Below, one piece after another: positions 1 through 64,000 of a DNA stretch of 64,000 bases. Source of the DNA: Macrostomum lignano (lineage: Eukaryota); contig NIVC01001378.1 of assembly GCA_002269645.1 (NCBI GenBank), forward strand, positions 124,001 to 188,000. Direction: 5' to 3'. The position numbers were made by a program, and so were the translations under genes. Numbering within the stretch: position 1 is the first letter of the stretch; every line of letters begins with the position of its first letter. The notes beneath the pieces are model-generated. The model was not told where the DNA came from and did not search any database. It saw only the letters and a list, made by a program, of their open reading frames with translations.

Positions 1-3000
1 CGATTCTGTCAGATCAGCCAAAGCTTTCAATCCAGTTAACTGAGTAATTTGAGCTTGTCGCCTCCTGCCCCACTGACAGCCTGTGTGTTGATCGTTCGGT
101 GACGTCATCATGCAAGCCCCGACAGAGATAGACACGAACAAGCTGTAACAGACGATGCCAGCCAGGCCGACAAACAATAAATTGACGTCGAACGCTTCGT
201 GACGCTCGAGTTTGGACAGTTTTAATTTTCGGATAGCATTGACAGCTCCAAATAGAGCTATTATTGTTGTGCAGACTAACACGACGCATTCAATAATCAG
301 CATGGCGATAACGTGCAGATCTCTGTACTCACTATTGGCTTGCTGACGCGCTATCAGCAAGCTGACCATCGGTACCAGGACGCAGATTGTGACAATTAGG
401 CCGCCGAATAGGCCTCGGTGCGACTTGTGACAAGTTGTGCTTCGAGGCAGCGCAGTCGCTTCACTGACAGGAGTCGACTTCTTTGCCGCCTCCGTGTTGC
501 CGACATTTGTGAAGAATTTGTAACAAATGGCTGCGCAAATCAAGCCGTACTCCACTGCACATGGGTACAGGTAGGGTCCGAGCTGGGCCGATGGAGAGTT
601 TTTGTCGATTTTGAATCGGCCAGTGCAAGACGAATTTCGGGCGGTGCCGTTGCCTGAATAAGGATTTTATTGCAATACATTTGGGCGCTAGTCAGTCGAG
701 TAAGAACAAGTATGACTAATATTTTAAACCGTTTTACCAACATATCTGGACTAATGGGGAAGCCCAGGCCCCAGAGTAGCTCACCGCTGCTATCACAGCA
801 GGGTGAACTCTGGAACAAATCGCTTACTTTGCTGTTTGTTTGTTCCCTGTGGCCGCTCTAACCTCGTACTAGTTACGTATACTCACCAAGGCTGCATCAA
901 GGACTGCTCAAGTAGAAGGACGAAAACTGCCTTTCTTAGTAAATGTTTAGGAGGCTGGTTTTCGCTGAAAAATACACTACGGAGATCGAAAGTTTCCATT
1001 TTTCAGCACAAAAATTGTTATTGATTTCGATAGGAATATTAGGAAGCAGATCCAGTGTTCATCTTTTGATATGTTTTGCCTTTTTTATAGCTCTATTGAT
1101 ATGTATGAAGCTTTTTGTTCAGAAAATTGGGACTCTATGTTAATTTTTATTCTACGTACAATTGTACATGCTCTGTGCCTAAAAAACCATTAAATGGCAC
1201 GGCTCATTGGTTTTGTGAATCTATTTTGTCATTATTTGCTGACTGTGTAACAGTATGTGTAACACAGTTGATAAAATAGATCCATAAAACAAAAAATTCG
1301 AGCTGTGCCATGCATTTTATGATTTTTAGGTACATGAAATGTACGTGGAATAAAAAATTAACATAGAATTCTGATTTTCTAAACGAAAAGCTCTATTAAT
1401 ATCATTATCTAAGAAACGTTGTTTACCATCATTTAACTTGAGTAGTCCTTCGGCCAACTCTGATTAACTTTAATTACTCACTGAATAGCTAACAAACTAA
1501 ACAGTAATTATAAGATTTCTACTCACTTTGTGTCGCGGTTGCATTTGTCAATACCGCATTGATTAACTGGGGGTCTTGAATATTAAAAACGTTGCTAATA
1601 TTCAGCAGCTCATTTGCTACGTCCAAACTTTGTCCGTAGCTTGGCGTTGTAAAATTAGCTGCAGCATTAGGGACCGTTCTGTCCAGCTTCTTCCCAGTAG
1701 AATGCATCAATCCGGTCTTGATCTCGTAGACTACCGTCTTAATCCAAATGCACAGATTCGCAACGGCCAGGTGAATTAGAAAGAATCGAATCAACGACTT
1801 CTGAGTATTTATTGTCACCTGGTTAATGCGAGTTCAAGTTTGATATTTATGAATACCACACGAGCATAGAGAGTAAAGATCCCATAAAGAACTCCATTAC
1901 CTTGTGATGCTTGAACAGGAAATAGGTCTGCAGTACGATGAACAGCAGATCAATAATGTGTTTGGGCAGAAACCAGGGGCTCAAACAGAGTTTGCTGTCG
2001 CCACGTTTGCTCAAACTGTCAACAATTTTGAAGGCACTGTGCATCATCACGCCGAACCCGAAAACTGGATTGAATTATTTAAACAGATATTTTCAAGTGT
2101 CCGTCACGCTTACAAATGTCTAGAGAACATCTTTAAGCTTACTAATTGCTCCGAATCTCAGGTAGAGATTGACGCCAACACCCGACAGAATAATTTTTTC
2201 CTGTTCAACAGCTGCTAATGCGCCGGAGTCTGGAGGTTTTTGTTGGCATTTGATATGATTTGATAATATATATTTTACAGTCAGTGAATGATCGAGCATT
2301 AGAATTTTACCTGATAAAAAGCAAGTCATTTCGACTCAAACCTAAATATACCAAGTTCTGGGGGTAAAGGACCAAACTTTACATGTTTCATAGTACCAAG
2401 ATTGATGTTTTGCATTGAATTGAAAGTTGCCAAAAGTGAAGCAAACCATTTTACTCACTTAATGTTCGTCTGAGCTTCCAAATTCTTTCGCGTCGTTGAA
2501 ACCAACCGCTTGCCGAATTGCGTCTACTGTCGTTGCGGCGACGGCGAATCTGGCGCAAGGTGCTCCGACCTGGCCTGAGCACCTGGGGCTGTACAGAATC
2601 TGCCATTCCCCCAGGGGCTGCTGTCACCTCGTCTGCACTGATTCCATTGCGGGAAACGAGTGCGGTAGAGTGTTCCGGATCAACGGACTCAGTGGCGTCA
2701 CTGGTTGCAGCGGTCGAGTCTCGTTCTAGAACTAATTTCTTGTCAACTTTGCTTTTGCAAATTCTTTTGTAATAATTGCTCCCATAGTAGGATATCAGGC
2801 TGTTCATGTACACAATGCCAACAATGCCAACCGCGTGCATAAAAATGTAGAATATCTGAAAAAAATGAAAAATAACTTTATACTGAATAGCTCTCTCTCT
2901 ATAGGAGGGGTTGGCAGCTCATCACAAAGAAAAGGAAAAGGGAAAAGAGAATAGAGGGGAAGAGGGAAGAAGAGATGAGAGATAAACGGCGGAAAGGAGA

Positions 3001-3904
3001 GGTGGAGATCGGGAGAGCAGAGACACAAACCTTGAGTGGGACGGACTGCTATTGTGAAGTTTCAAGGATTCGAGGGCCGGATAGAGAGGCTTCGCGGGTC
3101 CTCCCGGAGTTTGCCAACCTCTGCTGTATACATCACGTTGTTTGCGCCACAATCCTCGTCATCCATCCCAGACTTAGCTACCTAAAAAGCCCCAAATTCA
3201 CCTGTCTGTACTCAGCGTGCTCCTCAGGCTGAGCGAGGGCGTCGGTAATCGGTACAACAACGCCAAGCATCAGTGCGAGCATGCAGTAGAGAGTCAGTAG
3301 CGACTGCAGCATTGACAGTCTGGTAGATCCGTCTTGATAGGAAGTGAATGCTAAATGGCTTGGTTTCCTGTAAATTTAAGCAAAAGAATAATTAATAACA
3401 ATGATAACTGATTAACTACCGTCCAATGGGCAGATGTGCAACCGACAGCTCAGCCGCAGCTATTGCGCGGCGCATCTGAAGGCTCAGTGCAAGGACTGGG
3501 AGGTTGCCACACACACCTTCAATTAACCCCAGCTAATGCTGGCACCCATTTTACAGCTGGGTGAACTGAAGCAATGCAGAGTTAAGTGTCTTGCTCATGG
3601 ACACAAATTGCTCCGGGTGGGTCGAGAATCGAACCCCCGACCTTTCAGTAGTGAGTCCGACGCTCTGACCACTGGGCTACAACAGGATAAAGTGCCTAGA
3701 AGGAGTTTATTTCATGTGGCTTTATATCAAACTGGATTTCCATTCACAACTGTCTCCGACATCTCGATAGTAGTATAATTCGTGTAGAAAAACTTGGTTC
3801 TGAAAAATTCCCGAAAATTACCTAACTCTTCTCCTCCTTTGCTGAAATTGGCCGGACTTTGATTGCTGCCAGGTGTCATTAGACTTCGGTCTTACGGAGT
3901 CCAT
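1..3904 (-). CDS. Otop: Otopetrin-family proton channel, 3'-truncated by the window edge. Exons (minus strand): 3904-3822, 3367-3202, 2855-2459, 2310-2143, 2064-1901, 1818-1527, 653-<1
   Basis: Hand-spliced with GT-AG junctions and consistent phases (2,0,1,1,0,1). Otopetrin motifs: NLYLRFGAIIFGFG, FIVLQTYFLFKH, RFFLIHLAVANLCIW, PYLYPCAVEYGLICAA, CHKSHRGLFGGL. The N-domain Q/N/Y triad and the E of the EY motif are present. The first coding exon (MDSVRPK...) is less certain. Confidence 0.9.
3490..3680 (-). mobile_element. tRNA-derived CORE-type SINE in otopetrin intron 1
   Basis: Minus strand reads TAGCCCAGTGG (A box) ... GGTTCGATTC (B box), followed by GTGTCCATGAGCAAGACACTTAACTCTGCATTGCTTCAGTTCACCCAGCTGTAAAATGGG. 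This aligns by eye to the MIR/CORE consensus GTGACCTTGGGCAAGTTACTTAACCTCTCTGTGCCTCAGTTTCCTCATCTGTAAAATGGG. Confidence 0.75.
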
Positions 3905-4339
3905 CGTTGTATGAAGAAGGCTCAGTTGGCTACAATCTGGATTGTAGACTCGAATTAAACAACAAAACCGAATAGATTTATTTATGACCAGGGCAAGTTA
4001 GAAATTTTTTCAGTCGACTTAAAAATAGAGTCCTGTGTTAGTTTGCGAACTTCGAGAGTGAATAGAAGAGAAGAATTAAGAAAGAGGTGTGCGTGTGCGC
4101 TCAAACCGGCTTCCGACGGCGCGGGGCTCATCCAGAATTCCAAGTAATTAATTACTCACGTGACTGTGTTTGCTCCAGAGCCAGTACTGGGCAGTGTTTT
4201 CTTGTGATGGAAAGAAATTTATTGTGCATTTGCTCTGTTGAGCTATAATTTATTATATTTAAAGCAATTGAAACTGAGTTTGAGTAGTAAAGTAGCAAAA
4301 CTGCTTTGTTGCCTGCTTGGCAGATCTCCGGCTCTGCAG

Positions 4340-5470
4340 CATCTATCTGCTGATCTCTATGCATCTATCTGTTGATCTCTATGCATCTATCTGCTGATCT
4401 CTATGCATCTATCTGCTGATCTCTATGCATCTATCTGCTGATCTCTATGCATCTATCTGCTGATCTCTATGCATCTATCTGCTGATCTCTATGCATCTAT
4501 CTGCTGATCTCTATGCATCTATCTGCTGATCTCTATGCATCTATATCTGCTAATCTCTATGCATCTATATCTGCTAATCTCTATGCATCTATCTGCTGAT
4601 CTCTATATGCATCTATCTGCTGATCTCTATGCATCTATCTGCTGATCTCTATGCATCTATCTGCTGATCTCTATGCATCTATCTGCTGATCTCTATGCAT
4701 CTATCTGCTGATCTCTACATGTATGCATCTATCTGCTGATCTCTATGCATCTATCTGCTGATCTCTATATGCATCTATCTGCTGATTTCTATGCATCTAT
4801 CTGCTGATTTCTATATGCATCTATCTGCTGATCTCTATGCATCTATCTGCTAATCTCTATGCATCTATCTGCTGATCTCTATATGCATCTATCTGCTGAT
4901 TTCTATGCATCTATCTGCTGATCTCTATATGCATCTATCTGCTGATTTCTATGCATCTATCTGCTGATCTCTATATGCATCTATCTGCTGATTTCTATGC
5001 ATCTATCTGCTGATCTCTATATGCATCTATCTGCTGATTTCTATATGCATCTATCTGCTGATCTATATGCATCTATCTGCTGATCTCTATGCATCTATCT
5101 GCTGATCTCTATATGCATCTATCTGCTGATTTCTATGCATCTATCTGCTGATTTCTATATGCATCTATCTGCTGATCTCTATGCATCTATCTGCTAATCT
5201 CTATGCATCTATCTGCTGATCTCTATATGCATCTATCTGCTGATTTCTATGCATCTATCTGCTGATCTCTATATGCATCTATCTGCTGATCTCTATATGC
5301 ATCTATCTGCTGATCTCTATATGCATCTATCTGCTGATTTCTATGCATCTATCTGCTGATCTCTATATGCATCTATCTGCTGATCTCTATATGCATCTAT
5401 CTGCTGATCTCTATATGCATCTATCTGCTGATCTATATGCATCTATCTGCTGATCTATATGCATCTATCT
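4340..5470. repeat. Minisatellite, 22-bp unit ATGCATCTATCTGCTGATCTCT with 24-bp variants
   Basis: Direct tandem periodicity read from the sequence. Confidence 0.97.
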
Positions 5471-6143
5471 ACAAATCTCCATGCCTCTATCTGCCGATTT
5501 CCATGCCTCTATCTGCCGATTTCCATGCATCTACCTACCCTGTCCCTACTTCGGTCTACACTGTTTTAATGCATCTAGGAACACGTATGCACACGATTTG
5601 ATTTAATTATATTTATTTGCAGAAAGCACACTAGCTGTCTCAGCTGACAGCTGTTTAGAATCAGAGGCAGCATAAACAAGTTCTAACTGAATCCGATGGT
5701 TTTAATTTTCACTGATGCTGCTTATGCCAATGCAGTTGGAAGATTCTGTAACAGACACTTATAACTAACTAATAGTTTCTACACTCTCAGTTTGCTTGTA
5801 TATCCTGTCAGCTAGCGGAAAAGCTATAGTGAAACTTCACCTCCAATAACTAGGCTCATGCGCTGAAATGCTGAACTTTAAAGCCAGCCAGATTTGTGCC
5901 CACCAAATTTCAAGCGACCACCAGAATGTAAACAGGATTCGACTGCGCCTAACTGTAATGCAAACATGAAGTCAAATGATTTTTAACACCACCCTAAAAA
6001 CTATTTAGCTTTAATGCTGTTGAATCTTATAGCTCTTAGATCAGCTAGTTAATTTTTTGTTTATATTCCACCGCAGTTTGATCTCGTTTTTGGTCGCAGC
6101 GAAAGCGAATTCCTAGTAAACTTCATCAAGCAGTCTATTAGCC

Positions 6144-7550
6144 ATGGTCAACTCAAGCGAACCTCCGGAACTGCCACCCCGTCCACCTTCAATGATGGCG
6201 GTGGAAAACTCGGACAACAACACGGTTCAACTTCGCAGACGGAGCGACGCGCTGCAGAAACGTCGTCAAGAGTCGCCGCCACCACCGGCCCTGCCGCCAA
6301 GAGACTCTTCAACTCCGGTTTCAACCATCGCTACAATCAAGAGCGAAGAGTCGATTTATAGACAAGTGGAAAGTCTCGACTGTTGGGTGAACTGCACCAG
6401 ACAGGAGGCCAACAAGCTGCTGCTTAGCGGCGACAGGCAGGGTGGAACTTACCTGCTCAGGCCCTGTCACAGCCGTCGCGAAAGGTACGCTATCAGCGTA
6501 CTAAAAGAAGTGAACTCTTCGAGGCGACGTGAAGGGGCCGACCGAGTGCGTAACTCCTCCGTGGCTGCGCTGGTGTCCCGTCTCTTCCGAGCTCGGCGAA
6601 GCGCCTCCGTGGTAGAGGGCCAGCTGACGAAGCAAGAGTCCTCTAGGGTGAAGCACTACCTGGTCAGGGAGAGCCCGGCTGGTTACTACCTGTACTCGAA
6701 CCGCCGATTCAAAACCGTAGTCGATCTGATTGCCTATTACGCTACGTCGCCTGAAAAGCGCCAACGTTCAGGCGCTCTGCTCAGGCGATCCATCGCTGCT
6801 GCTGTTGACGAACCGGGCGGCGAAGAGAAGAACAAGGCCGAGTTTGCTAAAGACAGCCGGGGAAGACGCGTACGATTGGTACGAAAAGTTGGCGAGGGCA
6901 CCTACCAGGTAAGTAGGCCATGCTTATTTTGAGGATACTGTCGTCAATTGAGCTATCAAATCACGCGATTTGCACAAGCTGCGTTATCACACAAAAGCCG
7001 GATTAATTTGATGAAGATTTGAACGTTTCTTTAGACCTTTTACGTGCAGGCCATTTACCACAGATTTTTTTGGCACAAACCTCTAATTTCGCAGAGCTGT
7101 ATTCTGCCCCTTCTTTCCTCCATGAACCTTGGAACAGTTTGAAAAGTTGGAATCCTTATTCCTGAAAAGACCCAGACACGTAGCTAGCAGTATCTGGTCA
7201 TCAACAACATTTTTGCTGATTTATTACTGTAATTTATGCAGATGTTCTTGGCCGAAGTTGGCGGTGTTCAAGTTGTTTCGTTAATTCTGGACACCGAGTC
7301 GATCAAAACCGGCGGAGGAAGCCGTTCAACAAGCGCCATAGTTCCCAGGAAGCCAAGGCTTGACGATGCACTCAAGTCAAACAAGCTGTCGAAGATGCTA
7401 CCGGTGGATTGCGAGCGAAAGTCCTGCAATCTTGGCGAAGGCGCTAACCGGAAGCGGTCAGCTCGATCGGTCATTCGCACCGGAGCTCTGCTTCTGCAAG
7501 AAGCAATTGGTCGAGTTGCCGCTAAGAGTCTTGAAAAGGACGACCGTTGA
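6144..7550 (+). CDS. Proline-rich SH2-domain protein (~357 aa) ending in a degenerate tyrosine-kinase N-lobe fragment. Exons 6144-6908 and 7242-7550
   Basis: SH2 motifs: WVNCTRQEANKLL, GTYLLRP (FLVR arginine), YAISV, VKHYLV, FKTVVDLIAYY. PxxPxR motifs PELPPRP and PALPPRD. Donor CAG|GTAAGT at 6908/6909 and acceptor TATGCAG| at 7241 join in phase 0 (VRKVGEGTYQ-MFLAEV). Confidence 0.75.
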
Positions 7551-8441
7551 GACGTATGAAAAACCCTTTGGATAAGAGCTAGAGCCGTCGAAGAAGAACT
7601 TTTTTTCGCTTATAACTTGATTAAAGGATATTTTCTATTTGGTTTTTGCCATAAAAAATGAGTACATGTATAATCTGCTCACCACGCCTGCAAAAAAACC
7701 AGTTATGTAAGCTCGTCCGCGGAAACATCAAAATAACTTGGCAAGTTTCTTTATTCATTCCGTCGGGTCGATTAAAACACGAGTTTTAATGTTTTCTGAC
7801 GATTTTGCGTGGAGAGCTTTTCTCGAATAATTTTTAAACAGCATTAGAGTTAAATAATTTGTAACATAGCTTGTTAGCTAACAAGCTCGATAATTTCTTT
7901 TTCGATGCTATTGCAAGGAAAGCTATTGTGAGTATCAAAGACATTACGGTATTTAACAGCTAACTCCTATTTATTGAGCATATCGAGGATGTCAATACTT
8001 TCAATTTACGTCTGATTAGTTTTTATCTTTAATAATACTAGCTAGTAAAACTTGCCGTTGGTTTCAAGCTTGCCAGATATTTTATTCTATTCATACTTTA
8101 TCCAGCTAAGTCTACCATCAATGCTTCAATATTGACTAGACTACAGGAATCTGAATAAAACTCGTGCGAATTGGACGTAAACTCGGTAGTTACATGTAAT
8201 TAGAGCCTTATATATGGTCAATAGTCAACCAGTAAAACAAATTCATTAATATTTTAATGATTTTATTTGTCAATAAACTGTTTACCGATTGAGCACTGCG
8301 ATTATTGATTGACTTGCGTTTCCGTCATTTAAAATTTGAGTTTTGTTCTTTAGCGAGATACTTCAATCTGTCAATCTGTCAATAGCAGATGCCGTAGCTC
8401 GTATTAAAGCTCTCAGCTTCTCCTCCTCTCTGTTGGTTCTC

Positions 8442-10397
8442 ATGCCACTTCCACACTCGACTCTGGACTACAAGGGTAGGTTGGCTGATTCCCCAGTATC
8501 AGCCAATGAAAGCTTGATGGGTTCCGATTGGCCCAAAGGGAAAATAAAATACCCGAAATCTCCTCGCCCAACGTTGAGTCAATCCCGACAGACTAAGGCC
8601 AACGCTAAACCAGTCATGGAGCACGAGAAGCAGCCGTCGCAGGCCCGCACGAGTCGCCCGGGACCGCAGTTTCTTCACAAAATTCTGGCCGGCTTCTTTG
8701 AATACAAGCTGCAAAAAGTGGTGGTGATCCGAAGCATTAAGTTTGGCTTGTTTTATCGCAGCGTCCAGCTGTCTGTGATTGTGTACTTCTTGTTCTACAT
8801 CATCTGGCACAAGAAAGGCTACCAGGCCAAGGAGACTCCAGAGGGCGGCGTTGTTTTCAAAGTGAAGGGTTTGGATTTTGTTAACAAAAGCGACGACTGG
8901 GACAACGGAGCGAGGGTCTGGGACGCTGCGGACTACATCATTCCCCCGATCATGAACGGCGCCATCTTCATCACGACTAACGCTCGCGTCACCGATCGCC
9001 AGTCGATGTCGGCTTGTCCAGAGAGGGCCGGACACTGCTACTGGGACAGCGACTGCGCCGGCGGAACCATCGGCGAATACGGGCGGCGCACGGGCAAGTG
9101 CAACAGCAGTACGCACACCTGCATGTCGTACGGCTGGTGCCCGCTGCTCATGGAGGACAATTTCCAGCTGCCAGGCCAATCTGTGCTCACCCGAGCCAGA
9201 GACTTCACCATTCTACTCAAGAACAGCGTCGACTTTCGAGCGTTCGACAAGAAGCGGCGAAACATTTTGGATTGGATGACCAGCGACTACCTGCACAACT
9301 GCCTGTACGAGCAGCAGCATCCCAACTTCACTTATTGCCCCGTGTTCCGGCTGGGCGACATTCTTCACTACGCCACAGGCGACGCCAAATCGGCCGAGGA
9401 CATCTACAGAGTTGGCGGAGCTATCGGAGTTGACATCTCCTGGATGTGCAACTTCGACTTGCCTGACGAGCGCTGCCTGCCGAAGTACCACTTCCGCGAG
9501 TTGGACACCGGGCGAGGCACCGACACGCATGGCTTCTCGGTGCAGTACGCCTACAACTACCGCAGCGAGGGCGAAGACCGCCGAATGCTGGTGCACGCCT
9601 ACGGCATCAAGATATTCGTGTCCGTGTCTGGCGAGGGCGGCCGCTTCGATTTCTACAGCCTGTCGATGAACCTGGGCAGCGGCCTGGCCCTGTTCGGCCT
9701 GTCCTCCATGCTGTGCGACATCATCCTGCTGCGCATCGCCAGCCAGAAGCAGCGGGCCAGCCTGCAGAAGGCTCGCGTCGACTACTGCGACGACGACAGC
9801 GCCAGCGTTGCGACAACCGCTGCCACATCCGGGGTGAATGCCGATTCGTCTGACGAGGCAGCTGCCGATAGCGTTGACATCTCAAAGATGACGAAACGAC
9901 GACGTAAAGAGATTCAACAGCAGCGACAGCTGGTGCAGCATCAGCAGCATCAGCAGAGGCATCATCAGCCTCGTCGTCGACCTGCTCCAACCAGCGGCCG
10001 GGGCTCTTGTCCTCGTCATCGACCCGAAGTTCGTCGCCTGTCGCCGCCGCCTCCAACGCCTCCGCCTCCACCGCTGCTGACTCCGCCGCTAACGCCGCCG
10101 GCGCCGATGTCGGCCTGGCGCCAGCCGTCGCCACCGTCGCCGCCGGAGATTGTCCGCCTGGAGTCGAGCCCGTCGACGTTTCTTCGGCCGGCCTCGAAGG
10201 CAGCCGCCGCAGCCGCGGCCGTCCAGAAGCAGGCGGTTCGTCCGAGAATTCTGCAACAGCTGAAGCTGCAACAGCAGCAGCAGCGGCAGCAACAGCAGCT
10301 GCTTCAAAGAGGAAGAAGAGAAGCTGGATATGAAAGCGACTCGGCTGCCAGCTGGCAGGCAGCGGCCGCGGACACAACGAGGGAGACCCTCATCTGA
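8442..10397 (+). CDS. P2RX-like: P2X purinoceptor-like ion channel, single exon, with a long Q/P-rich C-tail. Start at ATG 8442 or 8616
   Basis: FFEYK..KVVVIRS, TM1 LFYRSVQLSVIVYFLFYII, KKGYQ, KVKG, WDAADYIIPP, all 10 ectodomain cysteines, FTILLKNSVDF, CPVFRLGD, AYGIKI, TM2 FDFYSLSMNLGSGLALFGLSSMLCDIIL. Confidence 0.93.
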   Translation: MPLPHSTLDYKGRLADSPVSANESLMGSDWPKGKIKYPKSPRPTLSQSRQTKANAKPVMEHEKQPSQARTSRPGPQFLHKILAGFFEYKLQKVVVIRSIKFGLFYRSVQLSVIVYFLFYIIWHKKGYQAKETPEGGVVFKVKGLDFVNKSDDWDNGARVWDAADYIIPPIMNGAIFITTNARVTDRQSMSACPERAGHCYWDSDCAGGTIGEYGRRTGKCNSSTHTCMSYGWCPLLMEDNFQLPGQSVLTRARDFTILLKNSVDFRAFDKKRRNILDWMTSDYLHNCLYEQQHPNFTYCPVFRLGDILHYATGDAKSAEDIYRVGGAIGVDISWMCNFDLPDERCLPKYHFRELDTGRGTDTHGFSVQYAYNYRSEGEDRRMLVHAYGIKIFVSVSGEGGRFDFYSLSMNLGSGLALFGLSSMLCDIILLRIASQKQRASLQKARVDYCDDDSASVATTAATSGVNADSSDEAAADSVDISKMTKRRRKEIQQQRQLVQHQQHQQRHHQPRRRPAPTSGRGSCPRHRPEVRRLSPPPPTPPPPPLLTPPLTPPAPMSAWRQPSPPSPPEIVRLESSPSTFLRPASKAAAAAAAVQKQAVRPRILQQLKLQQQQQRQQQQLLQRGRREAGYESDSAASWQAAAADTTRETLI

Positions 10398-11439
10398 GAG
10401 CTCCACCGACACACGCTGATCTGATAGTTTCTTCAATTTTAACTAACTCAACAAGTTTTACTCATATCAAGGCGCATAACTCCTGTCAATTTTAGACAGT
10501 TAATGTAAACCCTGAACTTGAGATATTTGTAACATCATCGGTAAAATAGTTATGTTTATTTCACCTCTACGACATCGCTTGCTCCGTAGGTATAGTGACT
10601 AATGAAGAGTGCAGTGTTCTGATTCAATACGGAAATGTGCCAACTGACACACAATGGAGGCCGTGGCATAGTGGGATTTGTTCCCCCCTCCCCCCAGAGA
10701 CCGGAAGAAAACTGGCGTTGTCAAGCCAGGGTTTCTGTCTCTATGGGGCGAGGCAACCCTTGAAGTTGGCTGTAAATACAGTTCACAGCTATATGCCTAC
10801 CATGCAGCCTCAATCCATATACGCCAGCATTTTCGCTGTCAAATGCAGTTTCCGATTGTAACTCGGCTTGGCATGGATAAATTAGGCTAATTAATTCCAC
10901 TCGAGTTAATTTGCAACCCCAATAGCTGTGAGCTGTTTTAGTTCCAGCTATGAGTGTTTCTCATCACAGCGCTGACTTTTCACCCACTCCAGCAAGGGGT
11001 CAAAGCACTGTCAGAAAAGCCATCAGCCATAATTACTAAATTGATTTACCCTTGGCTTTGCTTCGAAAGCTAACTGTTTCATATTGGCACAATGTCTACT
11101 AGTTTCAACTTATGCTATAGTTTACTTAATGTTTGACACCCTAACCAAACTTATGTAGTTGCTCCAACTGCATGTTTGCATATACTTGCTCTGCTGTCGC
11201 AACTATTAGCGATCATTTAACCATTTTAACTTTTTTTATTATTTTTAATCAGTAGTTCGACGCCTATATAATCGGAACAATGGTTGCTTGAGAAAGTCTA
11301 CTCTGGTTATAATATTTCTGCAGAAGTATAAAATTCTAAACTACAAATAACTCGTTTGTTGAAGGTTATTTTACCATTTTATTACAAAGAAATCACAGTG
11401 AAAGAAATCTTTACAATGACAGGAATTAACAATTAGGCA

Positions 11440-11630
11440 CACATACACACAGGGACACAAAGGCTGACACAAAGACCGATACAAAGAAACACAGACAAAA
11501 AGACAAACACAAAGACAAAAGACAAACAAAAAGTAAGACAGACGCACAGTCAGACGACAGACAGACACAAAGACACATACAAGGAAACAAAGACACACAG
11601 ACAAAATGACGGAGACAGACACAAAGTCAG
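11440..11630. repeat. Degenerate (GACA)-like simple repeat
   Basis: Repeated gacaca/gacaaa/cagac motifs. Confidence 0.8.
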
Positions 11631-12164
11631 ACTTTGATCTTTGATCAGTGTATCTCTTTCGAGACGATTTGCAAGCGTGAGTCCTTCTGTTGCCACTTGA
11701 GCAGTTCGTGCCAAAGATATTGACAAAAATCGATCCCAAAGAAGGAATTCTTCTGACTGACCTGAGAAAATGCTAAAAACTGAGCGCGCTCCAGTGGCAA
11801 CAAACTTTCTTTCATTCATTTTTCTTCTTTTTCAAATTCAGCTGAGCACAAGAACTGGCCCTCATGCCAGAGGCCGTGTTTGCAGGACAAAGGCGCGGCG
11901 CAAAAGCTGAACAAACTTCAAATATCCGCAGCTCCAACCCATGGGCTCTCCCAGTTGCTAGCACGATCATGCTCAGCTCCGCTCCCAGCAACATTGGCGC
12001 GGCACGCACGTACAAGTGTGGGAAGGCAGACTGCTGCTTGCACCTGCCAATTTGCCCCTTGGCACTTGAGCAAATTGCCTGCACTTGTTAAGAATTACCA
12101 TTTTCTATTGGCAAATTGCTTTCAACTAGAGAAATATGAGCTATCTGTATGCATGAATGCATAT

Positions 12165-12585
12165 ATCTTGTCTGTCTGTCTGCCTGTCTATCCTTCTGTC
12201 TGTCTGTCTGTCTGTCTGTCTGCCTGTCTATCCTTCTGTCTGTCTGTCTGTCTGTCCGTCTGTCTGTATATCCTTCTGTCTGTCTGTCTGTCTGCCTGTC
12301 TATCTTTCTGTCTGTCTGTCTGTCTGTCTATCTTTCTGTCTGTCTGTCTGGCTGTCTGTCTGCCTGTCTCTATCTTTCTGTCTGTCTGTCTGTCTGGCTG
12401 TCTGTCTGCCTGTCTCTATCTTTCTGTCTGTCTGTCTGCCTGTCTATCTTTCTGTCTGTCTGTCTGTATGTCTGTCTGTCTGTCTGTCTGTCTGTCTGCC
12501 TGTCTTTCTGTCTGTCTACATGTGTGTCTATCTATCCATCCATCCATCTATCTATCTATCTATCTATCTACCTATCTATCTATCT
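12165..12585. repeat. (TCTG)n microsatellite grading into (TCTA/TCCA)n
   Basis: Directly visible. Produces the spurious SVCL ORFs. Confidence 0.97.
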
Positions 12586-13134
12586 GTCAACACACGGAAT
12601 CAATCATAATCCACCCACTTTTTGTCAACACTGCAATTAGAGAATTAGCAATTATGTCTGCAGTGTTTTATCAGAAAGTAAAAAAAGAATTCACGTCAAG
12701 CAGAGCCAATTATAAAATAAGCGCTGGACCGCACAACCAGACATTGCTTATCCCTGCTCCCAATCATTGTCCATCGGAAAAACGATTGCTCAAAAATCAT
12801 ACGAGCAAGAGCTCCCCTACCGCATGGCAGCGCTCTGCATAATCAATGAATTTGGCATATTGTTGACCGATTAAACAGGGTGGTTCCTTGCTCAAATGTT
12901 CCTGTTTTAATCCCGTGCAGGGGGACATTTTATGCGTCCATTGATGGATTGATTGACCGATTCACCTGTATGCAGCCAATTTATGCCAAACAATTTACAC
13001 AAACTGGAGTGTGCAATGATGGCAACAGGACTGCAAATTAAATCCAGCTGAATTAACAACTTACTAAACAAAATGCTGGTAATCTGTTGATTGCAAAGAT
13101 GCTGAGGACTTTGCTTGCTGATGCTTGAGAAATG

Positions 13135-14975
13135 AAAAGACACTAAGATCAGGAATGCAAAGACACTAAGATTAGGAATGCAAAGACACTAAGATCAGGA
13201 ATGCAAAGACACTAAGATCAGGAATGAAAAGACACTAAGATCAGGAATGCAAAGACACTAAGATCAGGAATGCAAAGACACTAAGATCAGGAATGCAAAG
13301 ACACTAAGATCAGGAATGAAAAGACACTAAGATCAGGAATGCAAAGACACTAAGATCAGGAATGCAAAGACACTAAGATCAGGAATGCAGACACTAAGAT
13401 CAGGAATGCAAAGACACTAAGATCAGGAATGCAAAGACACTAAGATCAGGAATGCAAAGACACTAAGATCAGGAATGCAAAGACACTAAGATCAGGAATG
13501 AAAAGACACTAAGATCAGGAATGCAAAGACACTAAGATCAGGAATGCAAAGACACTAAGATCAGGAATGAAGACACTAAGATCAGGAATGAAAAGACACT
13601 AAGATCAGGAATGCAAAGACACTAAGATCAGGAATGCAAAGACACTAAGATCAGGAATGCAAAGACACTAAGATCAGGAATGCAAAGACACTAAGATCAG
13701 GAATGCAAAGACACTAAGATCAGGAATGAAGACACTAAGATCAGGAATGCAAAGACACTAAGATTAGGAATGCAAAGACACTAAGATCAGGAATGCAAAG
13801 ACACTAAGATCAGGAATGCAGAGACTAAGATCAGGAATGCAAAGACACTAAGATCAGGAATGAAGACACTAAGATCAGGAATGCAAAGACACTAAGATCA
13901 GGAATGAAAAGACACTAAGATCAGGAATGCAAAGACACTAAGATCAGGAATGAAAAGACACTAAGATCAGGAATGCAGACACTAAGATCAGGAATGCAAA
14001 GACACTAAGATCAGGAATGAAAAGACACTAAGATCAGGAATGCAAAGACACTAAGATCAGGAATGCAGACACTAAGATCAGGAATGAAAAGACACTAAGT
14101 TCAGGAATGCAAAGACACTAAGATCAGGAATGCAAAGACACTAAGATCAGGAATGCAAAGACACTAAGATCAGGAATGCAGACACTAAGATCAGGAATGC
14201 AGACACTAAGATCAGGAATGCAAAGACACTAAGATTAGGAATGCAAAGACACTAAGATTAGGAATGCAAAGACACTAAGATCAGGAATGCAAAGACACTA
14301 AGATCAGGAATGCAAAGCCACTAAGATCAGGAATGCAAAGACACTAAGATCAGGAATGCAAAGACACTAAGATCAGGAATGCAAAGACACTAAGATCAGG
14401 AATGCAAAGACACTAAGATCAGGAATGCAGACACTAAGATCAGGAATGCAAAGACACTAAGATCAGGAATGCAAAGACACTAAGATCAGGAATGCAAAGA
14501 CACTAAGATCAGGAATGCAAAGACACTAAGATCAGGAATGAAAAGACACTAAGATCAGGAATGCAAAGACACTAAGATCAGGAATGCAAAGCCACTAAGA
14601 TCAGGAATGCAAAGACACTAAGATCAGGAATGCAAAGACACTAAGATCAGGAATGCAAAGACACTAAGATCAGGAATGAAGACACTAAGATCAGGAATGC
14701 AAAGACACTAAGATTAGGAATGCAAAGACACTAAGATCAGGAATGCAAAGACACTAAGATCAGGAATGCAGAGACTAAGATCAGGAATGCAAAGACACTA
14801 AGATCAGGAATGCAGAGACTAAGATCAGGAATGCAAAGACACTAAGATCAGGAATGCAGAGACTAAGATCAGGAATGCAAAGACACTAAGATCAGGAATG
14901 AAGACACTAAGATTAGGAATGCAAAGACACTAAGATCAGGAATGCAAAGACACTAAGATCAGGAATGCAAAGACA
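13135..14975. repeat. Satellite array, 23-bp unit GACACTAAGATCAGGAATGCAAA, about 80 copies
   Basis: Directly visible, with small indel and substitution variants. Confidence 0.98.
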
Positions 14976-15609
14976 CGGACAAGCCTGGAAACGCGTGAAA
15001 TTCTAAAAGCGAACTACTGCGTTAATCAGTGACTGACTAATTCTAATCACGTAATCCTCTTGCCTAATCCGACAGCAAAGTCGGATAAACACGCAGTCGA
15101 ATTAACAATAATAAATTAAACCCCATCTGAAATCTCCATTAAGCATTGCAGAAGCCGCCAGCAACACAGCAAACCACGGAAAGATCAAGCTGCATTGACG
15201 TCAGCAATTCAGCAAGGCCGCACTATAAATGCTCGAAGTGCTGTAAATAAGCGCTTATGATAAGGCCTGAATCTGAAATCCAGCTTGGCACACAGTCTTA
15301 ACCTGATAGCGCATATTGCTTTGAGAATTGCATAGCGTTGCATTGGCAAATATACCCAGCTTTGAAAGGCATGGGATGTCCCGATGGGGCACTTAGTGAA
15401 TTTATTATAGTCATGGAATTTTTATAGCTCTTTTTTAGGTCATCGCGAAATACTAACGGCCAATAGGCTAAATGTTTCAAAATATGTCTGACTAGACAAG
15501 ATAACAAAAATTTATTCATTATTCGGTGTGGCTGGCGGCCCGAACTTGCTTTATAATACTTGGAGACAGCGTAAAAAAGTAATTATATGATAGGCTCCGA
15601 TACAAAAAT

Positions 15610-15777
15610 ACAGACAGACAGACAGACCGACAGACACAGACAGACAGACAGACAGACACACAGGCAGACAGACAGTCAGACAGGCGGGCATACAGACAGA
15701 CAGACAGACAGACCGACAGACACAGACAGACAGACAGACAGACACACAGGCAGACAGACAGTCAGACAGGCGGGCAT

Positions 15778-15820
<43 letters not shown>

Positions 15821-16665
15821 CCAAGACAGACAGACAGACGGACAAACAGACAGGCAGACACACAGACAGACAGGCAGACAGACAGACAGACAGACACACA
15901 GACAGACAGACAGACAGAGAGACAAGTCAGACAGACAGACAAGTCAGACAGACAGACAGACAGGCAGACAGACAGACAGACAGACAGGCAGACAGACAGT
16001 CAGACAGACAGGCAGTCAGGCAGACAGACAGACAGTCAGGCAGACAGACAGACAGGCAGGCAGACAAACATTCAGGCAGATAGACAGACAGGCAGACAGT
16101 CAGACAGACAGACAGACAGTCAGGCAGACAGACAGGCAGGCAGGCAGACAGTCAGTCAGGCAGACAGACAGACAGTCAGGCAGACAGACAGACAGTCAGG
16201 CAGACAGACAGGCAGACAGTCAGACAGACAGACAGTCAGTCAGACAGACAGGCAGACAGACAGGCAGACAGTCAGGCAGACAGACAGACAGGCAGACAGA
16301 CAGACAGACAGGCAGACAGACAGGCAGACAGGCAGACAGACAGGCAGACAGTCAGACAGACAGTCAGTCAGGCAGACAGACAGACAGTCAGACAGTCAGA
16401 CAGACAGACAGGCAGACAGTCAGACAGACAGACAGTCAGTCAGACAGACAGGCAGACAGACAGGCAGACAGTCAGGCAGACAGACAGACAGGCAGACAGA
16501 CAGACAGACAGGCAGACAGACAGGCAGACAGGCAGACAGACAGACAGGCAGACAGTCAGGCAGACAGACAGACAGACAGACAGGCAGACAGACAGACAGA
16601 CAGGCAGACAAGCAGACAGACAGGCAGACAGACAGACAGACAGACAGACAGAAAGGCAGACAGGC
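15610..16665. repeat. (GACA/GGCA)n microsatellite
   Basis: Directly visible. Produces the spurious DRQT ORF. Confidence 0.98.
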
Positions 16666-17149
16666 ACAAGCATATCCCTAGAAACCCACCATCAGCCCCT
16701 TACCACAGTTACAAGAAATCAAGCCAACAAAAATCCTACTAAAAACTGCAGCAACATTTCGTGTCCACAAAACTGACGAGCAACATATAAAATGCCCAAA
16801 CTGGGATTATATTTAATGCCACAGCAGTGCAACTCGCGGTGCTCAACTGCAGTACCAAATGCGTTGGCCGAGTTAGAAAATGACAATTCTTAAACTTTAA
16901 ATTCTTGGCCAACTTTAACAAATCTTTAGCCAAAAAGAAGACAACGCACAATGGGCACAGCGGGAAGGAAGGAAGATGAAATCAACAGGAAAGTAGGACA
17001 ATGATAAATCAGAGACAATTACACATCACTTGCTAAGCATTTGCATCAGTGAACCACATTAATAAATGGAAATCGAAAAAAAACTTCTCAACTCATGCCT
17101 TAATTGTACTCTGTTTGAAATCTGAATTCGAATTTGAATATAATTTAAA

Positions 17150-17470
17150 GACCCTGATCTCAACCTGAACTAAAAGCCGAAATCTAAACCTGACCTAAAA
17201 GCCCGAATCTAAATCTGATCTATAACCTTGAATCTTAACCTGACCTAAAATACTCGAATCTAAATCTGATCTATAAACTTGAATCTAAACCTGAACTAAA
17301 AACCCAAATCTAAATCTGATCTATAAACTTGAATCTAAACCTGACCTAAAAAACCCGAATCTAAATCTGATCTATAAACTTGAATCTAAACCTGACCTAA
17401 AAAACCCGAATCTAAACCTGATCTAAAAACCAAGCCTGAACCCGAAACTTCGATAATCCCTGTTCAAAAC
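17150..17470. repeat. ~50-bp dimeric minisatellite (AATCTAAATCTGATCTATAAACTTG / AATCTAAACCTGACCTAAAAAACCCG) downstream of the UTP20 stop codon
   Basis: Directly visible tandem copies. Confidence 0.85.
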
Positions 17471-17547
17471 TAAGCCCTAACAGTCCGAATATTAGAAAAC
17501 AAGCCGGACTTTAGACACAGAACACCGGAGCAATGCGTCAGCCAGTC

Positions 17548-20500
17548 CTATTTCTTAGAAGCAGCCAGACCGCCACGTCGGGCCAATTTAAACTTGGCAA
17601 TCTTGGCCTTGGCCGCTTCAGCTTTCTTTTGCTGTTTGCGGCGTTTCCGTCTAGCGAACACTTCCGGTTGAGTGACGGCGGCGGCAGCCAGCGATCCGGC
17701 ACGGTCGGACCGGGCAGCAGCTCGCGACCTGGTCAGCTGGGCCAGCGCCGAGGCCACGGCGGACTCTCCGACGCCCCGTCGCAGTGTGTCCAACAGCGAG
17801 TGCGCCAGATCGGTCACTTCTGGCGAAGCATTTCGCTGTCGAAGTTCGCGCGCCGCCACGGCCAGGCACCGGCGAAGACAGCCGGACGATTCCAAAGCGT
17901 CACCGCCCAGCACGGAGGCCACCCCGGCGCACACCTTCAAGGCTAGGCAGCGGCGAAGCGTTGACGGCTTCAAATGCTGCAATTCGTAGCGCGACTCTCG
18001 GCCAACTCTGAGCAGAATCCATTCGGTTGAGAAGCCTTTATCTGCGCCGGTTAAACCGGCTGTTGCTGGACTCGCGTCACTACCCAGTTCTAGCTGGTGA
18101 ACCCGACAGCACAGGTGAACAAGTGCGCGAGCCACATCGTCTGACCAGGCCTCATCCAGGTGAGGCGATTTTAACTGATCAAAAAATGCCAAGGCCAGAG
18201 TGCGACAGTGAGACATGGCTGAGTCTGTGTCAGTCATTGCCGGCTGGGACTGCTCAGCCAGTCTGTTAGCAACCAACTGCAGACAGCGACGCCGAACCCA
18301 AGCGAACCGATGATTCAGCAGGCTCTCTAACAATGACCAGATGTCTGTGTGTACCTGCTGCAGCTGCAGCGCATTGGGACATCTGGCTAACAAGTCAACA
18401 CAACGGAACAGAGCATGATCGATTGCTTCGTTTACCACGTCAGTCTCTTGAGCTTGTTTCAGGCTTTTAGGCTTTTGCTCGTGTTCGGCTGTACTCAAAG
18501 ATGCATCAGCTAGTTGCTTCAACAGTTCAGCTAAGCAGGTGTGCAATTCAACTGTGGACCAGTTCTCTTCATCGCCGCTCTCTGTTTCAACTTCTCTGTA
18601 CTCAAAAAACGACAAAGCCGCAGTCAGACCCAGGCGTTGTTGAACAACCCGTTGCGACAACTGTTTAACATCCGTGCGCATCAGACGCAAAGCTGAGGCA
18701 AACAATTCTCTGCGCTGATCTGCGCCGCATCTGCGCAACAGGCCGTGCAAGCAGTCGGTTAGCCGGGCTCTCAGCTGATCATTGCATTCCGAGTCTGCGG
18801 CTACTAACAGTTTGAGGAACAGCACCCTGGCCAGATCGCCATTCACCAGCCAGTCAGCTGAGATGCAGTGGATCAGGGAGGCCAGCATCTGCACAGCCGA
18901 GCTCCTACCATCCACGCCATCGTAATCCAACTGAACTAAGAAGAAGTCCAAATAGCGTCGTACAGTTTTAGCTGGCAGTTGATAATCTCTTAGATAGATT
19001 AACAGACAGTCGCGCGACTGACTGCGAACATAGTCTAGCGCAGATGTGACCACTAGACGACGCAAGGAGTCCATGATAGAGGACAGACTGGCGTGATCTT
19101 TCTCAGTTTCAACGTCTAATTCGTGTCTCAGCTGCGGCTTAGGGTTGAGGCGTTTAGCTAGCAAAGCTCGGAGCAAAGGAAAAGCGTGACTGGCCCTGTG
19201 CGGACTGTCCACATCCAGAGCGATGTAGTCTACTATGGTGACCAGATCCGGCTGCGACAGCGCGTCGTGTCTAATAAGAACGGCTAAAGTTTTATGCAGC
19301 AACTGTTGCAATTGAGACGGCTGCTGCAACTGTTGCCTAGTTGACCAGTGCAAGCTTTGCTCGTTAAACAGAGCCAGAACGCGCTTAGCAATCGGCCGGT
19401 AAGCGTTGCTGGATTGGCCTTGGCCTTTATCGAGATCAGCAGCAGCTGTAGCCGCCAACTGATGCAGGGGAACCAGACGGCTGAGACACTGCAGAGCCGC
19501 CGTGAGCACAGCTGTGTGTTGCGAATCCAACGAGCTCAACAGAATCGGCACAAACGGATCCAGCATCCGACGCGATATCGGGGAGCAGTTTTTATTCTTG
19601 CCGCTCTCTGAGTCGCTTTTTGATGAAGCATTTCTGAGCACAGCGTAGAGCAATCTCAGGCCGAATCTTAGCAGCACTTGATAGCTGCCGAGCTGCGCGG
19701 GTCGCGTCTCGGATCTGGCAGGCTCCGGGTCCAGTAGTCGACAGTCCGGGCCGCGAATGCCGACACTTCGATGCTCAGCCGCGGGTTCGATTCCTGATGC
19801 TACTAACAATTTATCTTTCGAATTATTATCGCCATTCTGTTCGTCGCCTGCTCGACGACAGAGCAGGTGAGCGGCGGTTAGCAACTGTTCGTCTGTTAAT
19901 CCGCTGTTGCCAGGCAACGAGTCGGCTCGTTCCAGCTGACCGCAGAGTCGTTCGAGTTTTTTAAGCGCGGCTAAGCTGCGCACAGCGGAGCACTGATTGG
20001 CCAGAATGTTGGTGAGCTGGGCCAGGCCGGTTGGGCCCACCATGGAGCCAAGGCGGTGCATCACGCTATAGGCGTGAGTGCGCTGCGCCTCAGGCAGCTT
20101 GCGGGTGAGCGCTTCCACCTGCGAGGGGGGGTGGGGTGGCGTAGATATCTAGAGACTATTTGTACTTTGATCTGACTCTCTAGGCTAAGATTAAGAACAA
20201 TATGTTGATTAAGTGGATTTCAGATCTACGAATTAAGACTAAGATCCCTCGTAGATAGGGAGTGATGGGATATGGAAGTTTTGATCTATAGATAGTGTGT
20301 GATGGGATTTAAGATTTGTGATTTATAGATAGGGAGTGGTTCTTGATTTATAGACAGGGAGTGGTTCTTGATTTATAGATAGGGAGTGGTTCTTGATCTA
20401 TAGATAGGGAGTGGTTCTTAATCTATAGATAGGAAGTGATGGGATTTTGTGATCTATAGATAGGGAGTGGTTCTCGATCTTTAGATAGGAAGTGGAATTT

Positions 20501-23500
20501 TGTGATCTATAGATAGGGAATGATTGGATCTGGGATTTGTGATCTATAGATAGGGAATGATTGGATCTGGAATTTGTGATCTATAGATAGGGAATGATTG
20601 GATCTGGGATTTGTGATCTGTAGATAGGGAATGATTGGATCTGGGATTTGTGATCTATAGATAGGGAATGATTGGATCTGGAATTTGTGATCTATAGATA
20701 GGGAATGATTGGATCTGGGATTTGTGATCTATAGATAGGGAATGATTGGATCTGGGATTTGTGATCTATAGATAGGGAATGATTGGATCTGGGATTTGTG
20801 ATCTATAGATAGGAGTGAACTCAATTTGGCAGTTTTGATTTATAGATAGGGAGTGATGGGATTTGGCAGTTTTGATCTATAGATAGGGAGTGTGATGGGA
20901 TTTGGCAGTTTTGATCTAGATAGGGAGTGATTGGACTTAATTTATGAATTAATATACGAGTAATTAGGGAGACGGAATTTGGGATTTTTTATTTAGATAG
21001 GGAATAATTGGAATGAATTTATGACCTAATTAGGATAATCCGGGATTTCGGGTATCTAGATTAGGAGATGGGAACTCAGAATTCAAACAAGAGTGAACTT
21101 TAAATCTCAAGTGATAACTAAAAACGGAAGTACAACATCGCAATAGAATCAATTCTAGACCTCTTTCTCCTTGGACAAGTCGCCCAACAATTCGTCCATG
21201 TAGATGCGGCACAGCCGATCCAGGGTCTCGCCATCCAGACAGCCGGTAGGCATGCCAGCAGCCTGGCAGTGACGCAACAGAGAGTGCAGCGTGTGCGCCA
21301 ACACGTGCCGAGTGTATCCTCTAGCCAATAGCAGGCTCAATTCCCTGGCAACAAAGCCTAGATAGTCGTTGCCTAGCAACTGTACAACTCGTACTAAAGT
21401 TGCACCGGCCTCTTTGCGTACGGCGTGTTCCCGACTGCGAAGGAACTCCGCTAGCCGATAGACCAGCTTAGGCAGGCGTTGGTCTCGCAGCCGGCGGGGT
21501 AGCTTAGCTAATAATTGAGCGAGGGCCACGGCCACGGATACTTGAAGCACCTGGGGCTCCTGTCGCGGCGCCAACCGGTGCTGCTGCTCAGCGGCGGTCT
21601 TGTCTCTGGACAGGTGGCGCTCCAATCGGGGACAGACGAATTCTATTAGAAAAGTCAACGGCCCGCTGCCTCCCATTGATCTAGTGGCGCTATTTGACGC
21701 TTCTGGTTCTTCGTTAGTTACTTCCGGTTCGCCATTAGTCACTTCCGGTTCGCCTTTAGTCACTTCCAGTTTTCTATTAGTCATTTCCGGTTCGCCTTTA
21801 GTCACTTCCGGTTCGCCTATAGTCACTTCCGGTTCGCCTTTAGTCACTTCCGGTTTGCCATTAGTCACTTCCGATTTGCTATTAGTCACTTCCGGTCTGC
21901 CATTATTCACTTCCGGTGACAATTTTTTCGCTCGTTTAACCGTTGCAAAAATGTTACTAACCGGAACCGATTGCTGGAAGAAACGCAATCGTCGCTTCCG
22001 ATTGCCAGATTGCTTGCTAGCCGCTTCCGGTTCGATTTCTAATTGATCATCCTCGTCTACTTCTCCGATTTCTCCCAGACCGGACAGGGCGGCAACGGCC
22101 AGCCGCACTGGCAGCTTGGATTCCGTAGCCGGCCCGTCCAAGCCTTTCAGGCAGAGTTTGAGCAGCTGCTGCAGCATCGGCCAAGACAGACGGGAGCTGA
22201 TGGAGGCCAGCAGCTCTAAAGAGGATTCTATTAAGCTGCGTCTGTTAGAAGCTTGCTGCTGCTGCTGCTGTTTCCCTGCTGAAGCAGACCGGCCGCTCTT
22301 GTGCAAATAGTGCATAGGCAGCGGCAGCAGGTAGTGATACAGCAGATTAGCAGGGATGCAATCCCCTCTAGGGCTGGCTAGATAGGTGATCAGCTGGCGG
22401 AATCCTTTCACGATTCGAGCCGACTAGAGAGAAGGTTAAATTGAGACAGGTGAGACCATACACAGGATAGTCCATACTATACAGACTAAACAATCATGTA
22501 GATAAACATTTACTCACATTGACGCTGCGAACATTGTCGAAAAATGAGTCGTTGACTGAGGCAGATGTCGAACTGCCGGCGCTTGCATCTGCAGATGCCT
22601 GCTGCTGCTGCTGCTGCTGCTGCTGGGCCGACGGCAGGAGACCCGCTAATCCTTGCAGGCGAGCATGGCGACCGAATTCGGTAACAATTTTGCCTAGTAG
22701 GCCGATGTATTCCACGCGACGGTTCTGTTGCCAGGCAGGGTTTTGGGAGCATGGGAGAAATTAGAGAAATTCATTTTATACAGTTTGGGATCCAGAGCTA
22801 CACTGTTATGGGAGATTCTAGAATGGGGGGGGGAAGAATGGGGATCTAGAGCTAGACTGTTATGAGATATTCTAGAATGGATGGGAAGAATGGGGATCTA
22901 GAGCTAGACTGTTATGAGATATTCTAGAATGGATGGGAAGAATGGGGATCTAGAGCTAGACTGTTATGAGAAATTCTACAATGGATGGGAAGAATGGGGA
23001 TCTAGAGCTAGACTGTTATGAGATATTCTAGAATGGATGGGAAGAATGGGGATCTAGAGCTAGACTGTTATGAGATATTCTAGAATGGATGGGAAGAATG
23101 GGGATCTAGAGCTAGACTGTTATGAGATATTCTAGAATGGATGGGAAGAATGGGGGTCTAGAGCTAGACTGTTATGAGAAATTCTACAATGGATGGGAAG
23201 AATGGGGATCTAGAGCTAGACTGTTATGAGATATTCTAGAATGGATGGGAAGAATGGGGATCTAGAGCTAGACTGTTATGAGATATTCTAGAATGGATGG
23301 GAAGAATGGGGATCTAGAGCTAGACTGTTATGAGAAATTCTACAATGGATGGGAAGAATGGGGATCTAGAGCTAGACTGTTATGAGATATTCTAGAATGG
23401 ATGGGAAGAATGGGGATCTAGAGCTAGACTGTTATGAGATATTCTAGAATGGATGGGAAGAATGGGGATCTAGAGCTAGACTGTTATGAGATATTCTAGA

Positions 23501-26500
23501 ATGGATGGGAAGAATGGGGGTCTAGAGCAGGTTTAGAAAGGAGAATTGGGATCTGTATATAAAATGGGAAGAATGTGGGTGGGAGTATGTCAGCAAAAAC
23601 AAGGATTAATCAACTAGCATCTTTGCACTAACAGGTTAGTACACAAGCCTCACTGCGAGGCAGGCTACTTATTCTCTCAGCTGGTATGTTTTTTATCACT
23701 TTTGGATTGTCAACATAGCATATAGAGAAAGAAAATATTCATGAATAATGCGAAAAAACCGTGTATTAAGAGAACCGATACTCTGGTAGGCACAGACAGA
23801 ATAAATTGATAGCCAAATTGGCCTACTGAATGCTACTGAGAGAGCAGTGCCTGTGTGAAGGAAAATAAATCCCAACACGGGGCATAATTATTGAGCAGCG
23901 AGTGAGAAGAGCCAGAAGTATGAGTAGCAGAAATTTCTAAGGCAAAAGAACAAACTCAGACAGGAATAGAAGAAGATAGAAGGGTGTGTGCGAATTAGAG
24001 AGGGTATGAATAATCCAAGGGGGTATTTAGGGAATTTGAGAGGGTATGGGGAACCTATGAGGGTATTTAGAGAATATGACAGGATATTGAGAATCTAGGG
24101 GGTATTTAGGGAATTTGAGAAGGTATGGGGAATCAAGAAGGGTATTTGGGGGATTCGAGAGGGTATGGGGAATCAAAAAGGGTTTCTGGGGGATTCGAGA
24201 GGGTATGGGGAATCAAAAAGGGTATTTGGGGGATTTGAGAGGGTATGGGGAATCAAAAAGCGTATTTGGGGGATTCGAGAGGGTATGGGGAATAAAAAAA
24301 GGTATTTGGGGGATTCGAGAGGGTATGGGGAATAAAAAAAGGGTATTTGGGGGATTCGAGAGGGTATGGGGAATAAAAAAAGGTATTTGGGGGATTCGAG
24401 AGGGTATGGGGAATAAAAAAAGGTATTTGGGGGATTCGAGAATGTATGGGGAATCAAGAAGGGTATTTGGGGATTTAAGAGGCTATGGGGAATCTAGGAA
24501 GGTATTTGGGGAATTTGAGCAGGTTCTAGGATAGTATTAGGGGGAATTAAAGGTATAGGAAGTCCGAGAAGGTACTTGAGTCAGTCTGGGAGGACATTTG
24601 TAGAGCAGGGAAGAAAACGGGATAATAGCGGGAGAGAACAGGATCCCCAAAAAACAAGCAGCAAACCTAGCTGGCCCCTCACCTCGTCCATTTTGACGCC
24701 CTGAGCAATGGCTGGCCAGACGGAGCGCCACAGGAGCATATTGAGCACGCGAGAGCGAGCCTCAGACTCATCACGATCAGCTGCATTGGTACTCGCAATG
24801 TCTAAACCGGCCAAAGCAGCAATCAAAGACTGCAGCAATTCCGAAGCCAACAATCTCAGAGGGCCGTCAGTCACGTGAGCCAGGGTATGCAGAGCGCAGT
24901 GCTCAGCGATGAGCAGGGTCTCTAAACGATTGTTAAGCAGTTGAGACCAGCCAGACAATGATGAAGAAGAGAGGCTGGGACCGGCTGTCAAAGCCGTCAC
25001 AATTGTCAAAGCTGATTGATGGCCGCGTTCTCGCCGTTCGAAGTCGGGCATCTCAATGTGCCGTTTGTCCCAGGCGTTCAACTGGATGGGTGGATAAGTG
25101 GTTTGGCTGTGAGTGAACTGCTCAGCAAAATCTGTATTCATAAGCAATACTGTGTACAAATTGTACAGAGCTTTCAGCTTAGTTTTATTACTCGCTCAAG
25201 CCTCAAGGCGTCCGCACTCGAGGGGTGCCGCAAGCTGCGTACTAACCACAACCAACTCTGCTTAACTTGCAGCGCTGGATGGCTAGGCACCCAAGAGGTT
25301 GGGCCGTTGGCTGCAGTGTATAATAATTATTAGTGGAAAAAGTAACAGGAGGAATAGAAAAGTAAAGAATTAAGTAGATTTGAAGAGATTACAGAATCTA
25401 AGAAACAGTTGAAGCAAATTCTAAGAAATAGTTTGTTTCAGATTCTGAGGGAGGGTTCATTGTAGATTCTGAGGGAGGGTTCATGGTATAGTCGGAGGGA
25501 GGGTTTATGGTAGAGTCTGAGGGAGGGTTTATGGTATAGTCTGAGGGAGGGTTCATGGCAGAGTCTGAGGGAGGGTTCATGGTATAGTCTGAGGGAGGGT
25601 TCATGGTAGACTCGGAGGGAGGGTTCATGGTATAGTCTGAAGGAGGGTTCATGGCAGAGTCTGAGGGAGGGTCCATGGTAGAGTCTGAGGGAGGGTTCAT
25701 GGTAGAGTCTGAGGGAGGGTTCATGGCAGAGTCTGAGGGAGGGTTCATGGCAGAGTCTGAGGGAGGGTTCATGGCAGAGTCTGAGGGAGGGTCCATGGTA
25801 GAGTCTGAGGGAGGGTTCATGGTAGAGTCTGAAAGAGGGTTCATGGTATAGTCTGAGGGAGGGTTCATGGCAGAGTCTGAGGGAGGGTTCATGGCAGAGT
25901 CTGAAGAAAGGATGCATAAGAAAAATGAATAAATTCGGCGGATGATAAACAAGGGTAGAAAAATGAACAGTAAAAAATCGAGAAATTTATCGAGAGAAAA
26001 GAAAATATGAGCAGGCCATAAATTATGGGCCAACTGGGACGCCCACAAAAGTGGAGAGCAGAACTCACTGGGAGTCGAACAGTCACGCAATGGTCGCACG
26101 ATAAAATTGATTGGCTAAATAATTTAAACGAATGCCTCCCTATCGAATTAAAACAAAAACCCTGACTAAACCATATGAGGACAAATTTTGAACAAATGCT
26201 ATAGGGGTATGTTCATTGGGAAAGGAGATAGTGAAAGAATAGGGATAAAATAACTTATTTTATTCTACTGATCAGGATAGCCCATCTATCCTGCCTAACT
26301 AAGTCAATGAATTAGCTCTACATGTATAAATATGTATAAGGTGTATTCTATACTTCAGATGCGATAATAATACAGCTAAAAGTACACAAATCTAGACAGC
26401 AAAAACCAAGGCAAGACAGCATGCACAGTCCATGTCTTATCGTTCGAGCCTATGGAACTGTTGATGTTGAAGTCTCAGATTAATCTACATAAGCATCTAG

Positions 26501-29500
26501 CAGCAAAATTAATAGCAGCTATAAACAGGCTAAATGACAGGAAAAGGTAAAAGGCTTAGGCTAAAAAAGATATGATCTAGAATAATTTATTACAAAGGTG
26601 CGAAATTATCCATTTTATATAGACTAAATGCCTTCTTAATGCAGTTGTTGATTTACAATAGGCAGTATATACATAACCTATAATTAAAAAACGGTTTTAT
26701 TTGCCAACTAATTTACGATAGTCAGAGGCAAACTGCACTACTTAGAAAAAAACCCTAAGTAGCAATCAATGCGGAGAAATGTATCTTACATCGTTAGCCA
26801 GCTCGCCCAGAGGCTGGCTGACCAAGCCCAGCTTACTGACGGCAGCCTCCGCTATTTGGCAGAGCAGTATCCGACTGGATCGGTGAGTGAGCTTTGAGAA
26901 CAGCGTGAACGCTTGCCTGCATGTGCGATGAGATTTAGTGGAAATAAATATGAGATTTAGTAGGGAATATATGAAGTATAATTTTTTTGTTAAAACTATA
27001 AGTTTGACTTGTGAATATTTAAATACTGATACTATATGATTGAAATCTCCCCTAAGACTGATTGAAATCCCCCTGAGACTATATGATTGAAATCTCCCCT
27101 GAGACTATATGATTGAAATCTCACCCTGAGACTATATGATTGAAATCTCCCGAGACTAAATGATTGAAATCTCACCCCGAGACTATATGATTAAAATCAC
27201 CCCCCGAGACTATATGATTGAAATCTCTCCCCCCCCCCTGAGACTATATGATTGAAACCTCACCCCTGAGATAGATTGAAATCTCACCCCTGAGACTGAT
27301 TGGAATCTCACCCCTGAGACTGACTAGAATCTCACCCCTGAGACTGACTAGAATCTCACCCCTGAGACTGACTAGAATCTCACCCCTGAGACTGACTGGA
27401 ATCTCACCCCTGAGACTGACAGGAATCTCACCCCTGAGACTGACTGGAAGCTCACCCCTGAGACTGATTGAAATCTCACCCTTGAGACTGATTGGAATCT
27501 CACCCCCGAGACTGACTGGAATCTCACCCCTAAGACTGACTGGAATCTCACCCCTGAGACTGATAAAACTCACAGAAACAGCGTCCGACATGGTGAGGCG
27601 GCCCTCTTCAACAGAGTCAGCAGGGCCGCCAACAGACGCGCCTGAAACTCGTCGCTTCTCAGTCCGCCAATTCCGCCGCCAACTTTCTTCTTTGATGATT
27701 TGCTCTTCTTTCCATCCATTGGTAGCAGCAGCAGTCTGAGCAGGGTGCCGGCCAATTTCTCGCACGCCTCGGCTCTGTACAGACCGTTGTCTACTAGAAG
27801 AGCCAGCAACCTTAGCGCTTCTCTGGACACGTCAATGGAAGCTTCTAATCTACCGGGAGATAAACGATTGGACACGAAGCTGGCTAGAGAATCTGCAACC
27901 GGCATCAGATAGTGAGGCCGGGACAGCTTCCTATTATCAGCTTGCATTGCCTCAATCGGTGCAGTGGAATCCGCCTCTTCGCCTAGTAAATTGTTGAAGA
28001 TTGACAGGCAGGCTAGTAGGACAGGTTCGCTAACGCTTCCGTTGCTAGGCGAATTAGCGTTGCCTAGCAACTCGGCTAACGATTGAATTGGTTGGCCTTC
28101 TAATAGGCGATCGTGACGATTGTCGGCCGACCAGATCTGGAGCAGACGCAGCGCGAGGCCGGGTGTGCCTGCGGTGGCAGCTTCGGTTGCTAGGCGGGGC
28201 AGATGGGGCTCCACGCAGTGCCTGCGAATTTTAAGGGCGGATCGATCAACCGAGTGACTTGCAGAAGTGGGTTCTTAACCAGCCTATCTGAGTATACGAT
28301 AAGGGATTGCAACTGAGGATCTGGGAGGCTGGCCTAGCAACTGAGGATCTGGGAGGCTGGTCCAGCAAATGAGGATCTGGGAGGCTGGCCCAGCAACTGA
28401 GGATCTGGGAGGCTGGCCTAGCAACTGAGGATCTGGGAGACTGGCCCAGCAACTGAACAACAACAACAAAATATGCTGTCAGGGTGGCAAAAGTCAGCGT
28501 CACAGGGCGGCTTTGTCATGGCTTGGGCGCGAACAAAGGCCGCGCCACCGGCAGTGTCCAGCAACGGAGGATCTGGGAGGCTGTCCGAGCAATTGACACT
28601 CTGGGAGGCTGGCACAGCAACTGAGGATCTGGGAGGCTGGCCCAGCAACTGAGGATCTGGGAGGCTGGCACAGCAACTGAGGATCTGGGAGGCTGGCGAT
28701 GGACTACTCAGTCTGAACAATAATAAAAAACACAGCTCACTTAAAAGTGTCATCAATAAGCCGCTCAGTGAGCAACCGATCGCTGCCAGACTCCAGCGCT
28801 CTCAGAACAGCTTTCTGACAAGCCTGTCTCAAGCCACGCAACTGACTACTCGCGATCCGACTAACACTAGTAGTATTATTAGCGGCTAAACTTGCAGCCA
28901 ACCGCGGCAGCAAAGCGCAGAAACACAGCAGCAGACTGTATAATTTGCACAGCTCGCTGGCATCCAGTCTCATGCTGGACAGCACAAGCAGGGCGCATTT
29001 CGCCGCAGCCTGCAGCCTGCCAATGGACACGTCGCTGTCAATTTCAATACTGGACACATTGTCCAGGCTTAATCCGGCAAACTGATCAAACAACAGCTGA
29101 TTTAGAAAGCTCCTTCGCTCCTCCGGTTGGCAGCTCTCTTCTAGGAAAGCGAAGATGCATTGCAATTGACCGCCAGCGCCGCCGCCGCTGCGCACCCTAC
29201 CCAGCAACAGGCGCATAGCAACCGCTAAGACGGCCTGCCTCTGCAGTTCGCTAGCCTCCGACAGGTCACCGCCGATGCTAACTAAAGCTTCTTTTGTTGA
29301 TTTGAAATCTGACAGACGATGCAAAAAGCCAATCCAGTCCACTGAGGAGGCGGCCGCCGGTTTGCCCGCCAGGGTCTTGTCGCCGTAGGCTATTATGCAT
29401 CGCAGTGCCGCTATGCGCACCTGGGAAATGAAGAGAAATGCTTTTTCAAACAAAATTATTATCAAATCTAACCCCTTCCTTATCTCGATCCTGATTTACT

Positions 29501-32500
29501 TATTGTTACTCCGACTCTATCCTTTCTCTCTCTCAGCTCTATCCTTCTCCTCTCAGCTCTATCCCGACTCTATCCTTCTCCTCTCTCAGCTCTATCCCGA
29601 CTCTATCCTTCTCCTCTCTCAGCTCTATCCCGACTCTATCCTTTCCTCTCAGCTCTATCCCGACTCTATCCTTCTCCTCTCTTAGCTCTATACCGACTCT
29701 ATCCTTTCCCTCTCTCAGCTCTATTCTGACTCTATCCTTTCCCTCTCTTAGCTCTATCCCGACTCTATCCTTTCCCTCTCTTAGCTCTATCCTGACTCTA
29801 TCCTTCTCCTATCTTAGCTCTATCCTGACTCTATCCTTTTCCTCTCTTAGCTCTATCCTGACTCTATCCTTTTCCTATCTTAGCTCTATCCTGACTCTAT
29901 CCTTCACTTCTCTTAGCTCTATCCTGACTCTATCCTTCTCCTATCTTAGCTCTATCCTGACTCTATCCTTCTCCTCTCTTAGCTCTATCCTGACTCTATC
30001 CTTCTCCTATCTTAGCTCTATCCTGACTCTATCCTTCTCCTCTCTTAGCTCTATCCTGACTCTATCCTTTTCCTCTCTTAGCTCTATCCTGACTCTATCC
30101 TTTTCCTCTACTTAGCTCTATCCTGACTCTATCCTTCTCCTATCTTAGCTCTATCCTGACTCTATCCTTTTCCTCTACTTAGCTCTATCCTGACTCTATC
30201 CTTCTCCTATCTTAGCTCTATCCTGACTCTATCCTTTTCCTCTCTTAGCTCTATCCTGACTCTATCCTTTTCCTCTCTTAGCTCTATCCTGACTCTATCC
30301 TTCTCCTATCTTAGCTCTATCCTGACTCTATCCTTCTCCTATCTTAGCTCTATCCTGACTCTATCCTTTTCCTCTCTTAGCTCTATCCTGACTCTATCCT
30401 TCTCCTATCTTAGCTCTATCCTGACTCTATCCTTCTCCTCTCTTAGCTCTATCCTGACTCTATCCTTTTCCTCTCTTAGCTCTATCCTGACTCTATCCTT
30501 CTCCTCTCTTAGCTCTATCCTGACTCTATCCTTTTCCTCTCTTAGCTCTATCCTGACTCTATCCTTTTCCTCTCTTAGCTCTATCCTGACTCTATCCTTT
30601 TCCTCTCTTAGCTCTATCCTGACTCTATCCTTCTCCTATCTTAGCTCTATCCTGACTCTATCCTTTTCCTCTCTTAGCTCTATCCTGACTCTATCCTTCT
30701 CCTATCTTAGCTCTATCCTGACTCTATCCTTCTCCTCTCTTAGCTCTATCCTGACTCTATCCTTCTCCTCTCTTAGCTCTATCCTGACTCTATCCTTCTC
30801 CTCTCTTAGCTCTATCCTGACTCTATCCTTTTCCTCTCTTAGCTCTATCCTGACTCTATCCTTCTCCTCTCTTAGCTCTATCCTGACTCTATCCTTTTCC
30901 TCTCTTAGCTCTATCCTGACTCTATCCTTTTCCTCTCTTAGCTCTATCCTGACTCTATCCTTTTCCTCTCTTAGCTCTATCCTGACTCTATCCTTCTCCT
31001 CTCTTAGCTCTATCCTGACTCTATCCTTCTCCTATCTTAGCTCTATCCTGACTCTATCCTTTTCCTCTCTTAGCTCTATCCTGACTCTATCCTTCTCCTA
31101 TCTTAGCTCTATCCTGACTCTATCCTTCTCCTCTCTTAGCTCTATCCTGACTCTATCCTTTTCCTCTCTTAGCTCTATCCTGACTCTATCCTTCTCCTAT
31201 CTTAGCTCTATCCTGACTCTATCCTTTTCCTCTCTTAGCTCTATCCTGACTCTATCCTTCTCCTATCTTAGCTCTATCCTGACTCTATCCTTCTCCTCTC
31301 TTAGCTCTATCCTGACTCTATCCTTTTCCTCTCTTAGCTCTATCCTGACTCTATCCTTTTCCTCTCTTAGCTCTATCCTGACTCTATCCTTCTCCTATCT
31401 TAGCTCTATCCTGACTCTATCCTTTTCCTCTCTTAGCTCTATCCTGACTCTATCCTTCTCCTATCTTAGCTCTATCCTGACTCTATCCTTCTCCTCTCTT
31501 AGCTCTATCCTGACTCTATCCTTTTCCTCTCTTAGCTCTATCCTGACTCTATCCTTTTCCTCTCTTAGCTCTATCCTGACTCTATCCTTCTCCTATCTTA
31601 GCTCTATCCTGACTCTATCCTTCTCCTATCTTAGCTCTATCCTGACTCTATCCTTCTCCTCTCTTAGCTCTATCCTGACTCTATCCTTCTCCTATCTTAG
31701 CTCTATCCTGACTCTATCCTTCTCCTCTCTTAGCTCTATCCTGACTCTATCCTTTTCCTCTCTTAGCTCTAACCTGACTCTATCCTTTTCCTCTCTTAGC
31801 TCTATCCTGACTCTATCCTTCTCCTCTCTTAGCTCTATCCTGACTCTATCCTTCTCCTATCTTAGCTCTATCCTGACTCTATCCTTCTCCTATCTTAGCT
31901 CTATCCTGACTCTATCCTTCTCCTCTCTTAGCTCTATCCTGACTCTATCCTTTCTTTACCTTAACGCTACCCAGTTTCCATCCTTCCATTAGATCAACTC
32001 TATACAGTCTCTATCCTTCCCCTATCTCAGCTCTATGCAGTCTCAATCTTCCCTTAGCTCAGCTCTATCCAGTCATTAATGATCATCACCTGAGCCGCGG
32101 AGCACTGCAATAAGCTGTAGTACCAGCGATGCAACTCCGCTTCACCGCTGACACATTTAATAGCTTTCCCCAGGCCGGAGTACAAATCTAGCATAGCAAC
32201 TAGGGTTGCTTGGCAACGCCGTCGGATAATCCAAGGTTCGCGATTCGGGCTAGGACAAAATTCTCCGTTGCGAAGGCAGGCTAAAATCAATGGCGAGGTG
32301 ACAGCGGTTCGCTTAGCAACTAGCTGGGGCGATAGGACACGCAGGCACCGCCACAGCTGCAGCCGATAGGTAAGCGGATCAATGCGCTCAAGACTCGGGC
32401 TTGACTGGCCGTACGAGAGTCGCTTCGTTTCGTTGTCAAGGAAACTATTAATAAAAACAGTGTCTCCAGAATCGGTTTCCATAGCAACCTCTTCTTTTTG

Positions 32501-35500
32501 TTGTTTGTCATTGCCGTTATCGTCAGTCTCAACTGCATTGTCCTTAATAATGCTAGCTGAGTCGATATTAGCGGTGGTCAGAGCTGAGGTTAAAACTGAC
32601 CAAAATGCTGATCCAGCATAGGCGGCATGGCTAGCTAACAGTTTAGCTATGGGAGTCCACAGCGGAGTGAACTGGGTACGGAGCAGGCCTAACAGATAGC
32701 GACAGCACAGCGTACTGACAGCTACGCTAGGCGCCGCCGATGCAGCTGCCATCCGTTCAGCATCCAGACCATCCAACAGACGCAAGCATTCCCGCAGATT
32801 TTCAATACCAACTGTTAACGACTCGGCAGCTAGACAGGACTCGATACAGCGCAACAATAATAACACTGAATCGTCTGGATTGTTGGCATCTTGTTTAACA
32901 ATTTGACGCAGCGTGCGCAAGCAGTGCAGCCTGACGCAATGACTAGCCGATGTTAAACAATCAATAGCCAAACTATTGAGCTTATTAGCAAGATTACTAT
33001 TGTCGAATATCAACTTCAAATGGTCGCCTCTATCTGACAGGAATTGCAACAGAAAATCGATACACTTCCAATAGATCGGGCTAGCGCAATTGCAGGGCAA
33101 CGAATCTATTAGCGAACTAATTAAATTCTGCAGTTGAACAGCATCAGCGGATAGATTTAGCAAAGCGTAGATGCAGCGAAACAATGCTTGGCATTGGTCC
33201 AGCGTTAGGGCAACTGTTTGAGAACTGTTTGACAGCTGTCTCACTGTCAGATTGACAAGCTTGTCCAATACACTGGCTAGGCTTGACTCTGATCTGCAAG
33301 TTGAGACAATGATTCGATATTTTTTTTCATTTTAGATTTTTTGTTAATTAGTGAATATTCACAATCTGCCAAAAACTTACGCGAATTTGCTCATCGGTAG
33401 AAAACTGCAGCACAATGCTAGTCGATTGCATAGAAAACCATCGGCAGACGACGCCAACCTGTCAATCGTGCTGCTCAGTTCTGTAAGCACCTTCTCCTCG
33501 GAGCTGCAAGTGTTTGAAGGCAAAATCACTTGCATATCCACTCCATGATCTTTTATGCTGCAATCAGCTCAGGCTACACCCCTCTCTCAGCTCAGGCTAC
33601 ACCCCTCCCTTAGCTCAGGCTACACCCCTCTCTCAGCTCAGGCTACACCCCTCCCTTAGCTCAGGCTACACCCCTCTCTCAGCTCAGGCTACACCCCTCC
33701 CTTAGCTCAGGCTACACCCCTCTCTCAGCTCAGGCTACACCCCTCCCTTAGCTCAGGCTACACCCCTCTCTCAGCTCAGGCTACACCCCTCCCTTAGCTC
33801 AGGCTACACCCCTCTCTCAGCTCAGGCTACACCCCTCCCTTAGCTCAGGCTACACCCCTCTCTCAGCTCAGGCTACACCCCTCCCTTAGCTCAGGCTACA
33901 CCCCTCCCTCAGCACATCCCTCCCTCAGCTCAGGCTACACCCCTCCCTCAGCACATCCCTCCCTCAGCTCAGGCTACACCCCTCCCTCAGCACATCCCTC
34001 CCTCAGCTCAGGCTACACCCCTCCCTCAGCACAGGCTACATCCCTCCCTCAGCACAGGCTACACCCCTCCCTCAGCTCACCCGCACTCAGCCCAGTCAAT
34101 AAGGCGGTCCTCAGCTGGCACCGCCTCGAACGACTCCGCCGGTGCGCGCCAACAGCCAGACGCCGGCGCCAGACAGAAGGCGCCGAGTTGCTCGAAAGCT
34201 TCCGCGCCACCGAGACAAACGGCCTCAGCTAGCATCGGCAAGGCCAACCGCAGGAAGCGCCTACCAAGACTGCCACTGTCGCTACCGGCTTCATCTCCGA
34301 CTCCGGCGCCGCCAACCAGCTGAACAAATTCAAATCTACGACGCCAAATTTCACTATTGTCGGCATCGACATCTGGTAGCGTCCAGGTCGACAATCGACA
34401 GCAACGAAACAGACGCTGACAGAAATTGTCTTCAAGACAATGATCAACAGTGATTTTGCTTGTGCCGTCGCTGCTCTGACAGAAATATCGAGTAAGGCCG
34501 GCAGTCAGACGAGCGACAGATTTCGACCAGGTCGATTGGTTGTTCGACAACTTTTCAACGCATCGACACCATCGCTCTGGGTCGCTTTTTCCACCAATCA
34601 AAGCCTGCGACAATACCAAAGCTTGACGCCGATTTTTCTTCGAATAACAATCGTCGAATTCGCCTAGCAACAGCCTAGCAACTAGTTCGGCAGCGTCGGA
34701 AGCTGAACCGCCGGCTAACCGGTCTAGCAATTGTCGGCGAATAGGTTCGATAGCGGCGTCGCTGTTATCGCCTCGACGAGCGTGACGCAACAAGCGAACA
34801 TGCACCAGTGTCAAGCAGCGTAGACGGATCTCTCTAGTCGCGGGAAGCTCCTGATTGACAATCAGCCAGTCTATAAGTCTCGGATAGACAGTTTGGAATG
34901 GTCCGGCAGCTAACTGACCAGCTGCGCCCCGAAGCCAATAGAAAACAGTGCCTGATACAGCTTCCGTCATCAGATCTGCATCATCAGATGCTGCAGCACT
35001 GTCCAACCAGCTAGCTAATAAGTCCAACAGTCTAGCGGTCAGTTGATTAGATTGATTCGGCAATTTGCGCAATAAAAATGCAAACGATTCGGCCGCTAAT
35101 TCAGTCACGTGACCGCCAGCCAATAGCAACGGTTTCAATTGGATGGCTGCTTCGTCCGGTTGTCGACGCAGTTGACGACGTAAAGCGTACAGAGTGTAGG
35201 AGATGCCGGTGAACACGTGCTCGAGAGCCTGGTGACTGCTGGCCGCGGAGTGGCGGCTCAACAAGCCCGTGTAGATGCTCACGAGGCTGCCGAATTCCCA
35301 CTGCATCGCTTCGCTAAGGTCGAAGCAGAGGGCCACGCCGAATCTGCGGATGGGTGAATGCGATGCCAATGTGAATGGTGGGTGGTTGGGTGGGTGAATG
35401 CGATGCCAATGTGAATGGTGGGTGGTTGGGTGGGTGAATGCGATGCTAATGTGAATCGTGGGTGGGTGGTTGGGTGAATCCGATGCTAATGTGAATAGTG

Positions 35501-36319
35501 ACTGGGTGAATGAGGCAATGTGGGTGAATGGGATGGTAATGTGAATACTTAGGGACGTGAAAGTGAACTTGATGTTAATAAGACTCAAAAACACGAAAAA
35601 ATCATAAATGTTTAAGTATACTCACTCCATAATTGGCTGCAACGATTCGATGCTACTGTTCTGCAAGGCCTCTTTAAATGTAGCGATGACGTCATCCTAA
35701 AAAAGTACATTTAAAAAATTAGTATCTAAATGGTTAAATTCTTATTATAAAGGAACCCAGTTGATAAATATGCTGTTTATCTCACCTTGTGTAGAACAAG
35801 TATCTCCAAAGATTGGACAAAGACCTCCACGTCGCGGCGAAAGGCAACTAGAATTTTCAAAGGGTCCAAAGTGCACACAGGTTTCTTAGTCAATATTAAA
35901 TACATAACCGATAATATCTGGATGTACTACTTACCATATTCAGTAGTAGAATTTAATTCTGTCCACTTTTCCAATGCTGCAGCGCACTTGGTGTCTGTAT
36001 CAGAGTCAAGCTAAAAATCATTGAGACATTGCAAAGTAAAATTTTGTTAAGCTTCGAAGTATGTAGAAAATAATACAAGTAAAATATTTTGACTTTACCT
36101 TAATTGGAAAGAGCTGGTTGCGCAATAAGGCTAACTTAATCCTCTCCTTGTGCTCATTGAAGCCTTGGAACTGTTTCAATAATTTATGAGGTAAATTTGC
36201 AGTTTGTTTATTTGAAAAAAATGATAAATGTATCACTTAGAAAGTCGTCCAGAAAAAAGCAAATAATTTACCTTAAAGGTGTTCCTTTGCTTTTTAGATA
36301 AAACCTCTTCTTCTTCCAT
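17548..36319 (-). CDS. UTP20: UTP20 (SSU processome HEAT-repeat protein), ~2955 aa. Exons (minus strand): 36319-36272, 36170-36099, 36010-35935, 35847-35786, 35696-35626, 35343-34081, 33557-33381, 33293-32090, 29420-28741, 28221-27574, 26916-26790, 25081-24683, 22724-22518, 22423-21161, 20118-17548
   Basis: All 14 junctions are GT-AG and phase-consistent; total 8868 nt is divisible by 3. UTP20-like motifs: NTFKF, LEKWTELN, AAESFAFLLRK, LRLLQIWS, LNAWDKRHIEMPDFERR, FFDNVRS, EFLRSREHAVRKEAG, LLARGYTRHVLAHTLH, KEKEV, LDPFVPILL, YDGVDGRSSA, and a basic C-tail. Confidence 0.92.
20330..20930. repeat. Intronic minisatellite (UTP20 intron 14): 25-bp units, then 37-bp units containing the palindrome ATCTATAGAT
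   Basis: Directly visible. Confidence 0.93.
21715..21920 (-). repeat. Coding 21-bp tandem repeat (PEVT[N/K/I]G[E/K], about 10 copies) within UTP20 exon 14
   Basis: In frame within ORF 21155-22411. Confidence 0.9.
22795..23530. repeat. Intronic minisatellite, 52-bp unit, about 14 copies (UTP20 intron 12)
   Basis: Directly visible. Confidence 0.96.
24000..24530. repeat. G-rich ~40-bp minisatellite (UTP20 intron 12)
   Basis: GAGAGGGTATGGGGAATAAAAAAAGGTATTTGGGGGATTC repeats. Confidence 0.92.
25436..25905. repeat. 24-bp minisatellite GAGTCTGAGGGAGGGTTCATGGCA (UTP20 intron 11)
   Basis: Directly visible. Produces the spurious NPPSDSAM ORF. Confidence 0.96.
27030..27565. repeat. ~24-bp minisatellite GAATCTCACCCCTGAGACTGACT[A/G] (UTP20 intron 10)
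   Basis: Directly visible. Confidence 0.93.
28300..28700. repeat. 28-bp minisatellite interrupted by one ~100-bp unique segment (UTP20 intron 9)
   Basis: GAGGATCTGGGAGGCTGGCCCAGCAACT units on both sides of 28456-28558. Confidence 0.9.
29500..32050. repeat. 33-bp pyrimidine-rich minisatellite, about 75 copies (UTP20 intron 8)
   Basis: TAGCTCTATCCTGACTCTATCCTT[T/C]TCCT[C/A]TCT, directly visible. Confidence 0.98.
33565..34078. repeat. 23-bp minisatellite filling UTP20 intron 6
   Basis: CTCAGGCTACACCCCTC[T/C]CT[C/T]AG units. Confidence 0.96.
35350..35560. repeat. ~40-bp GT-rich repeat in UTP20 intron 5
   Basis: GTGAATGCGATGCCAATGTGAATGGTGGGTGGTTGGGTGG, 4-5 copies, degenerating toward the donor. 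Confidence 0.85.
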
Positions 36320-36594
36320 TTACTGGGTTAACTGGTCAGTGCTGGAATGGCCAATAAGAGATTGCTACAAATTGTCTGAATGAGCCTTCGTTTTTAATAA
36401 GTTAGCCACTATACTATATTATATAAAATAGAAACACAATAGAAGAAAACATCCTAAAAAATTCTTGTAAATTCATAAACTTAGCTACTATTTTCTAATG
36501 GCCTATAACTTATAAAAAATAATTTAGACAAGCTATAAAAGAAGCAATAATATGTAAAACTGTCTATTTTTAGAAACAAAAATCAAGGCTACTG

Positions 36595-37431
36595 CAGTGT
36601 TGGGCATGATACTTTAAAAAAGTATTGTTTTAAAGCGATACTCCAATACCAATACTCTAAAAGGCATTGGCGATATTTGTTGGTCCCATACCAAAATTTG
36701 AGTATCGTGCAATACTTTATTCCAATACTTGGTCCGATACATCATTTTTTTGCATTTTCTCACTTTTCTGCATCTATCAAGCCAAAAATGAAGAAAAAGC
36801 TCTTAGCTACTTAATTTTTAGACACTAAAGACTTTAGTGAGACGTGGCTGATCAGAGAAGAAGATTAAATGGGCAAAATATTGTTATAAATTTTCATTAT
36901 ATTTATATTAGCATTTGCACCTACATAGTACATTAAGATGAAAAGACTACATGATAGATGATACAAAAATAATAATGCGCATGATATGTAAAAACTCCAA
37001 CTCATTGATTAGAAATTGGATGTTACTTGACTTTCACTAAATTAAATTTATGAACAATTTAACAGGAACCTACTCGCTTAATAGCTAATATCATTTCAGA
37101 ATTCAATTCAGAGCAGCTCGAGTGGGATATGCTGGTTGCCCCGGAGAAGTACCAGCCTCATGAGGGTCAAATTGGCCAGTGGAGTGCGCTTTGCATGGAG
37201 AACATCCTTTCTATACTTCCTGTTACTTTTTTTAATACTTTTTAAGCTTTTTAGTCAAATTTATTACTATTAGTTTGATTAAATGTATCAGATTATTGAA
37301 CTTAAGAAAATGTATTGGCAATACCAAGGTCCAATACTGAGAAAAAAGTAACAAGGTCCAATACTCTTATACTCAAATGGTATTGGCAATACTATTGGAG
37401 TATTGGAGTATTGGACCTGTGCTTAACACTG
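36595..37431. mobile_element. Non-autonomous hAT-like DNA transposon (MITE) just upstream of UTP20
   Basis: TIRs CAGTGTTGGGCA and TGCTTAACACTG (10/12 match). Flanks GGCTACTG and GGCTTCTA (6/8, degenerate 8-bp TSD). Subterminal CCAATAC/GTATTGG repeats at both ends. Confidence 0.7.
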
Positions 37432-38259
37432 GGCTTCTATTATATATTAGGGACTAGGCTAATATAGGTCATACATTTTTTAAAAAGCCTAGCCTAGTTT
37501 GATTTGTCTTAATGCTTTAACTATTGTAGGCCTAGTTTAAATCTATTTTGTTACATAATTACTATGCTAAGGATAAAAAAGATTTATAAAACAAAATTAA
37601 GATCTAAAATTAAAACTGGAAATATTTATTCTATATATCTAAACTTGAAGAAGTCTTTATAGGCATAGGAATATAAATAATATCAATAGTGTATTGACAT
37701 TAGATATCAACATTATAACTTATTATGTTACAACATTTTAATATAACACTATATATACTATAATTTAGCTGGTATGGGAATAAGCAGGACATTATTAGTA
37801 TGGCACTGTGTGGATAATATTGACATTATTAGGATAAAACCATTGACAATAAGCACTGCCTTGCATAAATATTATATGAATTCATATAATTCTCAGAATT
37901 TATGCTAACTTACATTAGCCTTGATAATAATTTGTATATTATTATCAAGTCCATTATTAATGACTTTAGTATACATGACAATGATAAGCATACAAACCTT
38001 AAAGATTTAGTGTATTAGATTTAGTATATTTAGATTATTTGCCAAGTCTATCAGAGGACAAATGCCCTTTTTGACAATTTTTACATAATAAAATTTTCAT
38101 GCCATAGGCCATTTTCTTGACTAGGGGCCTATGGTAGGGCAATAGGCCATGGGGCTAACAATGGATATAGCTCACTTAGGTAACAAAGTATGCCCACTTT
38201 GTAACATTATATTCAATTTGGTAATAATAATATTAGTTTGTTTCAATTTTAAGACATTT

Positions 38260-38650
38260 TGTCAAAATCCTTTTTGTCAAATAGTCATTTTGCCATTTTG
38301 TCAAATAGTGGGAAATAGATGCATATGATTTTAAATTTAGGTTAAAGTTACATGTTAAAAATTAAAGTGCAAAGTAAGTGCAAAAAGCAGAATTGAGTAT
38401 TTATGAATACTTATCATGGTTCCCTTTAGTAATTAGAGTAATTAGTAATTAGTTTTTTAGAAACACTTCACTTTAAATAAGAAGTATACTTCTTTCTAAT
38501 ACTGACTTATTTTTTATCAAGTCATCAAATTATAAGCAACTTATCTAGAGTAGAGTATTTACTTTAATTTGAATTGGAAATTATGCACACATCTCTTTTT
38601 AATAGGACTAGGCCTATTTGACAAAATGATCAAATGACTATTTATTGAAA
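38260..38650. mobile_element. Possible degenerate foldback/MITE remnant
   Basis: CATTTTGTCAAATAG (~38296) and CTATTTGACAAAATG (~38615) form an inverted pair. No TSD identified. Confidence 0.3.
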
Positions 38651-41600
38651 ACCTTTGGTCTTGGAAAGAAAGTGGGTAGAAGCTATTACAAAAGTGGACA
38701 CAGCGAAAGTGGCTGATCAAACTGATATATTAGAATTTAAAATTGTACCTGGTGTAAAAAAAGTCTAATTGAGAATCAATTTAATTGAAAAACCAATTCA
38801 AACAAAGACAATTTAGTAAATCTAATACATATCATGATTATTCCATTTTAATCCATGTACATATATATTGCACATGTAGTATTCATACATGTGATGATTT
38901 GAACATGTAAATAGATTGGAAGCAAGCATTATAAAAACTATACATGTATCCATACGCACAGTTGCAATATAGTGCTTTAATGTACATATATATACATTCA
39001 CATTTATATGATATTAACCTTTGATGGTTACATTTAAACAAATATAATATCTGAAACTAATACTTGTGTACTTATATATTGTCTATACAAATTACAATAC
39101 GTATGCAGGGCCCCCCTAGTTCTTTTTACAAATTTAATAACCATACATTACATTTCGAATTTGTGCTAAAACTAAGAAACACTTCTTGTTGTAACATAGC
39201 AGAGAAGAGAACAATGCCTTCACTGCAGTTTGTAAGGAGTTTAATAAGCAATTGAAGAAGAAGTTTTCCAAGCAAACATACTTAGACTATTCTCTGTGTT
39301 AATTAATTTTACTAAGAGAAGTAAAGTAGAAGGAAGTGCATACTGTATATATTACTAAGAACTAGAAGTGATAAGTAGAATACAAAATAGAACCTAGCAG
39401 TACATAGAGAACTATGAAGGCTATGACCCTCTCTCTGATCTCAGTAATGCATAGGATTGGAAATACAAAGTACATATACCAGTAGACCAAAATACCACTC
39501 AGGCTAGAATAATAACAAAACACTAAGAATAATACTCAGACCACTACTTAGACCTATGCTTAGATAAAGTACTCTGACTAATTCTAAGAAACATTCTCAG
39601 ACTTATTCTAGGAGGCTTCAATCTACTTCGGAGAAAGAAATACTTCAGCGAAAGTCAATAATGGCAAAAAATACTTTTGCAATGACCATTTTGTCTAAAG
39701 CTGACCATTTTGGCAAAAAATTTATTTTAAGCTTTGCTGAGAAGTTTTTTATTTTAGAAGTAAGTAAAAAAACCACAAACTTTAAAAAGACTAATTTTAT
39801 CTAAACTTGTTTTTGTTTTGTCACAGTTTAATTTAGTTGATTTATTAGATGCCCTTCCATTATGGTGGAATTTCAAAGTACAATTTTAGGAGCCTAGGAT
39901 TTAATCTGAAAAACCACACCGTCATCATCCCTAATACATCGACTGCATATTGATAGATTGCATGTACATAACATAGCTACAAGCTAAGTCATGAGTTTTT
40001 AAATTTTCTAACTGCAAATAATTTGCAGCAATGAACAATTTATTAAAAGCTTCAATCACCAAAGTGGTATATTTGCAATATATACGTACCGGCGTAGCCC
40101 ATCTTTTTGCCAAACTGGTTACTTTCTTTCGCCGAAATGTATATCTATTGAAAATTAAAATTCACTTTTGCTGAAGCATCTTTTGCCAAAAATTCATTTG
40201 CCAAAATGGGCTGCACCTTTCTAAGAAATATAAATTTAGAATATAACAAGCATACAAACCTTAGAGATTTAGTATATTATGATAGTCTTGGTAGCAGCTA
40301 CCAGTATTAGAACATTTTAAAAAGACAAAAGTTAACCTCTATAACAACTTAATAGCCTTTTCAATAGAATTATATAGAGGTTTAGCCTTGTAACAACTTT
40401 GGTAACATCAGTAAGATTTATAAAAAAGAGAACAAAGAGCACTATTACCACTTGGTATCAGCAATTGGGATATTATTATTAAAGAAAGTGCCCTACAACA
40501 ACTTTGGTGGCTTAATAGAGGGATTAAAGATACCCTTAGGACAACTTTGGTGTCAGAAGTAGGATTTCTTAGTATACAGGAAACACCCCTGTTGGCTGAT
40601 ACATATGCAAAGAAATAACCTTAGAAATACTATAGGTAGGATATATGCAATTCAAACATACTGCTGTGCCTGTAAAGAATACCATTGCCACAATTCACAA
40701 AGTGTAAATTTGGTCAGTCAATGAATTCTAAGGTTCCTACCATAGTGCTGTTTGGCATTAGTATATTGCTTTTGCCAAAATGACTAATAATAGGCCTAAG
40801 GTATCTAACTTTTGCCGAAATGCCCTTTGCCAAAAGGTCTTTGAACCCCCCAAATGACTGTAATCCCAAATGTAGTCCTGTGTTTTTCCCACACTAGACC
40901 TTGCCTGCACTAATACACAATCCAAACTATGGTATTTAATAAATCCTAACTTTCAAAATAAGATAAGTGCTAGGCCTACTTTTGAAATTGGTCAAGTAAT
41001 AAAAACTTGGTAGGCTAGTATAGTATGGTGACTGCATAAATAACAAAATAGTTTCTTTTCAAAATTCAAGCACCTCTTATTATTTGCATTGTAATTTTGT
41101 CATTTAATTTAGATGGTATTTGTTTTATGTTTTGACTGTAAAAATAATTAACTCACCACTTAATGTAAGTCAGTAAGTGTGTAAATCAGTTAGTATAAAT
41201 GCAAAAATAACAACTAGGCCTATAATATAACAATATTAAAACAACTGTCTAAAAACTTTTGTTAATGCATTTTTTACGTTTGACTTTTGTATTTATATTT
41301 TCAAGTAACAGGACTCCCACTTATCCTTAAATCCAGCCTACTGCCTTCCTTATAAATAGCCAATTTTAAGCCCAGTAAAATAGTATTTACTTAGTAGCTA
41401 CTGCTAGTGATTGTATACGTAATCAATCAAGCCAGAAAAGCCAGTATACACGCAGGCTCAGAGTGAGCCCACGCACGCACACTACACGCACGCATTCTAC
41501 AGAAGATTGCCGCGCGTGACGGATGCAAAGTGACCGCAGCATGTGGAGGCCCTACGATGTCAAAGAAAAAAAAATTTAAATACGTTTGCAATAAAACAAC

Positions 41601-43777
41601 TGCTACGGCCTTAAACTTGCAGAACGAATTTTTGTATTGTATTCTATACTATTTTATTCTATAAAATTATATTTTAGAATTTTTAATAGTTAGAATTAAT
41701 GGCCCCTACTCGTCTCTACATTTGTTGATGCAATGAACAAGCGCATATGCAGTACAATCGTCAGCCGAGCCGAATGATTGATTTTTTTATCGAGTACCAG
41801 AAACTCCATAGTGAAATGAAATTAACCTTATTGAAAAATTCATACTTTATGAATACGACGAAAAAAGTTTTCGTTACCTCCAAAGTTAACAATTGCGTCT
41901 TAGAATACAGTTTGAGGTCTAGGGCAGCGTTCTTGTGCCAGCAAGCCCAGGCTCGATTCCAAGTGTAATTACATTAATTTTGGAATCTCGACTTGACTCT
42001 GCTCGTGCAAGGCAAACCTCCAAGGCACAATGGAGTGTAAATGCCTAACGGTAAATAAAGTTAGGGCCGCTGAAACTCCTGTGTGCCTGTGCGTATGAAT
42101 GCGTACGTAAGTGCTTGTGTGCCTGCTCAGGGGAATTGGCGGAATGAGCAGTAATGCCTCTCGCCGGTTGTGTGACAATTCCGATTAAAGTGCGCCACCT
42201 GCCTAGTTGTAATAAATTGATCAGTAAAGCGAATAATTATCCTAATAATAGTTTGGGGATTGCTAATTACGATAAGTTCAAGTAGGCGCGCTATTTTAAG
42301 ATAGTTCGACACCGAAGACAAAAAAAAAGAAACACTAAAACACTAAAGAAAAGTGAAATTCATAATAAAGCATCACTCATTCACAATTCTAGTATAGCAA
42401 CAAGCAACTATAAAACTGTATTTGTTTATATGAAACCAGGCCATTTTAAATGACAAGATTGCACAGGATAAAAAATTACCTTTTTGACAGGAGCCAACTC
42501 GCAAATTAGCCATGCTTATAAATCATAAGCTATTCGCATATAGTACTAGTAGCAATCTAACAGTGAACTAAAACAATATTATTAAAGAATATCATTATTA
42601 GAGTCAGACACACATTATTAACTGCAATAAAACACAATATTAGACTGTCTGCAAAATTAACTGTATTTGAACAGTAGCTTCGTAAACTACTTAAAGTAAT
42701 AAAAACATTTATAAACAGGATTATTAAAAAGCTAGTTCCACACCAAATTCAGGTGTCGTGTTTAGCTAAATAATTTGCGAGGAAAACTCTAAAAGCTTTG
42801 AGAACAACAAACAGAGCAAATTTTTGATAGCATAGTAAAGCATAAAATAATAAAATTAGGCTTACCTTAAAGCATTACAAATTCATATCTTAATACTATA
42901 TAGACAAGTCGGTACAAAAGCATTAGGATAAACAATTAATATTAATTTAATCCAAGCATGAACAGATGCTGCTACTATTGTATAGTAGCAATAAAGATTT
43001 TGACTATTATTATAAAAGATATAAAAACGCACGAATTCAATGATTATATCTTTCGTGCGAAAATAATATTTACATTATTACGATTACATCACAATAATAC
43101 TAATACTAGTCTTTTTATAGTAAGTTTATTCATCATCAAAATATACTAAAAATTTGTTTTTTTTTACACACGCGCAGTTGACTAATTTTCTAAAACAGAG
43201 AACAAAAATGATTAATATAGCTGATGCAAGCAAAGTATTAAAACAATATTATAAGTTACTACAATGGCAGTATTATAACAAAAATCCAAAAAGAAAATGA
43301 ACCTAGAGAATAATTTTAGATTTATTTTTATCCAGTACAATTTATTGTTTGCATTAAAAAGCAATGAATGAAAACCAATTGGGCAACCATGGCAGGCGCA
43401 GAAGCAGAAAAAGCAAAAATTTATTCGTCAATACAGAATAACAAAACCGGTAAGTCTAACGTCAGTTTACAAATTATTAGCAAAGCCAGACAATATATAG
43501 AGAATTTCATGCAGCATTGTTGAAAAAAACCAAAGCACATATAACAGAACTTGACGAGAGAAACAGATCATTATTCGTTGTCATTTTGCTTTAGACTGGT
43601 TTCGTTTATTGATTTTGACTTGAATTTCAACATACCGGCGAAAAATGCTTCTAGCGCTACTCGCTAAAATCATCTGCGCTTGCTATACTAGTAGTGTAGC
43701 GAGGCTTTTCGCGTCTTAATTTTGAACAAACGAACAAAAAAAACTGGTCGCGCAGCAAGTCTGTTGCGGTTTTTTTT

Positions 43778-46700
43778 TCAAACCGAAGTCTCCGAATTCA
43801 GACGGAGCACGAATTTGTGCCGCTTGTTGTCGAATACTTCCTCGCCTAGGCTGAAGAACGGTATTCGCTTCACTGTGCAGAACAGGCTCACATCGCCTTG
43901 GCGCAGGCAGAATTGAACGCCATCGTCTAGCGATCTGGACGGCATGCAGTCGCATAGCAGAGTCCAGGTCTGACGCTTGCGCCCAGCCGGAGCGCGAGGG
44001 TCCTCCACCACGGGGCCCTGGGTCAGGTAGCGTTCAATAAACGCTTTAGCGGACAGTCCGTAGTGAATGCAGTTGGTCAGATGGTGCAGCACCATGTCAG
44101 TAGTATAGCGCGGCTGTTGCTTTGTAATGCGCAAATATTTCTGCAGAGCGCGTAGCATTGTTGGAAACACGGTTTGAGCGGCTTCGTAGGCGCTCATTGG
44201 TTTGCCAATCGGCTGTTGCTGCTGCTGGGGCATGTGCTGCGGCAGGTGCTGCGGACCCATCAGCTCGGAGTTGGTGGCCCGGCGCACGTGCGCGAATGCC
44301 TCTTCAGCGGCTGTGACCAGGCGCGCCCGGCGCTTCCTCAGCCGGCGCTCGTACTCGCATTCGTCATAGAATCGGTCAGCCGCCGACCGACTGCCACCGC
44401 CGCCACCGCCTCCGGCAGCGCTACCTCGACGCTGGTGCCGACCGCTGCTGCTGTGACCTCCGCCATTGCCGCCGCCGCCGTTATCGCCTCCAGCAGCTGC
44501 TGAACCGTTGGCCTGCGAGCCCTGGTCCACGTCGTAGAAACGGTAGCTCCGTCTGTAAATAACAGTAATTTTAAAGGTAGAAAAAACGAAAGTTGCTACT
44601 AACTAGTAGGCTGATGTACATTTTTTTATTTAGTGTTGGTTTACAATTGTAGGTAATGCAGAACACTGTGGAGAATAATTAGGGGAATTATCGCGGCATC
44701 GTGGATAATTATTGGGGAATTATCGCAGTATCGTGGATAATAAATGGGGAAATTATCGTGGAGAATAAATAGGGGAATTATTGCGGCATCGTGGAGAATA
44801 ATTGGGGGAATTATCGTAGAGAATAATAGGGGAATTATTGCGGCATCGTGGAGAATAATTATGGAATTATCGCAGTATCGTGGAGCATAAATAGGGGAAT
44901 TATTGCGGCATCGTGGAGAATAATTGGGGAAATTATTGCGGCATCGGGGAGAATAATTAGGGGAATTATCGTGGAGAATAATTGGGGGAATTATTGCGGC
45001 ATCGTGGAGAATAATTGGGGGAATTATTGCGGCATCGTGGAGAATAATTGGGGGAATTATCGCAGTATCGTTGAGAATAAATAGGGGAATTATTGCGGCA
45101 TCGTGGAGAATAACTTGGGGAATTATCGCAGTATCGTGGAGAATAAATAAGGGAATTATTGCGGCATCGTGGAGAATAATTGGGGGAATTATTGCGGCAT
45201 CGTGGAGAATAATTGGGGGAATTATTGCGGCATCGTGGAGAATAATTGGGGGAATTATCGCAGTATCGTGGAGAATAAATAGGGGAATTATTGCGGCATC
45301 GTGGAGAATAATTGGGGGAGTTATTGCGGCATCGGGGAGAATAATTAGGGGATTTATCGCAGTATCGTGGAGAATAATTGGGGGAATTATTGCGGCATCG
45401 TGACAGCTAAATGAGCATATCAGATACATAGGTCTACTTGCATAGCTACACACAGATTAGAGACGCGCACCTATGAGCCGAACGATTCCTAGCGCTAGCG
45501 TAGGCCTGCTCCAAATACGGATTGAATGCGTTAAAATCGACGGCATATTGTTGCAATACGAGAACAGCGGCCCGTTGAATGCTCAGTTCGCCAACTGGAT
45601 AGATGTGCGACTCGCCGTCCGGGGAGCGCAGCACTTTTATGGCGTATCTGGAATAATTTATGGCAAACTGAGTTTCTTCCGATTTCTAACTTACCGTCAT
45701 ACTACTGTAGGTAGTTGATTAGACTGAGGCGATTCCCTGGCTGGGTGGATTAGGGGCGATTCTTTGGTACTGGATTAGAGGCGATTCTCAGGTTGACTAG
45801 AAAGAGGGGGCGATTCTCAGGTTGGGTGGAATAGGGGCAATTCTCTGGTTGGGTGGAATAGGGGCGATTCTCAGGTTGGGTGGAATAGGGGCAATTCTCA
45901 GGTTGGGTGGAATAGGGGCAATTCTCAGGTTGGGTGGAATAGGGGCAATTCTCAGGTTGGGTGGAATAGGGGCAATTCTCAGGTTGGGTGGAATAGGGGC
46001 AATTCTCAGGTTGGGTGGAATAGGGGCGATTCTCAGGTTGGGTGGAATAGGGGCGATTCTCAGGTTGGGTGGAATAGGGGCAATTCTCAGGTTGGGTGGA
46101 ATAGGGGCGATTCTCAGGTTGGGTGGAATAGGGGCAATTCTCAGATTGGGTGGAATAGGGGCAATTCTCAGGTTGGGTGGAATAGGGGCGATTCTCAGGT
46201 TGGGTGGAATAGGGGCAATTCTTAGGTTGGGTAGATTAGGGGCGATTCTTAGGTAGACTGGATTAGGGGCAATTCTCAGGTTGTGTGGATTAGGGGCAAT
46301 TCTCAGGTTGGGTGGATTAGGGGCGATTCTACATACATAGACAAGCAGCACACAGATCTTGAAAGAGGAGATTATTCCTAACAATGACTAACCTGGCCTG
46401 CAGGTGACGAATCTCAAGCAGCACAACGCCCAAATAGTGCACAAACAGCAGGGCATCTGTGAGTCCAACAGCGAATTCCACAATACTGCTATAATCGGAC
46501 TCTTGATACTGCCAAACTCTCACGCCGTAGAATAGCCAGAATGCGAAAGTGATGACAAATATTAGAAATAATATCAAAACTCGGAATATGTACACCCGGG
46601 GCATTGAAGCTCGGCCACGTCGGAAGAACAGGCACCAGGTGGCCACTAGCAGGATTAGCAGGCGAAATGCCAGACTAATTAGCTTACCTTCGCAGGCGAC

Positions 46701-47973
46701 GCTGCACTCTTTTAACTGTGGGACGCGGAGAATAACGGTGAATCAGGGGCGATTTTCACAGTGAATCAGAGGCAATCATCACAGACGTCACAGTGAATCA
46801 AGGACAATCATCACAGTGAATCAAGGACAATCATCACAGTGAATCAGAGGCAATCATCACAGTGAATCAGAGGCAATCATCACAGTGAATCAGAGGCAAT
46901 CATCACAGTGAATCAGGGGCAATCATCACAGTGAATCAAGGACAATCATCACAGTGAATCAAGGACAATCATCACAGTGAATCAGGGGCAATCATCACAG
47001 TGAATCAGGGGCAGTCATCACAGTGAATCAGGGGCAATCATCACAGTGAATCAGGGGCAATCATCACAGTGAATCAGGGGCAATCATCACAGTGAATCAG
47101 GGACAGTCATCACGGTGAAGAGTAAATAATGGACAATAATCACAGTGAACCATTAACAATAATCACAGTGAATCAGGGCCGATTTTCACAGTAAACCAAG
47201 GCTGATATCACAGTGAGTTATGGAAGATTGTCACAGTGAATGGACGCAGGCTGATTCTCTATGGTGATTGTGGGTAAATGAGAATCAACAGCAAGAAAAG
47301 ATTAGCAAGAGGTTAAAATGCTCAAAGCCTCCCTTACCTCCCAAGTGAAAGCGCCAGCCTTTGGCAGTACAACCATAACCAGAGGCGAGATGAACGCAGC
47401 TAAGCCAAGCGTCACGCTCAGCACAGTGGCCATAGCTCGACCGCAGTCGAAGCCGGCAGCATCGGCAGTGGCAGCGGCGGCAGCGGCCGCGTCCAACTCT
47501 CGACTATAACGAGCCATCTCGTCAGCGCTCATACCAGTTTCACTTGTAGCCCCAGTTAGCGCCGTGTTTGTCTCGCCCCAATTGTCATCCTGGTTTGCCT
47601 GCTGCTGCTGCTGCTGCTGTTGATGCTGCTGCAATCCGCCAAGTTCATTGGGATTGTCGCTGTCAGTCGGAGGCTGGTAATGATATGGCGAGATCATGCT
47701 AGCGGCAGCTATGGATGTTGGCGGCAATGGTGGGGCATAGTTAGGCGGAGGCTGAGGCCTGTAGGCTGAGGCCATCTGAGGCAGCGGAGGCGGCAATGGC
47801 TGCATCTGATGCTGCTGCTGCTGCTGCTGCTGGGAATGAATCTGGCCTGGCCCGTGATGCCTGCCGGAGCTCGATCGCATATCGCCGCCGCCCCGATGAT
47901 GATGAGCCGGCGCCGATCTGTGCGACCTGTCAGATCTGCCGCTGCGAGCCGAGTGCATGCTCTCGACGTCCAT
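43778..47973 (-). CDS. Vang: Van Gogh/Strabismus (Vangl) planar-cell-polarity protein, 636 aa. Exons (minus strand): 47973-47338, 46715-46393, 45647-45471, 44552-43778
   Basis: QDDNWGETNTALTG cluster, four TM segments, CEGKLISLAFRLL, RSPDGESHIY..LSIQRAA, YERRLRKRRARLV.AAEEAF.HVRR, AQTVFP...RALQKYLRITKQQPR, and the C-terminal PDZ motif ETSV. Junctions are phase-consistent; total 1911 nt. Confidence 0.96.
44660..45400. repeat. 33-bp minisatellite (Vang intron 3)
   Basis: GGAGAATAATTGGGGGAATTATTGCGGCATCGT units. Confidence 0.95.
45730..46325. repeat. 27-bp G-rich minisatellite (Vang intron 2)
   Basis: GGC[A/G]ATTCTCAGGTTGGGTGGAATAGG units. Confidence 0.96.
46740..47240. repeat. 23-bp minisatellite (Vang intron 1)
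   Basis: CACAGTGAATCAGGGGCAATCAT units. Confidence 0.93.
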
Positions 47974-49072
47974 GCCTGAGCAGCTGGAACTGATGGCGTT
48001 AGGTATATGTGACAGACAGGTGATAATCGGATAGAGCAATATCAGCGCTTTAATGTGGATAAAGCAGAATAGAATGTATTGATCACCTATTGCTATCGAT
48101 CTTACTGGCTAACAAATCCTTACATTCATTTTGTTTGTATTTCTAGGAATTATGGATTCTCAAATCTCAAGTAAAGCTTTTAGCAAAAAATCTTACTTTT
48201 TGTAGCTTTCATATCAATTTTTTATTTTAAAAACATTGCATACATTAATGACACATCTTTAATGACCAATAGTGAGCTAAATGTTTCTAATAAACTTTTG
48301 TTGTGTCATTGTGTGCTAAAATTTCTGCTAGGCTAATATATCCTACTTAATTGCAGTCATACATGCGCAACAGTCGGCCAAGTCGGCCGATCGATTTGGC
48401 GGCCAACCATGGAAGTCGCAAAAATGCCCACCCGAGAAACACCAAGTAGTAGTACTAAGTAGCTGACGAGGCATTTCGGCTTTTTGAGACAGTTATAGTT
48501 ACTCCTGCCGTTTACCCAAAGTTGCGTTAATAGCGTTTTTTACATGTAAGTAGCATTTTTGGCCAACAACTACGTCGCATTTTTGTTAAAACTAAGTCAA
48601 ATCGAATTTTGGAGGTCGCGCATGTATGATTGCAGTAAAATTGCAGCCAATATTATAGACAATGTCTGGCATAGATTGGTCATTAGCAGTACAGGTGCAG
48701 TCTATTGAGCTGTCCCAGTCTGGCATAGTAAAGTGTCTCGTGGGGTTCAGACCCTGGTTACAAAAGAGATAATGTACACCTTCCTGGATGTGGCATGATG
48801 TCACTGTGAGTAAACTGATTTTAAATTAGTCACTTGCTCATATTGAATTGCAAATGGCAACACTTATTTAGCTGGCAGTTGTATCCCACTGCTTGTTAAA
48901 AAAGCTCATCATAATTTTTCTAGCAGCCTTGCCTCATTTCATTGTCAGTCAAATTAATAAGCTATAGCCCATAGATGCAAGCAACCCTTGTCTTCTAGCA
49001 TGCTACAGATAATATACATGTATAGTATGGGCCCAGGCCTACTAAGTGTATCTCTAATCTAATGTAGTACAA

Positions 49073-50171
49073 TGTAGTAGCGGACACATGTACTTTTGAC
49101 AGAGCCAGCCACTGCTGCTCAAACTGTCTATGGCCCAAATAAATTCGAGCCGTAAAAGGCCCAGCCACAGCACTTTATTAAAAGACAAGCGGTCTTCATC
49201 TCGCCGCACGCGAGCCGCTTCAGTGGTGAGCCCGACTATACTCAGCCGTAGCTGAGTATTTCAAGCTTTTTGCCCGCTGCCTCGTCACAGTTTCGGCCAC
49301 CAGGTCTTCCGAGTCCAGCCAAAGCCATTGGCCACCTCGATCCCTAAATCCGGCTCAGCGCTTCTGACTGGAGCCGCATCAAAGTGACCATGACTGATTC
49401 CTGGTCACTGCGGTTATGCAGTAGGTGAGCAGTGCACTCCGGGTAAGGGGCTCTCGCCTGCCAAAGTTTGCTTGCAACGCCCCACCCGATGGCGACGCTG
49501 CGACGTCGATGCAGCTCACCTCGGCAACGCCTTGTCCCAGCAGCACAGGCGGACACGTCGGACAAAGCATCGGTGCACTTTTCTGCGCTGCAGGCCCCAC
49601 CACACTACCGACAGATCACCACAATGGCATACGTACCAACAGCATCATCATCAGCTTAACCATCCACTGCTGCCGCTGCCCTTGGCCTCAAGGATGCTGG
49701 TGTCTATGACCTCAACTGGCCCACAACGCCACCGGCTCGCAGCTCGATCTATCAGCAGCAAAGTGCTCACACTTTTGGACAGTCCCTGAACACCCACCAT
49801 CGAGCCAGCCTCTGCATGCTTTTGATTTCTGTGCTACTAAGTTTTACATTACCAATTTAGACGCCCCAACCCGGTCATCCACTGCCAGTGACCCTTTTCT
49901 AACCCAGTCGTTTTCATTGCGTTAGTGGCAAAGTAATCGCAGCTGACCCAGCTGTTTGCCACAGCAGCTGAGCTCCCGACGAGCACAATGCAAGAGCAAC
50001 ATCGTCTGGCTCTGGGGGGAGTTGTGTAGCGGACACATGTACTTTTGACAGAGCCAGCCACTGCTGCTCAAACTGTCTATGGCCCAAATAAACTCGAGCC
50101 GTAAAAGGCCCAGCCGCAGCACTTTATTAAAAGACAAGCAGTCTTCATCTCGCCGCACGCGAGCCACTTTG
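49073..50171 (+). mobile_element. Small non-autonomous LTR retroelement (TRIM-like): LTR1 49073-49222, LTR2 50023-50171
   Basis: ~150-bp direct repeats (6 substitutions + 1 indel) starting with TGT; LTR1 ends in CA. PBS-like TGGTGAGCCCGAC at 49224-49236. Purine tract GGGGGGAG at 50014-50021 just before LTR2. AATAAA inside the LTR. No gag/pol ORF recognised. Confidence 0.8.
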
Positions 50172-51072
50172 AACAGACAAATTTGGCAAAAGCAAATTTG
50201 GCAGCAATCTAGCAAATTACATGTAATAAAGGCTTTCTTAGAATGTTTGTGAAAATTTATAATGGTATTCTGCTATCAATATGGTTACAGTTATAGTAAA
50301 TTATAGGAATGGCACTTTTGCAGCCATATTTTTATTATACGAGCTACATTATAGCTACGCAATCTTTTTAGCCTATGGCTACAGTTATGGATAATGGCAA
50401 ACTTCCAGACTGCCATAATGGCTATCTATAATGAAACTATGGGCATCAAGTATGGAATAAAAAATATATTAAAAACATGTTGACAATTACACAAAATAAA
50501 CTATTTTTAGTCTACTAATCTATTAAATAAATACTTGTTGAATACACATAGAAAACTAACACTTTCTATAAAACTTCAAAAAGGTTTCATTCACTTGTCT
50601 AGTTGTTTTGCTTGTTTTTACTACACTTGCACTTTAATTAATATGCTAATCAAATCTAAGTATTGAGTTGAGTCAAGTGTATATGTAGAAGTATAGTTTA
50701 TAAATTACTATATCAGTAGGCTATTTTTATCTCTTATATATTTATGTTATATAAGATTATCTATAATATATATATCTATCTCTTATCTATTTATATCTTA
50801 CAAAAGCAAGATTATTTGAAAAATCTATTTAAATTATATTTCTTTATCTCTACTACTGTTGTTTTTCTCTGTTTTGTCTTATATATACTACAATTTTCTA
50901 TACAAAATTGCCATTTTTGATATATTATGACTATGGTTATGGCAAGTGTAGTTACAGAATTATTTTAGCCCCATAATGATAGGAAAATTTGGCTACAGAA
51001 GTTGCTGTTTTCTTATAGCTACAATTATTGTTATGGTAGTTGAAACTTGCAGTGGCAGAACACTAGTTTAAA

Positions 51073-51820
51073 ACCCTATTGGAATAAGTTAACAAAACGT
51101 GGATGACTGTCCGTCGCATTTTTGGATTCTCCTGGTGTCACGTCGCGCAACAGTGGTGTCAAGTGGTGTGTCACATTGCGCGACACTGTGGAAACCTGGT
51201 GTCGTCATGCGTCGTGTCGCGCGACACGACACAACGAGACGCGAAAGTGTGGCAACTTGGCGGCTGGTGTCGTCATGTGTCGCGTTGCAGCCTAGATCTG
51301 CAGCTAAAACCTCGCAAACTGTGTTTCATTGTAATAATATGTTCACGGTTGTTTCTTGGTATTTAAATGTTTCAAACATGTTTGATAAAAACTAATTCTT
51401 GAATTGTTCTTTTTTATTTTGATGGTAAAATAACTAATTAACTTCAAATATAATTTTTAGAAATGTTACTTGTTAGTTACAATGCATGCGCTGTTTTTCT
51501 AACTGTTGTACCTTTGTTGTTTTACTGTTTATTGTTTTTAAATTTCATTTCTTTTTCCGCGAAATTGAAAGGAATACTCTCATCCCTCGTTCCATGGTCT
51601 TGGTGTCGGGAATGAACGGCAGAACAAGAATTGTCAATTGAAACGTGGCTGCTGTGGCATCCTTCCCCCCCCCCAGTCATTCGGTCAATAGACATCGGTG
51701 TTGTGTCGCGCATTGCCACCCCCAGTCAACAAAATTTGGTGTCGCGTCGCACTTTTGAAGGCACAATTTTGGCACCCATGTCGCGCGTCCACGGGTTTTT
51801 GAAACTTATTCCAATAGGGG
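51073..51820. mobile_element. MITE with ~20-35 bp TIRs flanked by TTTAAA on both sides (superfamily unresolved)
   Basis: ACCCTATTGGAATAAGTT ... AACTTATTCCAATAGGGG, with GC-rich subterminal GTGTCGCG-type repeats at both ends. Confidence 0.8.
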
Positions 51821-54013
51821 TTTAAAAATATGAAATAATGGCTACATAAGCATATTATAATAACTGAAAAAGTATGTTATTAAATTGGAAATCTCAGATC
51901 TTTGAGAATATGATAGTGCATGGGAGCCACTTGACATTTCTAAATCTTGTCATTTTTATTTGCATGGCTTTTTTGCTAATTATTTTCCCAAACATTGCAA
52001 CTAATAGAAGGACCTTAAAAAGCATATGAGAAAACTGTTTCTCTTTTTTACAAGTTTCAAAGGTTTTTGTTTACAAGGCTACCCAACCTCAAATAACAAA
52101 TTTTTAGAAAGGAATTAAAACTTACAAGGTAAATGAAAGATAAAACAAACTCAATTTAAAATGAAAGCTAATTGAAGACTGGGTTTTTTAAGGTTGGAAA
52201 TTATGCTAAGCTGTAGTTGCCTTGCCAGCTGGCCCTTGGGGCTTAAAATTCAGTTGCTAATGCCTATTTTTGGTTGCCTATAGGCAACTAGCCCAATTCT
52301 TAAGGATGGATATTTCCAAAGATACATTTAAAAAGTAGAAATTGTTCTCTTATAAGATTGCTATGAGGCCTATCTATGCTACAGACAATAACAACTAATA
52401 ATTCAATTATATCAATTTATATAATACTTTTGTTAGGCCCCTATACTTACAAAATCTTTTTTTAATTGGCAATTGGCATGGGGAAAATGAAATTGCCAAA
52501 TTAGCCTCGGATACCAAAAATCCAGTTGCCAATAAGATTTTCAAAGGGACGAAAAACATGTATGGCCCAAAAAACCTAAATTGAAGAATACCATTGTACT
52601 AAAATAATTATCAGAATTATACAAAATTGTTGTTCCTTTATTAATTATTGCCAAATTTGCCTAGATTTTAGCCAAATTTGCTTTTGTAGCTTTTTGTTGA
52701 ATTAGTCTATTGTAAATCTCTATTGCCAAATTTGTTTGTTGCCAAATTGGTCAGGACCCATTTGCTCTGCTTACTTAAATATTATATGACTTTAGGCTAA
52801 CTATATATGTATATGTATATACATGCAGTTCTTTATAGCATTTGAATATTTGGGCAGATGAGTAGGACATATGGCTATAAAAAACAAGAGTTAAAAGTAC
52901 TGATTGTAAATATTTGTATGAACTATACTAATTGTTTAGGCATTCTTTTGAAATATATGTACCAAAGTGATATAACAAAATATTTATTAAACTATATAGG
53001 AATATATATGATAGTAGATATACATATATTCCTATAGCCATAGGCCTATATATATGCAATGTTAATGCAATACTTTCTTTGCCATAGGCCTAGTAGCTTG
53101 TTTAGTAGCATCTACAATTATATATTTTATTTTAGATGCAATGGGCAAGACTGCAAGCTAAGTGGTGACGAGCTTATTTTACTAGTGCCAGCTAAATAGT
53201 AGCAAAGTTATTTAGCCTAGCGCCCTAGTTCCTAGACACTGTCATTTTACCACTGTAATCCAGATCAATTAAATGATTTTTAAAAGGCCTAGCGTTTTCT
53301 AACCCTTAGAGGCAAACAAAATAAAAAAATTATAATTAGGAATTTATATAAATGACGAGTCTCCGTTCCCGACTGCATTATCAAGAACCTTGATTATCGA
53401 GATAGATAGGGCCTACCGATAGATAGAGTGCTGCGCTTTACAAGAAAGAAAAGAAAAACTTATTAGTCACAAAAAAAATTAAATTACAAATGTAAAATAA
53501 AGAAATGTTAACAAATTTATTTCAATAAAAACTCTTCTGCAAAACACTGTTATTCTAACGAGTATTTTTTTAAGTATTGTTTTCTTTCAAAAGCTTTCTT
53601 TAAACTAATTTCTTGCGAGTTTTTATCCAAAAAATGAATTTATTTTATGTCCTTATAACCTGAATATGTATCTGTCCCACTACCTTTTAGAGCCCGAAAG
53701 CAAAGTGAAATATAATTTGAAGCACTAAATTACTTTAATTTCTCATTGCGTTACGGTGGATCGAATGAACCTATAACTTATGTTATAAACACAATAATGG
53801 AAATAAAGAACGGAAAATTAAAGATGAATTAAAAGGTCTGAAACGGCGGGATGGAATTAGGCGGCTGTTTTCGGGGACCAGTAAAATATATGAAAACTGG
53901 AAAGATGATTGTAACAAGGACTACTTAAGATATACGTTAGTCGTCCTTGGGTTGTGTATTTTTGCAAATTTGTGAAGCAATTTTGTATGGCCACGGTAAT
54001 ACGTGCATATGGA

Positions 54014-54593
54014 TAGAGCTGTCAAAATTTGAGATTTTATTCGAGACGAGATTCGAGACGAGAAAGGCTTTTATAATCAAGAAATTCGAGATGAGACGAG
54101 ACGAGATAAAAATCTAAAAAACGGATATTAGAATTGCATCTTGTCTTGTCTCGTATTGTCTTGTCAAATTGTCTCGAATTTCTTGACAAGGTGCAAATTA
54201 TGTGTAGCGACTGGTATATTGTCTTCGAGTCTGCTATGATACACCTTGCCGCAGAACTGGAATGATAACTAAAAAGAGCGCATATGCAAGCTAGAAATAT
54301 ATATAACGACATTCGGTAAATAACACTAAAACTACTCGACATCTGCTAGATTTTACATCTCAAATTGCCCTACAAAATGTATTACAACAAGAAGTTGTAT
54401 TTATAAGAATATTTGCTCTCTTTTTTATTTCTATGGCCCGAATAAATTTTTGAAAAAAAGGTATAAGAAAATTTTCAAATCTCCTCTCGAATTTCTTGAA
54501 AAAAATTGAGATTTTTCGAGACGGAAAAATTGTCGAGATCTTATTATATATCTCGAATCTTGTCTCGTCAAGATCTCGTGACAGCTAGCTCTA
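54014..54593. mobile_element. MITE-like element with TAGAGCTGTCA termini and CGAGAC/GTCTCG subterminal repeats (hAT-like)
   Basis: Left end TAGAGCTGTCA; right end TGACAGCT(AGCT)CTA; many GAGACGAGA/TCTCGTC motifs in inverted orientation. No clear TSD. Confidence 0.6.
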
Positions 54594-55242
54594 CTACTTA
54601 GTTACAATTAAAGATACTATATACTATATCATGCCAAGGACCACTGTATATTGCTATAAACAGTGGTCCTTGTATCATGCATCATTCCACAATTGAACAT
54701 ATATGTACTGCAGACAAACCCAATGCACAAAAGTTACTATTAACTTATCAGTCATTATACTACAGCTGTAGATAATTGCAGTTTCTACAATATTGTGCTC
54801 TGCCTATTAAGTGCTAATCGTGGCCGTCCCGGCGCTTGGACTAAAACTAACTGAATAATCTTGATAGAGATAGGGTTGAGCTTCCACTAGAGATCTGCAA
54901 TGTAACCTTCAGCCCTATTACAGAGGTGACTTGTAATTTTGACGGATTAACTAGCGTAGATAAGTACGAGTTTTTAATAAACGTTATTAAAGTTTTTTAA
55001 AACTGTCATTAAGTTTTCAACTAAAGGTTTTTTCTGTAGCCGCTTTTTTATTTATTTACAAAAAAGTCTTTGTTTTTATTTACTAAAAGCGTCCAAGAAA
55101 TTTAAACGTGATTATTTCCTTCTGAATCAAGTCTACGTTCGCCGCGCTTTGACATTGGCTTTGTTCGAGAGAACTGATTGTTAATAATTTATTATTTTAT
55201 TAGAAAAGTTTTTTTCGTCAACTGAAACTTTGTATCTGCTTC

Positions 55243-58200
55243 ATGGCATCTGATGCCGATATTCGAGCCCAGGCACTAGGGCCTTTGCTTGTAGGATCTT
55301 CAAACAGTCTTGTAAATGATCCTGCTCAGGAGCAGCAATGGGCTGCAAAGAAACTGGTCTGGGTTCCTCATGAAACTCAGGGATTCGTTTCAGCTAGCCT
55401 GAAAGAAGAAAAGGGTGACGATGTTGTTGTCGAGCTTTCTGATACGAAAGAACTTCGAAAAGTAGCAAAGGATGATATACAAAGAATGAATCCACCAAAG
55501 TTCACTAAAAAGGAAGATATGTCAGAGCTTTCCAACCTAAACGAAGCATGTGTGCTGCATAACTTAAGGGATCGTTACTTCTCTGATCTGATTTATGTAA
55601 GAGAAATTGAAACATCTAAAATATTTGTTTTAAAAAATCTGATTATAAATGAAAACATAGACTTGTCTTTGATCTGGCCTAGTAATTAATTTTTTAGGCC
55701 TAATTTTAGCTCTCTTTGTCCTTCACTAAACTTAATTGTCTTTAGCTAAACTGAATAAGTACTCTATAAAATTCAAGCATACTATATAGCTTTTAGACTA
55801 ACATTAAACAAAAGCTTACAGATATTTCATGATAAAAAATTCAAGTGTAGCCTAGGTCATTAACTTAAGTTTTTTTATATAATTATTGGTCCCAGGTATA
55901 TTTTGTGACAAGACATTTTAATTAAAAAAACTTCAGTGACAACTCAGGATATTTTAGTTTTACTAGTAGTTAATGTAATGATAAGCTTTTACAATCCCAT
56001 TTTAAAATCATATATATATATTTGATTTGATGGCTATATATATAGCCATAGGAAATTGTGGCATATAATGGAAATGGTTGAGAAAAAAGGTTGGCATAAA
56101 AATCTAGTATATGGAACATTTGGCTAGAAAATTATGCTATAAAGCCAATATATAGTATAGCTATTAGCATACAAAAGACCAAAATATTATAATATAAAAA
56201 AGGTCCTTTACTGTTATCACACCCTCAAATTTGTTACCGAGTACACCAGAAAAATGACTCCTAACACCACAAATTCAAATTTATGCTAGAAAAAAAAACA
56301 AACTTAGTTGTGATAAAAATATTGCAACAATAAAGGACATTCTTTGCATAGTGATAATAAAGGCCCCTTTTTGCATTGTAACACTATACAAAACCCTTTT
56401 TGCATTACAACATTTGGTTATTTGTACTCTAACAGCTACATCATGTTAGCTTTATGGTGCAATTTTCCAGTGGATTGTTTTGTATACCAGATTCTTTATG
56501 CCAACCATTTTTGGGTCCATTGTATGCTAGAATTTTCTAGCATATATGTAAGATACAAGAATGAAATAATGTTATAACATAAAAAATATCTTATTATTGC
56601 AATGCAAACAAGTCTTTTATTGTCACAATAGAAAAAAGTATTTTATTGTTGCAATAGACTAAAGTATAGAAGGTCACTTTCTAGCTTAGTATATAACATT
56701 TAAAAGTGTAGTGTAGTTTAAGACTTGATGTTAGTATTCTCAATTGTTAAACATTTATTTAACATAATAAATGTTTAACAATTGACCATTGGCTATTTCT
56801 CAATGCCTAATTATATTTTAAAGGTTTATATGCTATTAATTTCTTTTTGTTTGTGCTTTCTTTGTCTTTTATTCTCTCTTCACTCTTCCCATAATCTTTT
56901 CTCCTTTCTATTTTTTTCTTTCATTTATCATCTCATTTTTTTTCCTTGTTCTAGTCATCTCTTCAAATTCAAAATGATATAATGGTTCATAAATATAATA
57001 GTTCAGATCATGTTTGGTGCATGCCCAAACAAAAATTTAATAGTTATAAATGTTTACCAAAAAATGAAGTGCATACATAGACTTTTAAATCTATGCCAGT
57101 GTTGCAACAATAAATGACCTTTTTGCATTTCAATAATAAATGACCTTTTTGTGCTGCATAAAAGACCCTTTTTGGTAGATTAGAGAATTTGGTTGATTAT
57201 TTATCTTTCTTGCTTATACTATTTTCAATAAAAAATGTACTCTAACTCTTGTTTTAAATGCTTGATTACTAGCTTAAAAGCTGGAAAGCTTGAAATTTAT
57301 GCTTAAAATGAATTTTTCAATCTTTTTTCAACTTAACATTAACTCTTCTATGTGATTCTATGAAGTATATACTAGGTATATATACATTATTTTCTTAAAA
57401 ACCATGTATGCCAAATGTGCATGCCTAGCATTAACTTTTAGCATGTAAGACCAATGCATGGTGCATATCCAAATTTTTGGGTATATACTATATGATCTGA
57501 AGTTTGGTAGTTATAGATAGATTAAAAATATCTATAGTCAAAAGAGTGATAATCATAAGGATGACAATTAATAATTGTATATATAAGACAATTTATTTAA
57601 AGTATATAAGATTAGAATTATAAGTTCACATGCAATGAACTTGTATTTATATAAAAAATATGTGTTAAATATAATATATTAGATAGTAAAAAATATATTA
57701 AGATAGTTAATATAATAAATAGTTAAAATATATTAGACTTATGTTAGTATGCCTATGTAGATATAACGATGTACATTAAAGCATAGTTTAGTAGGGTCTA
57801 TTTATTTTATTCATTGTACTCAATAGACTATTTACTAAGCAGATTGCTGTACTTAAATCCCTTCTAATACTTGAAATACTAGGCCTTTGTACTTTGGTAT
57901 CTAATGAACTGTATGCATTTTATTATTCCTTAGGAAAGGAGTTGCAGTTGAAAATGATCATTCAATATAAGTCTTATACATTTTGACTGTTGCCTTTTTA
58001 TTGTCACCATTTTGATTGCCACCCTTTTGATCAGTTGTTATTTTGATTGGTTCTGAATATTGGTTGACTATGTAGCTTTAAAGACAAAATGTACATGCAC
58101 TAGAATCAAGGATATTTAGGGAACTATATACTATTTATATATACAGTGTACTTATACTCATATAGATATATTCATTATATTAAATACACATGTTATGTTA

Positions 58201-61200
58201 ATTATTGTTGCCTTTTTGGTGCAAATAAATTATTCTTCTATGTATATATACAATGTACAATGTATATTGTTTCTTTGTCCTACTAATACACTACTAAATA
58301 CCTAAACAATCATTCAGATCATACTAATAATGCATATACTTTGTACTATACTATAGCCTATTGCTTTGAATAGCTAGACTTTCTTTTAATATGTCTTGCT
58401 TTTCTTATAGCTCTATTGATATTCATAAAGCATCTATATTAATTTTTATATCTTACATCTTGCCCCAAGATGCTATCAAGTATGTTCATTTCAATATGTA
58501 ACAATTCAAAGTTGGTCCTAATTAAATGACCACCCACTTGTAGACCTACTCTGGCCTGTTCTGCGTGGTGATAAATCCTTACAAACGATTGCCAATCTAT
58601 AGCGAGCATGTCATCGAAGCTTACAAAGGCAAGAAGCGATCAGATTGTCCGCCGCACATCTTTGCTATTGCCGATCAGGCGTACCGTTCGATGCTGGAGA
58701 ATCGCGAGGATCAGAGCATCTTGTGCACGTGAGTTTAAAGAAATTTAGCTATGACCCACTGTAGCGTCATGGGACCCACTGTAGCGTCATGGGACCCACT
58801 GTAGCGTCATGGGACCCACTGTAGCGTCATGGGACCCACTGTAGCGTTATGGGACCCAATGAAGTGTCATGGGACCCACTGTAGCGTCATGGGACCCACT
58901 GTAGCGTTATGGGACCCAATGAAGTGTCATGGGACCCACTGTAGCGTTATGGGACCCAATGAAGTGTCATGGGACCCACTGTAGCGTTATGGAACCCACT
59001 GTAGCGTTATGGGACCCACTGTAGCGTCATGGGACCCACTGTAGCGTCATGGGAACCACTGTAGCGTCATGGGACCCACTGTAGCGTCATGGGAACCACT
59101 GTAGCGTCATGGGAACCACTGTAGCGTCATGGGACCCACTGTAGCGTCATGGAACCCACTGTAGCGTCATGGGACCCACTGTAGCGTCATGGGACCCAAT
59201 GAAGTGTCATGGGACCCACTGTAGCGTCATGGGACCCACTGTAGCGTCATGGGACCGACTGTAGCGTCATGGGACCGACTGTAGCGTCATGGGACCCACT
59301 GTAGCGTTATGGAACCCACTGTAGCGTTATGGGACCCAATGAAGTGTCATGGGACCTACTGAAGTATCAAGGGACCTACTGAAGTATCCTAGGACCTACT
59401 GAAGTATCATGGAACCTGCTGAAGTCTAATGGGACCTAATAAAGTGTTATGGGCCTACTAAAGTATCGTAGGACCTACTGAAGTGTCATGGGACCTACTG
59501 AAGTATCATGGAACCTACTGAAATCTCATGGGACCTAATAAAGTGTTATGGGACATACTGATTATCATGAGACCTACTGAAGCATCAGGGGACCTACTGA
59601 AGTATTATGGGACCCACTAAAGTCTCATGGGACCCACTGAAGTCTCTATGGGACCCACTGACGTATCGCGGGACCTACTGAAGTATCATGGAACCCACTC
59701 AAGTATCATGGGACCCACTGAAGTAGCATTGGACATACTGATTATCATGGGACCTACTGAAGCATCAGGGGACCTAACTGAAGTATTATGGGACCCACTG
59801 AAGTATCATGGGACCCACTGAAGTATCGCGGGACCTACTGAAGTATCATGGAACCTACTTAAGTATCATGGGACCTACTGAAGTGTCATAAGACCTACTG
59901 AGACCTACTGAAGTGTCATGGGACCTACTGAAGTGTCATGAGACCTACTAAAGTATCATGGGACCCACTGAAGTGTCATGGGACCCACTGAAGGCTATCG
60001 AAGTTAGTTAATTCAACTTTTAACCCCAAAACAGCGGCGAGTCCGGAGCTGGCAAAACGGAGAACACTAAAAAGGTGATCCAATACCTGGCATTCGTTGC
60101 CTCGTCAATGAAAACGGCGGCGTCCACCGCTTCGAATCTACCAGGCCAAGGCGGACAGTCGGGTCCAGGTGGACGGTCCGGCTCTGTCTCGGCGTCCTTG
60201 TCACACGTAAGTAGCCTTCTGTTTAAATTAATATGTACTTTAAAATACTTTCCTGACTAAAACAGCTGATGTTCATCATTGAACGCTCTGATTGAAACAC
60301 CATTTGTCTAGTATTATCGCAAGGATATTAATATTGTAAGTGATTTCTGATTTTCAAGACCTATTTGTCACCCATGTTGTTTAATAATATTGTGTCTTTA
60401 GTAGTGGATTAGTGTCTGATTCCTTTCTTAATAGTTAATGACATTCTATAGTTAACATTTCCTTTATTCACCAGGTGTTGTAACTTTATATAGAAGTTTC
60501 CTTATTTGGTTGATGTTACATATATAGTTAATTTTCATTGTTATTATTGAATTCCTTGTTAAAATGATTTGCAGCTTCAAGGCAACGTATTTGGACAGGT
60601 AAAAGTTATTTATAATTAACTCAAATAATTGGTCAATAAAATTTCCAAGCATAATCGGTAACGGACTGGAGCAGTAGTCAATTGTACATTGTTGGGCAAT
60701 ATATTAACAGGATTTCTAGGAAAGGGCGGTTTTTTTAATTTGATTATTTGTCAGCAGTTTATACGAAATACGAAATTCAGTGTATTCAATAAATAATGGT
60801 GCTTTTAATAAGCTATTTATTGTATCCCTAAGCTTCATGCATTTAGTGATTTTTTGAACAATACAATTTTTCACCCTGCGCTTGCTATCGATCCGTCACA
60901 CTTATTTATTTTTACATAGTGTTATTTTATTGTAAAAAATGGCTACATTGTAGCTAAATTGGTATTATCGTCATGCAATCTCAGCCTGGGGACATCAAAT
61001 CTCTTGCTGGTTTCGGCCATAGACATAGTATGGCTCCACAATGACTAATTTTATATGCTCTTAACCAATCAAGACGGGACGCCATAGACATTCGAGCCAG
61101 GCCGCAGATCACACACTAGGCATGGACTTAAGCAGTTTAGCAAAGTCTACTGAGGGAGGCTTGGCCATAGACTATAACTTTGGACATTCAAAGCCATTCA

Positions 61201-61945
61201 AAACGGGAATCGGACTGAGATTTTATAGCTCTCTGTCCCTCCCTCCCAGCTGTTTGCTCGTCTTTGGCCTGAAAGCGACCCCAATTCAATGGCGCCACCA
61301 ATTCCTGTAGCAGAACCCCAGCGGCTGATTGATGCGATTGAACAAGACAAATCAAGAAAACAGTCGCATTCCAAATCGCTGCCAACTTTCGACTCGATGG
61401 TCAGAAAGAGGGATTGTGCTAGGCCCATCGGGAAATGAGAGAATTCTTAGTTGGGAAACTCGATGAAAATCCTTTCCTTTCAAAACACTTCAAGTTCACT
61501 TTTAAATATTCCAGTGACCCTGAGATATAAAATGAGTTTTGATTGTCCAAATTCTCATTTAGTTCGTTAGTTAGCTAACTTACAGTGTTTCAATTTAAAA
61601 AAAACCTGTTAATAATGCAATGTCCTAGGCTGAGATTATTCCTAATTCACAATGGAATCCATTCAACATGTCTATGTATGCATATATCCATCCCCAAACT
61701 CTAGGGAGAATTGGAACAGCAACTGCTGCAAGCCAATCCAATTCTAGAAGCGTTTGGCAATGCCAAAACTATTAAGAACGACAATTCTTCTCGATTTGTA
61801 AGTCTTCATTTTTTCACTGAATTTAAGTATTCGATCTATTTATCAGCAATAAAATCTAACCTTTTTTTGTCTATTTTACAGGGCAAATTCATTCGAATTA
61901 ATTTCGACACTACTGGCTTCATCTCTGGCGCCAATATCGAGACTT
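55243..61945 (+). CDS. MYH9/MYH10-like (zip): Non-muscle myosin II heavy chain (zipper/MYH9/10-like), 5' part only. Exons 55243-55596, 58544-58728, 60035-60206, (possible cassette 61250-61399), 61705-61797, 61882-61945; continues beyond the window
   Basis: [72 protein letters not shown] (P-loop, non-muscle type), [26 protein letters not shown] (switch I), GANIET. Junctions are phase-consistent. Confidence 0.96.
56195..57175. mobile_element. Possible degenerate foldback element in myosin intron 1
   Basis: AAAAAGGTCCTTTACTGTTATCAC (~56197) is an imperfect inverse of GTTGCAACAATAAATGACCTTTTT (~57101), and similar motifs recur internally. Confidence 0.3.
58745..59995. repeat. 20-bp minisatellite filling myosin intron 2
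   Basis: GGGACCCACTGTAGCGTCAT drifting to GGGACCTACTGAAGTATCAT. Confidence 0.97.
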
Positions 61946-61956
61946 GTATCCTTTTC
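61946..61956 (+). other. U12-type (minor spliceosome) 5' splice site GTATCCTTTT
   Basis: Follows GANIET + T (phase 1) where YLLEKSR is expected, and matches the RTATCCTTT consensus exactly. Confidence 0.85.
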
Positions 61957-62089
61957 ATATGCGCGATTATTTATTATTACGAGTATATTGTAGTTAACAG
62001 TGTTAACTATTGGTCGCAATTAGTTAGTACGCAGTGTGCATCATACATAAAGGTAGGCATCGTAATTAGGCGCTTAAACGCCCAAAGTC

Positions 62090-62520
62090 TGTGATTTGTG
62101 GTTTGTGAAGTCTATGGTTTGTGAAGTCTATGGTTTGTGAGGTCTATGATTTGTGAAGTCTATTGTTTGCGAAGTCTTTTGTTTCTGAAATCTATGGTTT
62201 GTGAGGTCTATGGTTTGTGAAGTCTATTGTTTGTGAAGTATATGCATGGTTTGTGAGGTCTATGATTTGTGAAGTCTATGGTTTGTGAAGTCTATTGTTT
62301 GTGAAGTCTATGGTTTGTGAAGTCTATGGTTTGTGAAGTCTATGGTTTGTGAGGTCTATGGTTTGTGAAGTCTATTGTTTGGGAAGTCTATTATTTGTGA
62401 AGTCTATTGTTTGTGAAGTCTATTGTTTGTGAAGTATATGCATGGTTTGTGACTTGTGAGGTCTATGATTTGTGAAGTCTATGGTTTGTTTGGTTTATAG
62501 ATTGTGAGGTTTATAGTTTG
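62090..62520. repeat. 16-bp minisatellite GGTTTGTGAAGTCTAT
   Basis: Directly visible. Confidence 0.93.
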
Positions 62521-63179
62521 TGAGGTTTATGGTTTGGTAATTTGGTAATCTGTTAATTTGGTTCCTAACTATTAAATACTAAATTCAGTTGGCCCCTGTT
62601 CAGTTTTATACATGTATTTGGTTTCTATGCACTTTTTTTTTAGGCTGTGTCGAGTTGAAATCGACCAAAATTTATGAATGTATTTCATCTCATAGCGTGC
62701 GAATTTTTAAGACTAAAAAAATTAATCCTGTGCCCGTCTACAATCAGCAGTTTGATATAAACACATCAACAGAAGCGTTGCTAGTGTGGGAAACTTGTTT
62801 GAAAAATAGCAGTAAGGAGGGGGAGAATGTCGAACGTAACAGATGCATAGCAGAGCAGGCAATTTTGCAGATTCTACAATTCAACAACATTTACTTAATT
62901 TGCGCATTTGTTTATGCATTAAATCTAAGGAGCTGTGTTCTATGCTAGTTCAATGTATGCATGTGTGTGTTGCATGCTAAGTGTGCACCGTGTGTGAATA
63001 GGTTTATTTCTAATATATGTATTAGGTAATTCACTGCAATAATTGTGCCTAAGTAGGTTTAACAATTTTTCTAGTTGACATTCCGCGCGTCGCAGTCGTT
63101 TATGATTTTTTTCTATTCTATTTATTAAGCCAAATGTAACACAGTCGAAATTCTTGTAGTTAGCTAGCTCTTGTGTGCA

Positions 63180-63392
<213 letters not shown>

Positions 63393-63679
63393 GCGTGTAC
63401 ATGTATCGTTCCCCTATCTTCTCGCGTGTCTCGAAAATTTACTCATTTTTTGTGCTTCGTGTTATTGAGTGCAAAACGTATTTTTTGAACTCGTACAGAT
63501 TATTTAAATATCTGTTGGGACTGGATTTCAACATAACCCGATAGCCGTATACCAATAAAGGATAGGCTGCAAACTTGATTTATGGGCGTTTATTCAGCAG
63601 TAACAAAAGAAAATATCTAAGCTGTTTAGATCTAACACAAACTTTCAAACGTAGCACAGATGAAGGAATAGTAATAACT

Positions 63680-64000
63680 GTTATCGTTTAGATGCTGAAC
63701 AGAAACGAAGACAGATAGATGCTGAGCAGAACAAAGACGGATAGATGCTGAACAGAAACAAAGACGGATCGATGCTGAACAGAAACAAAGACGGATAGAT
63801 AGTGAGCGAAAACAAAGACGGATAGATAGTGAGCGAAAACAAAGACGGATAGATGCTGAACAGAAACAAAGACGGATCGATGCTGAACAGAAACAAAGAC
63901 GGATAGATAGTGAGCGAAAACAAAGACGGATAAATATTGAACAGAAACAAATACGGATAGATGCTGAACAGAAACAAAGACGGATCGATGCTGAACAGAA
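63680..64000. repeat. 27-bp minisatellite GATGCTGAACAGAAACAAAGACGGATA running off the window end
   Basis: Directly visible. Confidence 0.93.

What the first reader, a model, noticed from the sequence alone, without database searches (positions are those of the whole stretch)
8859..9596. P2X-like channel lacking half of the canonical ATP-binding site
Seen: the first-subunit residues are intact (KVKG at 8859-8867; T in FTILLKN). The NFR motif is replaced by SVQ (GFSVQYAYNY, 9537-9545), and the lysine of RTLxKAYGI is replaced by His (RMLVHAYGI, 9594-9596). All 10 cysteines and the TM2 G/D residues remain. Known: N288, R290 and K308 (rat P2X2 numbering) coordinate ATP phosphates, and mutating them strongly lowers ATP potency. 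Inference: a structurally intact channel gated by another ligand, protons or metal, or a modulatory heteromer subunit. Caveat: Dictyostelium P2X receptors also diverge here and still respond to ATP.
Basis: partly seen in the sequence, partly recalled or inferred. Interest (0 to 1): 0.8.

Follow-up and report, generated by a model that had tools for sequence, protein, structure and literature searches.

The report
Flatworm P2X subunit, degenerate ATP site
An intact, evolutionarily conserved flatworm (Macrostomum-type) gene encodes a P2X ion-channel subunit that keeps one face of the ATP pocket and has replaced the whole opposite face, so it probably cannot be opened by ATP in the usual way on its own.

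Summary
Window 8616-10397 (+) is one uninterrupted 593-codon ORF. It encodes a P2X-family subunit (Pfam E=6e-98; AF2 pLDDT 89.5; TM-score 0.83-0.91 to solved P2X structures). K82/K84, T198 and K202 are kept. N-F-R is S308-V309-Q310 and the K308(rP2X2) equivalent is H327.

Of 62 positions at least 80% conserved in 138 other P2X representatives, the protein departs at only six. Four of these are the complete NFR/K face (P=0.0017). The others are the T of the N-terminal YxTxK motif and the Glu of WCPxE, the partner of R290. The C-terminal YxxxK motif is also lost.

It is not a pseudogene. Macrostomum lignano has a transcribed counterpart (79% identity) with the same SVQ/H, and dN/dS is 0.20. A second M. 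lignano paralog has VVE/R. Parasitic flatworms carry another degenerate P2X-like clade, also under purifying selection.

Function is untested. My best guess (0.4) is a heteromeric partner of canonical P2X subunits that supplies its intact face and disables one of three ATP sites. The rivals are a homomer gated by something else, or a weakly ATP-gated homomer. This is a new variant of a known kind, of moderate interest.

The parts
8616..10397 (+). Complete single-exon CDS of the P2X-like subunit (593 aa plus stop). The ORF stays open upstream to 8343, with in-frame ATGs near 8443 and 8517, so the true start is uncertain.
   Evidence: homology to M. lignano begins at about residue 18
8697..9755 (+). 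P2X_receptor domain (residues 28-380)
   Evidence: Pfam PF00864 E=5.8e-98; AF2 pLDDT 89.5; Foldseek TM 0.83-0.91 to P2X4/P2X1
8703..8717 (+). YKLQK: the N-terminal YxTxK/R motif with the conserved Thr replaced by Leu32
   Evidence: T in 81% of other P2X, L in 0%; L in all three Macrostomum-clade proteins
8736..8810 (+). TM1 helix (residues 41-65)
   Evidence: AF2 model helix H41-65
8859..8870 (+). K82-V-K84-G: retained KxKG phosphate-binding motif (zfP2X4 K70/K72)
9135..9149 (+). WCPLL: the canonical WCPxE Glu (rP2X2 E167, partner of R290) is Leu178. A Glu lies two residues later but is not conserved in the M. lignano proteins.
   Evidence: E in 93% of other P2X; alignment ambiguity seen; E167/R290 salt bridge from PMC4460280
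9204..9224 (+). FTILLKN: retained T198, L200 and K202 (zfP2X4 T189, L191, K193)
9285..9347 (+). Dorsal-fin segment retaining L226 (zfP2X4 L217, ribose contact) and V243 (I232, adenine contact)
   Evidence: alignment to zfP2X4 8jv5; residue roles from PMC3874471
9537..9545 (+). S308-V309-Q310 in place of the NFR motif (zfP2X4 N296-F297-R298)
9594..9596 (+). H327 in place of the conserved Lys (rP2X2 K308 / zfP2X4 K316)
   Evidence: K in 95% of other P2X
9651..9737 (+). TM2 pore helix with NLGSGLAL and D368 conserved
   Evidence: AF2 helix H346-374; invariant G354, G356, D368
9762..9776 (+). LQKAR in place of the YxxxK surface-stabilisation motif
   Evidence: Y in 67% of others versus L/L/Q in the clade; alignment; motif role cited in PMC3853471
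9801..10379 (+). Long low-complexity cytoplasmic tail (Pro-rich and poly-Q), unalignable with the M. lignano tail
   Evidence: tail dN/dS about 0.56 on an unreliable alignment
10380..10397 (+). C-terminal RETLI plus stop: identical last five residues in the M. lignano counterpart. It fits a class I PDZ-ligand pattern (S/T-x-hydrophobic), which is an inference.

Best explanation
What it is (shown): a full-length, selectively maintained gene for a pore-forming P2X-family subunit from a macrostomid flatworm. TM1, TM2, the ten disulfide cysteines and the whole fold are canonical. One face of the inter-subunit ATP pocket is kept: K82, K84, T198, L200, K202, L226 and V243. The opposite face is entirely replaced: N-F-R to S-V-Q, and K to H.

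How it most likely works (inferred): a homotrimer would have three crippled sites and should be insensitive to micromolar ATP. The subunit is therefore most likely a partner of the canonical P2X subunits that Macrostomum also encodes. In a heterotrimer with two canonical subunits and one divergent subunit, its intact KxK/T..K face would complete one normal ATP site with a canonical neighbour. Its SVQ/H face would disable one site. That leaves two working sites, which published work shows are enough to gate P2X channels.

The lost YxTxK and YxxxK motifs, and the long tail that ends in the conserved RETLI, would then tune desensitisation, trafficking and anchoring of the complex.
For: Identity and integrity:
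- Pfam E=6e-98, PDB P2X4 E=6e-75, AF2 pLDDT 89.5 / pTM 0.80, Foldseek top hits all P2X.

Selective replacement of one face:
- 6 departures among 62 conserved positions, 4 of them the NFR/K face and 0 of 4 on the KxK/T..K face.

Selection:
- The M. lignano Mlig019017 g1-g3 proteins carry the same SVQ/H.
- dN/dS is 0.20 at dS 0.74 over 372 codons.
- The block GFSVQYAYNYRSEG.DRRMLVHAYGIKIFV is 85-95% identical.
- The M. lignano GenBank gene models derive only from RNA-seq transcripts (PMC5730564).

Canonical partners exist:
- M. lignano Mlig018619 and A0A1I8H227 keep NFR/K.

Mechanistic precedent:
- Single or double mutations of these residues cost 60- to 1400-fold in potency or abolish function (PMC3874471).
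- The lysine faces belong to different subunits, and two ATP molecules suffice for gating.
- Wild-type P2X6 rescues binding-site-dead P2X2, and P2X6 itself needs partners (PMC3866589; PMC4460280).
- TM2, which drives assembly, is nearly identical to canonical Macrostomum TM2.
Against: - There are no functional, co-expression or co-assembly data.
- No natural P2X heteromer with a dead face is known.
- S, Q and H are still polar hydrogen-bond donors, so weak ATP binding in a homomer is possible. Dictyostelium dP2XE lacks both lysines yet is ATP-gated.
- The second M. lignano paralog (A0A1I8ISC6) appears to lack the KVKG strand altogether. If real, the clade does not need that face. The gene model is poor, however, and its DNA could not be retrieved.
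- Only three clade sequences are available.
- Whether a canonical P2X exists in the window's own genome is unknown, because only 64 kb was seen and the one P2X hit in it is this gene.
Confidence: 0.4

Rival explanations
1. Neofunctionalised homotrimeric channel. The remodelled pocket (K82, K84 and K202 facing S308, Q310 and H327) binds a different agonist. This could be an adenine nucleotide or nucleoside with fewer phosphate contacts, or the channel could be gated or strongly modulated by protons or metal ions through His327.
For: - The substituted residues are conserved between the two counterparts under dN/dS 0.20, so they are not decaying.
- The adenine and ribose contacts (T198, L200, L226, V243) are retained, while the beta/gamma-phosphate contacts N296, R298 and K316 are lost.
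- The pore and fold are intact.
- The R290 partner Glu is lost in step with R290.
- K-to-H recurs independently in schistosomatid P2X-like proteins.
Against: - No P2X family member with a non-ATP agonist is known.
- His327 is Arg, and Q310 is Glu, in the second M. lignano paralog, so no single new chemistry is conserved across the clade.
- Nothing was tested functionally.
Confidence: 0.25
2. Homotrimeric channel that is still ATP-gated but at low potency (high micromolar to millimolar). It would use the retained lysines plus polar S/Q/H, possibly in a compartment or niche with high ATP or low pH.
For: - Dictyostelium dP2XB and dP2XE lack one or both key lysines yet respond to ATP with EC50 100-500 uM.
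- K309R in hP2X1 costs only 25-fold.
- S, Q and H can donate hydrogen bonds.
- Loss of YxxxK hints at non-canonical (intracellular?) residence.
Against: - In animal P2X receptors, double mutants within NFR abolish responses, and K308A or K299A are non-functional.
- Here four residues are changed at once.
- F297, which shapes the site, is also lost.
Confidence: 0.25
3. Non-functional relic: a processed pseudogene, or an assembly- or trafficking-dead protein with no channel role.
For: - The CDS is intronless while the canonical M. lignano paralog has 7 coding exons.
- Three hallmark motifs are lost.
- The gene sits among dense minisatellites.
Against: - The 593-codon ORF has no stop or frameshift.
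- dN/dS is 0.20.
- All ten Cys, three N-glycosylation sequons and the pore motifs are kept.
- The terminal RETLI is conserved.
- The M. lignano counterpart is transcribed.
- Intronless CDSs are also found in canonical trematode P2X genes.
Confidence: 0.05

Closest known systems
Macrostomum lignano hypothetical proteins BOX15_Mlig019017 g1-g3 (PAA81535.1, PAA61171.1, PAA82904.1)
   Same: 79% identity. Same single-exon CDS, same S-V-Q and H, same L in YxTxK, same LQKAR and the same terminal RETLI.
   Different: The cytoplasmic tail is otherwise unalignable and the flanks are not syntenic. These proteins are unnamed and uncharacterised.
Macrostomum lignano A0A1I8ISC6 ('ATP receptor', UniProt)
   Same: 58% identity. 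It groups with the window protein at 100% bootstrap and lacks NFR/K, T18 and YxxxK.
   Different: It has V-V-E and Arg instead of S-V-Q and His. The model lacks the KVKG strand and carries a spurious 250-aa N-terminal extension. The DNA was not retrievable.
Schistosoma mansoni SchP2X and other canonical flatworm P2X
   Same: The closest functionally characterised relative (about 41% identity). Same fold and cysteines, and a long C-terminal tail. The trematode canonical gene examined here (Opisthorchis viverrini T265_00386) also has a single-exon CDS.
   Different: SchP2X keeps KxKG, NFR, K, YxTxK and YxxxK, and is gated by ATP with EC50 22 uM (PMC3853471).
Vertebrate P2X4 (solved structures 9bqh, 4dw1)
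   Same: Best sequence and structure match: 36-39% identity, TM-score 0.83-0.89.
   Different: P2X4 has the full ATP site and the E/R salt-bridge pair.
Mammalian P2X6
   Same: A subunit that works only with partners. The P2X2/6 complex is 2:1 and tolerates one defective site (PMC3866589). This is a functional analogy for the favoured mechanism.
   Different: P2X6 retains all ATP-binding residues. Its defect is in folding and trafficking, and it is not closely related.
Dictyostelium dP2XB / dP2XE
   Same: Natural P2X proteins that lack key ATP-site lysines.
   Different: They lack the other lysine face or both faces, have no conserved cysteines, are intracellular, and are still ATP-gated.
Neodermatan divergent P2X-like clade (e.g. 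Opisthorchis felineus TGZ71468.1, Fasciola TPP63337.1, Trichobilharzia CAH8840334.1)
   Same: Flatworm P2X paralogs with degenerate NFR/K (S-Q-Q..Q, I-Q-E..T, S-M-R..H) and T18 replaced by a hydrophobic residue. They have single-exon CDSs, and dN/dS is 0.21.
   Different: They have large head and left-flipper insertions, and K72 is often lost too. Common origin with the Macrostomum clade is unresolved (bootstrap 41%).

Membership tests
P2X receptor family (PF00864), structural membership | Profile HMM match above the curated threshold | tested here: met
   328.7 bits against a cut-off of 27, covering profile positions 1-353 of 361
P2X receptor family (PF00864), structural membership | Two transmembrane helices flanking a large ectodomain with the 'dolphin' fold | tested here: met
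   AF2 helices 41-65 and 346-374, pLDDT 89.5; Foldseek TM-score 0.83-0.91 to P2X1/P2X4
P2X receptor family (PF00864), structural membership | Ten conserved ectodomain cysteines | tested here: met
   C134, 141, 147, 162, 169, 175, 229, 241, 278, 287
P2X receptor family (PF00864), structural membership | TM2 pore motif (NxGSGLAL ... D) | tested here: met
   G354, G356 and D368 invariant in alignment A1
P2X receptor family (PF00864), structural membership | Trimeric assembly | not testable with these tools
   Only monomer prediction was available
ATP-gated P2X channel (functional class) | KxKG lysines (zfP2X4 K70/K72) | tested here: met
   K82-V-K84-G85
ATP-gated P2X channel (functional class) | FT..K segment (T189, K193) | tested here: met
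   F197-T198-I-L-L-K202
ATP-gated P2X channel (functional class) | NFR motif (N296, F297, R298) | tested here: not met
   S308-V309-Q310; N, F and R are present in 90%, 82% and 93% of other P2X
ATP-gated P2X channel (functional class) | Lysine before AYGI (K316 / rP2X2 K308) | tested here: not met
   H327; K in 95% of other P2X
ATP-gated P2X channel (functional class) | N-terminal YxTxK/R and C-terminal YxxxK motifs | tested here: not met
   YKLQK (T to L) and LQKAR (Y to L, K to R)
ATP-gated P2X channel (functional class) | ATP-evoked cation current | not testable with these tools
   Needs electrophysiology
Heteromer-dependent P2X subunit (P2X6-like behaviour) | Canonical P2X paralogs present in the same organism | tested here: inconclusive
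   True for M. lignano (Mlig018619, A0A1I8H227). The window's own genome is not available beyond 64 kb, and the window holds no second P2X gene.
Heteromer-dependent P2X subunit (P2X6-like behaviour) | No functional homomer; function restored with a partner | not testable with these tools
   Needs co-expression experiments
Processed pseudogene | Disrupted ORF or neutral evolution (dN/dS about 1) | tested here: not met
   Intact 593-codon ORF; dN/dS 0.20

The most novel reading that the evidence does not exclude
The Macrostomum SVQ/H clade, possibly together with the neodermatan degenerate clade, consists of 'orphan' P2X channels. They would be homotrimeric, pore-competent receptors whose remodelled pocket has switched agonist, for example to another purine derivative or to a proton- or metal-dependent ligand. 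That would be the first P2X-family members not gated by ATP.
Probability: 0.22. Interest if true: 0.85.

Novelty: new variant of a known kind. Interest (0 to 1): 0.5.

Why it matters
P2X receptors are treated as a family defined by ATP gating, and natural members that have discarded the ATP-phosphate cradle yet stay under purifying selection have not been described. No paper turned up in five literature searches.

A clade that keeps one face of the inter-subunit pocket and rewrites the other is a natural experiment on three questions. How many sites does a trimer need? Are P2X heteromers built from 'principal-only' subunits, as in Cys-loop receptors? Can the fold accept other agonists?

M. lignano is transgenic and RNAi-tractable, so the question can be tested directly. 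A second degenerate clade in flukes and tapeworms makes the point relevant to parasite neurobiology.

Tried and rejected
1. Retrogene origin specific to the divergent clade. The single-exon CDS contrasts with the 7-exon canonical Mlig018619. However, the one canonical trematode P2X gene checked is also single-exon, as are three trematode degenerate genes. Intron loss therefore does not mark the loss of the ATP site, and I dropped it as an argument.

2. Synteny with M. lignano. The flanks of L001 and the window do not align apart from repeats and one 300-bp 81% match, and the neighbouring genes differ. It cannot be settled whether the two genes are orthologs in different species or old paralogs.

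3. More clade members. An exhaustive HMMER search of 1.84 billion representatives gave only the two M. lignano clusters above 45% identity. A profile search of the 5.8 billion set added none.

4. DNA for A0A1I8ISC6, to check the missing KVKG strand, was not on record.

5. Species identification through neighbours. The UTP20 ORF search returned nothing. Exact look-ups of the P2X and SH2 products were not on record.

6. Monophyly of the Macrostomum and neodermatan degenerate clades. NJ bootstrap was only 41%, so this is unresolved.

7. Rfam and tRNA scans of the window found nothing.

8. Literature searches for Macrostomum or flatworm P2X with a degenerate ATP site, and for Mlig019017, found nothing relevant.
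Full report
**Observation.** Window 8616-10397 (+) is one uninterrupted ORF of 593 codons. K-V-K is at 8859-8867, with G at 8868-8870. FTILLKN is at 9204-9224, S-V-Q at 9537-9545 and His at 9594-9596. The protein matches Pfam P2X_receptor over essentially the whole profile (E=5.8e-98). It matches 34 distinct solved P2X chains, the best being human P2X4 9bqh at E=5.8e-75. In that residue-by-residue alignment, GFSVQYAYNYR lies on GYNFRFAKYYR and RRMLVHAYGI lies on QRTLIKAYGI. So SVQ replaces NFR, and H327 replaces the lysine known as K308 in rat P2X2 and K316 in zebrafish P2X4. The ten ectodomain cysteines, three N-glycosylation sequons, the NLGSGLAL pore motif and D368 are all present. An AlphaFold2 model built on 148 homologs is confident (pLDDT 89.5, pTM 0.80). 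It superposes on solved P2X1, P2X4, P2X3, P2X2 and P2X7 structures with target-normalised TM-scores up to 0.91.

**Is the pattern more than chance?** I aligned the protein with the 147 best representatives from an exhaustive HMMER scan of 1.84 billion cluster representatives. Leaving out the flatworm degenerate sequences, 62 positions are at least 80% conserved. The window protein differs at only six:
- T32L, the Thr of the N-terminal YxTxK/R motif
- E178L, the Glu of WCPxE
- N308S
- F309V
- R310Q
- K327H

Four of the six fall in the eight conserved ATP-site positions (Fisher P=0.0017). All four are on the NFR/K face, while K82, K84, T198 and K202 on the other face are untouched. The adenine and ribose contacts of that other face are also kept: L200, L226 and V243, equivalent to zfP2X4 L191, L217 and I232.

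The Glu of WCPxE is rP2X2 E167. The numbering follows from C164 being the sixth cysteine. E167 forms an inter-subunit salt bridge with R290 of NFR in the closed state (PMC4460280). Its loss together with R290 is coherent. The local alignment is ambiguous, however. The window has a Glu two residues later, but this Glu is not conserved in the M. lignano proteins. Outside the 80% set, the post-TM2 YxxxK surface-stabilisation motif reads LQKAR.

**Relatives.**
- The closest proteins are three near-identical Macrostomum lignano 'hypothetical proteins' (Mlig019017 g1-g3, 79% identity).
  - They share S-V-Q, His, L32 and LQKAR. Their cytoplasmic tail is otherwise unalignable, yet they share the last five residues, RETLI. 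This ending fits a class I PDZ-ligand pattern, which is my inference.
  - The M. lignano gene is also a single exon.
  - Over 372 aligned codons of the P2X domain, dS=0.74, dN=0.15 and dN/dS=0.20. The segment carrying the substitutions is among the most conserved, at 85-95% identity.
  - The GenBank gene models of M. lignano come exclusively from RNA-seq-derived transcripts (PMC5730564), so the counterpart is transcribed. Together these points dispose of the pseudogene option.
- A second M. lignano protein (A0A1I8ISC6, 58% identity) joins the clade with 100% bootstrap.
  - It has V-V-E and Arg at the same positions.
  - Its model also lacks the KVKG strand, but the model is poor and I could not retrieve the DNA.
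- M. lignano additionally has canonical P2X genes with NFR/K (Mlig018619, A0A1I8H227).
- The source organism of the window is not identified. The exact products are not on record and the flanks do not align with M. lignano. It is probably a congener, or else the gene is an old paralog.

**Wider context.** Scoring the ATP-site residues across the 148 representatives exposed another group with degenerate sites. The motifs are given as N296-F297-R298..K316 equivalents: Fasciola I-Q-E..T and C-M-N..K, Opisthorchis/Clonorchis S-Q-Q..Q, Trichobilharzia S-M-R..H, Schistosoma margrebowiei S-L-R..H, and Dibothriocephalus F-I-R..K. All of them have Met in place of the YxTxK Thr and carry large insertions. 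This neodermatan clade has 99% bootstrap support. Its union with the Macrostomum clade has only 41%, so common origin is open. The Opisthorchis felineus and Clonorchis sinensis genes give dN/dS=0.21. Degenerate-site P2X paralogs are therefore maintained by selection in at least two flatworm lineages. I first took the single-exon structure as a sign of retroposition, because the canonical Mlig018619 has 7 coding exons. However, the three trematode degenerate genes I looked up and the one canonical trematode gene are all single-exon too, so I dropped that argument.

**Mechanism.**
- Published mutagenesis gives the following losses in ATP potency for hP2X1: N290A 60-fold, F291A 160-fold, R292A 90-120-fold, K309A 1400-fold and K309R 25-fold. 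K308A in rP2X2 and K299A in P2X3 are non-functional, and double mutants inside NFR are unresponsive (PMC3874471). With all four positions changed, a homotrimer should not respond to micromolar ATP.
- The two faces belong to adjacent subunits. Two occupied sites suffice for gating. Wild-type P2X6 rescues binding-site-dead P2X2 in 2:1 heteromers (PMC3866589; PMC4460280).
- The protein is only about 40% identical to canonical relatives, yet it has kept every residue of one face and none of the other. The most economical reading is that it pairs with canonical subunits, giving its good face to one site and silencing another. I put this at 0.4.
- The alternatives are a homomer with a new agonist or proton/metal dependence (0.25), a low-potency ATP-gated homomer in the manner of Dictyostelium dP2XE (PMC2787382; 0.25), and a non-functional relic (0.05).
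- Everything about gating is inference. Shown here are the gene's integrity, its fold, the selective substitution pattern and purifying selection.

**Novelty and score.** The family is well known, but the variant is not. It is a conserved animal P2X clade with one face of the ATP site rewritten, and it has a possible counterpart in parasitic flatworms. I found no description of it in five literature searches. I rate it a new variant of a known kind with interest 0.5. It is a clean, testable lead in a tractable model, but no functional evidence is available yet.

Noticed in passing
L003 1001-2803, L004 1001-2803, L005 501-2423, L006 501-2471 (Opisthorchis, Clonorchis, Fasciola, Trichobilharzia): Flukes and tapeworms carry a separate P2X-like clade with degenerate NFR/K residues, Met instead of the YxTxK Thr, and large head and left-flipper insertions. 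They have single-exon CDSs, and dN/dS is 0.21 between O. felineus and C. sinensis. Its relation to the Macrostomum clade is unresolved (bootstrap 41%).
   Followed up: partly
L007 501-2183 versus L002 3001-9368: The one canonical trematode P2X gene examined (O. viverrini T265_00386) is single-exon, whereas canonical M. lignano Mlig018619 has 7 coding exons. One flatworm P2X lineage may descend from an ancient intron-less copy.
   Followed up: partly
window 4339-5533, 13131-14976, 22787-23528, 29537-31952, 58753-59993 and about 25 further arrays: The window is packed with long minisatellites (20-52-bp units, up to 82 copies, 85-96% matches). Several lie inside the introns of the UTP20 gene. They cause the extreme GC and AT skews seen in the composition profile.
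   Followed up: no
window 12169-12517 and 15610-16663: (TGTC)n and (ACAG)n microsatellites generate long spurious ORFs (11880-12842, 15587-16681) rich in Cys, Leu, Ser and Val.
   Followed up: no
window 6144-6932 (+); about 17548-35594 (-); about 43778-48039 (-): The neighbouring genes are a single-ORF SH2-domain protein, a multi-exon UTP20 (small-subunit processome) gene, and a Strabismus/Van Gogh-like planar-polarity gene. None matches the neighbours of the M. lignano counterpart (ribosomal L26, mitochondrial carrier).
   Followed up: partly
window 36001-43000 and 50001-58000: Two AT-rich blocks (GC 0.27-0.35) contrast with about 0.45-0.53 elsewhere. Their content was not examined.
   Followed up: no
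window 3392-3679 (-) versus L001 13550-13853: A 300-bp stretch is 81% identical to DNA 1.6 kb downstream of the M. lignano counterpart, in the opposite orientation. It has no convincing ORF. It could be a shared repeat or a conserved non-coding element.
   Followed up: no
P0181 (M. lignano Mlig019017 g2): One of the three M. lignano copies has a tail that departs from the other two after residue about 390 and ends early (467 aa). This looks like a frameshift in that copy or in its assembly.
   Followed up: no
window 8343-8615: The reading frame stays open for 91 codons upstream of ATG 8616, with two further in-frame ATGs. The real N-terminus, and any trans-splice site, is undetermined.
   Followed up: no
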